Made by a program: the position numbers and the translations under genes
Part shown: positions 1-64,000 of the stretch, piece after piece
How the letters are laid out: each line of letters starts with the position of its first letter
How positions within the stretch are numbered: the first letter of the stretch is position 1
The notes under the pieces: generated by a model
The model's input: the letters and a program-made list of their open reading frames with translations, nothing else
Database searches by the model: none
Told to the model about the DNA's origin: nothing
NCBI GenBank assembly: GCA_030583825.1
Contig: CP129477.1
Span: 843,627-907,626, forward strand
Origin: Candidatus Dojkabacteria bacterium
Lineage (GTDB): Bacteria > Patescibacteriota > Dojkabacteria > GCA-002793355
DNA length: 64,000 bases
Reading direction: 5' to 3'

Positions 1-275
1 CTCCTATCTTCTTGCGGTCATTGGTTGTGAGCGTAATAGAAAATGGAAGCCAAGTGTTGCTCAAAAAGATGTGAAATAGCCGAGTGAGCCAGAAAGTTGA
101 AATTCTAATTCGCCCTGCAACCTTGTGGTCAACGTAGTTAATGGTATAAGACTGCGGAAATAATGGAACTCCAAGTTGTGAAGTAACAGTCATTTCGGTT
201 TGTGCGGGAAATGGCAACGTTGGGTCAATTGTATGAGTGGTTGTCTTTGCATTGTGCCCGTTATGTGACTGGGGC

Positions 276-2108
276 TTACTTTGCTTCGGCTTCGCCGCAT
301 GTCTCTGCGATGAGTATTTTTGCTTCTTCTGTTTCATAGGTAATACCTCCGGGAGTATGCTCATTAAGTTGTGAAATAATCTGGCAGGCCCGTTCTTTTG
401 TGTTTCCTTGTATTGTATCAGTTATGAACATAATTTTAGGAACAGTACCATCTGTTCCTTCGACAACAAAATCAACATGAGGAGTGGTACAAGGCTCACC
501 ATCGCAAGTGGGGATATCAATTGTTATTTTCTTTATACTATCCAAAGGAATACTCATGTAACCGTTGATAAATCGGTCATTATGGATACCCCATAGGGTA
601 TCTCCGGAAATACTCAAAAACTGTGTAATAAATAGTACGAATAGTGCCGTTGCTGCAAGCCAAACACTGATACCGGCAAGTACTACTAATGCGAGATAAC
701 GAATCATTTGTGGCAATCCACTTCGCTGAGCAAGCGTAAATAATGATTTTATCGCAATTCCCGTGTACCACAGCATACCGGTAAGAAGTATGCTAATAAA
801 AAAGTATCCTAGTGCAAACGATGGAGTTAATACTTCGCTAATAACAGTGTTACTTTGCGAGACAAATATGCCGTATGCAAGTGGCATGGTATACGACGCG
901 AGGCCAATAATTCCGGCAACAATGACAACTAATTGTGCGAGCGGATCTTTTTTTACAGTCTTGTTTTTGAGCTTTTGTGCATGGAAGTAATACTTTAATT
1001 TGTTCTGCCAGGAAAGCTTCTGGTAATAATTTTGCAAAAGTACCTGTTGCGAGAACTCTGTGACCAAGTTATGGGCAAGAAACGCCTTTTCATACTCGCT
1101 TCGTAGTGATGCTCGAGGCTCGCTTGCGTTCAGTGTTACAAACGTTTCAAACCCTCGCGTATATGACCCTGTTTTCGAGAACTTTCGAATAGTTTTTACC
1201 TCTGGATACAGCAAGAATCGTGATTTTTCTTTTTTGAAAAGTTCCAACAGCTCAACAAGAATTTGCTCCGATGATGCCGGATCCGGCGAGTTTATTAGGT
1301 ACAATGCAAGGTCAGCGAGAAGTAATTGTGATATTTCGTGAGAGACTGGTAATTCCGAGAAGAATGGCGCAATATCAACAAGAATCGTGTGAAGCGGCAA
1401 TAGATCAATATACGAAGAAGAAAAGCTTTTATAATACAAAATGAGCTTAAAAGTGAGTAATGCTTTAAGGTGGGAGTCTTCCAAGCTAAGCAAAATATCC
1501 AATGCCGGGCGTATAATTTTTGCCACTCTTTCCTGAGTATTCTGATTAACTCGTTTTAGCTGTGCAATATACGCGGAATAGGCAAAGATACGAAATTGTT
1601 CTGGGAGCTCAGTGATTTTAGAGAGTACACTGTCTATATCGGTATCATTGGCAATCGAGTTGAGTAATGCGTTTTCCTGCGTAAATGAGGCCGTTCGTGA
1701 CTCTACAAGCACTGCAACTGCTTGCTCCAGATCTTCTGAATTTTCTACGGAGATATCGCGTTGCAAATAGAGGTCTTTTATTGTGAACTCGCCAATTTTT
1801 GCGTAGATACTTGTAAGTGTGTGATGGATAACTTCTTCTAAAGAAATGTATTGAGCGATTTTATATTCAAATTCAAGAGAAAATGCGTCAAGAAAGAGGT
1901 GGTTATCATGGACTTTTGCGTAAACATCGAGGAACCCTACAGCTTCCTGCCTTTTGGGTTCAAGTTGCCACATGATTGCAAATGCCCGGGTATTAGGGTT
2001 ATACACGACTTGCAGAGGGAGTGAAAAATACTCCGAGGGAACGGATACGCTACGCAAGGGGACTCTTTTCTTTGGAATAATGAAGTAAAACATATTCAAG
2101 TATAGCAT
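276..2108 (-). CDS. hypothetical membrane protein (610 aa) with a C-terminal cluster of transmembrane helices and a Cys-rich tail; it sits downstream of the Bat-like operon
   Basis: Long ORF. Hydrophobic segments at the C-terminal end (ALVVLAGISVWLAATALFVLFI; IIGLASYTMPLAYGIF). No recognisable catalytic motif. It has the same orientation as the upstream Bat-like genes and follows them after a ~190 nt gap. Confidence 0.4.
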   Translation of the reverse strand: MLYLNMFYFIIPKKRVPLRSVSVPSEYFSLPLQVVYNPNTRAFAIMWQLEPKRQEAVGFLDVYAKVHDNHLFLDAFSLEFEYKIAQYISLEEVIHHTLTSIYAKIGEFTIKDLYLQRDISVENSEDLEQAVAVLVESRTASFTQENALLNSIANDTDIDSVLSKITELPEQFRIFAYSAYIAQLKRVNQNTQERVAKIIRPALDILLSLEDSHLKALLTFKLILYYKSFSSSYIDLLPLHTILVDIAPFFSELPVSHEISQLLLADLALYLINSPDPASSEQILVELLELFKKEKSRFLLYPEVKTIRKFSKTGSYTRGFETFVTLNASEPRASLRSEYEKAFLAHNLVTEFSQQVLLQNYYQKLSWQNKLKYYFHAQKLKNKTVKKDPLAQLVVIVAGIIGLASYTMPLAYGIFVSQSNTVISEVLTPSFALGYFFISILLTGMLWYTGIAIKSLFTLAQRSGLPQMIRYLALVVLAGISVWLAATALFVLFITQFLSISGDTLWGIHNDRFINGYMSIPLDSIKKITIDIPTCDGEPCTTPHVDFVVEGTDGTVPKIMFITDTIQGNTKERACQIISQLNEHTPGGITYETEEAKILIAETCGEAEAK

Positions 2109-2301
2109 TAACTTCTCTCACCTTCTCAAAAAGAGTGCTCAGCTTTTGACGCGTAGCAAGTACGCTAAGCTTGCGCGCTTTTTGCTCATGTTCGCTCAGT
2201 TTTAAAGATAAATAGCTCTCCTACCTTGCAAAAATATGAAATTGTTCATACTTTTCACTACGGTTCCGCTCCGCACATTAAATATTTAAAAGGGGCGGCG
2301 C

Positions 2302-3999
2302 TCACCACTGAGGCCCGCCGGAGCCGCCTTGGCCGCGGGAATAGCCGTCATCATTACGGTATCGCCCAAAGCGATTATATCTATCGCGCGCGGTCTGCTC
2401 GCCTTCCTCTATACGTTCCTCTAAATCCTGCTGATTTTCCGACGACGAAGAACCGTTGTTTCCATTAGATTGCTCTTGCTTTTGCTGGAGAGCTTCAAGC
2501 TTTTTCTTTACAAACTCGCGGTTTTCATAGGCTTTTGTGTCATTTGGATCCTTTTGTAATGCAAGATCATACGCTGCAATCGCGCGAATCCATTGTTGTA
2601 CTGTTGTTGCGGGGTCAGTTTGCTCGTAGGTTTGCCCATCGCGGTAATATGCGTTGCCCAAGTTATATGAAGCTTTTTGGGATATGTCTGAATTATTATG
2701 TTCCGCAGCGCGGGAAAGTGATTGTATAGCTTCTTTGTACAAATTAGCCCTGTAAGAAGCAACTCCAGAATTATACAGCAAACGAGGATTTTGTCCATCT
2801 TTTTGGAGGTACGTATTATAGGTCTCCTTTGCTCCAATAAATTCGTTACGAGTGTACAATAAATTTCCTTGTTGGATCCCAACTAAACTTGATACGTAAA
2901 TGATTGGTAATAAGACTACTGAAGTAAGGGAGATTGGAGCAATCTGAAAAGCTTTGGGTGTATGCTTTAAAGACACCTTCTCGTACAGCTTAAAATGAAC
3001 AACAATCAATAAAATGAGTATTATAAATGCAAAAAAGGGATATATTTCCTGCCTCAAGATACCTCCCTGGGTAAACTGCTGCTCTCTCGAAACTACCGAT
3101 ATATCAGTATGAATATTACCCCCGGGGGTATTACTGTCGTAAAACTTTCCGTTTGTTTTGTCAGCAATTTCTTCAAGTAAATCCGGCATCATTTTTGAAA
3201 CAACATCTCTTCCCTGCTCACGAATATAAAATACTTCTCCAGAACGTGACGTAAAATACGGAATTTTATCTCCGGAAGTTGACCCCACTCCAACGGTAAA
3301 GATCGGAATATCTGAGCCTGACGCGCTTGCAATTGCATCCTGGAGCTCTGCGCCATTGAGTTCTTCCCCATCCCCCAGCAAAATAATTACTTTTTGCCGA
3401 TTACTGTCGTTATTTCGAGTAAGACGCGTGACTGCTTCGGCAATGCCGGTACTCATTGAAGAACCCGATGCGTAGGTATAGTCAACAAGTCTCAGCGTCT
3501 CTATTCCCGTATGAACAGTATCAAGATCATATGTAAGAGGAACTTCGGTTGTTGCAAATGTTGTGTACGATACCAGCGCAACTCGTTCACCACTACTCTG
3601 CTCTAGAAACTTTTTCATAATATCCTGTGCTGTTTCGATGCGTGACTTTCCAAGTGAATCCTGAACTCCCATACTAAGAGAGATATCAACAACAAATGCT
3701 ACATCCAGCGATGATTGGGCTACTCTACCCTGCTCTGTCCCAAATGATGGGCGCAAAAGCATAAGAATACAGACTGTAACGATAAGGCCTATTAAAATCA
3801 TTTTTCTTATGATACTTTTGTTGAAGGGGGTTCCTACATAATTCAAAAGATGATCATACTTCTGCTCCATTTTTATAACGATGGGTCGGATCTTTACAAG
3901 CCTATACACTGCATATATTCCTACAACTACAACAAGCAAAATAGCGATCCAAATGTACCAATTTCCACTATTTGCCCAGATCATACTTTCAGCCTCCAT
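2302..3999 (-). CDS. BatB-like von Willebrand factor A domain protein with TPR repeats and a Gly/Arg-rich C-terminal tail
   Basis: VWA MIDAS-type motif DVAFVVDISLSMGVQD. TPR-like repeats (YNLGNAYYRDGQTYEQ; AAYDLALQKDPNDTKAYENR). N-terminal TM helix. The 3' end is locally GC-rich because of the GQGGSGGPQW tail. Confidence 0.6.
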   Translation of the reverse strand: MEAESMIWANSGNWYIWIAILLVVVVGIYAVYRLVKIRPIVIKMEQKYDHLLNYVGTPFNKSIIRKMILIGLIVTVCILMLLRPSFGTEQGRVAQSSLDVAFVVDISLSMGVQDSLGKSRIETAQDIMKKFLEQSSGERVALVSYTTFATTEVPLTYDLDTVHTGIETLRLVDYTYASGSSMSTGIAEAVTRLTRNNDSNRQKVIILLGDGEELNGAELQDAIASASGSDIPIFTVGVGSTSGDKIPYFTSRSGEVFYIREQGRDVVSKMMPDLLEEIADKTNGKFYDSNTPGGNIHTDISVVSREQQFTQGGILRQEIYPFFAFIILILLIVVHFKLYEKVSLKHTPKAFQIAPISLTSVVLLPIIYVSSLVGIQQGNLLYTRNEFIGAKETYNTYLQKDGQNPRLLYNSGVASYRANLYKEAIQSLSRAAEHNNSDISQKASYNLGNAYYRDGQTYEQTDPATTVQQWIRAIAAYDLALQKDPNDTKAYENREFVKKKLEALQQKQEQSNGNNGSSSSENQQDLEERIEEGEQTARDRYNRFGRYRNDDGYSRGQGGSGGPQW

Positions 4000-4961
4000 G
4001 AAGTTAATCCCAGATATACGGCAATTCCTAGCGCTGCAATAAGCAAAAACAACGTTGGTGAGTCTCTGTACTGAATTGGAGAGATCCCTTGATACGCACC
4101 TCTCTCAAGTCGGTCAATTTCATCGAAGATTGTGGCCAATTCCTTCTTGTTTTCGACAGTGTATGCCTTGCCTCCCGTTTTTTGTGCAACATTTGCCAGT
4201 GAGTCTTTTGCTCGTGATGTAAAGAATGAGCCAATATAAATTGTATATACTTTTATACCGCTCTGTGCGGCAATATCTGCTGCTTCTGATGGATCAATGC
4301 CAATATTCGACTGCCCGTCTGTAATTAAAATTGCGACTTTTGAGCGCTGTGTGCCTTGCTGAAATTTCTTTGTTGTTAAGAATAATGCGTCTCCAACAGC
4401 AGTTCCGCCTCCAGCGCTTAGCCATAAGGACTTATCCGGTGTGAGTAAATCTACATGCTCTTGAACAATGGCGTAGTCTTGCGTTAGTGGCGATAGCGTA
4501 ACAGGAACACCGGTAAATACGACTAATCCGACTCTATCCTTGCTGAGCTTCTTCAGAAATTCTGTAATGACCTCTCGTGCGGCATCAATACGGCTTGGAG
4601 GAACATCTTCGATTGTCATCGAGCCAGAAATATCAACAGTAAGCATAATATCAAGTCCGACTCTATCGTCTTCTGCAGGAGAAGCAATCATGGGGCGTGC
4701 GACCAATGCAAGTAAGGCGGCGATTGTAATAAATAGTACTGCCTTTTCAGCTATATCTTTCCAATTTTGTGTCTTTTTCTCTGTCTTTGCTCCGGCTTCA
4801 CTTTTCTTTATTTTCTTGGCAGTGGGAACAAACAACGCTCGTACGGCGCCTTTCTTGTATCGAATAATAAAATATACTGCAACTGCCGTTATTACCGCGC
4901 ATAAAATACCCCAGAGGGTATATTTAAATATCATCTTGCACACTCTTAATTGAGTTCGCAA
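3981..4961 (-). CDS. BatA-like membrane-anchored von Willebrand factor A domain protein
   Basis: N-terminal TM helix, then LTVDISGSMTIEDVPPSRIDAAREV (VWA DxSxS MIDAS motif). Overlaps the neighbouring genes, which suggests an operon. Confidence 0.6.
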   Translation of the reverse strand: MRTQLRVCKMIFKYTLWGILCAVITAVAVYFIIRYKKGAVRALFVPTAKKIKKSEAGAKTEKKTQNWKDIAEKAVLFITIAALLALVARPMIASPAEDDRVGLDIMLTVDISGSMTIEDVPPSRIDAAREVITEFLKKLSKDRVGLVVFTGVPVTLSPLTQDYAIVQEHVDLLTPDKSLWLSAGGGTAVGDALFLTTKKFQQGTQRSKVAILITDGQSNIGIDPSEAADIAAQSGIKVYTIYIGSFFTSRAKDSLANVAQKTGGKAYTVENKKELATIFDEIDRLERGAYQGISPIQYRDSPTLFLLIAALGIAVYLGLTSWRLKV

Positions 4962-5409
4962 CTATCGCAGAAAACTCTGCTCGAGTTCGCTTTTGCCACG
5001 GATATACCATGGAGTATACAAAGGCAAAAAATTGTGTAAAAGTTGGTGGAATGACTTCGGTAAGCTCTTTCCAGGTTTTTCCTAAGAGCATTTGCTGCAT
5101 TTTGCATGATAAATACCACTTTAATGCGTGATGAAATCTACTGGCAAGGTGAACAAGCTCTTCTTCCGGTACAAGAGGGATGGTATTTTCAATACTTCTC
5201 AGCTCTGTAATTGTCATATCTTTATACTCTTTGGGGAACGGAGTTTTTGTTCCTGGCCCATCGTTTTTAATCGCAGAATGTGCTGCAAGTTTCTTTTGTA
5301 GCCATCTTACGAAATATGCCATAATTGCTGAAACTACCACAATTATGATAATTAACGGCCACCAGTTTGGCCCAACAATCGTTTGTATATCGTGAATGTC
5401 GGTCATCAT
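4924..5409 (-). CDS. DUF4381-like small membrane protein
   Basis: The N-terminus MMTDIHDIQTIVGPNWWPLIIIIVVVSAIMAYFVRWLQKK matches the DUF4381 pattern (DIH..P..WWPL, then a TM helix, then basic residues). This family is typically found with MoxR/DUF58/VWA Bat-type operons. Confidence 0.5.
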   Translation of the reverse strand: MMTDIHDIQTIVGPNWWPLIIIIVVVSAIMAYFVRWLQKKLAAHSAIKNDGPGTKTPFPKEYKDMTITELRSIENTIPLVPEEELVHLASRFHHALKWYLSCKMQQMLLGKTWKELTEVIPPTFTQFFAFVYSMVYPWQKRTRAEFSAIVANSIKSVQDDI

Positions 5410-6314
5410 CTTTTTTTAGTATGCGCAAATTTACTGTAATACGCAATTACTTGTTGCAGCAAATCTTTTGTCACAGAAATCGGCATATACGGGACATGTG
5501 ACTTTTCGAATAACTCTATTGCCTGTTTTACAATGTCAGTGCTGGATTTTTCCTTTTCTTCGGGGAGGAGCATTTCTCCTGTCTCGATATCTTGGAATAC
5601 AAAAGGCATGAATTCTGCATCTGACACTGGATCAGGTGCCACTAGATGGACAATTGTTACGTCATGCTTTTTGTTTAGCGTTTTGAATGTATCAATACTC
5701 TCTTTTGTAATGTCCAATGCATCGGTGATTAAAAAGCAATATGTTTTTTTCTTTACTCCCTGCAATAAGATCTTCTTTAAAAGCTCGTGACTGGTTTGCT
5801 GAAAGTAGTTATGCTCAAATGCCTTTGCGACGGTGTTTACGATTTGTCGTGCATGTTGCTTTCCTTTTGCAAAAGGAACTACTTCTTGGACAGCGCTGTT
5901 ATAAAATACTGCTCCAAACGAATCATTATGTTGCATTGCCGCGTACGTCATAAGTGTGACAAAATCGGTAATAACATTAATTTTTTGATCATTATTTCGC
6001 GACGAAATACCCACTGACGATGATGTATCAATGACAAATAGCAACGTAATTTCTTTTTGCTCTCGAAACTGCCGAATATACACTTTCTGAGTTCGTGCCG
6101 TTGCGTTCCAGTCAATGTCTCGCACATTATCACCTGCGACATATTCGCGAAGGTCTTGTAACTCGACGCCGTGTCCTCTGTATAAAGAAGAATATGCTCC
6201 CATAAGCAACGAAACTATTTGTTTTCGGGGAGAGATTTTCAAACGTTTTAGGCTTTTTAGATATTCCGCCATATTAGGATTATGGTACTGGGATTTTTTC
6301 AAAAATCTTGTCAA
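5406..6314 (-). CDS. DUF58 family protein (VWA-like, MoxR-associated)
   Basis: The VYIRQFREQKEITLLFVIDTSSSVG motif is typical of DUF58. It lies immediately downstream of the MoxR ATPase and overlaps it. Confidence 0.55.
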   Translation of the reverse strand: MTRFLKKSQYHNPNMAEYLKSLKRLKISPRKQIVSLLMGAYSSLYRGHGVELQDLREYVAGDNVRDIDWNATARTQKVYIRQFREQKEITLLFVIDTSSSVGISSRNNDQKINVITDFVTLMTYAAMQHNDSFGAVFYNSAVQEVVPFAKGKQHARQIVNTVAKAFEHNYFQQTSHELLKKILLQGVKKKTYCFLITDALDITKESIDTFKTLNKKHDVTIVHLVAPDPVSDAEFMPFVFQDIETGEMLLPEEKEKSSTDIVKQAIELFEKSHVPYMPISVTKDLLQQVIAYYSKFAHTKKR

Positions 6315-7266
6315 TTGCCCACTCTGTTGTCACTCCTTCTGCCTCAGCTTCGTAACTTAAAATCAGACGATGGCGTAATACATCGTGGCGAACTTCGCGG
6401 ATATCTTCAGGGATAACATAGTTTCGCCCTGCCAATAATGCGGCAATTTTCGAGACTTTCATGAATGCAAGTGTCCCACGAGGAGAACTTCCGAACTGCA
6501 CTGTTTGAGTCAGCTCATTTAGTCCGTAATTTCCAGGTGTTCGTGTAGCTTGAACGATCGCAGCAATATATTCTTTCAGTTTTGGATCAATATAAACCTG
6601 TTCAGTGATGTTCTGAATTTTCTCGATATCTTTTGTGTGAGCGACAACTTTCGCAGTAATTTCTTCAGGTTCATCTTCCAGCAGGTCAATGATCTTGAGC
6701 TCTTCTTGCAATGTTGGATACGTAATAACAGTCTTAATTAAAAAGCGGTCAATTTGGGCTTCTGGCAGTGGATACGTTCCTTCCTGCTCGATGGGATTTT
6801 GTGTTGCAAGTACAAAAAACGGCTTTGGCAACTCGTATGTCGTATCTCCGATAGTTACTTGCTTTTCCTGCATCGCTTCAAGCAGCGCAGACTGAACTTT
6901 TGCCGGCGCACGGTTGATTTCATCAGCAAGAACAAAGTTAGCAAATACTGGGCCTTTCTTAACAATGTAAGAGCTTTCCTTTGGATTGAATACGAGGTTT
7001 CCGGTAATGTCAGACGGTAGTAAATCCGGCGTAAACTGAATACGCTTGAAAGTACTGTCAATGCTGCTCGCAAGCATTTTTATTGAGCGAGTCTTTGCAA
7101 GGCCTGGAACTCCTTCCAATAAAATGTGGCCTTTTGCACACAATGCGAATACAAGTCGGGAAATAAGCATTTCTTGGCCAATAATGTGGCGCGATAACTC
7201 AGTAGTTATTTTGTTTAAGACTTCCGATGCTTCAACAAGTTGTTCGTTTGTTGGGGGCTGTTTCAT
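6280..7266 (-). CDS. moxR: MoxR-family AAA+ ATPase
   Basis: HILLEGVPGLAKTRSIKMLASSIDSTFKRIQFTPDLLPSDITG and VLADEINRAPAKVQSALLEAMQE are canonical MoxR/AAA_3 motifs. Size ~328 aa. Confidence 0.75.
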   Translation of the reverse strand: MKQPPTNEQLVEASEVLNKITTELSRHIIGQEMLISRLVFALCAKGHILLEGVPGLAKTRSIKMLASSIDSTFKRIQFTPDLLPSDITGNLVFNPKESSYIVKKGPVFANFVLADEINRAPAKVQSALLEAMQEKQVTIGDTTYELPKPFFVLATQNPIEQEGTYPLPEAQIDRFLIKTVITYPTLQEELKIIDLLEDEPEEITAKVVAHTKDIEKIQNITEQVYIDPKLKEYIAAIVQATRTPGNYGLNELTQTVQFGSSPRGTLAFMKVSKIAALLAGRNYVIPEDIREVRHDVLRHRLILSYEAEAEGVTTEWAIDKIFEKIPVP

Positions 7267-7280
7267 GGCGTTCTTAATAT

Positions 7281-7880
7281 TTAAGTATTCGATGTAAATT
7301 TCTTTTTATACTCTTCTGTGCAAGCACTAAGAACTTTATGTGCTTCTTCAATTCCGCCCCATCCTTCGATTACAATCTTTTTGTCGGTTTTGCCTTTATA
7401 TTTAAATTGCAAATCTTTGTAGTGCTCAAAAAAGTACTGAATTTCGTCTCTTCGCAGTCTTGGAATGTCATCAACAGTTTGAATGTGGTCAAATCGCGCA
7501 TCGTCTGCTGGTACAACAACAATCTTGCTATCTTTTTCTCCGCTGTCGTTCATGTACATAATACCGATAATTCGGCCTGCAATAAGACATCCTGGGAAAG
7601 TTGGGTATGTCATAAGCGCGATAACATCAAGCATATCTTCGTCTTCGTCCCATGTTTGAGGGATTAGTCCATACTCTACCGGATACGGAAGCATTTCGTA
7701 CAAAACGCGGTCAAGCTTGATAATACCTGCTTCTGTAACGTATTCGTATTTGTTAAACGATCCCTGTGGAATTTCTACAAGCATGTTTACATTGCCATCT
7801 TTGTCGAGAGGGTTAAGAATGTGCTGAGCATTTGGAGTGAACTTCATAAAGTCCTGGCCAAGAGATTTAATATTTGCCAT
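7281..7880 (-). CDS. ppa: inorganic pyrophosphatase (family I)
   Basis: YEYVTEAGIIKLDRVLY and DEDEDMLDVIALM resemble the acidic metal-binding cluster of soluble PPases. Size ~199 aa. Confidence 0.65.
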   Translation of the reverse strand: MANIKSLGQDFMKFTPNAQHILNPLDKDGNVNMLVEIPQGSFNKYEYVTEAGIIKLDRVLYEMLPYPVEYGLIPQTWDEDEDMLDVIALMTYPTFPGCLIAGRIIGIMYMNDSGEKDSKIVVVPADDARFDHIQTVDDIPRLRRDEIQYFFEHYKDLQFKYKGKTDKKIVIEGWGGIEEAHKVLSACTEEYKKKFTSNT

Positions 7881-7984
7881 GAATAACTAATCAATTTTAA
7901 GTATCTCTCTAATAATACTGAATTTTACGCCAAAAGTGAATATTGGGCATTATATGTTATTAAGTGGAATTTATCCTATAGTTA

Positions 7985-7993
7985 TGCTATAAT
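7985..7993 (+). promoter_or_regulatory. extended -10 element (TGcTATAAT) upstream of the 8035 small ORF
   Basis: The sequence tgctataat lies ~40 nt upstream of an AAGGAG-type RBS and the ATG at 8035. Confidence 0.4.
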
Positions 7994-8034
7994 AATGCAT
8001 TGTTCTGTGCTTTAGCACTTTAAGGAGAATTGAA

Positions 8035-8286
8035 ATGTCTGACAAAAAGATCGTGCAAACTCTGAGCAAACTCGAAAAGCTGCCTCGCTCTGTTGCGGAG
8101 GACTTACTACTCGAATATGTGACTGAGGTAGACGATATACATTCAAGAAAGAACATGCTGTTAACACAGCGACTAAGCTCGCTAGAGCATAGTACAGGTC
8201 TTCTTTCTTACGTATTAAGTTGTCTAATGATCTACTCTCTTGGGTTGACCGCTGTTGTGGTGGTAACTCTCATCTCAATACTCTAA
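8035..8286 (+). CDS. small hypothetical protein (83 aa) with a C-terminal transmembrane anchor
   Basis: Good RBS (aaggagaattgaaATG). The C-terminus LLSYVLSCLMIYSLGLTAVVVVTLISIL is hydrophobic. Confidence 0.3.
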   Translation: MSDKKIVQTLSKLEKLPRSVAEDLLLEYVTEVDDIHSRKNMLLTQRLSSLEHSTGLLSYVLSCLMIYSLGLTAVVVVTLISIL

Positions 8287-8484
8287 ACTTTCATCGCGCG
8301 GACAAAGGACACTCTTTTTTTAGCCTCACCTTTGTCACGCAACAAGCCTTTTCAACCAATAAAACAAGTTCCCTATCATAACTGTTACATATTTTTGTCC
8401 TCACTGTAAAAGTAGATAAAGATCTATAGTCGTGAGATAATTCGTTTAGTATTCTGTGCTTAATGCACTTGAAAAAGGACGGTT

Positions 8485-8736
8485 ATGCCTGTTGACATGC
8501 GCGAAGCGCGCCTCGTTGCCGAGTTTGAGCTTGCAGCTCAGAAATTAAATACCGCGAAAAACCTTGACCCTAACGGGTGGATGTTTCGTGAGTACATTAC
8601 GGCAAAGGAACGTCTGGATGATTATCGTTGGCTGAAAAAAATGCACCGGCAGATTTGGGTTCTCTCAGTCTACTGTGTTGCGATTTCTTTCGTTGTTGCC
8701 ATTCTGACTATCATTCTTCTGCATAAGTTGGGCTAA
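8485..8736 (+). CDS. small hypothetical protein (83 aa) with a C-terminal transmembrane anchor
   Basis: RBS aaaaggacggttATG. The C-terminus IWVLSVYCVAISFVVAILTIILL is hydrophobic. Same size and architecture as the 8035 ORF. Confidence 0.3.
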   Translation: MPVDMREARLVAEFELAAQKLNTAKNLDPNGWMFREYITAKERLDDYRWLKKMHRQIWVLSVYCVAISFVVAILTIILLHKLG

Positions 8737-9097
8737 ACAAACAAAAACCCCGTCCACGAGCTGACAAAGGCCAAAAACCCAATATTATATTTTCGCCTTT
8801 TGCGAACTTTATAAAACTTTTTTGGAGCTCCACTTTGTCTGCCTCACCGCCTTTTTTCGATAACACAAAATTGCTGCAAAATTTCCAAGAATCACTATTG
8901 AGTGGTATAATTCACTATGACTTTTATTCAAGTCACACATTGTTTTCATTTCCATCCCCGCTCGTAGGGGAACTTTTTCACGACTACATATTTTTCGCGT
9001 ATACTTGTGTAATTCGTTGCGCGTAAAATTCGTAAATATTTAAATAGTGAGCAAATGCTCATTGCCAAGGCTAAAAATTAATTTAAAAAATATAAAA

Positions 9098-10402
9098 ATG
9101 AAAACAGTAAGCACACAGCCCTACAAAGGAGCACGTGATTTTTACCCCGAAGACATGCGACTTCGTAACTATATCTTCGATAAGTGGCGTAAAGTCTCCC
9201 GATTGTTCGGATTCGAAGAGTATGACTTCCCTATTGTGGAGCCATTTGAAGTATTTGCCTCAAAATCAGGCGAAGAAATTGTGAATACACAGCTTTTTTC
9301 CTTTACTGACCGTGGAGATCGTAAACTTGCATTGCGACCGGAATTAACTCCAAGCACTGTGCGTATGATTGCCGGAAAGTTCAATGAAATTCCAAGGCCG
9401 ATAAAGTGGTTCATGATTGGCAATAATTGGCGATTTGAAAAGCCACAAAAAGGCCGCGGTCGTGAGTTTTATCAGCTTGAAGCAAATATTTTTGGAGTTT
9501 CTCAGGTCGAAGCAGACTTCGAAATTATCTCTTTAATTGTGGCTCTCATGAAAGAATTCGGTGCCACATCAGAGATGTTTTCAATTCGACTTAGTGATCG
9601 TAGGCTTATCTCTGCTCTCTTAAATGACACATTACAGCTTTCTGAAGAAAAACAGCTCTCAACACGCCGTCTGATGGATAAATATCGAAAAATGAGCCCA
9701 CAGGAGTTCACAGAGGCATTGTACGATATAGATGTAGACGCAGAAAAGGCATCAAAAATCGCTATATTTATGGATAGTGGGACAAAGGTGCAGGATCTAA
9801 CCAAAAGTATCCCACAGGCCATTTTAGAGGCTAACGAGGGCTATATTTCGTTGCTTTCTTTGTTCACAATGCTTGAAAACGCAGGAATTGCAGAATTCTG
9901 TCAGTTTGACCCAGGAATTATTCGTGGCTTCGACTACAGCGACGGGCTTGTGTACGAAGCATTCGACAATAATCCGGAGTATAAGCGCTCACTCTTTGGT
10001 GGAGAACGATTCGATAAACTTGTACAGGTGTATGGTAATTATGATCTTGCCGCAACGGGTTTTGCTGTTTCAGATGTATCGCTTTTAGAGTTTTTGAAAG
10101 GCTGGAATCTTGTACCTGAATTGCCCCAAACAGTAAAAGTGCTTGTTGCTCTCTTTGAAAACGGCCTGAATGACTCTCAAAAAGTCGCTGCAGAATTAAG
10201 AAATGCAGGAATTTCTACAGATATGTTTGTCCAGTACGAAAAGCTTGATAAGCAAATCAAATACGCTGATAAAAAAGGTATCGAATGGATGGTAATTCCA
10301 GGTGAAGAAGAGCTAAAAGCAGGGAAAGTTGTCTTGAAAAATCTTCGAAATAGAACTCAGGAAGTGGTATCCGTGAAAGATGTTATTTCAGCCTTGATTT
10401 AA
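9098..10402 (+). CDS. hisS: histidyl-tRNA synthetase
   Basis: MKTVSTQPYKGARDFYPEDMRLRNYIFDKWRKV...RWFMIGNNWRFEKPQKGRGREFYQLEANIFG contains class II aaRS motifs typical of HisRS. The ORF track starts at 9047, but the conserved N-terminus starts at the ATG at 9098. Confidence 0.85.
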   Translation: MKTVSTQPYKGARDFYPEDMRLRNYIFDKWRKVSRLFGFEEYDFPIVEPFEVFASKSGEEIVNTQLFSFTDRGDRKLALRPELTPSTVRMIAGKFNEIPRPIKWFMIGNNWRFEKPQKGRGREFYQLEANIFGVSQVEADFEIISLIVALMKEFGATSEMFSIRLSDRRLISALLNDTLQLSEEKQLSTRRLMDKYRKMSPQEFTEALYDIDVDAEKASKIAIFMDSGTKVQDLTKSIPQAILEANEGYISLLSLFTMLENAGIAEFCQFDPGIIRGFDYSDGLVYEAFDNNPEYKRSLFGGERFDKLVQVYGNYDLAATGFAVSDVSLLEFLKGWNLVPELPQTVKVLVALFENGLNDSQKVAAELRNAGISTDMFVQYEKLDKQIKYADKKGIEWMVIPGEEELKAGKVVLKNLRNRTQEVVSVKDVISALI

Positions 10403-10422
10403 GGTCTCGATTAAAAAGATCC

Positions 10423-11061
10423 TTACTGAAAAAGTCCAGGCTTCTGCTTGATGAATACAAGCGATTCGGGGGCAAACCTTACAACGTTTGATTCAGTTCC
10501 GGGAATAGTATTGGCTTTTGTTGTTATCATGTCTTCGCCGTCTACAAGAAAGTTAAACTCGTAAATTGCGCCTGTTCTTAGAAAAGACTTAAAACTGAAT
10601 TGGTTACTTTCGAATTTTCCTTCCTGGAGCTTGTATCGGACATTTAGCTCGTCCGGCTTCATAGAGGTGACTGTTCTGCGAAGAGAGGCATCCTGAGTGA
10701 TGAATACGGTGTTTTTGTATGTAAAGTCCAAATTTGCGTGTAAGCCATTTCTGCTGTCGAAAATGCTAAGCTTACAAGTTCCTTCGATTTTTGCGATAGA
10801 GATACTGTCTTTTAGGAGTGTATATGAGCAAATTTTGTTTTCATCTGTGACCCAAGTGCCGGAAAGTGGCCCACCTGTATTAAATGTAAATGATGCACTT
10901 AAATTTTCTCCCCATTCTTTGAGCGGTGAAGGTAAAATCGGTGCAGATGCCATAAATGCAAAAGTTCCCACAATGATGACGATTACAAAGATTGCAAACC
11001 CTTTGAGAAATTTTATAAACCACCAGTCACTTAGTTTTTGTGCTGAGACAGCAGTGTCCAT
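10423..11061 (-). CDS. hypothetical membrane-anchored (probably extracytoplasmic) protein
   Basis: N-terminal TM helix FAIFVIVIIVGTFAFMASAPIL followed by a ~170 aa domain with no known motif. Confidence 0.35.
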   Translation of the reverse strand: MDTAVSAQKLSDWWFIKFLKGFAIFVIVIIVGTFAFMASAPILPSPLKEWGENLSASFTFNTGGPLSGTWVTDENKICSYTLLKDSISIAKIEGTCKLSIFDSRNGLHANLDFTYKNTVFITQDASLRRTVTSMKPDELNVRYKLQEGKFESNQFSFKSFLRTGAIYEFNFLVDGEDMITTKANTIPGTESNVVRFAPESLVFIKQKPGLFQ

Positions 11062-11164
11062 AAACCATTATAGCATCTCATTGGATTTCGTCATGTCGTA
11101 TGGATATCGCACCTTTTTTCTTACATTTTATTGCGGGAAAAGTTTTCTTATAGGAGAAAACTCA

Positions 11165-11698
11165 TTAAACAAACAATGTTTTTGCGTCTGATGGGGTTGT
11201 AAAGATCTTCATATCTTCTGTCCAGTTTGCAACGAATTCTTCGATATTTCTTTGGTAGGTCATATAGAACTGAACAAAGCGATCTTTATCAAAATCTCCG
11301 GTGTATGATGCAGAAAATGTCACGCGACCTGTTCTTTCATCTGGCTGGAATACTGTGAGTTTTATAAGCGCTTCGTCGAGGTTTCTGTCATTTATGAATG
11401 AGAAGAACTGCACTTTTCTTTCAGGAGAATCGAGGTAGTACGTTTCCGGCGAAAGAAAATCAACGCTAAGAATAAATGTATCTTCAAGAATATGATATTC
11501 ATGTCCCACGCTAAGGTCAGATACCAACAATGCGATCATTCCATCTTCGCTATGACGTACTTCCACTTCACATTTAAGAGTTTCGAGGAGTTCTTTTACT
11601 GAGGATAATCTTGCAGAAATCATGTGACAAAGGATTAATTTATAAAAACTAGCTTTTCGTGTGGATGTAAGAGCTGACGTTTGGTTAATGTAGCACAA
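11165..11698 (-). CDS. hypothetical protein
   Basis: ORF only. A hairpin AGTTTTC-N8-GAAAACT lies just 3' of the stop on the minus strand (11131-11152). Confidence 0.3.
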   Translation of the reverse strand: MCYINQTSALTSTRKASFYKLILCHMISARLSSVKELLETLKCEVEVRHSEDGMIALLVSDLSVGHEYHILEDTFILSVDFLSPETYYLDSPERKVQFFSFINDRNLDEALIKLTVFQPDERTGRVTFSASYTGDFDKDRFVQFYMTYQRNIEEFVANWTEDMKIFTTPSDAKTLFV

Positions 11699-11756
11699 TT
11701 CTTGGATGGAACGAAACTTTTTAAAACAGTTCTTGTTTTGAAAAGATGAGTGACTA

Positions 11757-11828
11757 TCCAGAGGATAGGATTTGAACCTATGACCAAGAGTTTTACAGAC
11801 TCCTGCTCTACCGCTGAGCTACCTCTGG
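11757..11828 (-). tRNA. tRNA, anticodon apparently GUA (Tyr) but with a short (type I) variable loop
   Basis: The reverse complement folds as a cloverleaf: acceptor CCAGAGG/CCTCTGG, U8, D stem GCTC/GAGC, anticodon stem GGAGT/ACTCT with loop CUGUAAA (U33, A37), variable loop UGGUC, T arm ATAGG-TTCAAAT-CCTAT, discriminator A. 72 nt, no encoded CCA. Confidence 0.6.
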
Positions 11829-11900
11829 ATGACGTATTTTACGATGGATGGAGGCTTTTGTAAAGATTATTCAGTAAGTGTCCTCATTAGTAGAACGCTT

Positions 11901-12248
11901 TTATATCTTTTCAGGACTTGGTGAGTCGGTTAAATCGCTTTCAAATAAAAATGAGATATTTCCATCCGGGTAAATGAGCACTAATCCATTTGTATCTCTC
12001 TGTGCGGCTTCCTCCAGGAATCCTTCTAATTGAGACGTTGGTTTTGTTTCTGCTGCTGCTCCAAGAACTTGTCCTACAAGAATATTTGTAGTTTCATCAT
12101 AAGACAATGAGTCAAAAAGCTGTACTTTAATCGTTCCCATATCTACTGTGGGCAATGCCGGAATTATAGGATCTGCTGTGCTTTCTGGATCATGAATTTG
12201 TTCAATCCATTCATTAAATTGTTCTATCGGTTCTTGAGAACTCATCAT
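11901..12248 (-). CDS. small, highly acidic hypothetical protein (115 aa)
   Basis: Its start is 2 nt after the stop of the upstream 362-aa ORF. Very D/E-rich and no TM helix. Immunity-protein or chaperone-like partner architecture. Confidence 0.35.
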   Translation of the reverse strand: MMSSQEPIEQFNEWIEQIHDPESTADPIIPALPTVDMGTIKVQLFDSLSYDETTNILVGQVLGAAAETKPTSQLEGFLEEAAQRDTNGLVLIYPDGNISFLFESDLTDSPSPEKI

Positions 12249-12250
12249 AA

Positions 12251-13339
12251 TTATTTCATAAAGTTATTTGGGGGCATGGTCACTATCCTTAAGGATGTTG
12301 GCGCGTCGCGTCCTTCTAGTCCATTACTGTCAATTCCCATTAATTTTACAGCACTGTCATAATGCCTGGATTCTAATCGTCCTTCTTCCTCGGCTTGGAG
12401 TGCTATACTTTGAGCTTGCGTGTGTTTATTTCTTCCATTTTGAATAACTGGCAAATGACATTCTGTAACGCTGCTTCCAGTCTTGGTGTCAATATAAATG
12501 ACTTCATCTCCTTTTTTGGCAATTAAGTCTACTCCTGATAAGTCTTCTGTCCCTGATTTTGTAACGCTAACATCATATCCTTGCTCTCTAAAATAAACAT
12601 ATGCTGAAAATTCGGCAAGAATAGATTCTCTTCTCTGTGCTGCCTCTGCTCTATGTAACGGTGGGACAATATGATTTATCATACTGGTAATTGCACGTTC
12701 AATCTCCTGCATTGTTGCTTTACGGTTAGGCTGACCGGCATTGTCTGGAATATATATCTTCTCATACATTGTAATACATGTTCCAAGCATATTTCTTTGA
12801 AACTCAGAGGCTATTTCAACAGCAACTGCTCGGTCTGAAGAAGAAAGTCGAGGATCTCTGATACCACTATATCTTTCATTTACTAAGGCTTTTGCATTGG
12901 GATTATTAGAGAATTCTTTTCCGGACTTCATGGCCCTGTTCATTGAGCGCCAAACGTCTATTACTGCCGGCGGGTAATGGTCGTTTATAACGAAAATTGT
13001 TTCTCCTTCCTCGTTTTGTTTTTCTTCAACTACCGAAACTCTTTGCTTTACTACAGATTGCAGAGCAGCCTTTTGTTCCGGCTTCAATTTTTTACGTTTT
13101 TTAGGAGGTTCAGTCTCATTTGTTGTTTCTGATTCTGCAGCAATAACTTTCAAATCTCTCAGAAATAGGTCAAATGATGTTAATCCTTGACCTTGTGACT
13201 CCTTTAAGCGATTACTATACGCTTTATTTCTGTCTAAAGTATCGTTAACAGTGTGAAACTCATTGATAGTTCCTTCCTGGACAGGTGTTGTGGCTGGGGT
13301 TTCCCATTCTGGCATAGATAAAGTGTACGCAAATGCCAA
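12251..13339 (-). CDS. hypothetical protein (362 aa) with a basic KKRKK patch and a possible C-terminal PD-(D/E)xK-like segment
   Basis: No canonical motif. The C-terminal GVDLIAKKGDEVIYIDTKTG could be a degenerate D...(D/E)xK nuclease core, which is speculative. PPKKRKKLKPEQK is a basic stretch. Confidence 0.4.
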   Translation of the reverse strand: MAFAYTLSMPEWETPATTPVQEGTINEFHTVNDTLDRNKAYSNRLKESQGQGLTSFDLFLRDLKVIAAESETTNETEPPKKRKKLKPEQKAALQSVVKQRVSVVEEKQNEEGETIFVINDHYPPAVIDVWRSMNRAMKSGKEFSNNPNAKALVNERYSGIRDPRLSSSDRAVAVEIASEFQRNMLGTCITMYEKIYIPDNAGQPNRKATMQEIERAITSMINHIVPPLHRAEAAQRRESILAEFSAYVYFREQGYDVSVTKSGTEDLSGVDLIAKKGDEVIYIDTKTGSSVTECHLPVIQNGRNKHTQAQSIALQAEEEGRLESRHYDSAVKLMGIDSNGLEGRDAPTSLRIVTMPPNNFMK

Positions 13340-13352
13340 TGATATGTCAAAA

Positions 13353-13916
13353 CTACACGATCACTTCGTAAATTCCCAAATTTGGTGCTTTAAAAGAAAA
13401 TATTTCTTCAATATTTTTCTGTCCACTTGCTAAAAGTGCAAGACGTACGATTGCACCGCTTGTTACGCAAATTCCATTCTGGTATGTACTGCTTTTAAAA
13501 TCATCTAAAAAACTTTTTACTCGAGGTAAGGTTTCTTCGTATGATTCGATAGTCTCAATTTTGTAGGAGTACTTTTCGTACGGAGAATGCGGGTTATATT
13601 TATGAACTTTTTCCATCTGAGGAACTGTCCATCCTTCAAATTTACCAAAACTTCTCTCGTTCATTCTTTCGTCCTGGATGATCTCAAGAGGATACTGCTT
13701 TGACAACTTTTTGTAGAGTAAATCTGCTAAAAATTCAGTTCTGCCGTTGAATGCATAATATATTGCGTCAACTCTTTGCTTTGGACGAAAGTTCTGTACA
13801 AATGCTCTACTGGTCTCTTTGCCGTAGTCTGTAACAGGACTATCGAGTGTTCCTTGCAGGCGATCTTCAACATTCCACACAGTTTGTGGATGGCGAATAA
13901 AATACAGTGTTTTCAT
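13353..13916 (-). CDS. histidine phosphatase superfamily (phosphoglycerate mutase-like) protein
   Basis: The N-terminus LYFIRHPQTVWNVEDRLQG corresponds to the RHG catalytic motif region of branch-1 histidine phosphatases. Confidence 0.6.
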   Translation of the reverse strand: MKTLYFIRHPQTVWNVEDRLQGTLDSPVTDYGKETSRAFVQNFRPKQRVDAIYYAFNGRTEFLADLLYKKLSKQYPLEIIQDERMNERSFGKFEGWTVPQMEKVHKYNPHSPYEKYSYKIETIESYEETLPRVKSFLDDFKSSTYQNGICVTSGAIVRLALLASGQKNIEEIFSFKAPNLGIYEVIV

Positions 13917-13918
13917 GA

Positions 13919-14998
13919 CTACAAATATATCACGGTACTTGGGTCTTTCTCAAGTTGTGCAAGAAATTCCTTTAGTTTTGTATTGTCATTTTTGTGGAAA
14001 ATAGCGACAACATCTTTGGTGTTAACAACGACAAAGCCCTTTAACCCAATGGTAACCACAAGCTTGTCCGCTTCTGTATTGTAAATGAGTGTATCTTCTG
14101 ATCCCATATCTTTTGCAGGGCCAATAGCAACGTTGCTTTCGGGGGAAGATTCTAATGTCTCTTTAAGTGCAATCCATTCTCCAATATCGCTCCAGCCAAT
14201 ATCTGCAAGCAAAACTCGAGCATCTTCTGGTTTCAAGTACTCAGCATACGCATAGTCTGCGGAGATTTTTTCCAGCTTAGAAAATTTCTCACATGATTCT
14301 TCTGAAAAATCTGACTCAACCATTTCTGTAACCACATCGTAGATTTCTCTTGCACTGTCTTTGTAGCCTTTTAGAAAATCTTGACCAAAGGCTGCCCAAT
14401 ATCCTGGATTCCAACCATATGTTCCTGCGGCAATATACTCTTTAGCTACTTCCATTGTTGGCTTTTCTACGAACCGTTCAAACTCCGCAAGCTTTATTTG
14501 TCCACCATACTGTGAGTCAAGAACTTTTCCAAAATGAATATATCCTCTATGTGGTGAAGGAAACCGCGCGGGAACTGCCAAAAATACTGTTTTCTTTTCT
14601 TGCTTTACGACCTCTTCTGCTTTTTTGATTGCAGTAATAAATGCAATTGGATCTTTTATGTGGTGATCTGTCCACTGTGTCATGATGACTTCATCTGGAA
14701 ACATTTTTGTAACATATGCAATAGCAAGTCCCACTGCAGGGCCTGTATCGCGCATCATTGGCTCGGCAATGATATTTTCTTTAGGGAGCTCAGGAATAAT
14801 CTGTTCAACTTCGTGACGATACTGTTGCCCAAGGCTGACAAATATATCACTTGCAGGAAATGCTTCGCGAAGCAAATCGTAGCGAATTCGCAACAATGGC
14901 TTATCTTCAATAATAGCGAGGAACTGTTTTGGCGACTTCACACGACTGACTGGCCAAAAACGTTTTCCTGTTCCTCCTGCAAAAAGAATAATTTTCAT
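13919..14998 (-). CDS. sugar-phosphate nucleotidyltransferase, mannose-1-phosphate guanylyltransferase-like
   Basis: The N-terminus MKIILFAGGTGKRFWPVSRVKSPKQF matches the GGxGxRLWPLSR signature of ManC/CpsB-type nucleotidyltransferases. Confidence 0.65.
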   Translation of the reverse strand: MKIILFAGGTGKRFWPVSRVKSPKQFLAIIEDKPLLRIRYDLLREAFPASDIFVSLGQQYRHEVEQIIPELPKENIIAEPMMRDTGPAVGLAIAYVTKMFPDEVIMTQWTDHHIKDPIAFITAIKKAEEVVKQEKKTVFLAVPARFPSPHRGYIHFGKVLDSQYGGQIKLAEFERFVEKPTMEVAKEYIAAGTYGWNPGYWAAFGQDFLKGYKDSAREIYDVVTEMVESDFSEESCEKFSKLEKISADYAYAEYLKPEDARVLLADIGWSDIGEWIALKETLESSPESNVAIGPAKDMGSEDTLIYNTEADKLVVTIGLKGFVVVNTKDVVAIFHKNDNTKLKEFLAQLEKDPSTVIYL

Positions 14999-15001
14999 GT
15001 C

Positions 15002-15718
15002 CTAAGTATTTAATTTATTTAAGTGTTCGTACATAAGTTTCCCAGCACTTCTTAAATTTATAACTGCGTTCTGTATGTGCTGGTCTTCTGCAAACCCTGC
15101 CATGAAATAAAATGAATCCTCATGTACGAGAATCCCGGTATTTCCTACTGTATAAATTCCTTCTTCTTTTGTCATTCCTGTTTTTGAAGTGACGAGTGAC
15201 GTAGGCAATTGATCGAATAAATAGAAAATATTGATGGAATTTTTTCCTATAAAAAAATCCTTTAGCTTTTTATTTGTCCATATATATTGATAGAGCATAA
15301 AACAGTCGCGTAATGTCAGCTTATTCTCATTTATTTTATTATCAATAAAGCTAATATGGGCTGACTTCATTCCAATTCGTCCAATTTCTTGTGTTATTTT
15401 GTGTCTTTCGGGAAAAAATATATCAAGGAGAACCTTCGTTGAAGAATTGCAACTATATATGAGCATAAGGTTTAAAAGACTTTCTACAGAAATTTCGTGA
15501 GTATCCTTGTGCATAAATAGTTTAGGAAGGACATCAGTTCCATACCCGGCAAGTTGATCTTTTGAAATAGTAAGAATTTGCGAAAAATCGGCAGTCTCTG
15601 CGATTAGTGCGGCATATAGGGTTTTTGTAAGGCTGGCTGCTTCGAATAGTGTGTCTGCGTAGTGAGAAAGTAAGATATCTTGAGAATCTATGTTAGCGAG
15701 AAGGTAGCCTCGTGTCAT
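15002..15718 (-). CDS. serine-type D-Ala-D-Ala carboxypeptidase / class-A beta-lactamase-like protein (penicillin-recognising fold)
   Basis: All three active-site motifs are present in order: SLTK (SxxK), SCN (SxN), KTG (KTGMT). Size 238 aa. Confidence 0.55.
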   Translation of the reverse strand: MTRGYLLANIDSQDILLSHYADTLFEAASLTKTLYAALIAETADFSQILTISKDQLAGYGTDVLPKLFMHKDTHEISVESLLNLMLIYSCNSSTKVLLDIFFPERHKITQEIGRIGMKSAHISFIDNKINENKLTLRDCFMLYQYIWTNKKLKDFFIGKNSINIFYLFDQLPTSLVTSKTGMTKEEGIYTVGNTGILVHEDSFYFMAGFAEDQHIQNAVINLRSAGKLMYEHLNKLNT

Positions 15719-16965
15719 TCAATTATTGGCGCAATATAAATTCCTGTTCCTGCGTTTATTTTACCATTTGCTTGCGAGAGTTGTGTAGGAGTGCAACCAT
15801 ACATTTCGTAAGATACCTTCACACCGCCATCAGGCATAATGACACCTGTTGTTCTATATAATGTTGTAACAGTTGTCTCTACTCCCTGATACAGAACTCT
15901 TTCCTGTGAAGGATTTATATGTTGTTGAAATATATAACTGCCTCCATCTGTTGTGAGACTACGCATTAATTCGCGGACATTCTCTGCTCCTGAATTTGTT
16001 TTTCCTTCAATTATTTCTGCTGCTGCAGCGTTACTTCCGCACAATGCATTAAGAATTGCGTCTCTCTGCCACTTTCGTACATTTGTTAGGTTTACAACTA
16101 ATGAAAACCCATCTTTTCCTTCATACTTTAGCCACGGGAATTGCACGGGGTCAACGGTAGAAGCATCGTTTCTTGTTAGTGGCATGATATCAGGCTGTTG
16201 TTCCTGTAGTTGCCTAAGAAACTTTCTATATCCAAAAAATGGTGCAGATAAACTATTTAATACGTGAACATCTTCTCTTTCCTGACAATAATCTAGCATC
16301 ATTTGAGAACCATCGGAGTATAAAAATGTTTTACTATTACAACATCGAAATAATATATCTGGGTAGAATCCTTCCTCTAATAACTGTCCAAAGCCTTGAA
16401 TGTCGGTATATGCTGTATCAATTCCGGCCTGGGCCATTCTTCTTGCGAGGTATTCATGAGATCTCCAAAACGCGTTTTTTCTACTTCCAATTACTGCAGC
16501 AGATTGCACACCCGACGATTGGAATCTTTCTGTTAAATGCGCAACAAAATCGTCGTTATGAGCACTGCCAATGCTTTCTGCTCGAGGACGTTGTAAAAAT
16601 GATTGATTATTGGGGTTGATTTCAATGACGTAGAACCTGCCATCTTCTCCTTTCACTAAATCTAGTCCAAAATATGTTATTGCGCTGTTGGTTGTACTAT
16701 CAAAATTGATGACGTCACGTGCATAATGCGGTTCTACCCCTACACCTTCGGCAAATTCAGGAGAAATAGTTGTCTGCTCTATTACTTTTGCTACTTTTGT
16801 GGTTATATCATCAAGCTGTACTCTATCGTGTTCAGGAATAATAACGGGACTTTCTGCAATAAGTGTTGGTTGCTCTTTACCTTCTGGCCCAAAAATCATG
16901 TAATCGGGTTGAGCTTCTGTACCTACTTGATGCGCAACGAATAATTTCTTATCCATCTCCCCCAA
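15715..16965 (-). CDS. hypothetical protein, possibly a (circularly permuted?) ATP-grasp-like enzyme
   Basis: FYVIEINPNNQSF resembles the ATP-grasp Mg-binding hhE(I/V)N motif but sits near the N-terminus. Overlaps the downstream peptidase gene by 4 nt. Confidence 0.3.
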   Translation of the reverse strand: MGEMDKKLFVAHQVGTEAQPDYMIFGPEGKEQPTLIAESPVIIPEHDRVQLDDITTKVAKVIEQTTISPEFAEGVGVEPHYARDVINFDSTTNSAITYFGLDLVKGEDGRFYVIEINPNNQSFLQRPRAESIGSAHNDDFVAHLTERFQSSGVQSAAVIGSRKNAFWRSHEYLARRMAQAGIDTAYTDIQGFGQLLEEGFYPDILFRCCNSKTFLYSDGSQMMLDYCQEREDVHVLNSLSAPFFGYRKFLRQLQEQQPDIMPLTRNDASTVDPVQFPWLKYEGKDGFSLVVNLTNVRKWQRDAILNALCGSNAAAAEIIEGKTNSGAENVRELMRSLTTDGGSYIFQQHINPSQERVLYQGVETTVTTLYRTTGVIMPDGGVKVSYEMYGCTPTQLSQANGKINAGTGIYIAPIIE

Positions 16966-16971
16966 TAAAAA

Positions 16972-18903
16972 TTAAACGTCAAGAATTGCGAACTTTGCGT
17001 TTTGCAAAATGAACTTTCGTCGTGGAGCTACTTCAGTACCCATGAGCATATCGAAAATTGCATCTGCCTGCTGGGCGTCTTTAATATCTACTTGCTTTAA
17101 TACGCGAACTTTTGGATCCATTGTTGTTTCCCACAATTGGTCAGGGTTCATTTCTCCAAGACCTTTGAATCGCTGAATGCTTTTAATTTTCTTTCCAAGT
17201 TTGCTTTGTTTTGCAACAAAGTTGTCTTTTTCTGAGTCACTGATAAACCAGTGCTTTTCTTTTCCAATTTCGACTTTAAACAATGGCGGCTGTGCAACAT
17301 ATACTCGCTTATCTTCGATTAGCTTTCGCATGAATCGGTACATAAATGTAAGTACCAGCGTAACAATGTGAGCACCGTCAACATCGGCATCTGTCATAAT
17401 AATAACTTTACCATAGCGAAGCTTGGCGATCTCCATTTGCTCTCCAATTCCACATCCGAGTGCTGTTACCAGATCCTTAAGCTTTTCGTTTGCCAATACA
17501 CGATCCAAACGATACTTTTCGCTATTGATTGGCTTACCACTGAGTGGCAAAATAGCCTGAAATTCTCGGCTTCGTGCCTGTTTTGCTGATCCACCTGCGC
17601 TATCACCTTCTACAACAAATAATTCTGAGAGCTCTTTGTCTTTTGTAGAACAATCTGCAAGTTTTCCTGGCAATGCTGAAAATGTCAAAACGTTCTTTCT
17701 TAAGATAGCGTTACGTGCTGCTTTTGCTGCGTTACGTGCTTTCAACGAGATAATTGCTTTCTGAATCACTGATTTTGCGTCGCCCGGGTTTTCCTGGAAA
17801 AATTCGTGCAACGCGTCAACAACGACTTTCTGAACAATACTCTTGATTTCAGGGTTGTTCAATTTGATTTTTGTCTGACCCTCATATTGTGGGTTTGGAA
17901 GTTTTACTGAAATAACTGCGGTTAACCCTTCTCGGACATCTTCTCCTTCGAGCTTTGTTTTCTCGTCGAGAAGGCTTGCTCCAAGTCCATACTTGTTAAT
18001 TGTTTGTGTTAATGCTGCTTTGAATCCTGCTAAGTGAGTTCCACCTTCTGGGTTTTCAATGTTGTTTGCGAATGTTTTTATATTTTCCTGGGTTGAATCT
18101 GTGTACATAAATCCTACTTCGACGACAACGTTCTCATCTTCTTTGCTGACGAAAAATGGAGTTTTCATAATTGCATTTCCCACTTTGAGACTGTTTACAA
18201 ATGAAAGAATACCCTTTTCGAAGTAATACTGCTTTGTGATTGCTCCTTCTGATTGCTCGTTAATGAATGTGAACAAAATCTCAGAAGTTAAGTATGCCTG
18301 AGTATGAAGTCTTTTTTCGATAGTTTTTGGATTGAATTTCTGATCTGCGAAGATCTCTGTATCTGGTAAAAAGTGCTGAGTTGTTCCTGTCTGCTCTGCA
18401 TCGTTTAGTTTACGGACAACTTCAAGCTCTGTTTGGCGAATTCCACGTGAAAACTTCTGTTGATATAACTTTCCGTTACGCATAACTTGTGTTGTCATTT
18501 CCGAAGAAAGTGCATTCGTACAAGAAATACCTACTCCGTGAAGACCACCGGAAATTTTATACGCATTTTTGTTGAACTTACCGCCAGCGTGAAGCACAGT
18601 CATGACTGTTTCAAGTGCGCTTAGGCCAGTTTCTGGGTGAACATCTACAGGAATACCACGGCCATTATCTCGAACAGTAATGGAATTGTCTTTGTGAAGA
18701 ATAACAGTGACATGTGTTGCAAACTTTCCAAGTGCTTCGTCAACAGCGTTGTCGAGTGCTTCGTAAAAAATCTGATGTAATCCATGAGCATCGGTTGAAC
18801 CGATGTACATAGCTGGTCTTTCGCGTACTGCTTCAAGGCCCTTAAGGACGGTAATTTCCGCCGCATTATATGATGATTGTTTCTGTGGTTGTGTTGCTGC
18901 CAT
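16972..18903 (-). CDS. gyrB: DNA gyrase subunit B
   Basis: The N-terminus AAEITVLKGLEAVRERPAMYIGSTDAHGLHQIFYEALDNAVDEA, the GHKL ATPase, TOPRIM (VEGDSAGGSAKQAR) and the C-terminal domain are all present. Compact 643-aa form. Confidence 0.85.
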   Translation of the reverse strand: MAATQPQKQSSYNAAEITVLKGLEAVRERPAMYIGSTDAHGLHQIFYEALDNAVDEALGKFATHVTVILHKDNSITVRDNGRGIPVDVHPETGLSALETVMTVLHAGGKFNKNAYKISGGLHGVGISCTNALSSEMTTQVMRNGKLYQQKFSRGIRQTELEVVRKLNDAEQTGTTQHFLPDTEIFADQKFNPKTIEKRLHTQAYLTSEILFTFINEQSEGAITKQYYFEKGILSFVNSLKVGNAIMKTPFFVSKEDENVVVEVGFMYTDSTQENIKTFANNIENPEGGTHLAGFKAALTQTINKYGLGASLLDEKTKLEGEDVREGLTAVISVKLPNPQYEGQTKIKLNNPEIKSIVQKVVVDALHEFFQENPGDAKSVIQKAIISLKARNAAKAARNAILRKNVLTFSALPGKLADCSTKDKELSELFVVEGDSAGGSAKQARSREFQAILPLSGKPINSEKYRLDRVLANEKLKDLVTALGCGIGEQMEIAKLRYGKVIIMTDADVDGAHIVTLVLTFMYRFMRKLIEDKRVYVAQPPLFKVEIGKEKHWFISDSEKDNFVAKQSKLGKKIKSIQRFKGLGEMNPDQLWETTMDPKVRVLKQVDIKDAQQADAIFDMLMGTEVAPRRKFILQNAKFAILDV

Positions 18904-19082
18904 TTGTCATTATATCACGTGAGCAGTAGACTTTGTACCCCCATTTGGACGAATAATATGGAACTGACATGTTGAGAATATTTGAACAAGGTAAAGGAGA
19001 GACTTTTTATTTAGGGGTGAGAACAGGCACTTTTGCGACCAAAAAAGGATACACAGAAGTGCCTGGGGGAGACTTTTAGCGA

Positions 19083-19598
19083 TTACTGTGGCAATTCAAG
19101 CCGATAGATTTTGTCGCGGGATGAACCGAATACGGCAAAGTCAGGCATGAAGCCAGAAATCTCACGCACAGTGACTGTTTCAGGAAAGGTGCGTGTGCCA
19201 CGTCCAAGAATCATGTTTCGGAATGTTATTTCTCCATCAAGGGTGAAAATGGGTTGAACGCGATATTCGCTCCATATTTCTAACTGCAATGAGGCAGCCG
19301 AAGCTAATTCTCGTCCGCAACCATCGGAGAAGCACCATACCTCTGCAAAACTCGTATGCAGTGAAAGTGGTTCAGATGGAGTTGTTACTATTAAATGGTA
19401 AACGATTAAAAACTTTCCTTCCTGAGGAATACCATTCACCACTAGCGTTGCGTGATTTTCTAGGCGCAATGTACCGCCGTAAAAAACGCGTGTAGTCGGC
19501 GTTTCAGCCTGAAGCGGAGCCTCTGCCTGCACGGGAATAAAACCTATGCTTAGCATTAGCACGATAAAAACGAGGACGGCTTTCCTCAAATCAAACAT
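19083..19598 (-). CDS. hypothetical secreted protein
   Basis: N-terminal signal peptide-like segment MFDLRKAVLVFIVLMLSIGFIPVQAEA. Confidence 0.35.
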   Translation of the reverse strand: MFDLRKAVLVFIVLMLSIGFIPVQAEAPLQAETPTTRVFYGGTLRLENHATLVVNGIPQEGKFLIVYHLIVTTPSEPLSLHTSFAEVWCFSDGCGRELASAASLQLEIWSEYRVQPIFTLDGEITFRNMILGRGTRTFPETVTVREISGFMPDFAVFGSSRDKIYRLELPQ

Positions 19599-19706
19599 TG
19601 AAATCTCCTTTTTGAAGAACGGAGTTTAACGATACACCCGATTATACTACTTTCTCCTTACGAAATCCTGACAAAAGGCATTCCCTAGAAAATAAACTGA
19701 AAAACT

Positions 19707-21551
19707 TTACGAACCAGATTCCTCTTTATACCCTTCCGCTTGCAGCTTAAATGCCTTCGCATATACGCCATCTTTTGCGAGTAATTCGCCATGTGTTCCC
19801 TGCTCTGCAATCTTGCCCTTTTCAAGCACGATGATTCTGTCTGCGCGGCGAACAGTCGAAAATCGGTGGGAAATAATCACAACTGTTTTATTCTTAAAGA
19901 AGTCGTAAATTCTCGTAAAAATATTGTACTCAGAAACTGCGTCAATTGCGGCTGTTGGTTCGTCAAAGACAGCGAGTGCTGCATCACGGTAGAAAAATCG
20001 AGCAATTGCAATCTTTTGCTGTTGTCCTCCACTTGGGCGGATTCCACCCTCAAATCGTTCGCTCAAAATCTGATCATATTGCTTCTGAAACTCCATAATA
20101 AAATCATGTGCATCGGCGCTTCTTGCGGCTTCAACAATTTTCTCTTCATTAAGCTCTTTTACAGATCGTCCGATATAAATATTTTCTCTGACAGTCATGT
20201 GTCCGTAAGAATTAAAGTCTTGGAAAAGGATGCCTACATTTTTGTGCCAGTCGTCAATTGTGAGATCGTTTATATTCATTCCGTTTACAAGAATTTCTCC
20301 TGAAGAAACTTGGTAAATCCGTGCTAATAATTTCACTAAAGTTGTTTTTCCTGCGCCATTGTGCCCGACAATCGCGATTTTCTCTCCAGCTTTAATTGTG
20401 AAGGATAAATTATTAAAAATTTTCTTTTTTGAGTGTGGATACGAGAACGATACATTTCTAAATTCAATTTCAGGAGGCTCAGAAAGCCGGGGTAATGCAA
20501 TGTGACCATCCGCAACTGCTCTTTTAAGCTTAAAGAGCTTTACAACATCAATCATTTTTACTGAGTATTCATTCAAGAATGAAATTGTTCCCAATACTCT
20601 CATCAGTGCCGAAGAGAAGCTATCAACTGCACGGATCTGAAACGTTGCTGTACCAACCGTAATTGCGCCTGCAATTGCCTGACCGATAACAACAACATAT
20701 GCCCCAATGCTTACGAGTGAGTCCAGCAGATTCAAAAAGAATCCTACGAGTTCTCTATCGCGGATAATCTGCAAAATCCCTTTGTTATACCATGCGTAAA
20801 ATTCTTTAAACTTTCTGTCAAAATATCCATATGCACCGGTAAGTCCAATTTCCTGCAATGCATTCGGATTTGTTAGCCATCCTGAATAATTGCCTGCCAT
20901 ACGACGCTTTTCTGAGTTATCTACCTGGAACCTAAAATCTTTATTTGTGTAATAGCGGTCGGGGACAAATTTTATAAGTGTTAATACAATGAGGATTGGT
21001 ATAAACATTGGAAGAAACGCAACAAGCACGACTCCTGCGGTAATTGCGCGGATAATCTGAGCAAATCCCGTGACCAACTCAAGGATAATATCAAATGTAC
21101 TGTAAATCCATTGGTTTGCTCTTTGAACTATATTGTTTACTTCGGGATCTTCGAGTGTCTGTACTCCAAGCGAATGTAAATGTGTGTACATGATTCTTTC
21201 CAGCTCGCTGCGCATAATCATTCTAATAGAACGCCTGGCGTAAATTTGGATGCTGTGAACAAATCCATCGAAAATAATCCAGTATAAAAATAGTGCAATA
21301 AGGTACGGATACATTTCAGAAATATTTCCACCATTTGTTGTGAGGCGAATCAATTCGTCAAGCACTTTTGCGAAAAGCGCGGCGTAGATAATTGGGCGTA
21401 CTTCCGCAAGCACTTGCATTAAAAACATGAGAATCAGTTTAAATGGTGCGAATCTGAAATACGTTTTAAGAGTCCAAAGGATAATTTCGAAGAACTCTTT
21501 CTGGGTAATTTTTTCCTGTTTGACAGGATTTATGTCTTTTTGATTTGCCAT
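19707..21551 (-). CDS. ABC transporter, fused permease/ATP-binding protein (type I exporter, MsbA-like)
   Basis: N-terminal 6-TM domain. Walker A GHNGAGKTT, signature LSGGQQQKIAIARFF, Walker B LAVFDEPTAAID. Confidence 0.8.
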   Translation of the reverse strand: MANQKDINPVKQEKITQKEFFEIILWTLKTYFRFAPFKLILMFLMQVLAEVRPIIYAALFAKVLDELIRLTTNGGNISEMYPYLIALFLYWIIFDGFVHSIQIYARRSIRMIMRSELERIMYTHLHSLGVQTLEDPEVNNIVQRANQWIYSTFDIILELVTGFAQIIRAITAGVVLVAFLPMFIPILIVLTLIKFVPDRYYTNKDFRFQVDNSEKRRMAGNYSGWLTNPNALQEIGLTGAYGYFDRKFKEFYAWYNKGILQIIRDRELVGFFLNLLDSLVSIGAYVVVIGQAIAGAITVGTATFQIRAVDSFSSALMRVLGTISFLNEYSVKMIDVVKLFKLKRAVADGHIALPRLSEPPEIEFRNVSFSYPHSKKKIFNNLSFTIKAGEKIAIVGHNGAGKTTLVKLLARIYQVSSGEILVNGMNINDLTIDDWHKNVGILFQDFNSYGHMTVRENIYIGRSVKELNEEKIVEAARSADAHDFIMEFQKQYDQILSERFEGGIRPSGGQQQKIAIARFFYRDAALAVFDEPTAAIDAVSEYNIFTRIYDFFKNKTVVIISHRFSTVRRADRIIVLEKGKIAEQGTHGELLAKDGVYAKAFKLQAEGYKEESGS

Positions 21552-21613
21552 GTCGGAATTATATCACAAATGCGGGACTTTCTTATGTTCTAGAGGTATG
21601 AGATAATACAGGG

Positions 21614-22432
21614 ATGACACAGAGCGAAACAGATACTCTGCCTTCACAAATGGAGCAGCAACTTTCAAAAGGAGTTATGTACATTGTCGCAACGCCAATC
21701 GGTAACTTGCAAGACATGACATTACGGGCAAAAGATACGCTTTCTAATGTTCACACAATTATTGCAGAAAACCCTCAAGTGACTCGAAAATTGCTTACAC
21801 ATTTTGGTATTTCTACTCCTATTATCCCCTACCGTGAAGATAACCACGACCGAGTTATTGGCAACATAATCACAACACTAAAAGACGGACACAGTATTGC
21901 ACTTGTGTCAGATGCGGGAACCCCGGTGATTTCTGATCCTGGTATTAAGTTGTTGCGAGAGTGTTATGCACAAAATATTCCAGTTATCCCAATTCCAGGT
22001 GCTTCTGCAGTAACTAGCGCAGTCTCAGTTTTTCCTGTTCCAAGCCCGAAGTTTGTGTTTCTTGGATTTTTTCCACGGCAGTTTTCAGAGTTTAAGAAGT
22101 GGTTTGAGCAGTCTCAGGACTTTATTCTCAAAGAGAAAGTATCATATGTTGCGTTTGAGTCTCCACATCGAATACGAAAGACGCTTGAAGGATTTGTCGA
22201 ATTTGCAAAAGACCTTTCTGAAAAATACACTCTCAGAATTGGTCTTGCGTCGGAAATTTCGAAACTTCACGAAACATTTTTATGGTCTGCACCAGATGCG
22301 TTGCTCTCGTATAGAGAAAATGGCTTTTCCTTAGAAAAGGGCGAATACACAATTGTGGTATCATTTGTAAAGAATGGAAAACAACAAGATGACAACAGCG
22401 AAACAGAATACGACGAAGACAGTCGTGATTAA
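21614..22432 (+). CDS. rsmI: 16S rRNA (cytidine1402-2'-O)-methyltransferase
   Basis: MYIVATPIGNLQDMTLRAKDTLSNVHTIIAE is the tetrapyrrole-methylase-like RsmI N-terminus. Confidence 0.8.
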   Translation: MTQSETDTLPSQMEQQLSKGVMYIVATPIGNLQDMTLRAKDTLSNVHTIIAENPQVTRKLLTHFGISTPIIPYREDNHDRVIGNIITTLKDGHSIALVSDAGTPVISDPGIKLLRECYAQNIPVIPIPGASAVTSAVSVFPVPSPKFVFLGFFPRQFSEFKKWFEQSQDFILKEKVSYVAFESPHRIRKTLEGFVEFAKDLSEKYTLRIGLASEISKLHETFLWSAPDALLSYRENGFSLEKGEYTIVVSFVKNGKQQDDNSETEYDEDSRD

Positions 22433-23174
22433 GCTTGGGGGATCACTTCTCTCTCCGTACGATAAAGCGATGTCGCAGCTTTGCTCTGCACAGATTCCTT
22501 TTGACGTGGACTACGCAAATAACCTGATTCAACAGCTTGTCCGTGCTCCAATGCGGGTAGTATTACTTGTTGGTGGAGGTTTCTTAAACCGCTGGTATGT
22601 GAAACAAATGAAGGCGTCGTGGAACATTGAAGAAGGAAATACAAATGACCTCCATACTATCGGCATTGCTGCGTCAGTGATAAATGCGAGTACATTTAAG
22701 ATATTGCTACATAATGCCCTTGGCGTGAAACAACGACTTTTTCCAGAAGTTTTAAAGTTTCACATGTATGAGCACCTAGATGAGCTACGTGACCAACTTG
22801 AGGCTTCTCAATTTATTGTTGCATCGGGTTGGAAACCAGGTCACAGCCATGATTTGGATGCAGTTATGTTTGCGGAGTACTTTGGTGAAACAACGTTTTA
22901 CAGCCTAAAGAATATTGATGGCGTATATACCGCTGATCCAGAGAAAGATTCCACAGCGAGACGTCTTGCTTCACTTACATGGGATGAATATTTCTCAATT
23001 ATTAAAGTCACAGAACATTTGCCAGGTGCCAACTACCCTGTTGATCCTATTGCAGCAAAAGAATCTAAAGAAAAAAATATTACTTGCTACGTTATGAGTG
23101 GAACAGAGTTTTCCGACGTGGAACGAGTTATTCATGGACAAATACCAGTCCAGGCAACGCGAATTTCAAACTAA
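22374..23174 (+). CDS. amino-acid kinase family protein, uridylate kinase-like
   Basis: TVVIKLGGSLLSP, VVLLVGGGFLNRWYV and a DAVMFAEYFGE...IDGVYTADPEKD block fit the AAK/UMP-kinase fold. Overlaps the rsmI 3' end by ~59 nt. Confidence 0.5.
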   Translation: MENNKMTTAKQNTTKTVVIKLGGSLLSPYDKAMSQLCSAQIPFDVDYANNLIQQLVRAPMRVVLLVGGGFLNRWYVKQMKASWNIEEGNTNDLHTIGIAASVINASTFKILLHNALGVKQRLFPEVLKFHMYEHLDELRDQLEASQFIVASGWKPGHSHDLDAVMFAEYFGETTFYSLKNIDGVYTADPEKDSTARRLASLTWDEYFSIIKVTEHLPGANYPVDPIAAKESKEKNITCYVMSGTEFSDVERVIHGQIPVQATRISN

Positions 23175-23191
23175 CCTAAGTTTATTACCTA

Positions 23192-24073
23192 GTGAAAAAT
23201 AAACATATTGAGGTTATTGTTAACCCGGCATCCGGTCAAAAAGTCCTTAATTTGCGCGTACTAAATGCCGTTTTCAAAAAGTATAAATACGATTGGGATG
23301 TTTCTATTACCAACCGCGCAGGAGATGCCGCAAAGTTTGCAAAGAAGGCTTCAAAACGTGGAAGTATCGTTGTCGCATACGGAGGAGATGGCACTGTAAA
23401 AGAAGTCGCCGGTGGATTGGTTGGAACGAACGCTCTAATGGGAATTATTCCTGGAGGTACAGGCAATGTTATGTCTATTGAGCTTGGGATTTCTGCTGAC
23501 CAGCGCGAAGCGGCTGAGATAATCGCCAAGCCCGAAATTAACACACGAAAAATAGATGTTGGTCTCACAGAAGATAAAGAATATTTTGTTTTACATGCAG
23601 CAATGGGATTATCTGCCCAAATGATACACAATGCTCCACGGAGTGCAAAGAATAACCTTGGGCAACTTGCGTATGTTTTTGGCGCATTTGCAGCAATTCA
23701 ATCTCCAATTGAAAGTACATATCAGCTTGAAATTGATGGCAAAAAAAGCGAAGCCAAAGGTGTCACCTGCATTATTTGTAATGCTGGAAGTATTGGTCTT
23801 CCCGGCTTAAAGATGGACGAAGATGTTTTAATTGATGATGGTAAGCTTGACGTATTTATTATTGATTCTGCGGAGCTTGGAGCTCTTGTAGACGTTGCAA
23901 AAAATCTTTTACAGAAAAATATGGGTGTGCCCCATCTTGAGCACTGGAAAGGTTCAAAAATTGTTGTGACTGCAACTCCAAAACAGCCTGGCCAACTTGA
24001 CGGTGAGGTTTATACAAAGAAACGTATTGCAATTTCAGTGATTCCACAAGCAGTGAACATCATTGTTCCATAG
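23192..24073 (+). CDS. diacylglycerol-kinase catalytic domain (YegS/BmrU-like) lipid kinase
   Basis: VAYGGDGTVKEVAGGL (the GGDGT motif) and the typical ~290 aa size. Confidence 0.65.
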   Translation: MKNKHIEVIVNPASGQKVLNLRVLNAVFKKYKYDWDVSITNRAGDAAKFAKKASKRGSIVVAYGGDGTVKEVAGGLVGTNALMGIIPGGTGNVMSIELGISADQREAAEIIAKPEINTRKIDVGLTEDKEYFVLHAAMGLSAQMIHNAPRSAKNNLGQLAYVFGAFAAIQSPIESTYQLEIDGKKSEAKGVTCIICNAGSIGLPGLKMDEDVLIDDGKLDVFIIDSAELGALVDVAKNLLQKNMGVPHLEHWKGSKIVVTATPKQPGQLDGEVYTKKRIAISVIPQAVNIIVP

Positions 24074-24166
24074 CGTGGTTTATTATTCAGGAATTTATCA
24101 GAAAGGTGAAGGGACAGCCTTGTTTTTCGTTGTTTATGACGGTAAGCAAGGCTGCCTAGGTGAAAT

Positions 24167-24478
24167 TCAGTTGGAGGAAATAGTTTTTCTGACGCAGTAG
24201 CTTTGCTCTAAAGCATCTAAAATAATTTCCCACATCTCCGTTTCTGCGCGGTTGTTTGCTTTTTCGAGTTGCTCCTGTGCAATATTTAGTAAGGCTTCGG
24301 GTGTGGAATTACTTTCCGAATAGTGAAGAATAGTAACTTCATGCTCACCTGAGTAACTAAATAGGATACACACGATTGCAAGAAGGCAACCGTTTTTACA
24401 GAGTTTGACCGCTACATCATATTCTATGTCCATTGCGTCTGCGATGGCTTCGGCGGACATATCAGGGAAGAACAACAT
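24167..24478 (-). CDS. hypothetical protein
   Basis: ORF only. Confidence 0.25.
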   Translation of the reverse strand: MLFFPDMSAEAIADAMDIEYDVAVKLCKNGCLLAIVCILFSYSGEHEVTILHYSESNSTPEALLNIAQEQLEKANNRAETEMWEIILDALEQSYCVRKTISSN

Positions 24479-24619
24479 TCTAAAATTTCTCCATGTGCGC
24501 TAAACGAATAACCGATAGTATTGTAACATCTTGTAAGAAGTTCGTAAACTTTCGTGTCGCGAAGTCTATTTCTCTGAAGTATAATTATATGTCCGAACAA
24601 TGACAAAAGGGAGGTTCGT

Positions 24620-24913
24620 ATGTTAGTCCAGATATTGCAATACCCAGCTATCGCGCTCTTAAAGGTGGCAATGTGGGTAGTTGCCCTTACGCAGAACGCG
24701 CATAGTCACTCTGTCTCCGGTAATATGCTTGACTGGGATGATAAAACGACTCGCGTTTTCTGGGCAGTAATGGTGATATACATTGTGGCGATAGTTGTAA
24801 TATCATTGTTCCTTTCCGCATTCAATCTGTGGTCGGGAATCGCCTTCTTCATTGTTATGGTTGCGAGTAGTTTTGCGTTATTCGGCACGCCGTCCGCGTC
24901 ATCCAAACAATAA
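24620..24913 (+). CDS. small hypothetical membrane protein (97 aa)
   Basis: Strong RBS aagggaggttcgtATG, a -10 TATAAT at 24580-24585, two predicted TM helices, and a terminator hairpin downstream. Confidence 0.4.
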   Translation: MLVQILQYPAIALLKVAMWVVALTQNAHSHSVSGNMLDWDDKTTRVFWAVMVIYIVAIVVISLFLSAFNLWSGIAFFIVMVASSFALFGTPSASSKQ

Positions 24914-24933
24914 CGCTCTCTCATGACCAAGAC

Positions 24934-24975
24934 GGGTCGAAGCTTTTTCCCACGAATCGCTTCGACCCACTTTTC
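24934..24975 (+). terminator. Rho-independent terminator-like hairpin
   Basis: GGGTCGAAGC-N15-GCTTCGACCC (10-bp perfect stem) followed by a T-rich ACTTTTCC. Confidence 0.5.
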
Positions 24976-25137
24976 CTTATCCTATTTATCAAAACTATTA
25001 CACTAGATTTGCTCTTCTCTACTCATTCGGTAACCGAAATACCGTCCAATTATCGGGCACAGATTCTCCCCTATCCCTTTCTTTTATGCTATAATCCATG
25101 GCAACTGCCTTGAAGAGATAATATCAAAAGGGGGAAC

Positions 25138-26745
25138 ATGGCAGATATGCAATCTTTAGAAACTAAGTCGGCACAACCGGTGCAAAACAATATAGGTGAC
25201 CTCGAAGGTATTTTAGAGGCGCGTCCTCCTTTAGGAAATCGCCATTCTTCTTCACGAAAACCCAACGAAGCCGCAACACTCAACTATTTTGACCTGAACA
25301 ATGAAGAGGCTCGTGAGCGAGCCTTACACATACAGGAATCACTCCGCAGGCAACATTTCCATAAAGTCCACACAATGTACGAAGCATTTGAGACAGAACC
25401 AGGTGCTGTAAACGCTTTGAGACGAGATACTGTTAATAACATTGCTGCAATGCAGTGGTTTCCTAGGCACTCTCAAGAAGCACAAGAATACTTCGAGGAG
25501 ATGGTTCCAGACGAAGATCTTCGTAAACAAATTCAGCTTCATTACAGTGAATTCTTCACATATGTTCATAGAGAAGTCGCCCGAGCAGTACTTTCGCCTC
25601 GAAAGTGTGAAACAATGTTTGCCGACAAAGGACTCTTGAGCAGAATTAGAAAGAACCTTCCAGCGCATCTTATTCCTGCTGCAGAAGAACTCACAGAACA
25701 GCTTATTGATGACTACTATCAACAGCTAAACAACCTCATTGACGAAGAAAAGCTCGCAAAATATGAACAAAATGTTTGTTACGAGCTAGATTGGTACGAT
25801 GATGGCTATAGCCTACACAAGAGAAAAAGAAATATTATTTTGCTTAACGGCCCAGTTGGCTCAGGAAAAGGAACGACGCTTGAACAATTAGAAGCTGAAG
25901 CTGTAGAAACAGGAACTGCCGGTATTGCCGGACGTGGTGGACAATCAAAAGAAAAACGCGATAAATTAGAAGGTGGCCCAAACAGATACGATCGTTGGGA
26001 ATATGTTTCCGGCGGACTTGACCGTTCACGCAAAAAGCAGAGACGAATTCCTGACCGCGTTATGCGTATGTGGCTTGCAATGGAACTTATGCAAAAGCGT
26101 GGAGAGCTTGATGCAGAAGGAAAATTCGACGAGCCTATTTATATCTCGGGTTATCCTCGCGAGGTTGATCAAACAAAACTCTTTGCGCATCTTGACCAGG
26201 AGCAAGTTGTTTCTGTGTATATGGAAATTTCTGAACAGGAAGCAGCAACGCGAACGCTAAGCCGCATGATTGAGCAAAGTGTCGCAACTGCAATGGATGC
26301 AAGAGCTATTGAAAATGCTGAGCTTTCTCGTGCAGAAAAAGATGCAAGACTTGCAAAGTTGGAATATTACCGCGGAGATGACTTTAAATCTTTGGACTTT
26401 TCAAATGCTCCAGAAGTTAGACAGATGATCTTGCGGTTTAATAAAGACATGCTTGCTGCGTTGCAAATCGTAGATCCACACGGGAAAATAGAGTTGAAAA
26501 AACTACAGGAAAAAATTAAAAAAGCAATTTTTGAGAATCACAAGGCAGCGATTGAACAGCTATTGCTGGCACGTGGAGACGAAGGTCATAAAGGAGAAGC
26601 TCGATATCACCTCGACATGCGCAACAAAAGGTCTATTATTGAAGCATCCGAGTCAATGGGTATTGAAACAATTATCGTTCAATGTGACGGTAAAGCCCCA
26701 CCGCAGGTAACTGAAGAAGTGGCACAATATGTCCGCGCAGCCTAA
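25138..26745 (+). CDS. hypothetical protein (535 aa) with an embedded adenylate/NMP-kinase-like P-loop domain
   Basis: NIILLNGPVGSGKGTTLEQLEAE is an NMP-kinase-type P-loop. Then VSGGLDRSRKK (compare AK ISTGDMLR) and PIYISGYPREVDQTKLF (compare AK GFLLDGFPRT). These are flanked by a ~230-aa N-terminal and ~170-aa C-terminal extension with no recognisable motifs. Confidence 0.45.
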   Translation: MADMQSLETKSAQPVQNNIGDLEGILEARPPLGNRHSSSRKPNEAATLNYFDLNNEEARERALHIQESLRRQHFHKVHTMYEAFETEPGAVNALRRDTVNNIAAMQWFPRHSQEAQEYFEEMVPDEDLRKQIQLHYSEFFTYVHREVARAVLSPRKCETMFADKGLLSRIRKNLPAHLIPAAEELTEQLIDDYYQQLNNLIDEEKLAKYEQNVCYELDWYDDGYSLHKRKRNIILLNGPVGSGKGTTLEQLEAEAVETGTAGIAGRGGQSKEKRDKLEGGPNRYDRWEYVSGGLDRSRKKQRRIPDRVMRMWLAMELMQKRGELDAEGKFDEPIYISGYPREVDQTKLFAHLDQEQVVSVYMEISEQEAATRTLSRMIEQSVATAMDARAIENAELSRAEKDARLAKLEYYRGDDFKSLDFSNAPEVRQMILRFNKDMLAALQIVDPHGKIELKKLQEKIKKAIFENHKAAIEQLLLARGDEGHKGEARYHLDMRNKRSIIEASESMGIETIIVQCDGKAPPQVTEEVAQYVRAA

Positions 26746-27547
26746 AGACACCGAAATTCGGTATTACCACCCTCCTGAGAAAGACTTTGAGCCGGTTGCT
26801 CTTGGACGCGAAGTTTTGCCGGGTGGAAAATTCGCAATAATTACGACTGTAGAATGTCCAGAAGAAGTGAAAGACACAATTCGCGCCAATGCCGATGAGA
26901 ACGAAGGAATGTTTCTCGCAGGTGATTTTATTGGCTCAGCATCCCGTCGAGTTGTAACCCGATTAAACTCACGCGAAGAAAGACCCCATGCAATCGCTGT
27001 TGTAAAAAGAAAAGCACAAGTGCCGCAGGATGGATATATGCGAAGGTTCACAACTTTCAGCTTAGTTAACGAGATTAGAATGGCCCATGCTACCAATGAT
27101 ATTATTGATGCAGAAGGATTGCGTGACTATTCCGTAATGTATCAGGATCAAGAAGTTGATATTCAGTTTGACGTGCAAGTGCCTTTTGGTGGTGTATATG
27201 GAATTACCCCGGAAACCCGAAATCAGCGTTATGGATTGTTTCAGTTTCATTCTGGAACTTCTGTCCGCGATGAAGTGGCAATGTCTTACGGGTGGAATCA
27301 CCTCACACAGGAAGAACGTTTGCTCTATGGAAACCTTTTTCATGGACAGTTAACAAATCTTCATGTCGCGGCTGCTTCAAAATACGGGATTTATACACAT
27401 GATTTAGGAGTTCACCAGCTATTGTATAACGAATCACGTAACGATGGAAAAACAAAGTACCAACTCACGATTCTTGATACTGAAGAATTTTACCCTTGTG
27501 AGCCTTTTGTTCCAGGTGGACTGTTTCCTGTTATATGTTTTCTTTAG
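26729..27547 (+). CDS. hypothetical protein (272 aa), translationally coupled to the upstream kinase-like gene
   Basis: Its start overlaps the upstream stop by 17 nt. No recognisable motif. FHGQLTNLHV...LTILDTEEF has a faint resemblance to the catalytic loop/DFG region of a kinase-like fold, which is weak. Confidence 0.4.
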   Translation: MSAQPKDTEIRYYHPPEKDFEPVALGREVLPGGKFAIITTVECPEEVKDTIRANADENEGMFLAGDFIGSASRRVVTRLNSREERPHAIAVVKRKAQVPQDGYMRRFTTFSLVNEIRMAHATNDIIDAEGLRDYSVMYQDQEVDIQFDVQVPFGGVYGITPETRNQRYGLFQFHSGTSVRDEVAMSYGWNHLTQEERLLYGNLFHGQLTNLHVAAASKYGIYTHDLGVHQLLYNESRNDGKTKYQLTILDTEEFYPCEPFVPGGLFPVICFL

Positions 27548-27569
27548 TATTTGTCTCTGATTTTGCTTT

Positions 27570-28829
27570 TTACGGAATAGGGAACTTTTTCGCAAGTTCT
27601 GTAACTGCTTTACCGATTTTCTCTAACACGGAAGTTTCATCACGGTTTTCTAATGCTTCATGAATCCATAGTGCAATTTTCTCTGCCTCCTGCTCTTTCA
27701 TTCCACGTGTTGTAATTGCCGGAGTTCCTAGTCGAATGCCAGAAGGATTCCATGGTTTTCCAGTATCGTTTGGAACTGTATTTTTGTTCACAATGAGGTT
27801 TGCTTTTTCTAGCGCAAGTGCTGCCACTGTTCCGGAGATTTCTTTATTTCGTAAGTCCAGAAGAAGCAAGTGCTTGTCTGTTCCTCCGCTTACGACATGA
27901 TAGCCTAATTCTTGCAGTTTGTTCGCCATAGCCTGTGCATTTTTAATGACTTGAGCGGCATAATCTTTAAATTCCGGTTTCATTGCTTCTGCGAGCGCGA
28001 TTCCAATGCCTGCAATGCTATGGTTTAGTGGGCCACCTTGAATTCCTGGGAATAATGCTGATTCTATCTGCCCAATAAGCTCTTTTCTTGCAAAGATAAT
28101 TGCACCAACCGGCCCACGAAGTGTTTTTCTCGTTGTCATTGTTACTACATCAGCAAATGGAAATGGGCTGGGATATGCTTTCCCTGCGATAAGTCCTGCC
28201 TCGTGTGCAACATCTGCAAGATAATATGCACCGACACTTTGAGCAATTTGCTTCATTCGTTCATGATCAATTGTTCGTGGATATGCTGTTCCACCAGAAA
28301 TAATCATTTTTGGCTGAACTTCTTCTGCACGTTTCTGTACTTTGCCATAATCAAACCGCTGGGTATCTGGATCAACCATATAAAAGTAGCTTTCAAACAG
28401 CTTTGAGGAGATAGTGACTTTCTTCCCGTCAGGAAGTTTCCATCCATGTGATAAATGTCCTCCGTCGTAAAGATGCATTGAAAGCACTCTACTTCCTGTC
28501 TCTAAGAGCCCTGTTGTCACGGCGAGATTTGCAATGCTTCCTGTTGCTGCCTGAACGATAACTCCCCATTGATTTGGGTCAAGGTCGAATAGGTCAAGTG
28601 CGGCTTTTTTTACTAGAAATTCTATATCGTCAATAATATGATTTCCTTGGTAATAGCGTTTTCCTGCTGCTCCCTCCGAATATTTATTCATAAGCACGGA
28701 TCCAACAGCTTCGCGAACATCTTTTGAAACATGATTTTCAGACGGAATTAGTTGAAGCTGTGTATTTTGCCTATCTTCTTCTTGCGAGATGAGATTTTTT
28801 AGTTCTGTTGTAAGCTTTTTGTATGGCAT
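27570..28829 (-). CDS. glyA: serine hydroxymethyltransferase
   Basis: LQLIPSENHVSKDVREAVGSVLMNKYSEGAAGKRYYQGNHIIDDIE and the PLP-lysine region TTRKTLRGP are present. 419 aa. Confidence 0.9.
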   Translation of the reverse strand: MPYKKLTTELKNLISQEEDRQNTQLQLIPSENHVSKDVREAVGSVLMNKYSEGAAGKRYYQGNHIIDDIEFLVKKAALDLFDLDPNQWGVIVQAATGSIANLAVTTGLLETGSRVLSMHLYDGGHLSHGWKLPDGKKVTISSKLFESYFYMVDPDTQRFDYGKVQKRAEEVQPKMIISGGTAYPRTIDHERMKQIAQSVGAYYLADVAHEAGLIAGKAYPSPFPFADVVTMTTRKTLRGPVGAIIFARKELIGQIESALFPGIQGGPLNHSIAGIGIALAEAMKPEFKDYAAQVIKNAQAMANKLQELGYHVVSGGTDKHLLLLDLRNKEISGTVAALALEKANLIVNKNTVPNDTGKPWNPSGIRLGTPAITTRGMKEQEAEKIALWIHEALENRDETSVLEKIGKAVTELAKKFPIP

Positions 28830-28842
28830 TGTCGTAATTGAG

Positions 28843-30504
28843 TTAAGATTTTAGCTTTGAAAGAATAATTTTTGAATAATCACTCTCTTCTGATTTTTTA
28901 ATTTCCTGCAATACTGTTTCTAATACGCTTGTATCGCTTACTTCCAATGCATCGTGAATTTTATCGAGCAACTCGAAGCAAAGTTTCAGAAATTGGGATT
29001 CTTTTTCAGTAGAAAATGCCAGTGTGACTGAATCATTTTCTACATTGAGAATTCCTGCTTCTGCGAGTAACGAGTAAATGCGCATTGTGCTGTTTCTATA
29101 TGCGCGGAGTGACGAGCTTGTCCACGCATCATAGCGTCGCAATTCATGCGCTGTATATCCTACAACTGTTTCATGAAGTTTCTCAGGTGAGAGTTGTCCA
29201 TTCTTATCCAGAATGTGTAAAGCTGAGAGCGCGTTCAAATCTGCTCGTAACTCTTCGAGTTGCTGAGAATATACGTTTGGTATTGCTGGCGCAAAATCTC
29301 CAATATTGTAAATCGTGTGACCAAACTCGTGTGGAACAACGTGATTCAACATCTGATCCTCTGCAGTAACGTACTGCAATTCTTTTTCAACTCCGTCCCC
29401 AAAAACTTTTTTGAACAATTGCTTTGCTTTTTCTGTTCTTGCTTGTGATGACTGATAGTCAAGATAGATTTTTACACCCTTTTCCTGTTTTACTTCTGTT
29501 CGATTTGGAATACTCTGCCCTGCAAATTTGAAGTGAACGCTCATTCCTGTTTGAAACGGTAAGTATGACACACATGCAAGTGAATTTCGCAGTGCTTGTA
29601 ATCCTTTTTTACTGAATTCGTTATCTCGAACTGAATAATACGCATCTAATATCTGCTGAGACGCTTTAAAAGATGCTTGTGCTTGCTCATGTGATTCATC
29701 CGTAAATCGGAGGGAAAAGTCAGGAATTATTTTTACACCTAGAGGGTCGCCATAGTGGTTCTCAATGTCGTGAACAATCTGAATCCAGAAACTTGTGTTC
29801 ATCCAGTACTTGTCCACTTCAGTCCAGGCCTGCTCTAGTTCTTCTATGCTGGTTAATGCAAGTGCGCCTCTGTAATGTTTAAGATACGTAACCATCGCCT
29901 GCTCCTCTTCGTTGAGTGTCATGTGCTGTGTCGCAGCAAAAAGATTGTCAAAGTCACGTAAAATCGGGTCAAGCTCTTGTGCAAACTTTTCGGCGTATGG
30001 AATCTGCTGCAATGTTTCGTAGGAAACATTTTCCTCGCTATTGTGGGTAATGACGGTGTAACCATTGTCAAAGCCTTTTTCTGTAATAAATGAGTGAAGT
30101 TTGTCCGGATTTGTCTCTAGCTCCGCTTTAAGAAATTGTGATGCAGGACTTGAAACCATTTCTTGAATCCATGCCTTGTAATATGCAGCATAGTGAAAAG
30201 AAATTTCGAGTGAGTACATGACTAAAATTGTTTCAAACGGTGTCAGTTGCAAGCGATTTGCCTGGATTTCCTCTCGAATTCCATCGCGTACGGTTTGCTG
30301 GTATTCGTTTGCAAGATCAAGTAACGCGTAAAAAGTTTCAGTCCCTTCTGTAATTCCTGCGAAATCTGATTTTGCAGATGCGCGAAATGCCTGGTCTTGT
30401 GATACTCCTTCGGGAAGCATTTTCATTGATAAGACTTCTTTCCATTTTTCGCTTTTTTGTGAAACAATGTTTTGAAGGTGTTTCACGATTTCGATATGTG
30501 TCAT
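28843..30504 (-). CDS. putative zinc metallopeptidase (gluzincin, HExxH)
   Basis: VVPHEFGHTIYN (HEFGH), then LEELRADL ~20 residues downstream as a candidate third ligand. 553 aa. Family not resolved. Confidence 0.45.
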   Translation of the reverse strand: MTHIEIVKHLQNIVSQKSEKWKEVLSMKMLPEGVSQDQAFRASAKSDFAGITEGTETFYALLDLANEYQQTVRDGIREEIQANRLQLTPFETILVMYSLEISFHYAAYYKAWIQEMVSSPASQFLKAELETNPDKLHSFITEKGFDNGYTVITHNSEENVSYETLQQIPYAEKFAQELDPILRDFDNLFAATQHMTLNEEEQAMVTYLKHYRGALALTSIEELEQAWTEVDKYWMNTSFWIQIVHDIENHYGDPLGVKIIPDFSLRFTDESHEQAQASFKASQQILDAYYSVRDNEFSKKGLQALRNSLACVSYLPFQTGMSVHFKFAGQSIPNRTEVKQEKGVKIYLDYQSSQARTEKAKQLFKKVFGDGVEKELQYVTAEDQMLNHVVPHEFGHTIYNIGDFAPAIPNVYSQQLEELRADLNALSALHILDKNGQLSPEKLHETVVGYTAHELRRYDAWTSSSLRAYRNSTMRIYSLLAEAGILNVENDSVTLAFSTEKESQFLKLCFELLDKIHDALEVSDTSVLETVLQEIKKSEESDYSKIILSKLKS

Positions 30505-30521
30505 ATTCTCCCGATAATATA

Positions 30522-31385
30522 TTAGTTGAGACTCTTTTGACTATTTTCCCAAGCGGTAGCCGTTTGCTCAAGGAGTGAGATAATTGTCATTGGGCCGACA
30601 CCACCTGGAACTGGTGTAACTGCTCTGGCAACCTCGCTCACACTTTCGTAGTCACAATCTCCTACAATTTTGCCCGTTTCAGGCTGGACAGATGTACCAA
30701 CGTCAATCACAATTGCTCCTTCTTTTACATATTCCTTTGTGACGAACTGGGGTTTCCCGACTGCACTCACAAGAATATCTGCTTCTCGTGCGATAGACAG
30801 TATGTCTGGTGTAAATTCATCGCAGAATGTGACTTCTGCGCCGTGGTGTTTTAGTAGCATGCCAATAGGATGCCCTGTATATTTGCTGTTTCCAATTACC
30901 ACAGCTTTTTTACCCTGTAAATGAGCATCAATACTTTGTATAAGTGAAAGTACTCCTTTTGCAACTGCGGGAAGAAACTGTGACGTATGATGCTCTAGTG
31001 CGTCAAGCGATGCTGAACTTATTCCATCTATATCTTTCGCTGCGGGAACGAGGTCGAGGATTTCTTGAGTATTTACATGTTGAGGAAGAGGAAGCTGTAT
31101 AAGAATGCCGTGGATATTGGGGTCGTTTGCAAGCTCTGTGACTGTCGCGTGAATGACAGATTGTTGACATTCTGCCTGGATTCTTACAAGGGTTGTCGCA
31201 ATTCCGATTGCTTCTGCCTGTTTTTGCTTCATTTTGACATATTGCTCGGATGCGGGATTATCACCCACAAGAACAATTGCTAAATGTGGTTTTGTTTGCG
31301 CATTTTTCAGCCGTTGAGAAAGCTCGGCTGCTCTTTCTAATGCTAGTTGTTTTCCTGAAATCTGTACTGCGGCTCTTTTGGTCAT
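30522..31385 (-). CDS. folD: bifunctional methylenetetrahydrofolate dehydrogenase/cyclohydrolase
   Basis: N-terminus AAVQISGKQLALERAAELSQRLKNAQTKPHLAIVLVGDNPASEQYVKMK, a GxSxxxGxP Rossmann segment (VVIGNSKYTGHPI) and the C-terminus PGGVGPMT. Confidence 0.85.
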   Translation of the reverse strand: MTKRAAVQISGKQLALERAAELSQRLKNAQTKPHLAIVLVGDNPASEQYVKMKQKQAEAIGIATTLVRIQAECQQSVIHATVTELANDPNIHGILIQLPLPQHVNTQEILDLVPAAKDIDGISSASLDALEHHTSQFLPAVAKGVLSLIQSIDAHLQGKKAVVIGNSKYTGHPIGMLLKHHGAEVTFCDEFTPDILSIAREADILVSAVGKPQFVTKEYVKEGAIVIDVGTSVQPETGKIVGDCDYESVSEVARAVTPVPGGVGPMTIISLLEQTATAWENSQKSLN

Positions 31386-31471
31386 GAGTAATATGCCCTA
31401 TTGTACCGTATGTGGGAAGATTATGTAAATAGGCCTGAATATTTACGGTTTTACGCAAGAGACTTATAGTA

Positions 31472-31480
31472 TGATATAAT
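31472..31480 (+). promoter_or_regulatory. extended -10 promoter element (TGaTATAAT)
   Basis: tgatataat lies ~55 nt upstream of the small ORF at 31536, with an AAAGGAA RBS in between. Confidence 0.4.
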
Positions 31481-31535
31481 ACGCGTAGACCTAATAGGGT
31501 CTGAAAATTGTTCGTATGAAAGGAACTTAAACATC

Positions 31536-31730
31536 ATGTCAGTCCGCACACCTCGTCAAGACGAAACTTCCGAAGAAACTTTTGTTCCTGAAATCGCACC
31601 AGCGTCTGTGCCGCAAGGCTATCTGAGAGAATATCCAGACCTGATTGAGGCGACAACAGGTAAAACACCACACAAAAAGGTGAAGAAGCAAAAGAACGGG
31701 AAGAAGAAGTCGAATGGCGACAATGAATAA
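31536..31730 (+). CDS. small hypothetical protein (64 aa) with a lysine-rich C-terminus
   Basis: RBS gaaaggaacttaaacatcATG, an upstream extended -10, a downstream terminator hairpin, and C-terminus KKVKKQKNGKKKSNGDNE. Two antisense ORFs at this locus are judged to be shadows. Confidence 0.35.
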   Translation: MSVRTPRQDETSEETFVPEIAPASVPQGYLREYPDLIEATTGKTPHKKVKKQKNGKKKSNGDNE

Positions 31731-31750
31731 CTGACACCTTTCACGAATCG

Positions 31751-31802
31751 GGAGTGAGCGCTCAACAATATACACAACAACGAAAACTCACTCCCTTTTC
31801 TA
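31751..31802 (+). terminator. terminator-like hairpin followed by a T tract
   Basis: GGGAGTGAG-N28-CTCACTCCC followed by TTTTCTACCCTTTTC, immediately after the 31536 ORF stop. Confidence 0.45.
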
Positions 31803-32145
31803 CCCTTTTCATGAAAAATATCTCCTTTATGTGTACAGTTTTATTGCAAGATTAACCTATAGTATGTTGTAATTACGATATGTAATAGCCTGAAAGGATG
31901 TACGACTTACAATGAAAAAAAATATCTACTGGACAAAAAAGGTAGTGGGACATTCCCTCTTTGAGGGTGAAGATACCTCGATTTTATGGGACAATATCCC
32001 TCAAAAGATCCTCAGGAAAGTCCAGCAAAGTAAGAAAAGAAAGAAAAAACAAACAAAAAACTAGGCTAAAATTACGTAGGGTTAGGAGTCACATTCCGTT
32101 TTATATTCGATGCTCTTAGCCCTACTTTTCCACTAATCTATGAAA

Positions 32146-33507
32146 CTAATCCTCAATCTGGGACTTTATCTTTTTCCAATCGCTGCGCATGCGAGGTAAT
32201 ACTCCTGCAACATAAGAAGGATCTTGATTTGCAAGTAATTGTTCAACGGCGAATTCTAAGAATACCTCATTTTGGCTCCCCTCAAAAAGAATCACATCAT
32301 TTTCTTCAATCATATTTTTAATGTGGTAGCTCAATTGTTTTCCATTTTTAAACCAGAACAGATTCTCATTCATTGCAAAGCCAAGCTCTTTCGCCTTAGG
32401 AATGCCGTATTTAAGCATTTCTGTGTTTGTAAGTATCAACAAATCAGCAACTTTGACAGCTTCTTCGATTAAATCCTCATGAATTTTCTGTGTTAGCAAT
32501 CCGTTTTCTCGTAATTCTCCTAATACTACAACTCGTCTGCGGCGCTTATGTTTTGTCATGTCTCTCATTGCGTGAAGTAACCCCACAGCGGCATCAATGT
32601 TCGCGTTATATGAAGAATCAATAATCACAGTCTTTTCTATACCAGGCAAAATGGAGGAACGTCCGGGTTCAATACGCAGTAATGTAGGAAGCATGCGATA
32701 TGATTTGTCCAAGTCGAACTTTAATAAATCAAGAATTTTTGTTGCTGCTTCAAGGTTCAGTAATGCCTGCGGAGGAAGTACATAGTTAGGAATTTCAACA
32801 GTGTATCGCTTGTTCTTGTATTTCACGACACCGGAAAACCCTTGCAACGTATTACCACCTTCAACAAGTGAAAAATCTTGGCCTGTACCGATGATCCGTA
32901 CATTTTTCAAATCTTCGCTTGGAAGAAACGAAACTATATCGTGTGCAACAAATCCATGAGATCTATTTTCCAACGAGCGAATCAAGTTAAACTTTTCATT
33001 AGCGATAAGTTTCTTAATTGCGGTATTTCGTTCTTCTCCGGTAAGTGTCGGGTCAACAAGATGGTCAAATGCAAAGCCGTGTACTGTTCCAACAGAAATA
33101 AATACGCCAACATGTGGTCGGATAATTCTGAGTAATGCAGTCATATTATTTGGCCTGTATGGAGAATCAATTCCCATCTCTACAACAAATACGTCAAATT
33201 GCTCCCAGAATGTGAGTACTTGCCAGAATGCTTTAAAAAGAGTGCCGATAAATCCAAGCGTAGAATGCTTTTTTACGGGGAGTCCTAGAATTTCATAGCA
33301 AATACCAATATCGGAGTTGCCGCTGCCTGTGTATTTAAGTTTTTCACCAACATGTGGAGTCAAAAATGCAACTAATGTCTCTTTACATGATGACTTTCCA
33401 GTTGATCCTGTCACTCCAATTATTAGTGCTTCCGGATTTTTTCTGAGCTGGATTTTCGCGAATAGGTATAAAAGTGACCGGAATATGGTCTCTCCCAATT
33501 TCTTCAT
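32146..33507 (-). CDS. Mur ligase family protein (MurF-like)
   Basis: IGVTGSTGKSSCKE Mur-ligase P-loop. 453 aa. Exact specificity (MurF, MurE or FolC) is not resolved. Confidence 0.55.
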   Translation of the reverse strand: MKKLGETIFRSLLYLFAKIQLRKNPEALIIGVTGSTGKSSCKETLVAFLTPHVGEKLKYTGSGNSDIGICYEILGLPVKKHSTLGFIGTLFKAFWQVLTFWEQFDVFVVEMGIDSPYRPNNMTALLRIIRPHVGVFISVGTVHGFAFDHLVDPTLTGEERNTAIKKLIANEKFNLIRSLENRSHGFVAHDIVSFLPSEDLKNVRIIGTGQDFSLVEGGNTLQGFSGVVKYKNKRYTVEIPNYVLPPQALLNLEAATKILDLLKFDLDKSYRMLPTLLRIEPGRSSILPGIEKTVIIDSSYNANIDAAVGLLHAMRDMTKHKRRRRVVVLGELRENGLLTQKIHEDLIEEAVKVADLLILTNTEMLKYGIPKAKELGFAMNENLFWFKNGKQLSYHIKNMIEENDVILFEGSQNEVFLEFAVEQLLANQDPSYVAGVLPRMRSDWKKIKSQIED

Positions 33508-33716
33508 AAGTAGTATATTATATGAGATTTTCGCATTAAAGGCAATTTTAAGTAGAAAATCGGAACCGTAACGACCAATAGCAACAATTTGCTATTGTGT
33601 TGTAAGGCTTGGTAGAATTGAGGAGAATAGAAAATGTCTATTCGACGAAAACGTTACTTTTAAGATGTTCGCACGTTCAATTATCCAGGAAACTATCTAA
33701 GCTTATAGGTCACCGA

Positions 33717-35993
33717 ATGACAAATACAGATTATGTCTGGCTCCTTGCTCTTCTTTGTGGATTTACCTTCACTTTCGCAGTAATTGGAGTTCCTACGGGG
33801 CTGGGATTGTTTCTTTTCTCCAATATGATTCTTGGTGTTTTATGGTTTCTCTATAGTCGTAAGGACAAAAAAGATCTCGCGCGAAACAAAGAGGCTGACA
33901 TGGTGTTAAAAGTCTTCGCCGGTTTTTATGTTCTGTTAACGATTCCTTACCTTTACCGCCTTGATGAAATGGTAACAACTGGCCTTGTTGCGTATCATTT
34001 TCTTTACATTGCAGTATTCTCGGTTCTTGGACTATACCCAGCGTTGCTGGCAGTTTTAAATCCATTCAATATGTTCATTTATTGGCTAAGTGCCGGACTG
34101 AACTGGGTTATTCACATTTTTAAAACTATTTTTTCGTTACTACAGTTGGAATCGTCGCGTGTAAAATTTTTGTTAAAGACAGTTATTTATGTCACGATAT
34201 CACTTGTTATTTTCATTGTGTTTGTAACGCTTCTTTCTCAAGCAGACGCAAACTTTCGGGAAAGAATTCTCAGAATCTTAGAGCAGATCAAGTTTGGTGA
34301 AATTGTCGTACGTACATTTGCAGGTCTCATATTCGTGTTTATTTTTGCCGGAGCTTTCAAGTTAGTGACCGAAATGCCAGTATTTGGAATTATTGCTGCA
34401 AAGAAGGAATTTATTGATGAGCAACTTGCAAAAGTGAAGCAGTTTATTCATTCAAAGTTCTCAGACGCATTTCTTCCGCTGCTTGTAACTGTCCCTATTT
34501 TCTTCATCTTCCTTTTATTTGTGTACTTGCAGTTTAAATACCTATTTGGTGTGAGTATTGACGAAGTTCTTTCAACTCTTACGTTTTCTGAATATGCTCG
34601 CAAAGGATTTTGGGAATTACTGCTTGTTGTCGCCTTGACCTACCCGATTCTCGCATGGGTTTCAAATCATTCTCGAACAGAAAAACTATTGCCACGAGTT
34701 ATTAACTTTATTGTGAGTTCCAGTATTGTAGGATTTGTGTATGTCATGCTTTATTCTGCGTTTGTCAGAATGGGAATTTATAGCGAAGTATATGGCCCAT
34801 CTGTTCGTCGAAATTATGTCATTCTTGCAATTATCGTTCTTGCCATTGGAATGACTTTGTATCAGGTATTGGCCGCAGTAAAAGCATTTAAGCCACAGTT
34901 TAGAATTCTTGCCTCTCAATTCTTTGGTGATTACATTATTCTTGCCGCGCTAATAGCTGTGTCATTGTTAAGCATCGTTGCAATTGTTCCATGGAACTCA
35001 GTTACTCTTCAGCAAATTGCCGCAAAATACGAGAAAACCGGGAATATAGATGTCTATCAGATTGTTGAGCTTCCAATGGAAACAACTCGAGAAGTATACC
35101 TATTTGCAGATGGCCTCGAGCAAAAGTATGCGCAACAGATTGAGGATGGATCTTGTGCGACAGATATGAAATGTCCATCATTTGGAATCCGCTTTTTAAA
35201 GGCGCGCTCACTTATTAAGAAGGAACAATACACCAAAGGAATTAACAGCTCTATTTTTACTCGAGTTTTCGGATTAAATATTACCGGACTTATGCTTGAA
35301 ACATTCAAGACCCCCGCAAGAGACGAATATATTTCACAAGTAACTTCTACCAGCGAAAGAGAGCTCAACGCGATTGTGAATGACTTTGCAAGCGCGATAG
35401 AAAGAAACGATTTTGCTGCTGCCCGTGCATTATACGACCCCAAAATGCAGGCATCAAACCTTCGAGCTTTTAAATCAGGTGTAAGTCTTACGATCTCTGA
35501 TGTCTCAACAGCGCGCGGAGCGGTTACAGCCTCTGACATGTTTGGCCATGAAAATTACGGTTCATATGCTCCAAAGTATGTGACCTATACTCTTTCGGTA
35601 CAAGTAACACGAGATTCTTCCCAGATACAGGGGGTAAGTATTCGTCCACTACAGTTTGGCACTGACGATCTTGATGTCTATGCACAGGAATCAATGCCTC
35701 TACAGACTAGTAAGTCTGTGACAAACTCGCCATTGGTAATTCGAGTGGGCACGCGTAATGGAAAACCAGTAATTGTCTACTCAAACTTGGAACTTGCATA
35801 TTTGCCTGAAGCATTTGTCTCAGAAGATGGAGAATATAACTATATACTGAGCAACTATGGATATGAAGCATATTGCGGAATATCTACGACTTCGGAAGTT
35901 CCTCGTGATTTGCCGGTACAGAAATGCTTTTCGGGAATCGAAACAGTAGGCAATTTAACTGCGGAAGACTTTCTCTTGAATACTGAAAAATAA
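33717..35993 (+). CDS. large polytopic membrane protein (~10-12 TM) with a ~330-aa C-terminal soluble domain
   Basis: The ORF track starts at 33609, but the probable start is MTNTDYVW at 33717. It has many hydrophobic helices up to ~residue 450, then a hydrophilic domain (YEKTGNIDVYQIVELPMETT...). Confidence 0.45.
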   Translation: MTNTDYVWLLALLCGFTFTFAVIGVPTGLGLFLFSNMILGVLWFLYSRKDKKDLARNKEADMVLKVFAGFYVLLTIPYLYRLDEMVTTGLVAYHFLYIAVFSVLGLYPALLAVLNPFNMFIYWLSAGLNWVIHIFKTIFSLLQLESSRVKFLLKTVIYVTISLVIFIVFVTLLSQADANFRERILRILEQIKFGEIVVRTFAGLIFVFIFAGAFKLVTEMPVFGIIAAKKEFIDEQLAKVKQFIHSKFSDAFLPLLVTVPIFFIFLLFVYLQFKYLFGVSIDEVLSTLTFSEYARKGFWELLLVVALTYPILAWVSNHSRTEKLLPRVINFIVSSSIVGFVYVMLYSAFVRMGIYSEVYGPSVRRNYVILAIIVLAIGMTLYQVLAAVKAFKPQFRILASQFFGDYIILAALIAVSLLSIVAIVPWNSVTLQQIAAKYEKTGNIDVYQIVELPMETTREVYLFADGLEQKYAQQIEDGSCATDMKCPSFGIRFLKARSLIKKEQYTKGINSSIFTRVFGLNITGLMLETFKTPARDEYISQVTSTSERELNAIVNDFASAIERNDFAAARALYDPKMQASNLRAFKSGVSLTISDVSTARGAVTASDMFGHENYGSYAPKYVTYTLSVQVTRDSSQIQGVSIRPLQFGTDDLDVYAQESMPLQTSKSVTNSPLVIRVGTRNGKPVIVYSNLELAYLPEAFVSEDGEYNYILSNYGYEAYCGISTTSEVPRDLPVQKCFSGIETVGNLTAEDFLLNTEK

Positions 35994-36635
35994 GAAGAGC
36001 AATGCTTGTTTTGCCGCGATATTTGTGGAGATAAGCTCTCCTGCTCGTTGAATATGCTCAAGCAGTTTTTGTTGCTGTGAATGATTTTTCTCTCGAATAG
36101 TTCGCGATAAGTTACTTAAGAACTGTGCTGCCGACTGTTTTGTCCAATCTCCACCAGAAATTGTAACGTATCCGTTTAAATAATGCGGCTGCTTTGCTGT
36201 AAAAAGCTCGATTAAGGCAGAATCTTCATTTATTTGTCCACTCGATTGCTTCCCTGTGTAAATTTTTTTCGAGCGTGACAATATTGTTTGTAACATTGCC
36301 TGTTCATTTGTTGTTCCTAGCATGTATACGACTGTTTTTGGATGGTCTTCCAACTCTTTGAGCAATGCATTTTGTGCTTCTACTGTCAGCAAGTCAGCTT
36401 TTGGAATAATTCCAATTTGTAATAGTCGCTTAAATGGCTTATTTCGTAGCTTTTTGACAAATTTACGGGTATCTTCTACTCCTAACGATGGTGATTCTGA
36501 CTCTAAAATATGAATATCTGGATCAATAAGCGTTTCGAGTGCGTATTCAAACTGGGCAGAAAGATGCTCGTTAACAGATGTAACAATGGCCTCTGTAATA
36601 TCTTCCGACTGTTGGGCAATGAATAAATATGTCAT
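35955..36635 (-). CDS. holB: DNA polymerase III delta-prime subunit-like protein (degenerate, no P-loop)
   Basis: AQNALLKELEDHP (compare AQNALLKTLEEPP) and TILSRSKKI (compare the ILSRC sensor motif). The N-terminus lacks a Walker A, as expected for delta-prime. Confidence 0.5.
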   Translation of the reverse strand: MTYLFIAQQSEDITEAIVTSVNEHLSAQFEYALETLIDPDIHILESESPSLGVEDTRKFVKKLRNKPFKRLLQIGIIPKADLLTVEAQNALLKELEDHPKTVVYMLGTTNEQAMLQTILSRSKKIYTGKQSSGQINEDSALIELFTAKQPHYLNGYVTISGGDWTKQSAAQFLSNLSRTIREKNHSQQQKLLEHIQRAGELISTNIAAKQALLFLFFSIQEKVFRS

Positions 36636-36638
36636 GAT

Positions 36639-38984
36639 CTATTTTACTGTAACAGCAGTTGGCCACGTTGCATACATGATTGTCTCTGATTCTCCAGACT
36701 TTTTAGGGAATGATTGCCAAATATACTCTGTGATAAACGGAATATATGGATGAAGCAATCGTAAGTATGTGTCAAGTGCTTTCCAAAGTGTCCACTGAGC
36801 AGCTTTCCTTGACGCAACTGCTTCATCAGAAGTGTTAATTGGATTCCCTTCTCGGTCTTTTGTATAAAGTCTTTGTTTGATGGCTTCGAGATAAACATCA
36901 CAAAAGTCGTGCCAGAATGAGTCATAAAGGTCTAGTGACACAATTCCGAATCGGAATTTTTGTATCTTTTCTGCAACTTGTGGAATAAGCGCGTTAAGTT
37001 TTTCAAGCATTGCTTTGTCGTCTTCCGTGAAAGCAAAATTATCTGTCCATTCTGCGACATCACTGGGGAGGTTCATCATTGAGAACTTTGAAGCGTTCCA
37101 TAGCTTGTTTAAAAAGTTTCGATATCCTTTTAGCTTTTCCTCGTCGAGGCGATAGCTTGCTCCAGCTTTGTTTCCAACAATGTATAAAAGTCGAAGTCCA
37201 TCTGCTCCATAGTTTGTAACCAATTCATCCAAAGAGACAGTATTTTTCTTTGATTTGCTCATTTTTTGTCCGTCACCTGCTTTTACAAGTCCATGCAAGT
37301 AAACGTCTGTAAATGGATATTTTCCTGTTCTAAATTTCCCAAGCATGATCATGCGTGAAACCCAGAATTCGAGGATGTCATATCCCGTTTCCATAACATT
37401 TGTCGGATAGAAAATGTCATCTATTTCTTCTTTTTGCAATGTGACATAAGGCCATTGTCCCGATGAAAACCAAGTATCAAAAACATTTTCGTCTTGTTTC
37501 CATTCTGTTCCCGGTGATTCAAAGCTTACTTTTGCGAGATCTTTTGCAACTGCATCTGCAAAATCTGAAATCTCAATGCCATTGATTTGTTCAGTTATTT
37601 GTCCATTTTCATCAATTGTTTCTTCTACCTCACCTTTATACCAAATTGGGAAACGATATCCCCACCACAGTGAGCGTGAAATTGGCCAATCGCGAAGGTT
37701 TTTCATCCAGTGAAGATATTTCTTTGTCATATATTTGGGATGAATGCTAACGTGACCATTTTCAACTGCGTCCAAACCGTCTTTTTTCATTTCGTCAGTC
37801 TTAATAAACCACTGGCTGGACATTATTGGCTGAATAATGGACTTACAGCGCTCACAAACAGGAACACGTTGCAATGTCTTTTCTTCTTTTTCTAAAAGTC
37901 CGAGTGCTTTTAAATCTGCAATAACTGCTTCGCGTGCCTCACCAACTGTCACACCCACGTACTTACCTGCCGGGCCAACAATTTTTGCATCTTTATGAAT
38001 AACAGAAATGTTCTCTACTTTTTTGTCTGGATTGGCTTGATTCCAGCGAATCATAATTTCATAGTCTTCGGTAGCGTGCGCAGGTGTTAGTTTCAATGCG
38101 CCCGTTCCTGTTTCCCTTTCGATAATTGGATCGAGAATAATTGGAATTTCTCTGTCCATGAGTGGCAAAATTGCTGTCTTGCCATGAAACTCTGTGTAAC
38201 GCTCATCATTAGGATGAACGACAACTGCTGTATCACCAAGCATAGTTTCTGGACGTGTTGTCGCAATCGTAATAAATTTGTCACTTTCCCCTTTTATTGG
38301 ATACTTGATGTAATACATCGCAGATTCACGTTCTTTCTTCTGTGTATCAATATCTGCGAGAGCTGTTTGACATGAAGGGCACCAGTTAACTATACGGACA
38401 CCTTTATATACCTTTCCTGTGTCGTATAAATCAATGAATGTTTGTAAAACGTTGTGAACGATTTTTGGATCAAGGGTGAATGTGTCGCGTGCATAATCTG
38501 CACTTAAACCAATTCTCTGCTCGTCTTTTTGAGCGCGTGCCATCATCTCTGTAAAGTACTGGTATGTTTGCTCGTAAAATTCTTCCCGAGTGATATTATT
38601 TTTGTTTTTTCCCTGAGGTTTGAACAAATCGTTAAGAACAACAACTTCTCCCTGAATACCGGCGTGGTCTTTACCTGGAAATAGTAAAACTCGTTTGTCG
38701 TTCATTCGCCAAAAACGTCCAAGCAAATCCTGGTACGCATAGCCTGAAATATTCCCAATATGAGGACGATCGTATGCATTTGGCGGAGGATCAATGATTG
38801 TAAACTTTTTGTCAGGATTTTCTGCAAGATACTGACGCATTTCTTCCACAGTGTCAGCTTTTTTTGTTACTTTATTATACTCCGGCTTGTAAAAGTCGTG
38901 CGCGAGCCAATATGCGAGAATTTTCTTTTCAGATTCGTCTGCATTATAAGGGCCGCGATAAAGCTCAAAATTTTCTTGCGTCAT
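36639..38984 (-). CDS. valS: valyl-tRNA synthetase (compact form)
   Basis: IIDPPPNAYDRPHIGN (PPPN plus a HIGH-like motif), YDILEFWVSRMIM and DGQKMSKSKKN (KMSKS). 781 aa. Confidence 0.65.
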   Translation of the reverse strand: MTQENFELYRGPYNADESEKKILAYWLAHDFYKPEYNKVTKKADTVEEMRQYLAENPDKKFTIIDPPPNAYDRPHIGNISGYAYQDLLGRFWRMNDKRVLLFPGKDHAGIQGEVVVLNDLFKPQGKNKNNITREEFYEQTYQYFTEMMARAQKDEQRIGLSADYARDTFTLDPKIVHNVLQTFIDLYDTGKVYKGVRIVNWCPSCQTALADIDTQKKERESAMYYIKYPIKGESDKFITIATTRPETMLGDTAVVVHPNDERYTEFHGKTAILPLMDREIPIILDPIIERETGTGALKLTPAHATEDYEIMIRWNQANPDKKVENISVIHKDAKIVGPAGKYVGVTVGEAREAVIADLKALGLLEKEEKTLQRVPVCERCKSIIQPIMSSQWFIKTDEMKKDGLDAVENGHVSIHPKYMTKKYLHWMKNLRDWPISRSLWWGYRFPIWYKGEVEETIDENGQITEQINGIEISDFADAVAKDLAKVSFESPGTEWKQDENVFDTWFSSGQWPYVTLQKEEIDDIFYPTNVMETGYDILEFWVSRMIMLGKFRTGKYPFTDVYLHGLVKAGDGQKMSKSKKNTVSLDELVTNYGADGLRLLYIVGNKAGASYRLDEEKLKGYRNFLNKLWNASKFSMMNLPSDVAEWTDNFAFTEDDKAMLEKLNALIPQVAEKIQKFRFGIVSLDLYDSFWHDFCDVYLEAIKQRLYTKDREGNPINTSDEAVASRKAAQWTLWKALDTYLRLLHPYIPFITEYIWQSFPKKSGESETIMYATWPTAVTVK

Positions 38985-39161
38985 GGCTCATTGTATCGGT
39001 ATTTGTGGGAGTTGTAAAGGATATAGTTCAAATCTTCTTTGATAAGGTAAAAAATAAGGATTGGTGATTGCTATAGTTTCGTTAAACATAGAATTTCCGC
39101 GTATTGAAGTGAAATAGTTTTACACTTCAACAATCATAATTTTTACGCTATACTGCATGAT

Positions 39162-41015
39162 ATGGCACTGCCCTACACCGGTGTTGATTTGCGATTGCTG
39201 AATGCCCTTGTGCAACAGGGAAAGCTTACAAATGAGCAAGCTGAAGCCCTAAAACTCGAGTCTGCGCAGCAAAGTAAGTCTGAAATAACACTGATACTTG
39301 AAAAAAATTTACTCTCCGAAACGGATGTTTATAGAGTCAAGGCACAAATTTATAATGTGCCTTTCATTGAGGATATTAGCGGTGTCACTGTTCCCCAGGA
39401 AGTTCTTACCGGCTTAAACGTTGATACGCTCAAAGAGCAAATGGCTTTCCCATTTGAAATCACTGAGCAAAAAGTAAAAGTATTGATGGCTGACCCGTTC
39501 AACGTGGGTGCTATTCAATTCTGGCGTGTCCGATATATTCCAAGACAAATCGAAGTGTACACGTCTACTCCATCGGTAGTCGCGTCGTTTGTTAACACAA
39601 AATTTGGAAACTTAATCGGGGGCGAGGTCGCCTCTGCTGTATCATCATATAAACAAGATGCCGGGCAATCTGGTATTGACGAAACTGTCATTAGTGAAGG
39701 TGGCGATCTTGGTACAGATTTGCAAAGCGCTCCTGTCGCAAAAATAGTTAACACAATATTGGTATATGGTGCTCGTGTAGGCGCATCAGATATCCATATT
39801 GAACCGCAGGAAAACTCTATTCGTGTGCGATACCGTATTGATGGTGTTATGCAGGAAAGAATGAATTTGCCAAAAGATTTGCAAGCGCCAATTGTGGCAC
39901 GTATCAAAATTCTTTCAAACCTTAAAATTGACGAAACTCGTCTTCCGCAAGACGGTCGTATCTTTATCAAAGTAGATAATCGAAGCTTCGACTTACGTGT
40001 ATCAACACTTCCTGCAATTCAGGGTGAAAAAACAGTAATGCGTTTGCTTGAGCGTACGACAGGTATTCCTCCATTGGAAGAGTCAGGTCTTCGCGGCTCT
40101 GCATATCGAAAATATCTTGAAACAATTAAGCTTACGAACGGAATCATTCTGATTACTGGGCCGACAGGTTCAGGTAAAACGCGTACACTTGCTTCGACGC
40201 TCTCACGAATGAACGATCCAAAGGTAAACATTATTACCATTGAAGATCCGGTTGAAATTCGTGTTGGCGGTATTAACCAGGTTCAGATTCACCACGAAAT
40301 TGGACTTGACTTTGCGACAGTACTTCGTGCGGTATTGCGACAAGACCCGAATATCATCATGGTTGGTGAAATTCGTGACGGCGAAACTGCGACATTGGCT
40401 ATTCGTGCTGCATTGACTGGTCACTTGGTTCTTTCTACTTTACACACAAACTCTGCGGTAGCAGCGCTTACTCGTTTGACTGATATGGGAATTGAATCAT
40501 ACTTGGTTTCTTCAACAGTAAAAATGGTTGTTGCACAGCGTCTTGTGAGAACTGTGTGTCCATACTGCCGTGAGCCATATGCTGCATCTCCAAGTGATGT
40601 CGAAGAACTACAGGAGCAATTCAAATCTATTCAAAATTTTGACATGTTTTCATATTTAGAAGCGTTGGCACAGAAAAATGGAAACCCTCCGAATGACTCT
40701 GTTGAGTTTAAATTTGCTCCTCCTGTAAAAGCTCCTGAAACATTACCGGATGGAACAAAGCAAATGTATCTGTACAAAGGAAAAGGTTGCTCTCGTTGTG
40801 GTGAAAGCGGATATAAAGGTCGTATGGCTATCTTCGAAGTCATTTCTATTACTCCACGGTTGGGTGAGGCCATCACTCAGAATGTTCCGTACGACGTATT
40901 GCAGAAAATTGCAGTTGAAGAAGGAATGATTACGATGTACCAGGACGGTTTCTTAAAAGCAATTGAAGGAATTACCTCTATGGCTGAGGTTATGAGGGTT
41001 GCGAAAAGTGAATAA
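39162..41015 (+). CDS. pilB: type IV pilus assembly ATPase PilB (GspE family)
   Basis: GSPII_E N-terminal domain. Walker A ILITGPTGSGKTRTLAS, Asp box, His box TGHLVLSTLHTN, and a tetracysteine CPYC...CSRC zinc motif. Confidence 0.85.
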   Translation: MALPYTGVDLRLLNALVQQGKLTNEQAEALKLESAQQSKSEITLILEKNLLSETDVYRVKAQIYNVPFIEDISGVTVPQEVLTGLNVDTLKEQMAFPFEITEQKVKVLMADPFNVGAIQFWRVRYIPRQIEVYTSTPSVVASFVNTKFGNLIGGEVASAVSSYKQDAGQSGIDETVISEGGDLGTDLQSAPVAKIVNTILVYGARVGASDIHIEPQENSIRVRYRIDGVMQERMNLPKDLQAPIVARIKILSNLKIDETRLPQDGRIFIKVDNRSFDLRVSTLPAIQGEKTVMRLLERTTGIPPLEESGLRGSAYRKYLETIKLTNGIILITGPTGSGKTRTLASTLSRMNDPKVNIITIEDPVEIRVGGINQVQIHHEIGLDFATVLRAVLRQDPNIIMVGEIRDGETATLAIRAALTGHLVLSTLHTNSAVAALTRLTDMGIESYLVSSTVKMVVAQRLVRTVCPYCREPYAASPSDVEELQEQFKSIQNFDMFSYLEALAQKNGNPPNDSVEFKFAPPVKAPETLPDGTKQMYLYKGKGCSRCGESGYKGRMAIFEVISITPRLGEAITQNVPYDVLQKIAVEEGMITMYQDGFLKAIEGITSMAEVMRVAKSE

Positions 41016-41035
41016 ATTGGATACTATTTGATTAC

Positions 41036-42469
41036 ATGGATGGAAACGCCCCCGTGACTCCAAATGTCACGCAAAATTCAGACTTTTCGGTGTCCCAATT
41101 TGCCGGTGCTCCGGCTGCATCACCTTCGATTCCTAGTGCACCTATGCCAATGCCGGGAACATCGGATATGAACGCGAATGTTTCACAAAATATGCCTCAA
41201 ATGCCTCCTGCACCGCAAGTTGCACAGTCGTTTGCACCACCGACATTACCCCCTATGCCACAAGTACCCGCATCTCCGACCGTGGAACAGCAGATTCAAG
41301 ACGTTTCACAACTACCTCCACTTCCGCAAACACCTCAAAACAATGTTTCACAGCCTGCAGCAGCTGCAGCCTCGGCACCTATGGTTCAAGTTGTAGATTC
41401 TGTCAGCGGTGACATGAGTATTTTTCAGATGCTTGAGCTTGTTGCATCAAAAAACGCATCTGACTTACACCTTGTTGTTGGTTATCCTGCAATGCTTCGT
41501 ATTGATGGCGATCTTGTGAATATTTCCAGCACAATTGTCTCTCCGGATATGGCCAAGAAACTTGTATATGATGTCCTTCCTGACGATAAAAAAGAACAGC
41601 TTGAAGTAAATCGTGAAGTTGACCTTGCATATGGATACGAAGGAATTGGACGTTTTCGTATTAACGCATATTATCAGCGTGGATATATTTCTGCAGCATT
41701 TCGTTTGATTCCTACACGTATTAGGACATTAGACGAATTGAAAGTTCCCGCTATTTTTAAAGAATTTGCAGAGCTTGAGCAAGGATTGGTATTGGTAACC
41801 GGCCCGACAGGTCACGGAAAATCAACAACGTTGGCAGGTATTATTCAACAAATTAACGATACTCATCCAAAGCACATTCTGACTATTGAAGATCCAATTG
41901 AATACGTATTTCCACAATCAAAAGCGTTAGTTTCTCAGCGTGAGCTTGGCGACGATACTCATTCATGGAAAGGTGCACTTCGTGCAGCACTTCGTGAAGA
42001 CCCAGATGTCGTACTCGTTGGTGAAATGCGTGACTATGAAACAGTTAACTCTGCAATCACTGTTGCAGAAACAGGTCACTTGGTTCTTGCAACACTTCAC
42101 ACGAACAATGCAGCTCAAACAATTCAGCGTATTATTAACGTTTTTCCCGATGTTCAGCAGGAAGAAGTCCGCGCACAGCTTGCAGACATTCTTGAAGTTG
42201 TTGTCGCGCAGCGATTGATTCCTATTAAAGGTGGTGGACGTCGTGCAGCCGTTGAAATCATGTTGATGACTCCGGCAATTAGAAACCTTATTCGTGAAAA
42301 TAAGATCTTCCAAATTGACAATGTTATTCGTACAAGTCTTGATCTGGGAATGATCACCTTAGAGCGCTCATTATTGAATATGTTCCGTGAAGGATTAATT
42401 GATAGAGAAGATGCATTGCGATATGCACTCGATGCATCAGAAATGCAGCGATTAATTAATGAAGGTTAA
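41036..42469 (+). CDS. pilT: PilT-like pilus retraction ATPase with a ~120-aa Pro/Gln/Ala-rich disordered N-terminal extension
   Basis: VLVTGPTGHGKSTTLA, VLVGEMRDYETV and GHLVLATLHTNNAAQTIQRI are PilT motifs. The N-terminus is low-complexity (PQMPPAPQVAQSFAPPTLPPMPQVPASP). Confidence 0.8.
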   Translation: MDGNAPVTPNVTQNSDFSVSQFAGAPAASPSIPSAPMPMPGTSDMNANVSQNMPQMPPAPQVAQSFAPPTLPPMPQVPASPTVEQQIQDVSQLPPLPQTPQNNVSQPAAAAASAPMVQVVDSVSGDMSIFQMLELVASKNASDLHLVVGYPAMLRIDGDLVNISSTIVSPDMAKKLVYDVLPDDKKEQLEVNREVDLAYGYEGIGRFRINAYYQRGYISAAFRLIPTRIRTLDELKVPAIFKEFAELEQGLVLVTGPTGHGKSTTLAGIIQQINDTHPKHILTIEDPIEYVFPQSKALVSQRELGDDTHSWKGALRAALREDPDVVLVGEMRDYETVNSAITVAETGHLVLATLHTNNAAQTIQRIINVFPDVQQEEVRAQLADILEVVVAQRLIPIKGGGRRAAVEIMLMTPAIRNLIRENKIFQIDNVIRTSLDLGMITLERSLLNMFREGLIDREDALRYALDASEMQRLINEG

Positions 42470-42492
42470 ATTTAATTATTAATGAAATAGCT

Positions 42493-43881
42493 ATGGCAGA
42501 CGAAGCAGTGGTCGGACAAACTCAGCAGACACCAGGAATTCCTGGTACAGTTCCGGCACAGCCACAGCCTACTGAAAGCTCTCAGACAATGCCAGCAACG
42601 GCAACGTCATCACAAGCTCCAACTCAGGCACCTGCCGCGTCTTCAGCTCCGCAAGGAGGTGGACAGAAAAAATTCTTTGAGTACGTTAGTCTCGACAAAG
42701 ACGGAAAGCGTGTGAAAGGAAGCATGTCTGCCTATACAAAAGAAGAAGTTGTACAAAGTGTCGTTTCACGAGGACTTTCAATTATCTCCATTGACGAAGT
42801 ATCAGGATTATTCTCGCTTGAACGATTAAAAGAAATCAACATCGGTGGTGTTCCGCTTGATGAAAAGGTGATTTTCATGAAACAGATCGCAATTATGATT
42901 AATGCGGGTTTGTCGGTTACCCGTGCATTGGAAGTTTTAAGTTTTCAAGCGCAAAACCCGCGATTCAAAGCAGTATTAAAAGAATCGTATAAATTAGTGT
43001 CAGGTGGAGTCAGCTTGTCTGACGCCTTTGGAAAGTTCCCTGACGCCTTTGATAGTATTGCAGTAAGCTTGATTCGAGCTGGTGAACAATCAGGTAACTT
43101 AGACAAGATCTTTCGTAAGCTCGCGACAGAATATCAAAATAGAAAACAGTTGCAAGGAAAAATTCAGGGAGCACTCGCCTATCCTGCCGTTATCACAACA
43201 TTAATGGTTGGCGTTGTTATCTTCTTAATGCTCTTTGTCGTTCCACAGTTGCAACAGGCATTTGAAGAATTCGGAGCAGAACTTCCACTTATTACGAAAA
43301 TTGTTATTGGCCTTAGCAATATCCTTATACATTATTGGTATATCGTTATTGTTCTTATTGTTTCAATTGTTGTCGCGTTCCGATACTTTATTTCGACTCC
43401 GCAAGGAGACAGATTGTGGCAAAAAATGTGGATTACTATTCCTGTATTTGGGCCACTAAATGTTAAAATTCAAACAGCAAACTTTGCCCGTATTTTGTAC
43501 TTGCTTATCAGCAGCGGTGTTCCTATTTTGCAAGGCTTGGACTTGACTGAAGCTGCAATGACAAACATTTGGTTTAAAGACGAAGTCGCCGACATGCGTG
43601 AGCAAGTAAAGCGAGGTATCCCTATTGCACAGCCATTGATGCAGAGCGCAAACTTTCCTCTCATTTTGGGATATATGGTAAACGTTGGACAGGAAACCGG
43701 TAAGCTTGACGAGGTCTTAAAGAAAGTCTCGAAGTACTACGACATCGAAATTAAAGCTGCCAGCAAAGCATTGTCCACAATTTTGGAACCGATTCTGCTT
43801 ATTGTCATGGGTGTTGTTGTTGGTGGTATTGTCGTTGCAGTGTACCTGCCGATGTTCCAGTTGACACAGCAAATACAATAA
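42493..43881 (+). CDS. pilC: type IV pilus platform protein PilC (GspF family) with a low-complexity N-terminal extension
   Basis: Two GspF repeats and 3 TM helices. N-terminus QTPGIPGTVPAQPQPTESSQTMPATATSSQAPTQAPAASSAP. Confidence 0.8.
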   Translation: MADEAVVGQTQQTPGIPGTVPAQPQPTESSQTMPATATSSQAPTQAPAASSAPQGGGQKKFFEYVSLDKDGKRVKGSMSAYTKEEVVQSVVSRGLSIISIDEVSGLFSLERLKEINIGGVPLDEKVIFMKQIAIMINAGLSVTRALEVLSFQAQNPRFKAVLKESYKLVSGGVSLSDAFGKFPDAFDSIAVSLIRAGEQSGNLDKIFRKLATEYQNRKQLQGKIQGALAYPAVITTLMVGVVIFLMLFVVPQLQQAFEEFGAELPLITKIVIGLSNILIHYWYIVIVLIVSIVVAFRYFISTPQGDRLWQKMWITIPVFGPLNVKIQTANFARILYLLISSGVPILQGLDLTEAAMTNIWFKDEVADMREQVKRGIPIAQPLMQSANFPLILGYMVNVGQETGKLDEVLKKVSKYYDIEIKAASKALSTILEPILLIVMGVVVGGIVVAVYLPMFQLTQQIQ

Positions 43882-43920
43882 ACTAGAATGAAATAACTTA
43901 ATTAATATTGCCCTTTTACC

Positions 43921-44517
43921 ATGAAAAAATTGAAAGGTTTTACCCTCCCGGAGCTTCTTGTCGTCATGGCTATTATTGCCTTCTTGACCGTAGGATCATT
44001 CGCAGGTTTGACATTCGGTCTTCGACAAGCACGTGATACGCAGCGACGTACACTAACAAGCTCAATTAACACTGCGTTGCTTGCATATTATGCAGACTAT
44101 CAGCAGTATCCAGGAGCTCAGCCAACGACACCAAACATTGGATGTACAGGCTCAGGTATTTTGTCAGGAAGCTTCACATACGTTCGTTGTACAAACGCAA
44201 TGACAGCAACTGGCGGTATCTTGTTCACAAGAGGTAACAACGGTCTTGCAGACTACTTTGAAGGAACATTTAACTGGGGCCCGATTGACCCTAACGCTAA
44301 CCCACCATTGATTGGTTACTATGCAGGAACTGCAGGTGGTACAAATACTCGTGCTCTTAAATATGGAGTATGTGTTGTTCTTGAAAACCCGAACGGTGGA
44401 AACATCGCACGACCAGCCGCAGCAGGTGGCCCTTCAGTTGGAAAAAGAGACTGTTTCTGTTTAGGATCTGACTACTCACCATATGCGTGTGTAGGTCTTG
44501 GATCATTGCAGCAGTAA
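43921..44517 (+). CDS. type IV major pilin (prepilin N-terminal cleavage/methylation domain)
   Basis: MKKLKGFTLPELLVVMAIIAFL is the class III signal peptide (G|FTLPE). Cysteines in the C-terminal domain. Confidence 0.75.
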   Translation: MKKLKGFTLPELLVVMAIIAFLTVGSFAGLTFGLRQARDTQRRTLTSSINTALLAYYADYQQYPGAQPTTPNIGCTGSGILSGSFTYVRCTNAMTATGGILFTRGNNGLADYFEGTFNWGPIDPNANPPLIGYYAGTAGGTNTRALKYGVCVVLENPNGGNIARPAAAGGPSVGKRDCFCLGSDYSPYACVGLGSLQQ

Positions 44518-44564
44518 CGCGTCGTTCAGATTTATCGAGACTACGCGTCTCTCAAAATCCTTAC

Positions 44565-44612
44565 CTCCGCAAAAGAGATTGTGAAAACTTTCTCAATTGC
44601 GGAGTTTTTTTG
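44565..44612 (+). terminator. Rho-independent terminator after the major pilin gene
   Basis: CTCCGCAA-N24-TTGCGGAG followed by TTTTTTTG. Confidence 0.55.
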
Positions 44613-44658
44613 TTTATTATCTCTTGCGACAATTCCCAATAACTGACACAATCACTGT

Positions 44659-45426
44659 ATGGATATTATTCAACTTGAACTAGGGGTGTATCTCTTTCTT
44701 GTCGGACTTCTTATTTCGGAATTTATCCAAGTGCTTGTTGATAGAGACAACAATTCTTCTTCCATTTTTGACCGCTCTCGTTGCGATCATTGTAAAAAGC
44801 CTGTTCCGTGGTATGGCATGGTTCCCTTGTTTGGATATTTTCTTGTAAAAGGAAAATGTATTCACTGTGGTAAGAAAATTTCTTTAAACTACCCTCTTTT
44901 TGAATGGTCGTTTGCAATTATGTGGGCAGCCACCTTAATTCTTATTCCTCACACAATTATTTCTGCACTGATTTTTCTGTCCATACTTTGTGTTGTGTGG
45001 TATCTTGCCTACTACGACCTAAAACAGTTTGAAGTGCCCGTTATCGCGCTTGTTGTCTTTGGAATACTTCTTGGAATCTTTCACTTATTTGTGATGCCGC
45101 TTAGGCTTGATGTCGTTTCAGTGCTCTTAATGGCTCTTATCATCGTGGTTGCCATTGTTGCTGTCATGTTTCAAAAGCAAGACGCAGCATTTAGTGAGCT
45201 ATTTGGCCTTGCCGACTGGATCGTCATTTTGGCAACTGCCCTTCTCTTTGGTATAGAAGCGACAGTTATTGTTATCTGTATCTCTGTTGGAATATTTGTT
45301 CTTTACTTATTGCTTTCGTTTGGATTGAAACTCAAACAAATGAAAGGCGTCCCCTTTCTATTCTGGTATCTGCCGATTTGGTACTGGTACTTGCTTTATC
45401 TGACCACAACAGTAATTGTTCGCTGA
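44659..45426 (+). CDS. pilD: prepilin peptidase (A24 family)
   Basis: CDHCKKPVPWYGMVPLFGYFLVKGKCIHCGKKISLNYPLFE (CxxC...CxxC zinc motif) and a multi-TM aspartyl peptidase body. Confidence 0.75.
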   Translation: MDIIQLELGVYLFLVGLLISEFIQVLVDRDNNSSSIFDRSRCDHCKKPVPWYGMVPLFGYFLVKGKCIHCGKKISLNYPLFEWSFAIMWAATLILIPHTIISALIFLSILCVVWYLAYYDLKQFEVPVIALVVFGILLGIFHLFVMPLRLDVVSVLLMALIIVVAIVAVMFQKQDAAFSELFGLADWIVILATALLFGIEATVIVICISVGIFVLYLLLSFGLKLKQMKGVPFLFWYLPIWYWYLLYLTTTVIVR

Positions 45427-46106
45427 ACATTCTGCACTGTTGGGCGTCCATTCATCTGAAGCTTTGAATCAAGCTTGAACGCCACAGATACTGTGGTAAA
45501 TGTTTGCCCGGTAAGGCTGTCGCTTGCAGTTTCGCACGAAAGTTGAATATCTTTTACATTGACATCTCCATACGTAAGAACTGAGCGCACGGCTGTTCCT
45601 GCCTGAGGTTTTTGAATAAAGATAAATCGGCCAGTATTTAGTCCTATGTCTGCAACTTCATAGCCGAATGTATATGTTTCTCCCGATCCTAAAGGCTGCC
45701 AGGTCACAGAGTTTACGGTGAATGTATTTGGTCGCAATGCTGATCCATTACACATGTTTATTGCTGTATTTTGGCCAACAACAACAAGTGTTCGAGGATC
45801 TGCGTTCTTTGCGTATAGCTCGAAAAATTCTGAAACAAATTCTCCCTCTGTTCTCACGGATGTTCGGGCATCAATCATGTAGGAACCAAGCAAAATTGCG
45901 TTAAACGACTGCATAATCATTAAAAAGATAATAGAAAGTATTGTCATAGAGATTAATGTTTCAGCAAGTGACAATGCCGCAATCTTCTGGAATCTCTCTT
46001 TGAGTGTTTGGTGTTTTGTTACGTGCTCCATGCTAGTTTGTACCTGTTCTGTAAACATAAATAGTAAGGACAACCGGTTTGTAGTCTGCAGGAAGGCACT
46101 GCCCAT
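45396..46106 (-). CDS. putative minor pilin/pseudopilin
   Basis: IAALSLAETLISMTILSIIF is a class III signal-like segment (A|LSLAE with E at +5). The ORF start is uncertain. Confidence 0.45.
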   Translation of the reverse strand: MGSAFLQTTNRLSLLFMFTEQVQTSMEHVTKHQTLKERFQKIAALSLAETLISMTILSIIFLMIMQSFNAILLGSYMIDARTSVRTEGEFVSEFFELYAKNADPRTLVVVGQNTAINMCNGSALRPNTFTVNSVTWQPLGSGETYTFGYEVADIGLNTGRFIFIQKPQAGTAVRSVLTYGDVNVKDIQLSCETASDSLTGQTFTTVSVAFKLDSKLQMNGRPTVQNVQRTITVVVR

Positions 46107-46644
46107 TTATACAGGCTACAGTGACTGTAAACTGAGCGAACGATCCCGTTCCTGATGCGAGCTGTCGCAATTCAATTAAACGGCCAAATAAAGCATCTGA
46201 GCCTGTTTGGCTTACTGCTGTAACAGAGCATGAACTGTCAAATGTCTGGTCTGAGCGTAATCCACATGTTTGTGTCATTGTTGTGAGAGATGCAATTTTG
46301 TTACTTCCCTGCTGTGTGTATGTGACATAGGCTCGCCCATTAACTGATCTGAATACTCCCGATGGGCCGATAAGTCCATTCCATGATTCGTCTTTCTCTT
46401 TTTTGATAATTTCTACTCCTTCGTTGGCAAGTGTTAACATTCTATCCTGTAATTCGAGCTTTTTTACTTGTCGCAATGCTGCAAATGTCGTGTTAAGAAC
46501 TGATACAAAGACGAGCGATACAATAGCAAGTGCAATCAAAACCTCAACAATGCTTAGCGCAAGCACTTTCCTTTTAATTGTTGATTGCGGAGATGTTTCC
46601 ATCTGTTCGAATGGTAATTTTAGTGCTTGAAAAATTTGTTCCAA
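46033..46644 (-). CDS. putative minor pilin/pseudopilin
   Basis: RKVLALSIVEVLIALAIVSLVF (A|LSIVE with E at +5). Confidence 0.5.
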   Translation of the reverse strand: MEQIFQALKLPFEQMETSPQSTIKRKVLALSIVEVLIALAIVSLVFVSVLNTTFAALRQVKKLELQDRMLTLANEGVEIIKKEKDESWNGLIGPSGVFRSVNGRAYVTYTQQGSNKIASLTTMTQTCGLRSDQTFDSSCSVTAVSQTGSDALFGRLIELRQLASGTGSFAQFTVTVACINGQCLPADYKPVVLTIYVYRTGTN

Positions 46645-47209
46645 TGTCTAATCCCCCAAGGCTTGTAATATCTTGAGTGCCACAATACACAACAGGCGTG
46701 CCGTTGACAGATTTAAACATGACACGCATTCTGCTTCCGGTTCCTGTACAAATTGCGGCTCCATTTGGTCTATAAAATGCAAATGTCGCATTTGAATCAA
46801 TCACTCTAACGTCGCTGGAACGATTAAAGTTATAGTTTGAGATATTTGCCGGGTACGGAATATAAAAGGTATTACTTTCAAGGTTTGGAGTGCTATGCTG
46901 TAGCTTGACTGTGTAATATGTCCATTGTTGAAGCGCATTATCAAATGCAATTTCTATACCGACAGCATGAACCCAGTTTTCATTCACATCTTTTGTAATA
47001 AGCATTGAGGAGCGCCGTGCGCTTCGTGCTGTAACAACAACTTCTTTGAGTATTTGTCCGGAAATAAAGACGTTTCGAGTGTTTGCTCCCAGTACTAATG
47101 CGATCAGAAAAAGCATAGAAGTAATAAGCATGACAATCAATAACTCTATCATTGTGAACGCTTTTACGTTGTACTTTTTCTGTCCAGAGACAGGGGGCAT
47201 ATCCTTCAT
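46574..47209 (-). CDS. putative minor pilin/pseudopilin
   Basis: KKYNVKAFTMIELLIVMLITSMLF (A|FTMIE with E at +5). Confidence 0.55.
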   Translation of the reverse strand: MKDMPPVSGQKKYNVKAFTMIELLIVMLITSMLFLIALVLGANTRNVFISGQILKEVVVTARSARRSSMLITKDVNENWVHAVGIEIAFDNALQQWTYYTVKLQHSTPNLESNTFYIPYPANISNYNFNRSSDVRVIDSNATFAFYRPNGAAICTGTGSRMRVMFKSVNGTPVVYCGTQDITSLGGLDIGTNFSSTKITIRTDGNISAINN

Positions 47210-47217
47210 GTATTGAC

Positions 47218-47772
47218 TTAAAATTCGACTTTTACGTTCTTTTTCTCTTCCTCATCTGCTGCAAAGAATTCTGCTGGCTTGAAGTTCATATAACTTGCAA
47301 CAAGTACGTTTGGAAAGATTTCTAGCTTTACATTGTATTCACGAACATTTGCATTGTAGAATCGTCGTGATTTCTGAATTTCTGTTTCCAACTCTCCAAG
47401 ATCAACCTGCAACTTGAGGAATGACTCGTTTGCTTTCAATTCCGGATAGTTTTCTGATACAGCAAACAAAGTCTTCAATGCCGATGTCATCTGATTGTTA
47501 ATTTGCGACATCTCTTCGATTCCTGCAGCGTTACCCATTTGTGAGCGAAGCTCTGTAATTCTCTCAAATACTTCTTTTTCATGCTTTGCGTATCCTTTTA
47601 CGACACTTACCAAGTTTGGAATAAGGTCGAAACGCTTTTTCAACAGTGTCTCGATATCTGATGCAGACTCTTTGACATTTGTTCTTAGTTGAACCAATGT
47701 GTTATATACGGCAACAAGCCACATTGCGATACATGCAATGAGTGCTATAAGTCCAAGTCCTAATACCAACAT
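47218..47772 (-). CDS. lemA: LemA family protein
   Basis: N-terminal TM helix, then NTLVQLRTNVKESASDIETLLKKRFDLIPNLV, the typical LemA core. Confidence 0.7.
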   Translation of the reverse strand: MLVLGLGLIALIACIAMWLVAVYNTLVQLRTNVKESASDIETLLKKRFDLIPNLVSVVKGYAKHEKEVFERITELRSQMGNAAGIEEMSQINNQMTSALKTLFAVSENYPELKANESFLKLQVDLGELETEIQKSRRFYNANVREYNVKLEIFPNVLVASYMNFKPAEFFAADEEEKKNVKVEF

Positions 47773-47779
47773 ACTATTT

Positions 47780-50473
47780 TTAATTGATTAGATTATTATC
47801 TTGATTATCGGGAGAATTTGTCATTGTGTCAATGATTGTATCAATATTCACATAGTCGGGATGGTTGCCTGACTGTGCTTGCACCTCAAGCATGTAACGT
47901 GCGATATTTGCTTCAATATAATCCTGAATTGCGCGCTTTAGTGGACGCACTCCCATTCCCGGGTTATATCCAATATCTGCAAGAAAGTTTATTGTTCGTT
48001 CTGAGTACTCTGCGGTGATTCCCTGCAATGCGAGTTTGCCGACAAGCTCGTTAAGATTCAGAATACAAATTTCAACAATGTGGTCGCGTGTGAGAGGTTC
48101 AAAAATAATGGTTTTATCAAAACGGTTGATAAATTCCGGGCGGAAGTATTCGGGTAACATGTTTAGCACTGTTTCTTTTGCCTGATTATATTCTTCAGGT
48201 GGCGCGTTGAGTAACAGATCACTTCCAATGTTGCTTGTACAAATAATAATTGAGTTATTAAAATAAAGATTATCACCTTTTTCGGTAACAATGACGCCTT
48301 CATCGAACAAGCGAAGGAACATGTCCAAAATGAATTGCGGTGCTTTCTCGATTTCATCTAAAAGCAAAAGCGAGTATGGGCGGACAGTCACCTTTTCAAG
48401 AATTTTCATAATTGAAGGCATGTCTGCAGCGGTTTTAAATTGTGACAAGTCAACTCGGATAACAGAATAGTCTCCTCCGAAATATTCTCGCGCAGTTATT
48501 TTTGCAAGTTCGGTTTTTCCAACACCTGTTGGCCCAAGAAACATAAATACTGAGATAGGACGTTGAGTGTTTCTCAGCATTGTTTGCGCTCGTTGCAATG
48601 CCTCAACTATAGCCCGGACTGCTGAGTCTTGGTTTACATATTTCTCGTGAATTTTGTCTTCCAGGTTTAAGAGTGTATGAGCCGAGCCTTGAGACGCTGC
48701 AATTGTTGGTATCTTTGTTATTTCTGATATTGTTTCACGCACAATTTCTCTTGTGAGCTTTTTCTCTGGTTTTCTCGAAGCAAGTATGACTGCCTGATCT
48801 AAAACTTCTACAGCTTTCTTAGGGAATCGCTTGTTTGGCATATAAATCTGTGTCATTTTTAAAATCTCTCCAAGTGCTGGGAAACTAATAAAGGTGTTGT
48901 ATTGCTTTTCATACTCTTCTACTTTTGTTGCGAGTATCGAGTATGTGTCTTCTGTGCTTACTTCATCCACTCGAACAATGCTGAAACTTTGCAAAATGGA
49001 CGGATATTGTTTCTCAAAATCATTATATTGCGCATATGTCATCGTTCCCACAATTGGGACGGGACTCTGAATTAAAAGTGGAAGCAAATATGAAATTGTC
49101 GAGCCTTGACCTGTCCCTGTTGTCACGAGTACTTCGAGCTCATCAAAGAAAAGAATTGTTCCTACCTGATTTTTGAGCTCGACAGAAAGCTTTTCGATAA
49201 GTGCAGATACCCCACCAAGGTCATTCCCTACTGATAAGAATCTGTTAATATCAATTGTTTTAATAATCAATCCGCGAAGTGATGGTGGAACATCGCCTTC
49301 AATAATCTTTTGTGCTAATCCCCAAATAATACTGCTCTTTCCAACCCCTGGGTCTCCAACTAAAATCGTGTTTGCATCATAACTTTTTTGTAAAATGCTC
49401 ATTAAATAATTAATCTCTTTTGTATGGCCAATTCCGTAAAGACCACCTCTCTCAGAGATAATTTCAGTAATGTTTGATGAAATTTTATCCAGATAAAACG
49501 TATAGCCTTTTACCCATGAGTCAACAATTCCGCCTTTCTGATAATATGGCTGTTTCAGATTAAACATATTGGTACGGCCTTTGAATTGCTCAGTAATAAT
49601 GTACCATTCGATAATCTTTTCGAATGTTGTCATGTCTACCTGGTATTGCTTGAGTACGTCTTTTAACACAGGGAACATATGAAACATAGCGAGAAGTATG
49701 TGTTCTGGATAGACTTGAAAGCTTTTTGTCGCAATTGCCTGTTCCAATGCGTACAGCAAGAACGACTGCATTGCCATAAATGGGAATGTCGGAGCAGAGT
49801 CATCGGTAATAGGCACTTGGAGCAATGCTTCTCCTGCGTCATCAATTTCAAGGCGTTTTAGAATTCTCTGTGTATGTTCATGTTTCACAACAAACTGCAG
49901 AAGCTTCTGAGTATTACACTCATAACCCTCGCGTGAATGAACAATTGCTTCGTATAAAATCTTCTTTGTCATTGGGTGGAAATATTCCAACGGGTCTTTA
50001 AGCTTAAAATGTGAGAACTGCATTGTATTTTGGCTTATACTTTCAGCGATGAAATCGTCCATCACGGGGTAACGCGTTAGCAGTTTAGGCGCGTCATATG
50101 TTGTTGCAAGGTCATGCCACAGAACTAAAATTGCAAGCGCTGCAAGGTACACGACTTCTTTTGCGAAGATGATAAATAAATCAGGAAGTCCGCTTACCCC
50201 AACACCAAAAAGATTCATGACGTATAGTGCACCCATCGGGATTGCAAGTACTAATATGCCAGTGGCAATCATTCTTTTTAGTCGTTTAAATACTTCACGC
50301 GCTTTGTGGTAACGAATTTCTTCTTCAAGTTTCTCAAGAACAACGGTGAAAATATCAAATTGCGTGACAATAAATGGCTCAAACGAAGAATCAAGTACGA
50401 CGGCATAGTTATTATATACTTGCATCTGGTTTGTTATTTTGTCTTTGTATGCGGTAATCGCGGCTTTTGTCAT
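47780..50473 (-). CDS. membrane-anchored Hsp100/Clp-family AAA+ ATPase (two AAA modules, no M-domain)
   Basis: N-terminal ~130 aa with two TM helices (ATGILVLAIPMGALYVMNLF; VVYLAALAILVLWHD). Then Clp_N-like repeats, D1 ILVGDPGVGKSS and D2 [16 protein letters not shown] with LLLDEIEKA and the sensor [10 protein letters not shown]. Only a short D1-D2 linker. No obvious (I/V)G(F/L) ClpP-docking tripeptide after the TSNIGS segment. Confidence 0.6.
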   Translation of the reverse strand: MTKAAITAYKDKITNQMQVYNNYAVVLDSSFEPFIVTQFDIFTVVLEKLEEEIRYHKAREVFKRLKRMIATGILVLAIPMGALYVMNLFGVGVSGLPDLFIIFAKEVVYLAALAILVLWHDLATTYDAPKLLTRYPVMDDFIAESISQNTMQFSHFKLKDPLEYFHPMTKKILYEAIVHSREGYECNTQKLLQFVVKHEHTQRILKRLEIDDAGEALLQVPITDDSAPTFPFMAMQSFLLYALEQAIATKSFQVYPEHILLAMFHMFPVLKDVLKQYQVDMTTFEKIIEWYIITEQFKGRTNMFNLKQPYYQKGGIVDSWVKGYTFYLDKISSNITEIISERGGLYGIGHTKEINYLMSILQKSYDANTILVGDPGVGKSSIIWGLAQKIIEGDVPPSLRGLIIKTIDINRFLSVGNDLGGVSALIEKLSVELKNQVGTILFFDELEVLVTTGTGQGSTISYLLPLLIQSPVPIVGTMTYAQYNDFEKQYPSILQSFSIVRVDEVSTEDTYSILATKVEEYEKQYNTFISFPALGEILKMTQIYMPNKRFPKKAVEVLDQAVILASRKPEKKLTREIVRETISEITKIPTIAASQGSAHTLLNLEDKIHEKYVNQDSAVRAIVEALQRAQTMLRNTQRPISVFMFLGPTGVGKTELAKITAREYFGGDYSVIRVDLSQFKTAADMPSIMKILEKVTVRPYSLLLLDEIEKAPQFILDMFLRLFDEGVIVTEKGDNLYFNNSIIICTSNIGSDLLLNAPPEEYNQAKETVLNMLPEYFRPEFINRFDKTIIFEPLTRDHIVEICILNLNELVGKLALQGITAEYSERTINFLADIGYNPGMGVRPLKRAIQDYIEANIARYMLEVQAQSGNHPDYVNIDTIIDTMTNSPDNQDNNLIN

Positions 50474-50859
50474 GGAACAAGAAATGGATTGAGTAAAATC
50501 ATTGCAATAATGAGGGGCAAGAGAATAAGCTGAAGAAGAATAACTAATAACAGTGCTCCGTTTGCAACAATAACAACAAAGCCTGCAACGGGAATATACA
50601 CAGTTTTAAGAAACATTCCGACAACCCAACCGGCAATATTATAGTCATTTCGCCAGGGCTTTAAATATCCTTTGAGAATAATCGGCAAAGAAGTGGAGTC
50701 TAACAATACGATATTAATTCTTTTGAGAATGCCGAGCAGATATGTGGGAATATCAACATACCACCAGAGAATAAAATCCTGGACAAAGGACAAATGAAGG
50801 CCGGCGTAATCAAAGATTGTTGTTGACTTCTTCTGGGACAGCATGGGCAGCATCGTCAA
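50470..50859 (-). CDS. small hypothetical membrane protein
   Basis: ORF with two or three hydrophobic helices. Overlaps its neighbours. Confidence 0.3.
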   Translation of the reverse strand: MTMLPMLSQKKSTTIFDYAGLHLSFVQDFILWWYVDIPTYLLGILKRINIVLLDSTSLPIILKGYLKPWRNDYNIAGWVVGMFLKTVYIPVAGFVVIVANGALLLVILLQLILLPLIIAMILLNPFLVP

Positions 50860-51445
50860 TTTGGTTTAAATATTCCTCCTGAACAAGATACGAAACTTTG
50901 TTTACTCCATAGCGACGCTCTTCTGCAACTGCGAGCCCTGTTGGAATCGGCAGTTTAAACTTTTTGGGATGTTTCACGATAACGAGAGACTTTGGGTTCA
51001 ACATGCTTTTACAACGATCAATAATTTCGAGCATGTAACTGTCTCTTTTTTCGTTTTCCATCTGGTACAACTTCGAAAACGGAGGGTCTATGAAAATAAT
51101 ATCAAATTTTCGGTTTTTACGTAATGATTTTACAAGAAATGTAAGAATATCCATTTGGTACACTGCGGTTGCGTCTTTAATACCAAGAGCCTGAACATTC
51201 TGCTTGATTGCTTCGACAGATTTTGATGCAATATCAACAAACACAACTTTTCTTGCGCCACGTGACAATGCTTCTATTCCGAAAGATCCTGCTCCGGCGA
51301 ACAAGTCCAATACTGACGCGTGCTCTATAAAATCATCGAGAAAGTTAAACACTGCGAGTCGTAATAATCGCTGTGTTGGGCGAACGTCTCCATCTGGGAC
51401 GATAAGCTTTTTTCTTTTGAGTGTTCCTGCTGCTATATGAGCCAT
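50810..51445 (-). CDS. rsmD: 16S rRNA (guanine966-N2)-methyltransferase RsmD-like
   Basis: VLDLFAGAGSFGIEALSRGARKVVFVD (SAM motif I) and IIFIDPPF (the DPPY-type motif IV). Confidence 0.65.
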   Translation of the reverse strand: MAHIAAGTLKRKKLIVPDGDVRPTQRLLRLAVFNFLDDFIEHASVLDLFAGAGSFGIEALSRGARKVVFVDIASKSVEAIKQNVQALGIKDATAVYQMDILTFLVKSLRKNRKFDIIFIDPPFSKLYQMENEKRDSYMLEIIDRCKSMLNPKSLVIVKHPKKFKLPIPTGLAVAEERRYGVNKVSYLVQEEYLNQIDDAAHAVPEEVNNNL

Positions 51446-52233
51446 AATAAAATGAAAATGCCAACTAAAATTCTATAAAACGCTGAATATTTCATAACTT
51501 TGGTTGTATTTGATGAGGTAAAAAGCCACATCGCTCCAATTCCTAAGAAAAATGAAAGTGCAAATCCGATAAATAATGCCCACGGAGCAATTCCCAATGC
51601 TGCGATTGAACCGGATGTTATTAACTTTACTAGGCCAACTCCAGCTGCAGCGGTAAGTAGTGGAAATCCAATAATGAATGAAAATTTTGCACTTGTTTGT
51701 GGAGTAACACCTGCGACGATTCCCGACATAGTTGTAATTCCACTTCGCGATGTTCCTGGAATCAGAGCAAGTACTTGCCCTGCACCAATAAATAACGCCT
51801 GTTTGAGTGTTATTTTATCTGTTTTGTTTGTTATAAACGTTGCTGATTCTGCTTTATGTGCAATGTGAGCCATAACAAAGCCCCAAAATAGCTGAGATAC
51901 GCCAATTATGATCGGAGAGTACAAAAGCATGTCTATGACATCAGAAAAGAGTAATCCAATAATTCCTGCTGGAATGATTGCAACAATAACGGCTGGCCAT
52001 TGCTTTGGATTTTTGGCAATTTCAAGTAACTCCTGCCAAAAAAGAAAGCCAATTGAGAAAACTGTCGGTAAATGGAGAAACGCTTCCAGTCCATGAGCAT
52101 CAATTGCTGCGATATGTTCAATAATTATGAGATGTCCGCTCGAAGAAATGGGAAGGAATTCAGTGATTCCCTGCACAATGTTCAACAGCAAATAGAGAAG
52201 ATTCATGCCATTATGGTAGCACATATGGTACAA
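51433..52233 (-). CDS. uppP: undecaprenyl-diphosphatase
   Basis: GITEFLPISSSGHL (BacA/UppP signature) and a polytopic membrane protein of 266 aa. Confidence 0.8.
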   Translation of the reverse strand: MYHMCYHNGMNLLYLLLNIVQGITEFLPISSSGHLIIIEHIAAIDAHGLEAFLHLPTVFSIGFLFWQELLEIAKNPKQWPAVIVAIIPAGIIGLLFSDVIDMLLYSPIIIGVSQLFWGFVMAHIAHKAESATFITNKTDKITLKQALFIGAGQVLALIPGTSRSGITTMSGIVAGVTPQTSAKFSFIIGFPLLTAAAGVGLVKLITSGSIAALGIAPWALFIGFALSFFLGIGAMWLFTSSNTTKVMKYSAFYRILVGIFILLWLI

Positions 52234-52241
52234 TAACTACA

Positions 52242-53477
52242 ATGAAATCGGGTGCTATCGCTTTTGTTGCAGCAGGTTCAGGTGGACATATTCAGTCTGC
52301 TCTTGCAGTACTGGAATTTATTGTCGCAAACCAGCCAGAACTCGCTAAAAACTGCATATTTGTCGGGAGCAATCTGACAATGGAAGGCGAGGTAAAAAAA
52401 GAGTCGTTAGAAGAAAGTCTTTGCAAGCGAATGAATATTCCTTTTGTAAAGGTTCGAGGAGGAAAATTCCAACGCCAGCTTTCTATTCATTCTTTAAAAT
52501 TGTTTCTTGGCATCATTTTTGGTTTTTTCGACTCCTGGAAATTCTTTACAGAGCATAAGCCTGCGGTCGTTGTGTCTTTTGGTGGGTACAGTTCCCTTCC
52601 GATGGGATTTGTTGCCTGGATGAGAAATGTTCCGTTTTTAATTCATGAGCAAACCACGAGCATTGGTCTTACCAATCGTCTGCTGAAAAGGTTCGCAAAT
52701 ATCAGTGCAATCAGCTACGTTAACTCGCGTCCGTTTTTTAAAGGAGCAAAAGAAGTCGTTATGACAGGAAGTCCAAGCCGTGAGTATTTATTCAAAGTCC
52801 AAACTGTTGGCGATCTTAAAACTTACTTGTCCACTCACCCTACTCCACTTGAAAACGAAATTAACTATATTTCTGATCTCGAAAAGCTTATTAGCAACAC
52901 CGACAAATACCCACTTATTTTAATGTCGGGGGGAAGTCAGGGCTCACATATGTTGAACCATACAATCCTTCCATTACTTAATGAACTAACTGAGCATCAC
53001 TCATTGTTTATTCAAACCGGAGATAACCAGCTGTACAAAGACTATGACGTGCTTATGGCAGCCTGGGAGCAGCTTTCAGATGAGAAAAAATCCCGCGTTA
53101 TTATTAGAAAGTTTATATACGAAGAGTTTGGAATCTTGTACAAGCACTCATCGTTATATATTGGACGAAGTGGTGCAAATTCAGTGTATGAAGTCGGAAT
53201 GATGGGAATCCCCGCAGTATTTATCCCAATTCCGTGGGTGACAAAGAATGAGCAGTTTACAAATGCAAAAATTATCGAAGATTTGGGATTTGCAACAATT
53301 CTCCATCAGGATGATCTTACTCCTGAGTCACTAAAAGCTGCTCTGGACAAGATGGAAAAGAATTCTCATGCGCCACCAAAAGAAACTCTTGAAGCATTAT
53401 TCCCAAAAAACGCCGCAGAGCTTATTACGAATGAAGTAATAAAGTTGCTGGAAGTTGATACAAAAGTGTCGGATTAG
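52242..53477 (+). CDS. murG: MurG-like glycosyltransferase (GT28)
   Basis: N-terminus AFVAAGSGGHIQSALAV (compare GGTGGHVFPALA) and a C-terminal GT28 domain (GRSGANSVYEVGMMGIPAVFIP). It sits next to uppP. Confidence 0.6.
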   Translation: MKSGAIAFVAAGSGGHIQSALAVLEFIVANQPELAKNCIFVGSNLTMEGEVKKESLEESLCKRMNIPFVKVRGGKFQRQLSIHSLKLFLGIIFGFFDSWKFFTEHKPAVVVSFGGYSSLPMGFVAWMRNVPFLIHEQTTSIGLTNRLLKRFANISAISYVNSRPFFKGAKEVVMTGSPSREYLFKVQTVGDLKTYLSTHPTPLENEINYISDLEKLISNTDKYPLILMSGGSQGSHMLNHTILPLLNELTEHHSLFIQTGDNQLYKDYDVLMAAWEQLSDEKKSRVIIRKFIYEEFGILYKHSSLYIGRSGANSVYEVGMMGIPAVFIPIPWVTKNEQFTNAKIIEDLGFATILHQDDLTPESLKAALDKMEKNSHAPPKETLEALFPKNAAELITNEVIKLLEVDTKVSD

Positions 53478-53535
53478 GTGAGTGATTAGCAGTCTTGTAT
53501 TGAAATTGCTAATTTAATGTCTTATAATTTCAACT

Positions 53536-55959
53536 ATGGAAGGAGAAAGAATAGACATTCTGCAGTTTTTCTCGCAGAAAGCAAAAGAAATGCTTGCATT
53601 GGCAATTGAGCGTGCCCAGTTGCGTAACAGCTCATTTGTTGACACGGAAGATTTATTGTTAGAGCTCACAAAATCCAGCGAATTGGTACAACGTATTTTA
53701 AAAGAGCTGAAAGTTGACGTTTCATTATTAGAAGAATATCTCGAAAATAACTTGCCTACTGTGCGAAACGCCGGCGAAGGGTTAGATTTATCTCCGCGTA
53801 TGAAGCAGGCGTTACAGCTTGCATTTCAGGAATCTCGAGAACTTGGTCACTCATACGTTGGCCCAGAGCATATGTTGTTGGGTATTATTCGCGAACAGGA
53901 CGGATTTGGAGCACGAACACTTGCAAAATATGATGTTACATTGATTAATGCTCGACAGGCTGTGCAGAAAATTGTTGGAAAAGGCGATGAATCCGGTCAG
54001 GAGTCATCTGAGAAAACAAATACTCCTACATTGGACAAATATTCACGAAATCTTACCGCACTTGCGCAGAAAGGGAATATTGACCCCGTTATTGGCCGTA
54101 ATGACGAAATTACCCGTTTGATTCAGATTCTCATCCGTAGAAGGAAAAATAATCCGGTACTTATTGGTGAGCCTGGAGTCGGAAAAACCGCAATTGCTGA
54201 AGGTCTTGCCCATAGAATTTTAAGCGATGGCGTTCCAGACGAGCTAAAAGGTAAGGTTGTGAAAGAGTTAGATCTTGGCGCGCTTATTGCAGGAGCAAAG
54301 TTTCGTGGAGAATTTGAAGAACGCGTAAAAAAAGTTATTGAAGAGTTACAAAAATCTAGCGGAAGCATCATTTTATTCATTGACGAATTGCACACCGTTG
54401 TAGGTTCGGGTGCACAGGAAGGACAAATGGATCTTTCAAACATGCTAAAACCTGCCCTTGCCCGTGGCGAGTTTCAGATTATCGGTGCAACTACTCTTTC
54501 TGAGTATAAAAAGTATATCGAAAAAGATGCTGCTTTAGAGCGACGTTTTCAGCCAATTCTCGTAGAAGAACCAACAGTCCAGGCAACAATTGGCATGCTT
54601 GAAGGAGTTCGTGACCGTTACGAAGCATTTCACAAAGTCAAAATTGAGAGTACCGCGATTGAGCAAGCCGCCCACCTTTCCGATCGTTACATAAAAGACC
54701 GATTTCTGCCTGATAAAGCATTTGATGTGTTAGACGAGGCATGTAGCGTTGTAAAAATGGAGTCTCAGTATGAGCCAAACGACCTTCGTGAACTAAAGCA
54801 GCAAATTGCAGGACTTGAAAAAGAGCGTGAATCGTTGACGAGGTCACAACAGTTTGAAGAAGCCGCAAAAATGAAGCAGGAAATTGAGCATTTGAAAGAG
54901 AAATTGGCACCTGTAGCCGAGGAATGGGAAAAAACGAAGTCAAGGGGCACCCCCGTGGTTACACCTGCCATAATCGCCACTGTATTAGCTAAAATGACCG
55001 GTATTCCAGTATCCCAATTACAGCAAGAAGAGCGTCAAAAACTACTTGAATTAGAGAAGGTGCTTCATAGCCGCGTTATTGCTCAAGATGAGGCTATACA
55101 GGCCGTTTCAGAGGCCATACGACGTGGCAGAGTGGGCCTTGGGGATCCAAACCGCCCAATTGCGTCATTTTTGTTTCTTGGGCCGACAGGAGTTGGTAAA
55201 ACAGAGCTTGCAAAAGCACTGGCCGAGTTTGTATTTGGTGACGAAGAAGCAATTATTCGCATTGATATGAGCGAATATATGGAACAGCACAGCGTTGCAA
55301 AGCTTATTGGCTCTCCTCCGGGATATATTGGCTACGAAGAAGGTGGTCAGCTTACAGAAAAAGTCCGACGTATGCCCTACTCTTTGATTTTGCTCGATGA
55401 AATTGAAAAAGCTCATCCAGATGTTTTGAATATCTTACTGCAACTTTTGGACGATGGACGGTTAACAGACGCAAAAGGCCGCACCGTGGACTTCAAAAAT
55501 ACTGTTGTGATTGCTACCAGTAACCTTGGCGCTCACTTTATTGTTGAGTTTCTCAAGCAAAAAGAGCGAAAGCCCGGTGAATGGGATGGTGTCAAAAAAC
55601 AAATTGGCGAATTATTGAAGAGGCACTTTAGGCCAGAATTTTTAAATAGAATTGACGATGTCATTATTTTCCATCCATTGGAGATTGCCCATATTGAGGG
55701 AATTGTTGCAATGCAGCTCGATCGCGTTCGCAGAATGCTTGAGGCACAAAAAATTACCGCAACATTTGAACAAAGCCTGATTGAACATATTGCCGATACT
55801 GGCTTTGATCCAGAATTTGGGGCACGTCCATTGAAACGAGCCATTCAGAAAGAAGTCGAAAATGAACTGTCAAATATGATTTTGTCAGGGAAGGTTAAGG
55901 AAGGTGATGAGATAAGTGTGGGGTTTGTGAAAGGAAAAGTTGTTGTTAAAGGGAAATAA
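53536..55959 (+). CDS. clpC: ATP-dependent Clp ATPase ClpC-like (Hsp100)
   Basis: Two Clp_N repeats, D1 [19 protein letters not shown], a short coiled-coil linker, D2 [19 protein letters not shown], and the sensor [10 protein letters not shown]. 807 aa. Confidence 0.8.
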
Positions 55960-56051
55960 AGGGTGTATTGGGGCAGCTTTTTAATTACGTTTTAGGTTGG
56001 GATTCATTGGAGCGAAGGAACGCGAATCCCTAGTGAAGTAATTATTCGCTA

Positions 56052-56381
56052 TTAGCTAAGCAGGTCTCTAAGAATAAGAGCGATATGCTCTTCTCCAAAC
56101 GGGAGGGAGGTATTGTGCAAAACGCGGAAAAATTTTGCCGTTACCTCATACTGGGCGAGTATTACGTGTCCGGGGGGTGGCGTGATTAGGTGACAGGTAA
56201 TCGTGATTCCAAAACGACTTTTGGTAATTGCTACCTCAAGGTCGTAAACTCCCTCTATGGGATATGGGAAGGTTTTTTCCATTACTCCCTCATTCTCATT
56301 GCTGCGCCAATTATTTTTTGGCGATCTAATGAGGTGGATCCATTTTTCTTCGATATTGCCTGCCAAGGTTTGAATGTTCAC
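56052..56381 (-). CDS. small hypothetical protein (109 aa), member of a tandem paralog triad
   Basis: ORF. The C-terminus EEHIALILRDLLS resembles the C-termini of the two upstream ORFs. Confidence 0.3.
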   Translation of the reverse strand: MNIQTLAGNIEEKWIHLIRSPKNNWRSNENEGVMEKTFPYPIEGVYDLEVAITKSRFGITITCHLITPPPGHVILAQYEVTAKFFRVLHNTSLPFGEEHIALILRDLLS

Positions 56382-56529
56382 TATGTTTTTCCTTTCTTAA
56401 AGTGCTAACGATACAAGTATTGTATCATAAATATAGGATATAGTAAATTTGAAAAAATAAAAAGTTGAGAGCGAGTTCAGAGAAGTGCTAATGTAATTCC
56501 TGAACTCCGGGAGTATAGATTGTATGTTG

Positions 56530-56988
56530 TCAGTAGTTATTACCGTTTTCCAGTTGCTTAAGCAAAGATTCAACAAGTTCGAGTATTTCTTGCGCTGTGA
56601 GCATCCATAGAGTATCTGGGATGATAGGCAAAATAATTACTCGAGGTGCTCGCCCGCCAATGAGAGGAGTAAGGGTGAAGTAATAATTTATTGCTTGTGG
56701 CTCCTCTGTCTCGGATACTTGCACTCCTAACCCGCAGTTACTGAGATCTTCGTACTTGAAGGAGACTGTAAAAGTCTTTTGTACGGTTTCATTGCCGCTT
56801 TTACGGACAAGTATAAAGTTTCTCAGGAATATTGTTCCGATGAGTACCCATTGCTCTCCTCGCGGAGTAAGCGGATCATCGAAAATATCCATAATACGTT
56901 GCTTCTTTATAATGTTATAGGCCTTTCGGCACAGCAACAAAAGAAGAACATTTAAACGATATTCAGTACTGGCATTTTGCGGAATCAT
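56530..56988 (-). CDS. small hypothetical protein (152 aa, possibly ~120 aa from the internal Met MDIFDD), paralog triad
   Basis: ORF. The C-terminus TAQEILELVESLLKQLE. Confidence 0.3.
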   Translation of the reverse strand: MIPQNASTEYRLNVLLLLLCRKAYNIIKKQRIMDIFDDPLTPRGEQWVLIGTIFLRNFILVRKSGNETVQKTFTVSFKYEDLSNCGLGVQVSETEEPQAINYYFTLTPLIGGRAPRVIILPIIPDTLWMLTAQEILELVESLLKQLENGNNY

Positions 56989-57153
56989 GGTGATCCCCTT
57001 TCAATTAAAAATGTGCGAATACAATTCTATACAGCTATGCGAATTATACCATATATTGGTTATTTCTGGATTTTTTATTTGTGTAAGGGGTTGAGCTGGA
57101 CGTTCAGATGCGAGTAATTGTAAATAATCTGAACGCCAGAGGGTTGAAAAGAG

Positions 57154-57531
57154 TCAGTCTTGTTTTGGAGTTGAAGGAGGTGGAACAACTTCGAGAAGGC
57201 TATTAAGAATTTCGGCAACCTCTTCGAGAGAGATAGTTTGGTTGTCCACAACACTAACAATAGGCGTGTTCAGATCGTGGTAAGAATATACGATAAGATA
57301 CGCGGATGCTGTGCCACCGTCTTCTGTGCGCGCACGCAAGATAATTTGTCCCCCGCCAAAAAGCTCGATAATTTCGATCTTAACGGTTAGACCCTGATAT
57401 TTGCGGACGAAAACCTTCCCCAGCCCATCCCAAACAGATTGAGGGCCAGCATAGAGGTTAATCTGTCCAAGGTTGATGGATATATCGCCGCAGGTGCGGA
57501 CAATTTTGTGACGAATTTGTTGTTCGTCCAT
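57154..57531 (-). CDS. small hypothetical protein (125 aa), paralog triad
   Basis: ORF. The C-terminus ISLEEVAEILNSLLEVV. It has RHKIVR and DISINLG segments. Confidence 0.3.
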   Translation of the reverse strand: MDEQQIRHKIVRTCGDISINLGQINLYAGPQSVWDGLGKVFVRKYQGLTVKIEIIELFGGGQIILRARTEDGGTASAYLIVYSYHDLNTPIVSVVDNQTISLEEVAEILNSLLEVVPPPSTPKQD

Positions 57532-57823
57532 GACGCAATTCCTTTCTTATAAAGTGCTTTCGATAGGCGTATTATACCATAAATAGTGTTGTTTTTCACT
57601 TCTCGTGTCTACGAAACCGGGACTCGGTCACCTCGCATTCTTACCATGCCTGATAGGTATGCTCCTCGACCCCATTCCACTCGCTGCGAACAGTAACTGT
57701 ACTGTTCTTGCTCGGGTTTCTCGTCCCGTAAACACAGTAATTTCTCAAAAAACTGCTCACTCTGCGCTTTTAGCATTTCGATGAAAATCCGTGAACGCTT
57801 GTAGTGAACAATTTTTTGAGAAA

Positions 57824-57905
57824 TGCCGAAGGAGGGACTCGAACCCTCACGCCTTTTGGGCAACGGATTTTAAGTCCGTCGTGTCTGCCATTCCACCACT
57901 TCGGC
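57824..57905 (-). tRNA. tRNA-Leu (anticodon UAA)
   Basis: The reverse complement GCCGAAG...CTTCGGC-A folds as a cloverleaf with anticodon stem-loop ACGGA-CUUAAAA-UCCGU (U33, UAA, A37), a long variable arm TGCCCAAAAGGCGTGAG, and a T arm GGGTTCGAGTCCC. 82 nt. Confidence 0.75.
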
Positions 57906-57976
57906 GCGGTGTTTGTTACATTTTACTTCAGACCCAGACTATAAATCGTGGGTTGTAAGTTTCGTTTCCGATAAGG

Positions 57977-59233
57977 TTACTTCCGATTTCGGAAATCAAT
58001 CTCGATTATATACGCATCTGCCGAGTCTGTATAGTCCGGATTGTGTTCTTTTGCCTGTGTAAACGCTTCTTTTGCTTGGTCGAATTTCTCTTGGTGGTAG
58101 TAGCATTGTCCAAGTTTGTAGTGAATATCGCCAATGATAATTTCGGTAAGGCCGCGCTGTTCGGTTTGTTCAAGTAATTGTGTGTAAAGCCCTACTGCGT
58201 CGTCATAAAGCTCAACATTGTAGTATAGCTCTGCGAAGAACATTTGTTGAATTGTATCCATCGTTCCGGTACTCTGTGACAAGGTTTGGTATAGTTCGTT
58301 CAATACGGCAACTGATTGCTCTTTTTGATCCAACGATTCAAGAAGAAATACATAATTCACCATGTCGAACGTGCGGACTTTGTATTCATCCCAAAGCTTT
58401 TTATAGATTGCTAAAGATTCCTGAGGTTTCTGGTTCACTCGGAGCAAATTTGCTTTTATGACTAAGATATCACGAGATCTAGTTTCATCTACTTTATTCT
58501 GCTCTGCTGCAGTTTCACAGGTTGTAACTGATTCTTCATTGTCGGTATTCTGATGCCCATCAATCTGACACTTATAATACCAGTATGACGAAGTTTCTCC
58601 ATTGTACTTTTTATACTTTTCTAATGCGTTTTCTGCGGCCCCATAGCCACTTTTTTGAATATAGTCCTGCACAAGGCGCTCATGGTTAATAAATCTTTCC
58701 AGAAAGTTAAACGGCCCAACATTGTAAAGGTAAATTGAAAATCCAATAATGCCAAGCATAGAAACGATGCTTAATCCACTCAACACTATTCCCAGTCGCG
58801 AAGATTTTTGTCTTCCTTTGACTGCTTCTAACGTTATGCCCGAAAACCATTCATTAAATGTAGGCTTTTTTATGAACATTGCGACTAGATTGTATGGTAA
58901 AGCAATAATATTCCACAGTGCTCCAATTGTGTTTCGTAGCAGTACTGTCCAAACAGTCACTTTCTCTAAAGGGGTGTAACGAAATCCCATTAAATATTCA
59001 CCGATTGTAGACTTCAAGAAAAACGGAATAAGTACGTAATTTACAAAGATAATAAGAAACAGTGAAATATACGTTACAACAATAGCTTTAAATACATCTG
59101 CTCTAAGGATGTCGTTAATAACAGATAGATCTTGCGTATAAATGTATAGTGCGGCAATTCCAGCAATCAGCAAAGAGGCAAGGAATGTGAGAAAAAAGAG
59201 GAAATCAATAGCTGCGGCAAATATTTTTTTCAT
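57977..59233 (-). CDS. membrane protein with C-terminal TPR-like repeats
   Basis: Four or five N-terminal TM helices, then repeats containing AELYYNVELYDDAVGLY and YKLGQCYYHQEKFDQAKEAFTQA. Confidence 0.45.
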   Translation of the reverse strand: MKKIFAAAIDFLFFLTFLASLLIAGIAALYIYTQDLSVINDILRADVFKAIVVTYISLFLIIFVNYVLIPFFLKSTIGEYLMGFRYTPLEKVTVWTVLLRNTIGALWNIIALPYNLVAMFIKKPTFNEWFSGITLEAVKGRQKSSRLGIVLSGLSIVSMLGIIGFSIYLYNVGPFNFLERFINHERLVQDYIQKSGYGAAENALEKYKKYNGETSSYWYYKCQIDGHQNTDNEESVTTCETAAEQNKVDETRSRDILVIKANLLRVNQKPQESLAIYKKLWDEYKVRTFDMVNYVFLLESLDQKEQSVAVLNELYQTLSQSTGTMDTIQQMFFAELYYNVELYDDAVGLYTQLLEQTEQRGLTEIIIGDIHYKLGQCYYHQEKFDQAKEAFTQAKEHNPDYTDSADAYIIEIDFRNRK

Positions 59234-59336
59234 TCAGGCGATTATAAACTAACGTACATTCAATTACGGAATGGTGGGCTAAAGGTAACGTTCCATTCAC
59301 AGCAATTATCACAGAAATTCGGGGAACGGGCAAGGC

Positions 59337-60107
59337 TTACTCTGCGCGTTTTTTCGGGTCGCCTTCAACAAGCGCTCTTAATTTTGATATGGTTGTATGA
59401 TAGCTATCAGTCTCTACAATTGTTAATTCTGGGATCGAAAGTAGGGGAAAATCATTGCCATACTGAGTAAATTCGTCTCCAGTATAGACGGTATCGTTAA
59501 TATTCAGCGAAAAATGGTCTAGGATACGCTGTAAGCCTGTACATTTGTTAACGCCTTTATGGCTTATATCGAGTGAAGACTTCCCTCCGTAGACGATAGA
59601 AAGCTCCTGAAACTTCTGTTCGATGAGTGATTTCAGTACTTTACGTTTTCTATAATCAGGATCCCACGCTGCTTTTTCTTCGCGAGGAGCATCAATACCT
59701 AGTACGGAATATGTAAGCAATGTTTCACGATCATCTAAGTATCGGCTAGTTGTTTTGCGTTTGGTAAGTGGATGAGTTTGTGCAAGATAGTCTATAAACT
59801 TTTTAATTTTCTGCCGTTCTTCTTGGGTGAACGCGTTGTGAGTCTCTGTTATCCATGTGTTATTTTCTTTGTAATGAACTTTTGTGCCGAGCGTTGCAGC
59901 GTATACAATACGATCCTGAGGTAAATGCTCAAGGTGAGGAATAACTTTTTCTTCAATTTGGTACAGTCCTGCGCTTGTAAGGATCGCAAAATACTTGTTT
60001 TGGCGAATGAGCCTTTCGATAAGCTGCTTTGATTCAAGCGGAAGATCCGCTTTACTGGGGGCAAGAGTGTTGTCGAGATCAAAAACAAAGAGCTTTTTAT
60101 CTTTCAT
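59337..60107 (-). CDS. HAD-IIB hydrolase, eukaryotic-type phosphomannomutase-like
   Basis: LFVFDLDNTLAP (HAD motif I, DxD). YGGKSSLDISHKGVNK (compare PMM GGxxSFDVFPxGWDK). TGDEFTQYGNDFPLL (compare PMM GDKTxxGGNDxE). Confidence 0.5.
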   Translation of the reverse strand: MKDKKLFVFDLDNTLAPSKADLPLESKQLIERLIRQNKYFAILTSAGLYQIEEKVIPHLEHLPQDRIVYAATLGTKVHYKENNTWITETHNAFTQEERQKIKKFIDYLAQTHPLTKRKTTSRYLDDRETLLTYSVLGIDAPREEKAAWDPDYRKRKVLKSLIEQKFQELSIVYGGKSSLDISHKGVNKCTGLQRILDHFSLNINDTVYTGDEFTQYGNDFPLLSIPELTIVETDSYHTTISKLRALVEGDPKKRAE

Positions 60108-60229
60108 TGCGGGAATTATAGCAAGTAATTGTGAAATGTTAACTTTAAGCTAAGGAAAATTTTGAATATAGAGAAAGCAGATCGCTGGGGTAAATATTGG
60201 TTATTGTTTTACCCCAGCGGGAGAGAGAC

Positions 60230-60496
60230 TTAGAGGAAAAAGCGAATATAAAATATGACCATTTCGGCCAATACAAATACCGGCAACGAGAGCACGAACG
60301 CAATTCTTAAATAAGTAGCGTTTTTCTCGAGACTTCTCGTATTTATTTGGGATAGCCGTAAATTTAACTGGACTAGTCCAGTTAGAAGGATTGCCTGGAT
60401 TGCGACGTTTCCTGTTATTTCAAACAGTCTCCAAACTTCCAGGTTAATGAGGAACAGTATCCCAAACAAATTAAGGTACAGGGAAAAATTGTACAT
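60230..60496 (-). CDS. small hypothetical membrane protein
   Basis: ORF with two hydrophobic helices. Confidence 0.25.
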   Translation of the reverse strand: MYNFSLYLNLFGILFLINLEVWRLFEITGNVAIQAILLTGLVQLNLRLSQINTRSLEKNATYLRIAFVLSLPVFVLAEMVIFYIRFFL

Positions 60497-60638
60497 CTTG
60501 TGGATCTTTCTAAGTGCTAACTAAGGTATTTTAACATATTATAGGATACTCGTCAATTTAAGAGATGCAAGAGAACAGCCATATTGGGGGCTTAACTAGC
60601 TTTGTACAATTCTTGTTATAATCTTTTACACAGCTAAA

Positions 60639-61481
60639 TTGAACCAGGTTTTTATGCAGATAAACGAAAATACTTTGCTTATTGGACGTTTTCACAAAAA
60701 AGTAAGTCCCAGAAGTTTGAATATTTATAATCCTGTGTTTGAAGAACTCGGGATCAATGCAGTTTACATGCTTTTTTATAACGAAGATCCTGCTGTATTG
60801 GTGAGTGGTCTGCGTACGTTAAAATTGTCTGGTGCAATTGTACCAGGATTTGAGTCAGATTCTTCTTTGCCTCCTTTGCTCGATTCACTATCGAATGTCG
60901 CAAACTTTGTAGGAAAAGTTGGTTTTATGTATCAACGTGATGGCATTGTTACAGGAGATTTACAAAGTGGAAAAGGGATTCTCCGTACAATTGAAAAAGT
61001 TTCATCTCTTGAAGGAAAAAAGCTTGTAATTGTTGGAGCTGGTAACGTCGTGAAAGCTTTATTATTTGAGATTCGCGAGAAAGGTATTGGCTGTGAGGTT
61101 TCAATTTTTAATCGTACATTAGGAAATGTGGAAGCATTGCAAGAAGAATTTCCGTTTATAAAAGCGCGCACATTAGACGAGTTAGAATCGGCAAATGGAG
61201 ATATTTTAGCGAATATTTCGGATATAGGTGGTTCTGCTGAAGATATTTATTTTACAGAGAAAGTTGTTGGCAATTTTTCAAATATTGTAGATATCACATT
61301 TGAGAGAGAAAATACGAATTTGGTTGAGCTTGGGCGTAAGCTCGGAAAAAATGTTTCTACCGGATGGGATATGTTCGCCTACCAAGGAATTGTGTGTTTA
61401 GAGGCAATTACTGGTGTGGAAATTCCATTTGATGTGATGAGAAAGCATGTACATGTAGGATTGAGTGAAACAGTGGTGTAA
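60639..61481 (+). CDS. aroE: shikimate dehydrogenase family protein (AroE-like)
   Basis: LIGRFHKKVSPRSLNIYNPVFEELGINAVYMLF (compare AroE GLIGxPIxHSLSPxIHNxAF...Y) and a Rossmann segment KKLVIVGAGNVVKALL. Confidence 0.5.
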   Translation: MNQVFMQINENTLLIGRFHKKVSPRSLNIYNPVFEELGINAVYMLFYNEDPAVLVSGLRTLKLSGAIVPGFESDSSLPPLLDSLSNVANFVGKVGFMYQRDGIVTGDLQSGKGILRTIEKVSSLEGKKLVIVGAGNVVKALLFEIREKGIGCEVSIFNRTLGNVEALQEEFPFIKARTLDELESANGDILANISDIGGSAEDIYFTEKVVGNFSNIVDITFERENTNLVELGRKLGKNVSTGWDMFAYQGIVCLEAITGVEIPFDVMRKHVHVGLSETVV

Positions 61482-61603
61482 GAGGTGACAGCGGGATACC
61501 CAGCTACGCTTCTCTCGCGAAGCTCGAGTGAGAACCATTCACTCTATGAAGGCATATTCACCGAAATATCACCTCGCTACGAGCTACTTTGCAGCTCCTA
61601 CCG

Positions 61604-61675
61604 AGGTGACAGCGGGAATCGAACCCGCGAATAGCAGTTTTGCAGACTGCCGCCTTACCACTTGGCCATGTCACC
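61604..61675 (-). tRNA. tRNA-Cys (anticodon GCA)
   Basis: Reverse complement: acceptor GGTGACA/TGTCACC, anticodon stem GCAGT/ACTGC with loop CUGCAAA (U33, GCA, A37), T arm GCGGG-TTCGATT-CCCGC, discriminator U (typical of tRNA-Cys). 72 nt. Confidence 0.8.
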
Positions 61676-61742
61676 GCTATGTGAATGATAACAAAACTAC
61701 GGTAGTTTTACCAATATATGTTGTATAAATATTTGAGGGGGC

Positions 61743-63029
61743 TTACTTCAAATGCAAATGAACACCATACAACAAACTCATTTGGCGGAGTGCTCGTGCA
61801 TCGCTTGATTCGAACATCAAATGCAACGGTGTTCGCAACTTGGACAAATAAACTAATGGTTCGAACTCATACCAGAACTCTTCCATTGTTTTATACGCAT
61901 CCATGCCGTAATTACATTCGAATCTGAATCCATTGGCCAGATAAAATGTTTCGCGCAAGGCTTTTTCGAGTGTTTCCAATGTCTTTGGATTTTTTGCATT
62001 GACAGACGCTGCTTCTAAAATAACTTCATCGCCGAATAAACAATCACGATCCAAAAACTTTTCTGCTGTGCCAAGAATTTTACTTGCGGTTTTTACTGTT
62101 GTGATTGGATACTGGCCGATTGCTGTTTCTTGTGCGAGCATAATTGCATCTGCTCTGTCGAATACGGCGTTTCCAACGTCCATAATTTCTGCTCGTGTTG
62201 GGAATCGGCTTTCGCGCATTGAATCTAAAATCTGTGTTGCGAGAATAACTGGTTTTCCGTACATTGCAGCTTTTAGTGAAAACTCTTTTTGTAAAATCAA
62301 AAGCTTTTCAAGCGGCAATTCAACAGCTAAATCTCCTCGCGGAATCATTAATCCGTCAACTACTTGTAAGATTTCGTCTAAGTTTCTGACACCTTCAATA
62401 TTTTCAACTTTTGCAATTAAAGAAATACGTGCGTTTCCAATAAACGAACGAACTGCTCGAATATCCTCCGCGGATGTTGTAAATGATACATTCAGAAAGT
62501 CAAAGCCAGCATCAACTGCATTTTGAATATTTATTCTATCTTTGGGAGTAATTGGATCAAACACTAGTTTTGTATCAGGCAAACTGACAGTTTTTCCTTT
62601 TTTAATCAGTCCAGACACTCGTGAAACTGCTGTAATATGCGTCGCACTAACTTCTTTTACCTTTAGCTGAATAATGCCATCATCAATCAGAATTTTATCT
62701 CCAACTTTTACATCCTGTTCAAATCGTGGATAGTCTAGCTCTAAAATGTCGTCTTTTGTAGCTTTTGATGAAAGTTTTACAATTTGCCCTTTCTTTACTG
62801 TAATTTCTGGGTTTTGCTTTGAAAGACGAATTTTGAAGCCGACGGTGTCGGCTGCCATTGCAATCTTAGGAGAAACTGTATGATAAAAGCCTTTTACTCG
62901 CTCCATTTCTGCCCTATCTGCGAACGATGCATTAATTCTCGCAATTGATGTTCCTTTTTCGATAACACGTTTTACCACTTCAGGATCCCAAGTCGAAGGG
63001 CCAATTGTCGTGAGAATTTTGGTATTCAT
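61743..63029 (-). CDS. pyk: pyruvate kinase (short form)
   Basis: N-terminus MNTKILTTIGPSTWDPEVVKRVIEKGTSIARINASF, with the MIPRGDLAVELP and FPTRAEIMDVGNAV motifs. 428 aa. Confidence 0.8.
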   Translation of the reverse strand: MNTKILTTIGPSTWDPEVVKRVIEKGTSIARINASFADRAEMERVKGFYHTVSPKIAMAADTVGFKIRLSKQNPEITVKKGQIVKLSSKATKDDILELDYPRFEQDVKVGDKILIDDGIIQLKVKEVSATHITAVSRVSGLIKKGKTVSLPDTKLVFDPITPKDRINIQNAVDAGFDFLNVSFTTSAEDIRAVRSFIGNARISLIAKVENIEGVRNLDEILQVVDGLMIPRGDLAVELPLEKLLILQKEFSLKAAMYGKPVILATQILDSMRESRFPTRAEIMDVGNAVFDRADAIMLAQETAIGQYPITTVKTASKILGTAEKFLDRDCLFGDEVILEAASVNAKNPKTLETLEKALRETFYLANGFRFECNYGMDAYKTMEEFWYEFEPLVYLSKLRTPLHLMFESSDARALRQMSLLYGVHLHLK

Positions 63030-63058
63030 ATGCAGGCAGTGGTAAAATTAATGTATCT

Positions 63059-63616
63059 ATGAAATTTCTTAAAATCATTATAGCATTTGCAGTCCTTTAT
63101 GTCTTTTTCGGAGTTATCGCCTTTCTCGTGATTGCAGGCTCATGGATGTCTACATTTTGGGCGAATTCTTACGCAAGACCAATTGCAACTATATATGTGT
63201 CGCAAGATGATTCTCGTTCTGTACAAGTAGTGACATTGCGAAATGGTTCTGCTCTTACTGCGATATTTACTCGTGACCTTGAACAAAATGGAACGGCAGC
63301 ACAAATTATTCCACTCTCTCTAGGAGAAAATGACAAAATATTTGTTCGTTTTGCCACTGTAGCACTCCATGAGTGGCTGTATCCGCTTGGATACACTCAT
63401 ATGTATAAATTACACGCAATTGCTTTGCCAGATGGCAGCATTCCTTACAAACGAGCTGATCAAATGCTTTCAACAATTGAACTTAACGGTAGCGTGTTTT
63501 CACGCTTCATTTCAAATATCACAATTGAATCCATAGAAATTCCTGTTTCCGAATCAGGAGCAACATACGATATAATGCTTACAGAGAACGGACTTAGTTT
63601 AGAAAAAAGAGAATGA
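63059..63616 (+). CDS. hypothetical membrane-anchored protein
   Basis: N-terminal TM IIAFAVLYVFFGVIAFLVIAG followed by a soluble domain with no motif. Confidence 0.3.
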   Translation: MKFLKIIIAFAVLYVFFGVIAFLVIAGSWMSTFWANSYARPIATIYVSQDDSRSVQVVTLRNGSALTAIFTRDLEQNGTAAQIIPLSLGENDKIFVRFATVALHEWLYPLGYTHMYKLHAIALPDGSIPYKRADQMLSTIELNGSVFSRFISNITIESIEIPVSESGATYDIMLTENGLSLEKRE

Positions 63617-64000
63617 AGCCTGGAATTTTTACTACAACAATTGGGATTGTCTCGCTTATCGCTGTGAATTATATGACTCAGTTTTTTGAGTTTTCAAAGT
63701 CACTTCAATTTGTTATTCTCTTTTTGGTTATTTACTCTATTGGAAACGTCATCGTTCCGCGCATTCGAAAGTTTTTCCTTCTTCCAAACGTATATTGGGC
63801 AGATTTATTCATTCATGCTGTGATTAATGCGCTAGTATTTTATTTTGCGCATACGTTGTGGGGAGGAATTACGGTACTTCCGGTAAACCTAAGCGAAATG
63901 ACATTTGGAGTACTCAGTGTAAACGAGATTTCACTGGATATTCTTGGTACAATACTCTACGGTGCAATTGCAGTCGCCGCATTGTATGAATTTATTTTAT
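63613..64000 (+). CDS. hypothetical polytopic membrane protein (3' end truncated by the window edge)
   Basis: ATG at 63613 overlaps the upstream stop. It has several hydrophobic helices and there is no stop codon before the end of the window. Confidence 0.3.
   Translation, partial: MKPGIFTTTIGIVSLIAVNYMTQFFEFSKSLQFVILFLVIYSIGNVIVPRIRKFFLLPNVYWADLFIHAVINALVFYFAHTLWGGITVLPVNLSEMTFGVLSVNEISLDILGTILYGAIAVAALYEFIL

Follow-up and report, generated by a model that had tools for sequence, protein, structure and literature searches.

A membrane-anchored tandem-AAA Clp/Hsp100-like ATPase encoded next to a small membrane protein in Dojkabacteria and other Patescibacteria

Hsp100/Clp proteins are soluble motors that thread polypeptides with tyrosine pore loops, and a coiled-coil M-domain defines ClpB, Hsp104 and the regulation of ClpC. 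To our knowledge, all known Hsp100 relatives work on polypeptides via an axial channel. The Plasmodium PTEX complex (Hsp101-PTEX150-EXP2) couples the function of an Hsp100 ATPase to an assembly embedded in the membrane; Hsp101 does not span the membrane itself and has retained its pore loops. Torsins are eukaryotic Clp-D2-like AAA+ proteins that are membrane-associated, have no aromatic pore loop and work with transmembrane partners. They consist of a single, luminal AAA module without an arginine finger of its own, which is supplied by LAP1 or LULL1. FtsH, Msp1/ATAD1 and Bcs1 are ring ATPases tethered to the cytoplasmic or matrix face of a membrane by an N-terminal transmembrane (TM) anchor; of these, FtsH has pore-loop aromatics as well as a protease domain, while Bcs1 performs membrane AAA+ work without classical threading. 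We know of no Clp_N domain or tandem ring in any of these three.

Here the analysis covers a window of 64,000 nucleotides from a Candidatus Dojkabacteria bacterium, in which a membrane-anchored relative of these motors is encoded. The features of the locus are as follows, numbered from the first letter of the window, with the supporting evidence in brackets.

50470..50859, minus strand: small membrane protein, predicted partner of the ATPase, 124-129 aa depending on the start (synteny, fusions)
47780..50473, minus strand: membrane-anchored double-AAA Clp/Hsp100-like ATPase, whole ORF, 897 aa (Pfam, NCBIfam, PDB, AF2, Foldseek)
50273..50473, minus strand: N-terminal cytoplasmic cap (N-cap), aa 1-67 (AF2 strands, conserved residues)
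50117..50272, minus strand: transmembrane helical hairpin of TM1, outer loop and TM2 (hydropathy, alignment, AF2)
49574..50056, minus strand: divergent Clp_N-like helical N-domain, about aa 140-300, with a PEHxLLA repeat motif (profile similarity)
48704..49441, minus strand: D1 AAA module and lid, about aa 345-590 (alignments, motif table)
47864..48676, minus strand: D2 AAA module and D2-small domain, about aa 600-870 (Pfam, alignments, motif table)
48383..48436, minus strand: site of the deleted D2 pore loop, aa 680-697 (BLASTP gap, HMMER gap, family alignment, AF2)
47218..47772, minus strand: LemA-family protein with an N-terminal TM helix and a LemA domain (Pfam LemA, E 7.8e-56)
45396..47209, minus strand: three overlapping pilin-like (minor pilin) ORFs at 46574-47209, 46033-46644 and 45396-46106 (N_methyl, leader motif)

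Architecture and membrane anchor of the ATPase

An earlier reading of the locus from the sequence alone had described a membrane-tethered Hsp100 without M-domain or IGF loop, distinct from a soluble ClpC in the same window. This architecture was borne out, as were the extent of the 897-aa ORF and its two AAA modules, which were recovered by Pfam, NCBIfam, PDB sequence search and Foldseek. The Pfam matches (AAA_2, 2.6e-31; ClpB_D2-small, 4.6e-17; AAA_lid_9, 1.9e-9) correspond to the class I Clp/Hsp100 tandem of AAA with AAA_lid_9 and AAA_2 with ClpB_D2-small. The best PDB sequence match was ClpB (1qvr, E 2.4e-94), and the top Foldseek matches of the predicted structure, a model with a pTM of only 0.56, were ClpC, ClpB and ClpA. 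The separate canonical ClpC was identified by Pfam and NCBIfam as a second, ClpC-type paralogue at 53536-55959 on the plus strand. The 897-aa protein derives from type-II Clp/Hsp100 proteins: N-cap, TM hairpin, Clp_N-like domain, D1 and D2 follow one another along the chain, with a ClpA-like spacing between D1 and D2.

The two N-terminal TM helices proposed earlier were upheld by hydropathy, modelling and conservation. TM1 (aa 68-88) and TM2 (aa 98-119, ending in a near-invariant LW(H)D motif) are separated by an outer loop of 9 aa, with Kyte-Doolittle (KD) peaks at about aa 65-93 and 96-125; AF2 places helices at 46-88 and 98-123, connected by a loop of 9 aa. In 19 homologues with identities down to 31%, both segments stayed hydrophobic (mean KD 1.0-2.8), the hairpin loop measured 4-10 aa with 0-2 K/R, and the flanks held 3-8 and 1-6 K/R. 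A short loop poor in K/R between K/R-rich flanks indicates, by the positive-inside rule, an N-in/C-in topology. On this pattern a helical hairpin fixes the ATPase in the membrane, and its two termini and all of its globular domains are predicted to be cytoplasmic.

Ahead of the hairpin, the modelled N-cap forms a small beta-rich unit (aa 1-45, strands at 6-11, 17-19, 31-36 and 40-43) followed by the start of a long helix, and residues K12, F34 and T37 were near-invariant or invariant in the family alignment. Other Patescibacteria lineages carry a CxxC...CxxC zinc ribbon in place of the N-cap. Since a conserved 67-aa cytoplasmic cap precedes the TM helices, the start codon was not mis-called; with the N-terminal 120 aa conserved in every homologue, the TM segments do not stem from a mis-called start or from an assembly artefact.

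The Clp_N-like repeats of the earlier reading stood only in part: similarity to ClpC N-domains was found at profile level, but Pfam Clp_N gave no match at E<=0.01. Positions 165-287 of the family profile were collinear with the N-domain of related Dojkabacteria ClpC (E 2e-6 to 1e-8, the value of 2e-6 coming from a search against all locus ORFs). Against PDB sequences, the only match of the N-terminal profile (E 0.018) was to the Clp_N protein ClpC2, and one distant family member has a precomputed Pfam Clp_N match. Together these three observations support a putative, divergent Clp_N domain.

Motif content of the two ATPase rings

The two AAA modules differ in what they retain. D1 keeps Walker A (GDPGVGKS) and Walker B (FFDELE); its pore-loop Tyr is gone, the position reading NDLGGVSA, as are its arginine fingers (ARGE replaced by IQSPV and RRFQ by LQSFS). 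In D2, Walker A (GPTGVGKT), Walker B, sensor-1 (TSN), the Arg finger (NRFD, R784) and sensor-2 (GVRPLKR) were all conserved. The D2 pore loop G-x-P-P-G-Y-(V/I)-G-Y-E-E-G-G is missing, leaving a gap of 13-14 aa in BLASTP, HMMER and the family alignment, and AF2 models a single continuous helix (682-697) at the site. The aromatic pore loop 1 of class I Clp/Hsp100 proteins (KYRG in D1, GYVG in D2) is absent from both ATPase rings.

A motif table of about 75 family members gave the same picture. Across the table, the D1 pore Tyr and RR fingers were absent, and the D1 Walker B was variable, drifting to DD, DN, EN or HN in relatives. D2 conserved its Walker A and Walker B together with TSN, NRFD and GAR, and its GYVGY loop was deleted or aromatic-free, being G/S/D/E-rich in relatives; one relative, P0168, kept a Tyr in this loop and some fused forms kept GxPPG remnants.

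The lack of an M-domain and of a ClpP-docking (I/V)G(F/L) loop, both suspected from the sequence, could be put in numbers. From the RRFQ position of D1 to the D2 Walker A the protein measures 155 aa, compared with 216-223 aa in ClpC and 281 aa in ClpB. The segment of D2 from sensor-1 to the Arg finger spans 42 aa and contains no [IVLM]G[FLM], compared with 54 aa including LGF in the ClpC reference.

D2 would be the working motor, since the family preserves its Walker A, Walker B, sensor-1, Arg finger and sensor-2. D1 probably binds nucleotide but would serve as a degenerate scaffold ring, given the missing arginine fingers and the drift of Walker B in relatives. With pore-loop Tyr, M-domain and ClpP loop all missing, we infer that the ATPase is neither a ClpP-coupled unfoldase nor a DnaK-coupled disaggregase, and it is probably not a canonical hand-over-hand polypeptide threader. 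Loss of the Tyr is not proof of lost translocation, since other pore-facing residues could substitute.

Gene neighbours and competing explanations

The stop codon of the gene directly upstream overlaps the start of the ATPase gene (ATGA), and an ATG at 50853 or 50844 is a more likely start for it than the TTG at 50859. Its product has the motif WWY...R...D..S...F.PW(K/R/H)xD..G..G followed by a hydrophobic C-terminal part of ~50 aa. It had no match in Pfam, NCBIfam, PADLOC or PDB, and a Pfam scan of 16 members of its family at E<=1 returned nothing meaningful. In structure models made from database homologues of the small protein, AF2 gave an all-helical fold (pLDDT 76.9) with one 53-residue helix. 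All 22 complete Dojkabacteria loci had a homologue just upstream of the ATPase, as did six of seven more distant loci checked (L024-L027, L029 and L030); in the seventh, P0161, it was fused to the ATPase N-terminus. Among distant relatives found from the ATPase side, it was upstream in five of six, the sixth being P0161. Fusion to the ATPase N-terminus was seen in at least 11 cluster representatives (P0161 and at least 10 others), the hydrophobic stretches of fused forms covering about 41 to 87 aa. In the reverse test, a Magasanikbacteria homologue of the small protein was located 13 nt before a gene for a TM-anchored Clp-like protein of 930 aa that shows the same degeneracies. Neighbourhood clustering returned the small protein as the only universally adjacent family. 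Thus in the loci checked the ATPase is encoded directly after, or fused to, a membrane protein of ~120 aa from an undescribed family. Fusion and conserved gene order suggest that the two may form a complex, and that the pair is under selection.

The ATPase has 25 full-length homologues (880-905 aa, identity from 91% down to 31%), beyond which scores drop sharply to canonical Clp proteins. The N-terminal profile, searched against 1.84 billion representatives, retrieved only 19 at E<=1e-30, with a tail of TM-anchored Clp-like proteins of 800-915 aa. The GTDB taxa of the homologues are Dojkabacteria and Patescibacteria. No family model was found for the ATPase, and neither a TM-anchored Clp nor the small protein was found described in a literature search; the words "Clp" and "AAA" are absent from Meheust et al. 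2019 (main text). Homologues are publicly annotated as "ClpC", "ClpA" or "ATP-dependent Clp protease ATP-binding subunit", names that are misleading because the ClpP loop is missing. We propose a new family comprising the TM-anchored Clp-like ATPase and the WWY/PWxD small membrane protein.

On the downstream side, the earlier reading had placed lemA and three minor pilin genes beside the ATPase. These do adjoin it, but the conserved neighbour is the small upstream ORF. The lemA gene lies 7 nt downstream on the same strand, followed on that strand by the three pilin-like ORFs, with Pfam N_methyl in the first and a pilin leader motif in all three. The idea of a LemA and membrane-Clp pairing did not survive a comparison of loci: a single Dojkabacteria clade, with 8 distinct loci, had lemA directly downstream, and no LemA was found in the fetched loci of other Dojkabacteria clades or of seven more distant relatives, so that LemA was rejected as a conserved partner. 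The pilin-like ORFs are likewise conserved beside the ATPase only in this near clade. In the literature on LemA, a function has been characterised only for its MamQ relatives. The adjacency of lemA and the pilin genes is local synteny outside the conserved system, and possibly local co-expression.

The functional tie suggested earlier, in which the membrane Clp and LemA would extract, unfold or recycle pilins or prepilins in the membrane as pilus-linked quality control, therefore finds no support in comparative genomics, its adjacency being clade-restricted, and we consider it improbable. Its appeal lies in the near clade (52-91% identity), where the ATPase is co-directional and tightly packed with lemA, the three pilin-like genes and the PilD-pilin-PilC-PilT/B cluster, and in the fact that pilins are membrane-embedded before assembly, within reach of a membrane-anchored ATPase. 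A second Dojkabacteria clade has PilM/N/O 2-3.5 kb downstream, and type IV pilus (T4P) genes within a few kb in two clades keep a pilus link conceivable there. The second clade, however, has other T4P genes, which lie on the opposite strand beyond NusB, RNase III, S16 and KhpA, and the ATPase and its small neighbour are conserved without T4P genes in L006, L015, L022 and 7/7 more distant Patescibacteria loci. Chance could plausibly account for the proximity, given that Patescibacteria have small genomes rich in T4P genes. A promoter-like match (11/12) at 47832-47804, just upstream of lemA, suggests that lemA and the pilin genes may form a separate transcription unit. It was the one feature noted in a scan whose promoter and terminator counts were no higher than the shuffled expectation (23 vs 21.4 and 9 vs 6.3). 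Nor does the loss of both pore-loop tyrosines sit easily with an extraction of pilins by threading. That same loss, family-wide, weighs on a broader proposal that we hold to be unlikely, namely a threading dislocase or unfoldase for membrane proteins in the manner of FtsH or Msp1, which would use non-canonical channel residues and pass its substrate to a separate protease or release it. Axial-channel action is general among known Hsp100 relatives, a Clp_N-like domain (a substrate- and adaptor-binding module) is retained, D2 appears fully competent by its motifs, and the anchoring resembles that of FtsH and Msp1. Yet in the window's clade the D2 loop is deleted, with a continuous helix modelled in its place, D1 has lost its arginine fingers, and the ATPase has neither a protease domain nor a ClpP-docking loop. 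An inert pseudo-ATPase or scaffold, or a decaying ClpC paralogue merely tethering something to the membrane, would fit the clear degeneration of D1 and the far relatives P0125, P0127, P0132, P0134 and P0140, in which D2 motifs are also missing; it is very improbable, as every D2 catalytic motif is strictly conserved in the window protein and most of the family down to ~25-30% identity, and each locus carries an intact, full-length ORF.

The explanation that we regard as reasonably probable is a Patescibacteria-wide two-component membrane AAA+ machine, with D2 as its motor and D1 as a degenerate scaffold, that neither partners ClpP nor threads canonically. By homology, the ATPase would assemble as a hexamer on the cytoplasmic membrane face, and its 12 TM helices would join those of the small protein in one intramembrane assembly. 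ATP hydrolysis in D2 would then drive a conformational change in the small protein and the membrane module or, alternatively, in a client bound via the Clp_N-like domain and N-cap, and could serve a membrane remodelling, gating or assembly role common to Patescibacteria. More tentatively, and with considerable doubt, the pair may be a previously unrecognised Patescibacteria-wide membrane motor, an Hsp100 chassis repurposed for non-threading work in a ~24-helix assembly driven by D2. If so, candidate jobs would be the gating or assembly of a membrane complex, or the movement of lipid, protein or nucleic-acid cargo that would serve a reduced, host-dependent lifestyle, and the pair would represent a new functional class of AAA+ machine rather than a proteostasis factor. 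In this lineage, an Hsp100 chassis has been anchored in the membrane, has discarded both pore loops and the D1 arginine fingers, and has been tied to a small protein in split or fused form. Should the motif inference hold, the Hsp100 scaffold would be convertible to non-threading work, as with torsins in eukaryotes. The two genes offer a testable module, seemingly widespread in a very large and poorly understood bacterial radiation.

Comparison with described AAA+ systems

Every score was far under its NCBIfam equivalog or exception cut-off, so membership in ClpA (TIGR02639, 323.5 bits vs 993), ClpB (363.9 vs 1232), ClpV/TssH (282.8 vs 885), ClpK (299.6 vs 1900) or ClpG (281.2 vs 1900) is not indicated; the annotated parts of the window showed no T6SS genes. 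The ClpA score and the missing loop also argue against a standard ClpA/ClpE ortholog with a ClpP loop. An anti-phage defence role was rejected, because the housekeeping ClpC of the window scored equally or higher (Dodola DolB, 96.8 bits vs 96.3 for the ATPase; PDC-M37B, where ClpC also outscored it) and PADLOC returned no matches for the small protein or LemA.

In domain order the ATPase resembles ClpA (putative Clp_N, D1, D2 with D2-small, ~155-aa D1-D2 spacing, no M-domain), and the NCBIfam ClpA model matched it continuously over aa 348-870, compared with two stretches for the ClpB model. It differs from ClpA in lacking the IGL/IGF loop, the pore-loop tyrosines and the D1 arginine fingers and in adding the N-cap, the TM hairpin and a small membrane protein as putative obligate partner. 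Its best sequence and fold matches are to ClpB/Hsp104 and ClpC, and its sensor-1 to Arg finger segment is of ClpB-like length without IGF; unlike these proteins, it has no coiled-coil M-domain and no pore loops and is membrane anchored. Neither the short M-domain for MecA/McsB docking nor the VGF loop that characterize ClpC was present (155 vs 216-223 aa).

FtsH, Msp1/ATAD1 and Bcs1 share with it an N-terminal membrane anchor on a ring ATPase but belong to another AAA clade (classical, single ring). PTEX likewise combines an Hsp100 ATPase with a membrane assembly, although its partners are unrelated to the WWY/PWxD protein. The torsins offer a parallel in the absence of an aromatic pore loop, in membrane association and in a putative transmembrane partner, and weak precomputed Pfam Torsin matches were present on D2 of second-clade members. 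The ATPase described here differs from them in its two modules, its D2 Arg finger (R784) and its predicted cytoplasmic topology, so that the resemblance to torsins is one of analogy and not of membership.

Architecture and membrane hairpin of the TM-Clp ATPase

The interval 47218-50473 consists of two minus-strand ORFs separated by 7 nt, the larger of which encodes a membrane-anchored Clp/Hsp100-like protein with two AAA modules, D1 and D2 (hereafter TM-Clp ATPase). The ORFs considered with it are:

47780-50473, minus strand: TM-Clp ATPase, 897 aa (ORF call)
47218-47772, minus strand: LemA-family protein, 184 aa (Pfam LemA, E 7.8e-56)
50470-50859, minus strand: small membrane partner, 129 aa, its stop lying within the TM-Clp ATPase start (ATGA overlap)
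53536-55959, plus strand: ClpC-type paralogue with Clp_N repeats and a ClpC-like M-domain spacing of 216 aa

Pfam placed AAA_2 at aa 638-787 (E 2.6e-31), ClpB_D2-small at aa 794-870 and AAA_lid_9 at aa 506-589 of the TM-Clp ATPase, with generic AAA matches covering the first P-loop (~aa 370). The nearest NCBIfam models were ClpB (364 bits), ClpA (323), ClpK, ClpV and ClpG, every score being 3- to 7-fold too low for the curated cut-offs. ClpB, ClpC and ClpA were also the closest solved structures, both in sequence searches and in a Foldseek comparison of the AF2 model (pLDDT 78.8; E about 1e-44 to 1e-36), and identity to the ClpC-type paralogue in the window was 29%. The structural observations of the sequence-only reading, namely a TM hairpin, a Clp_N-like region, two AAA modules and the lack of an M-domain and of a ClpP loop, were all borne out.

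Hydropathy peaked at aa 65-93 and aa 96-125, where AF2 models two helices (46-88 and 98-123) joined by a loop of 9 residues; the N-terminal part of the paralogous ClpC has no such peaks. Across 19 homologues (91% to 31% identity), both segments stay hydrophobic, the loop joining them has 4-10 residues with 0-2 K/R, and the 20 residues ahead of the hairpin carry 3-8 K/R, which together indicate a predicted N-in/C-in topology with next to nothing outside. Residues 1-67, before TM1, include conserved K12, F34 and T37 and are modelled by AF2 as a small beta unit, so the start codon is correct; with the hairpin kept in all 19 homologues, the TM helices are genuine and a mis-called start is ruled out. 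This cap is a beta-rich unit in Dojkabacteria, whereas in other Patescibacteria lineages (P0181, P0199, P0205 and the ORF at 5376-8168 of L030) it is a CxxC...CxxC zinc ribbon. In the family alignment a near-invariant LW(H)D motif closes TM2, the outer half of which (aa 98-106; window ~50156-50180) bears conserved polar or charged residues: K104-E105 in the window protein, K-(E/Q)-E in the Dojkabacteria clade that includes it (the near clade) and N...N in a second Dojkabacteria clade. Such residues inside TM2 are unusual for a simple anchor.

No Clp_N call was made in the Pfam scan of the TM-Clp ATPase. A family profile covering residues 1-345 aligned collinearly, over positions 165-287, with the N-domains of related Dojkabacteria ClpC proteins (E about 2e-6 when run against every locus ORF), taking in the PEHxLL(A/G) repeat motif. 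Among PDB sequences the profile matched only ClpC2, a protein consisting of Clp_N alone (E 0.018), and for P0181, a remote member, Clp_N is among the precomputed Pfam matches. These results support assignment of the N-domain as a divergent Clp_N.

Degenerate D1, conserved D2 and lost pore loops

Motifs were compared in pairwise and HMM alignments, a 19-sequence family alignment and a motif table of ~75 TM-anchored relatives. D1 has SVGNDLGGVSAL, which contains no aromatic residue, in place of the pore-loop motif AGAK(Y/F)RGEFEER, and the arginine-finger positions are changed from ARGE to IQSPV and from RRFQ to LQSFS. Walker A is retained, and Walker B is DE in the window protein and DD, DN, EN or HN in relatives. 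The catalytic set of D2 is conserved nearly family-wide, specifically Walker A (GPTGVGKT), Walker B (LLDEIEKA), sensor-1 (TSN), the arginine finger (NRFD, R784) and sensor-2 (G[AV]RPxxR). The D2 pore loop, G-x-PPGY(V/I)GY, is gone in the clade of the window protein (a 13-14 aa gap, modelled by AF2 as a single continuous helix, 682-697) and is aromatic-free and rich in G/S/D/E in other clades. The roles of the pore-loop, Walker and arginine-finger motifs are established in ClpB, ClpA and Hsp104. On these grounds D2 would be the active motor and D1 a nucleotide-binding scaffold, and canonical tyrosine-mediated threading of polypeptides would be unavailable to the TM-Clp ATPase.

The M-domain is missing: the D1 'RRFQ' position and the D2 Walker A lie 155 aa apart in the window protein and 155-157 aa apart in all but one of 14 further family members examined (the exception, P0150, has 164), where ClpC has 216-223 aa and ClpB has 281 aa, and the NCBIfam ClpA model aligns in one unbroken stretch. 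So is the ClpP-docking loop, as no [IVLM]G[FLM] occurs between the D2 sensor-1 and arginine finger of family members, a segment of 41-46 aa compared with 54 aa including LGF in the ClpC reference. The tripeptide is likewise missing from this segment of the ClpC-type paralogue, which may therefore not dock ClpP either; the top NCBIfam model for this paralogue is ClpB, under cut-off (1005.7 vs 1232 bits).

An obligate small membrane partner and clade-limited neighbors

The gene directly upstream encodes a small membrane protein without a match in Pfam, NCBIfam, PADLOC or PDB. Its longest ORF (TTG at 50859) shares 50 nt (50810-50859) with the 3' end of an RsmD-like methyltransferase gene. An identical public protein starts 2 residues further in, and the alignment of homologues opens at M6, which makes the ATG at 50853 or the one at 50844 the probable true start. 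Among 23 related loci (L001-L023) gathered by context look-ups and a GTDB scan, a homologue lies directly upstream of the ATPase, overlapping it or only a few nt away, in 22/22 that are complete there, including one overlooked by the gene caller (L006). The homologues share the motif WWY...R...D..S...F.PW(K/H)(N/R)D..G..G followed by a hydrophobic C-terminal half, and when all neighbouring ORFs were clustered without supervision, no other family proved adjacent in essentially every locus.

The pairing extends to distant relatives. Searching 1.84 billion representatives with the N-terminal profile gave only 19 close relatives at E<=1e-30 and, with weaker scores, TM-anchored Clp-like proteins of 800-915 aa belonging to other lineages. 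Loci were fetched for six of these (L024-L029): a small ORF is directly upstream in five (L024, L025, L026, L027 and, uncalled, L029), and in the sixth (P0161, L028) the small-partner domain is fused to the ATPase N-terminus in a single continuous ORF. An HMM of the small protein, run on all collected proteins, found N-terminal fusions in at least 11 cluster representatives; the small-protein family itself comprises at least 165 clusters, each labelled 'hypothetical'. The reverse search from the small protein reached a Candidatus Magasanikbacteria member, in locus L030, followed 13 nt on by a 930-aa Clp-like gene whose product combines two TM segments and a zinc ribbon with an aromatic-free D2 loop and a D1 that has degenerated (Walker B IHNIHE). 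Genomic pairing or fusion is thus obligate. That the two genes stay adjacent in deeply diverged lineages and have fused repeatedly argues strongly for a functional complex, which is probably also a physical one.

By GTDB record titles and source names, the close family belongs to Candidatus Dojkabacteria (WS6), and the wider family to 'Patescibacteria group' and Magasanikbacteria. One member comes from a contig of 2959 bp (L023, JAQUCU010000285.1) assigned to a Desulfuromonadaceae bin; this is probably a mis-binned Patescibacteria contig and no evidence of the family beyond the radiation. A soluble ClpC-type paralogue occurs near the TM-Clp ATPase in every genome with enough context, so the latter is an addition to ClpC, not a replacement.

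The neighbors downstream are less constant. LemA, paired with the ATPase in the sequence-only reading, is encoded directly 3' of it in near-clade loci alone (the window, L001, L003, L008-L013 and the duplicate contigs L002 and L004; L012 and L003 carry one and the same protein on different contigs); it is in none of the fetched loci of other Dojkabacteria clades and in 0/7 more distant relatives (L024-L030), so the pairing did not hold across the loci fetched. Shortly before lemA, within the last part of the ATPase reading frame, the minus strand carries a sigma-70-like promoter match (11/12, TTGACA-17-GATAAT; a consensus match only) at 47804-47832, so that lemA and the pilin genes might be transcribed as a separate unit; promoter-like counts overall were not above shuffled expectation. 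Near-clade relatives have an extra ~615-aa ORF between lemA and the pilin-like genes (L003 10284-12131, with equivalents in L008-L013), without a Pfam match and found neither in the window nor in L001.

Elsewhere in the window, a Bat/MoxR-VWA-like cluster occupies 2302-7266:

6280-7266, minus strand: MoxR-type AAA_3 ATPase
5406-6314, minus strand: DUF58 protein
3981-4961, minus strand: VWA protein
2302-3999, minus strand: VWA+TPR protein

The large ORFs at 276-2108 (minus strand, 610 aa) and 25138-26745 (plus strand, 535 aa) had no Pfam match at E<=1e-4.

Proposed mechanism and relation to known AAA+ systems

The TM-Clp ATPase would form a hexameric ring on the cytoplasmic face, with a cycle driven by D2 on a D1 scaffold and coupled either to the membrane module or to a client held by the Clp_N-like domain and N-cap; such coupling would proceed without classical threading. 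A dislocase that threads in a non-canonical manner would have to work through pore loops devoid of aromatic residues, and we consider it unlikely, if worth keeping in mind. An inert scaffold would sit beside a D2 catalytic set retained nearly family-wide and is very improbable indeed.

The pilin quality control or extraction suggested earlier draws on the near clade, where pilin-like ORFs, PilD, pilin, PilC and PilT/B are encoded close by. The second clade instead has PilM/N/O, encoded on the other strand beyond NusB, RNase III, S16 and KhpA, and T4P genes were not found in L006, L015, L022 or 7/7 more distant loci. As LemA and T4P adjacency is clade-limited, a pilus tie is unsupported as a conserved function and a pilin-directed role seems distinctly improbable; a lineage-specific connection, in Dojkabacteria alone, is possible.

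PADLOC matches to DolB and PDC-M37B were rejected as a defence identity, being generic Clp homology, since housekeeping ClpC scores equal or higher. A literature search found no paper describing the system. The architecture and the partner stand on firm ground, and specialists in AAA+ proteins would not have expected them; the function is still inferential. In layout the TM-Clp ATPase is closest to ClpA, neither having an M-domain, and in D2 sequence to ClpB and ClpC, but it fails the defining features of the named Clp subfamilies (ClpP loop, M-domain, pore loops and equivalog cut-offs). Torsins are Clp-D2-like, membrane-associated, devoid of pore aromatics and partner-dependent; they, like the membrane AAA+ machines FtsH, Msp1 and Bcs1, offer a functional analogy to the TM-Clp ATPase rather than a family to which it belongs.
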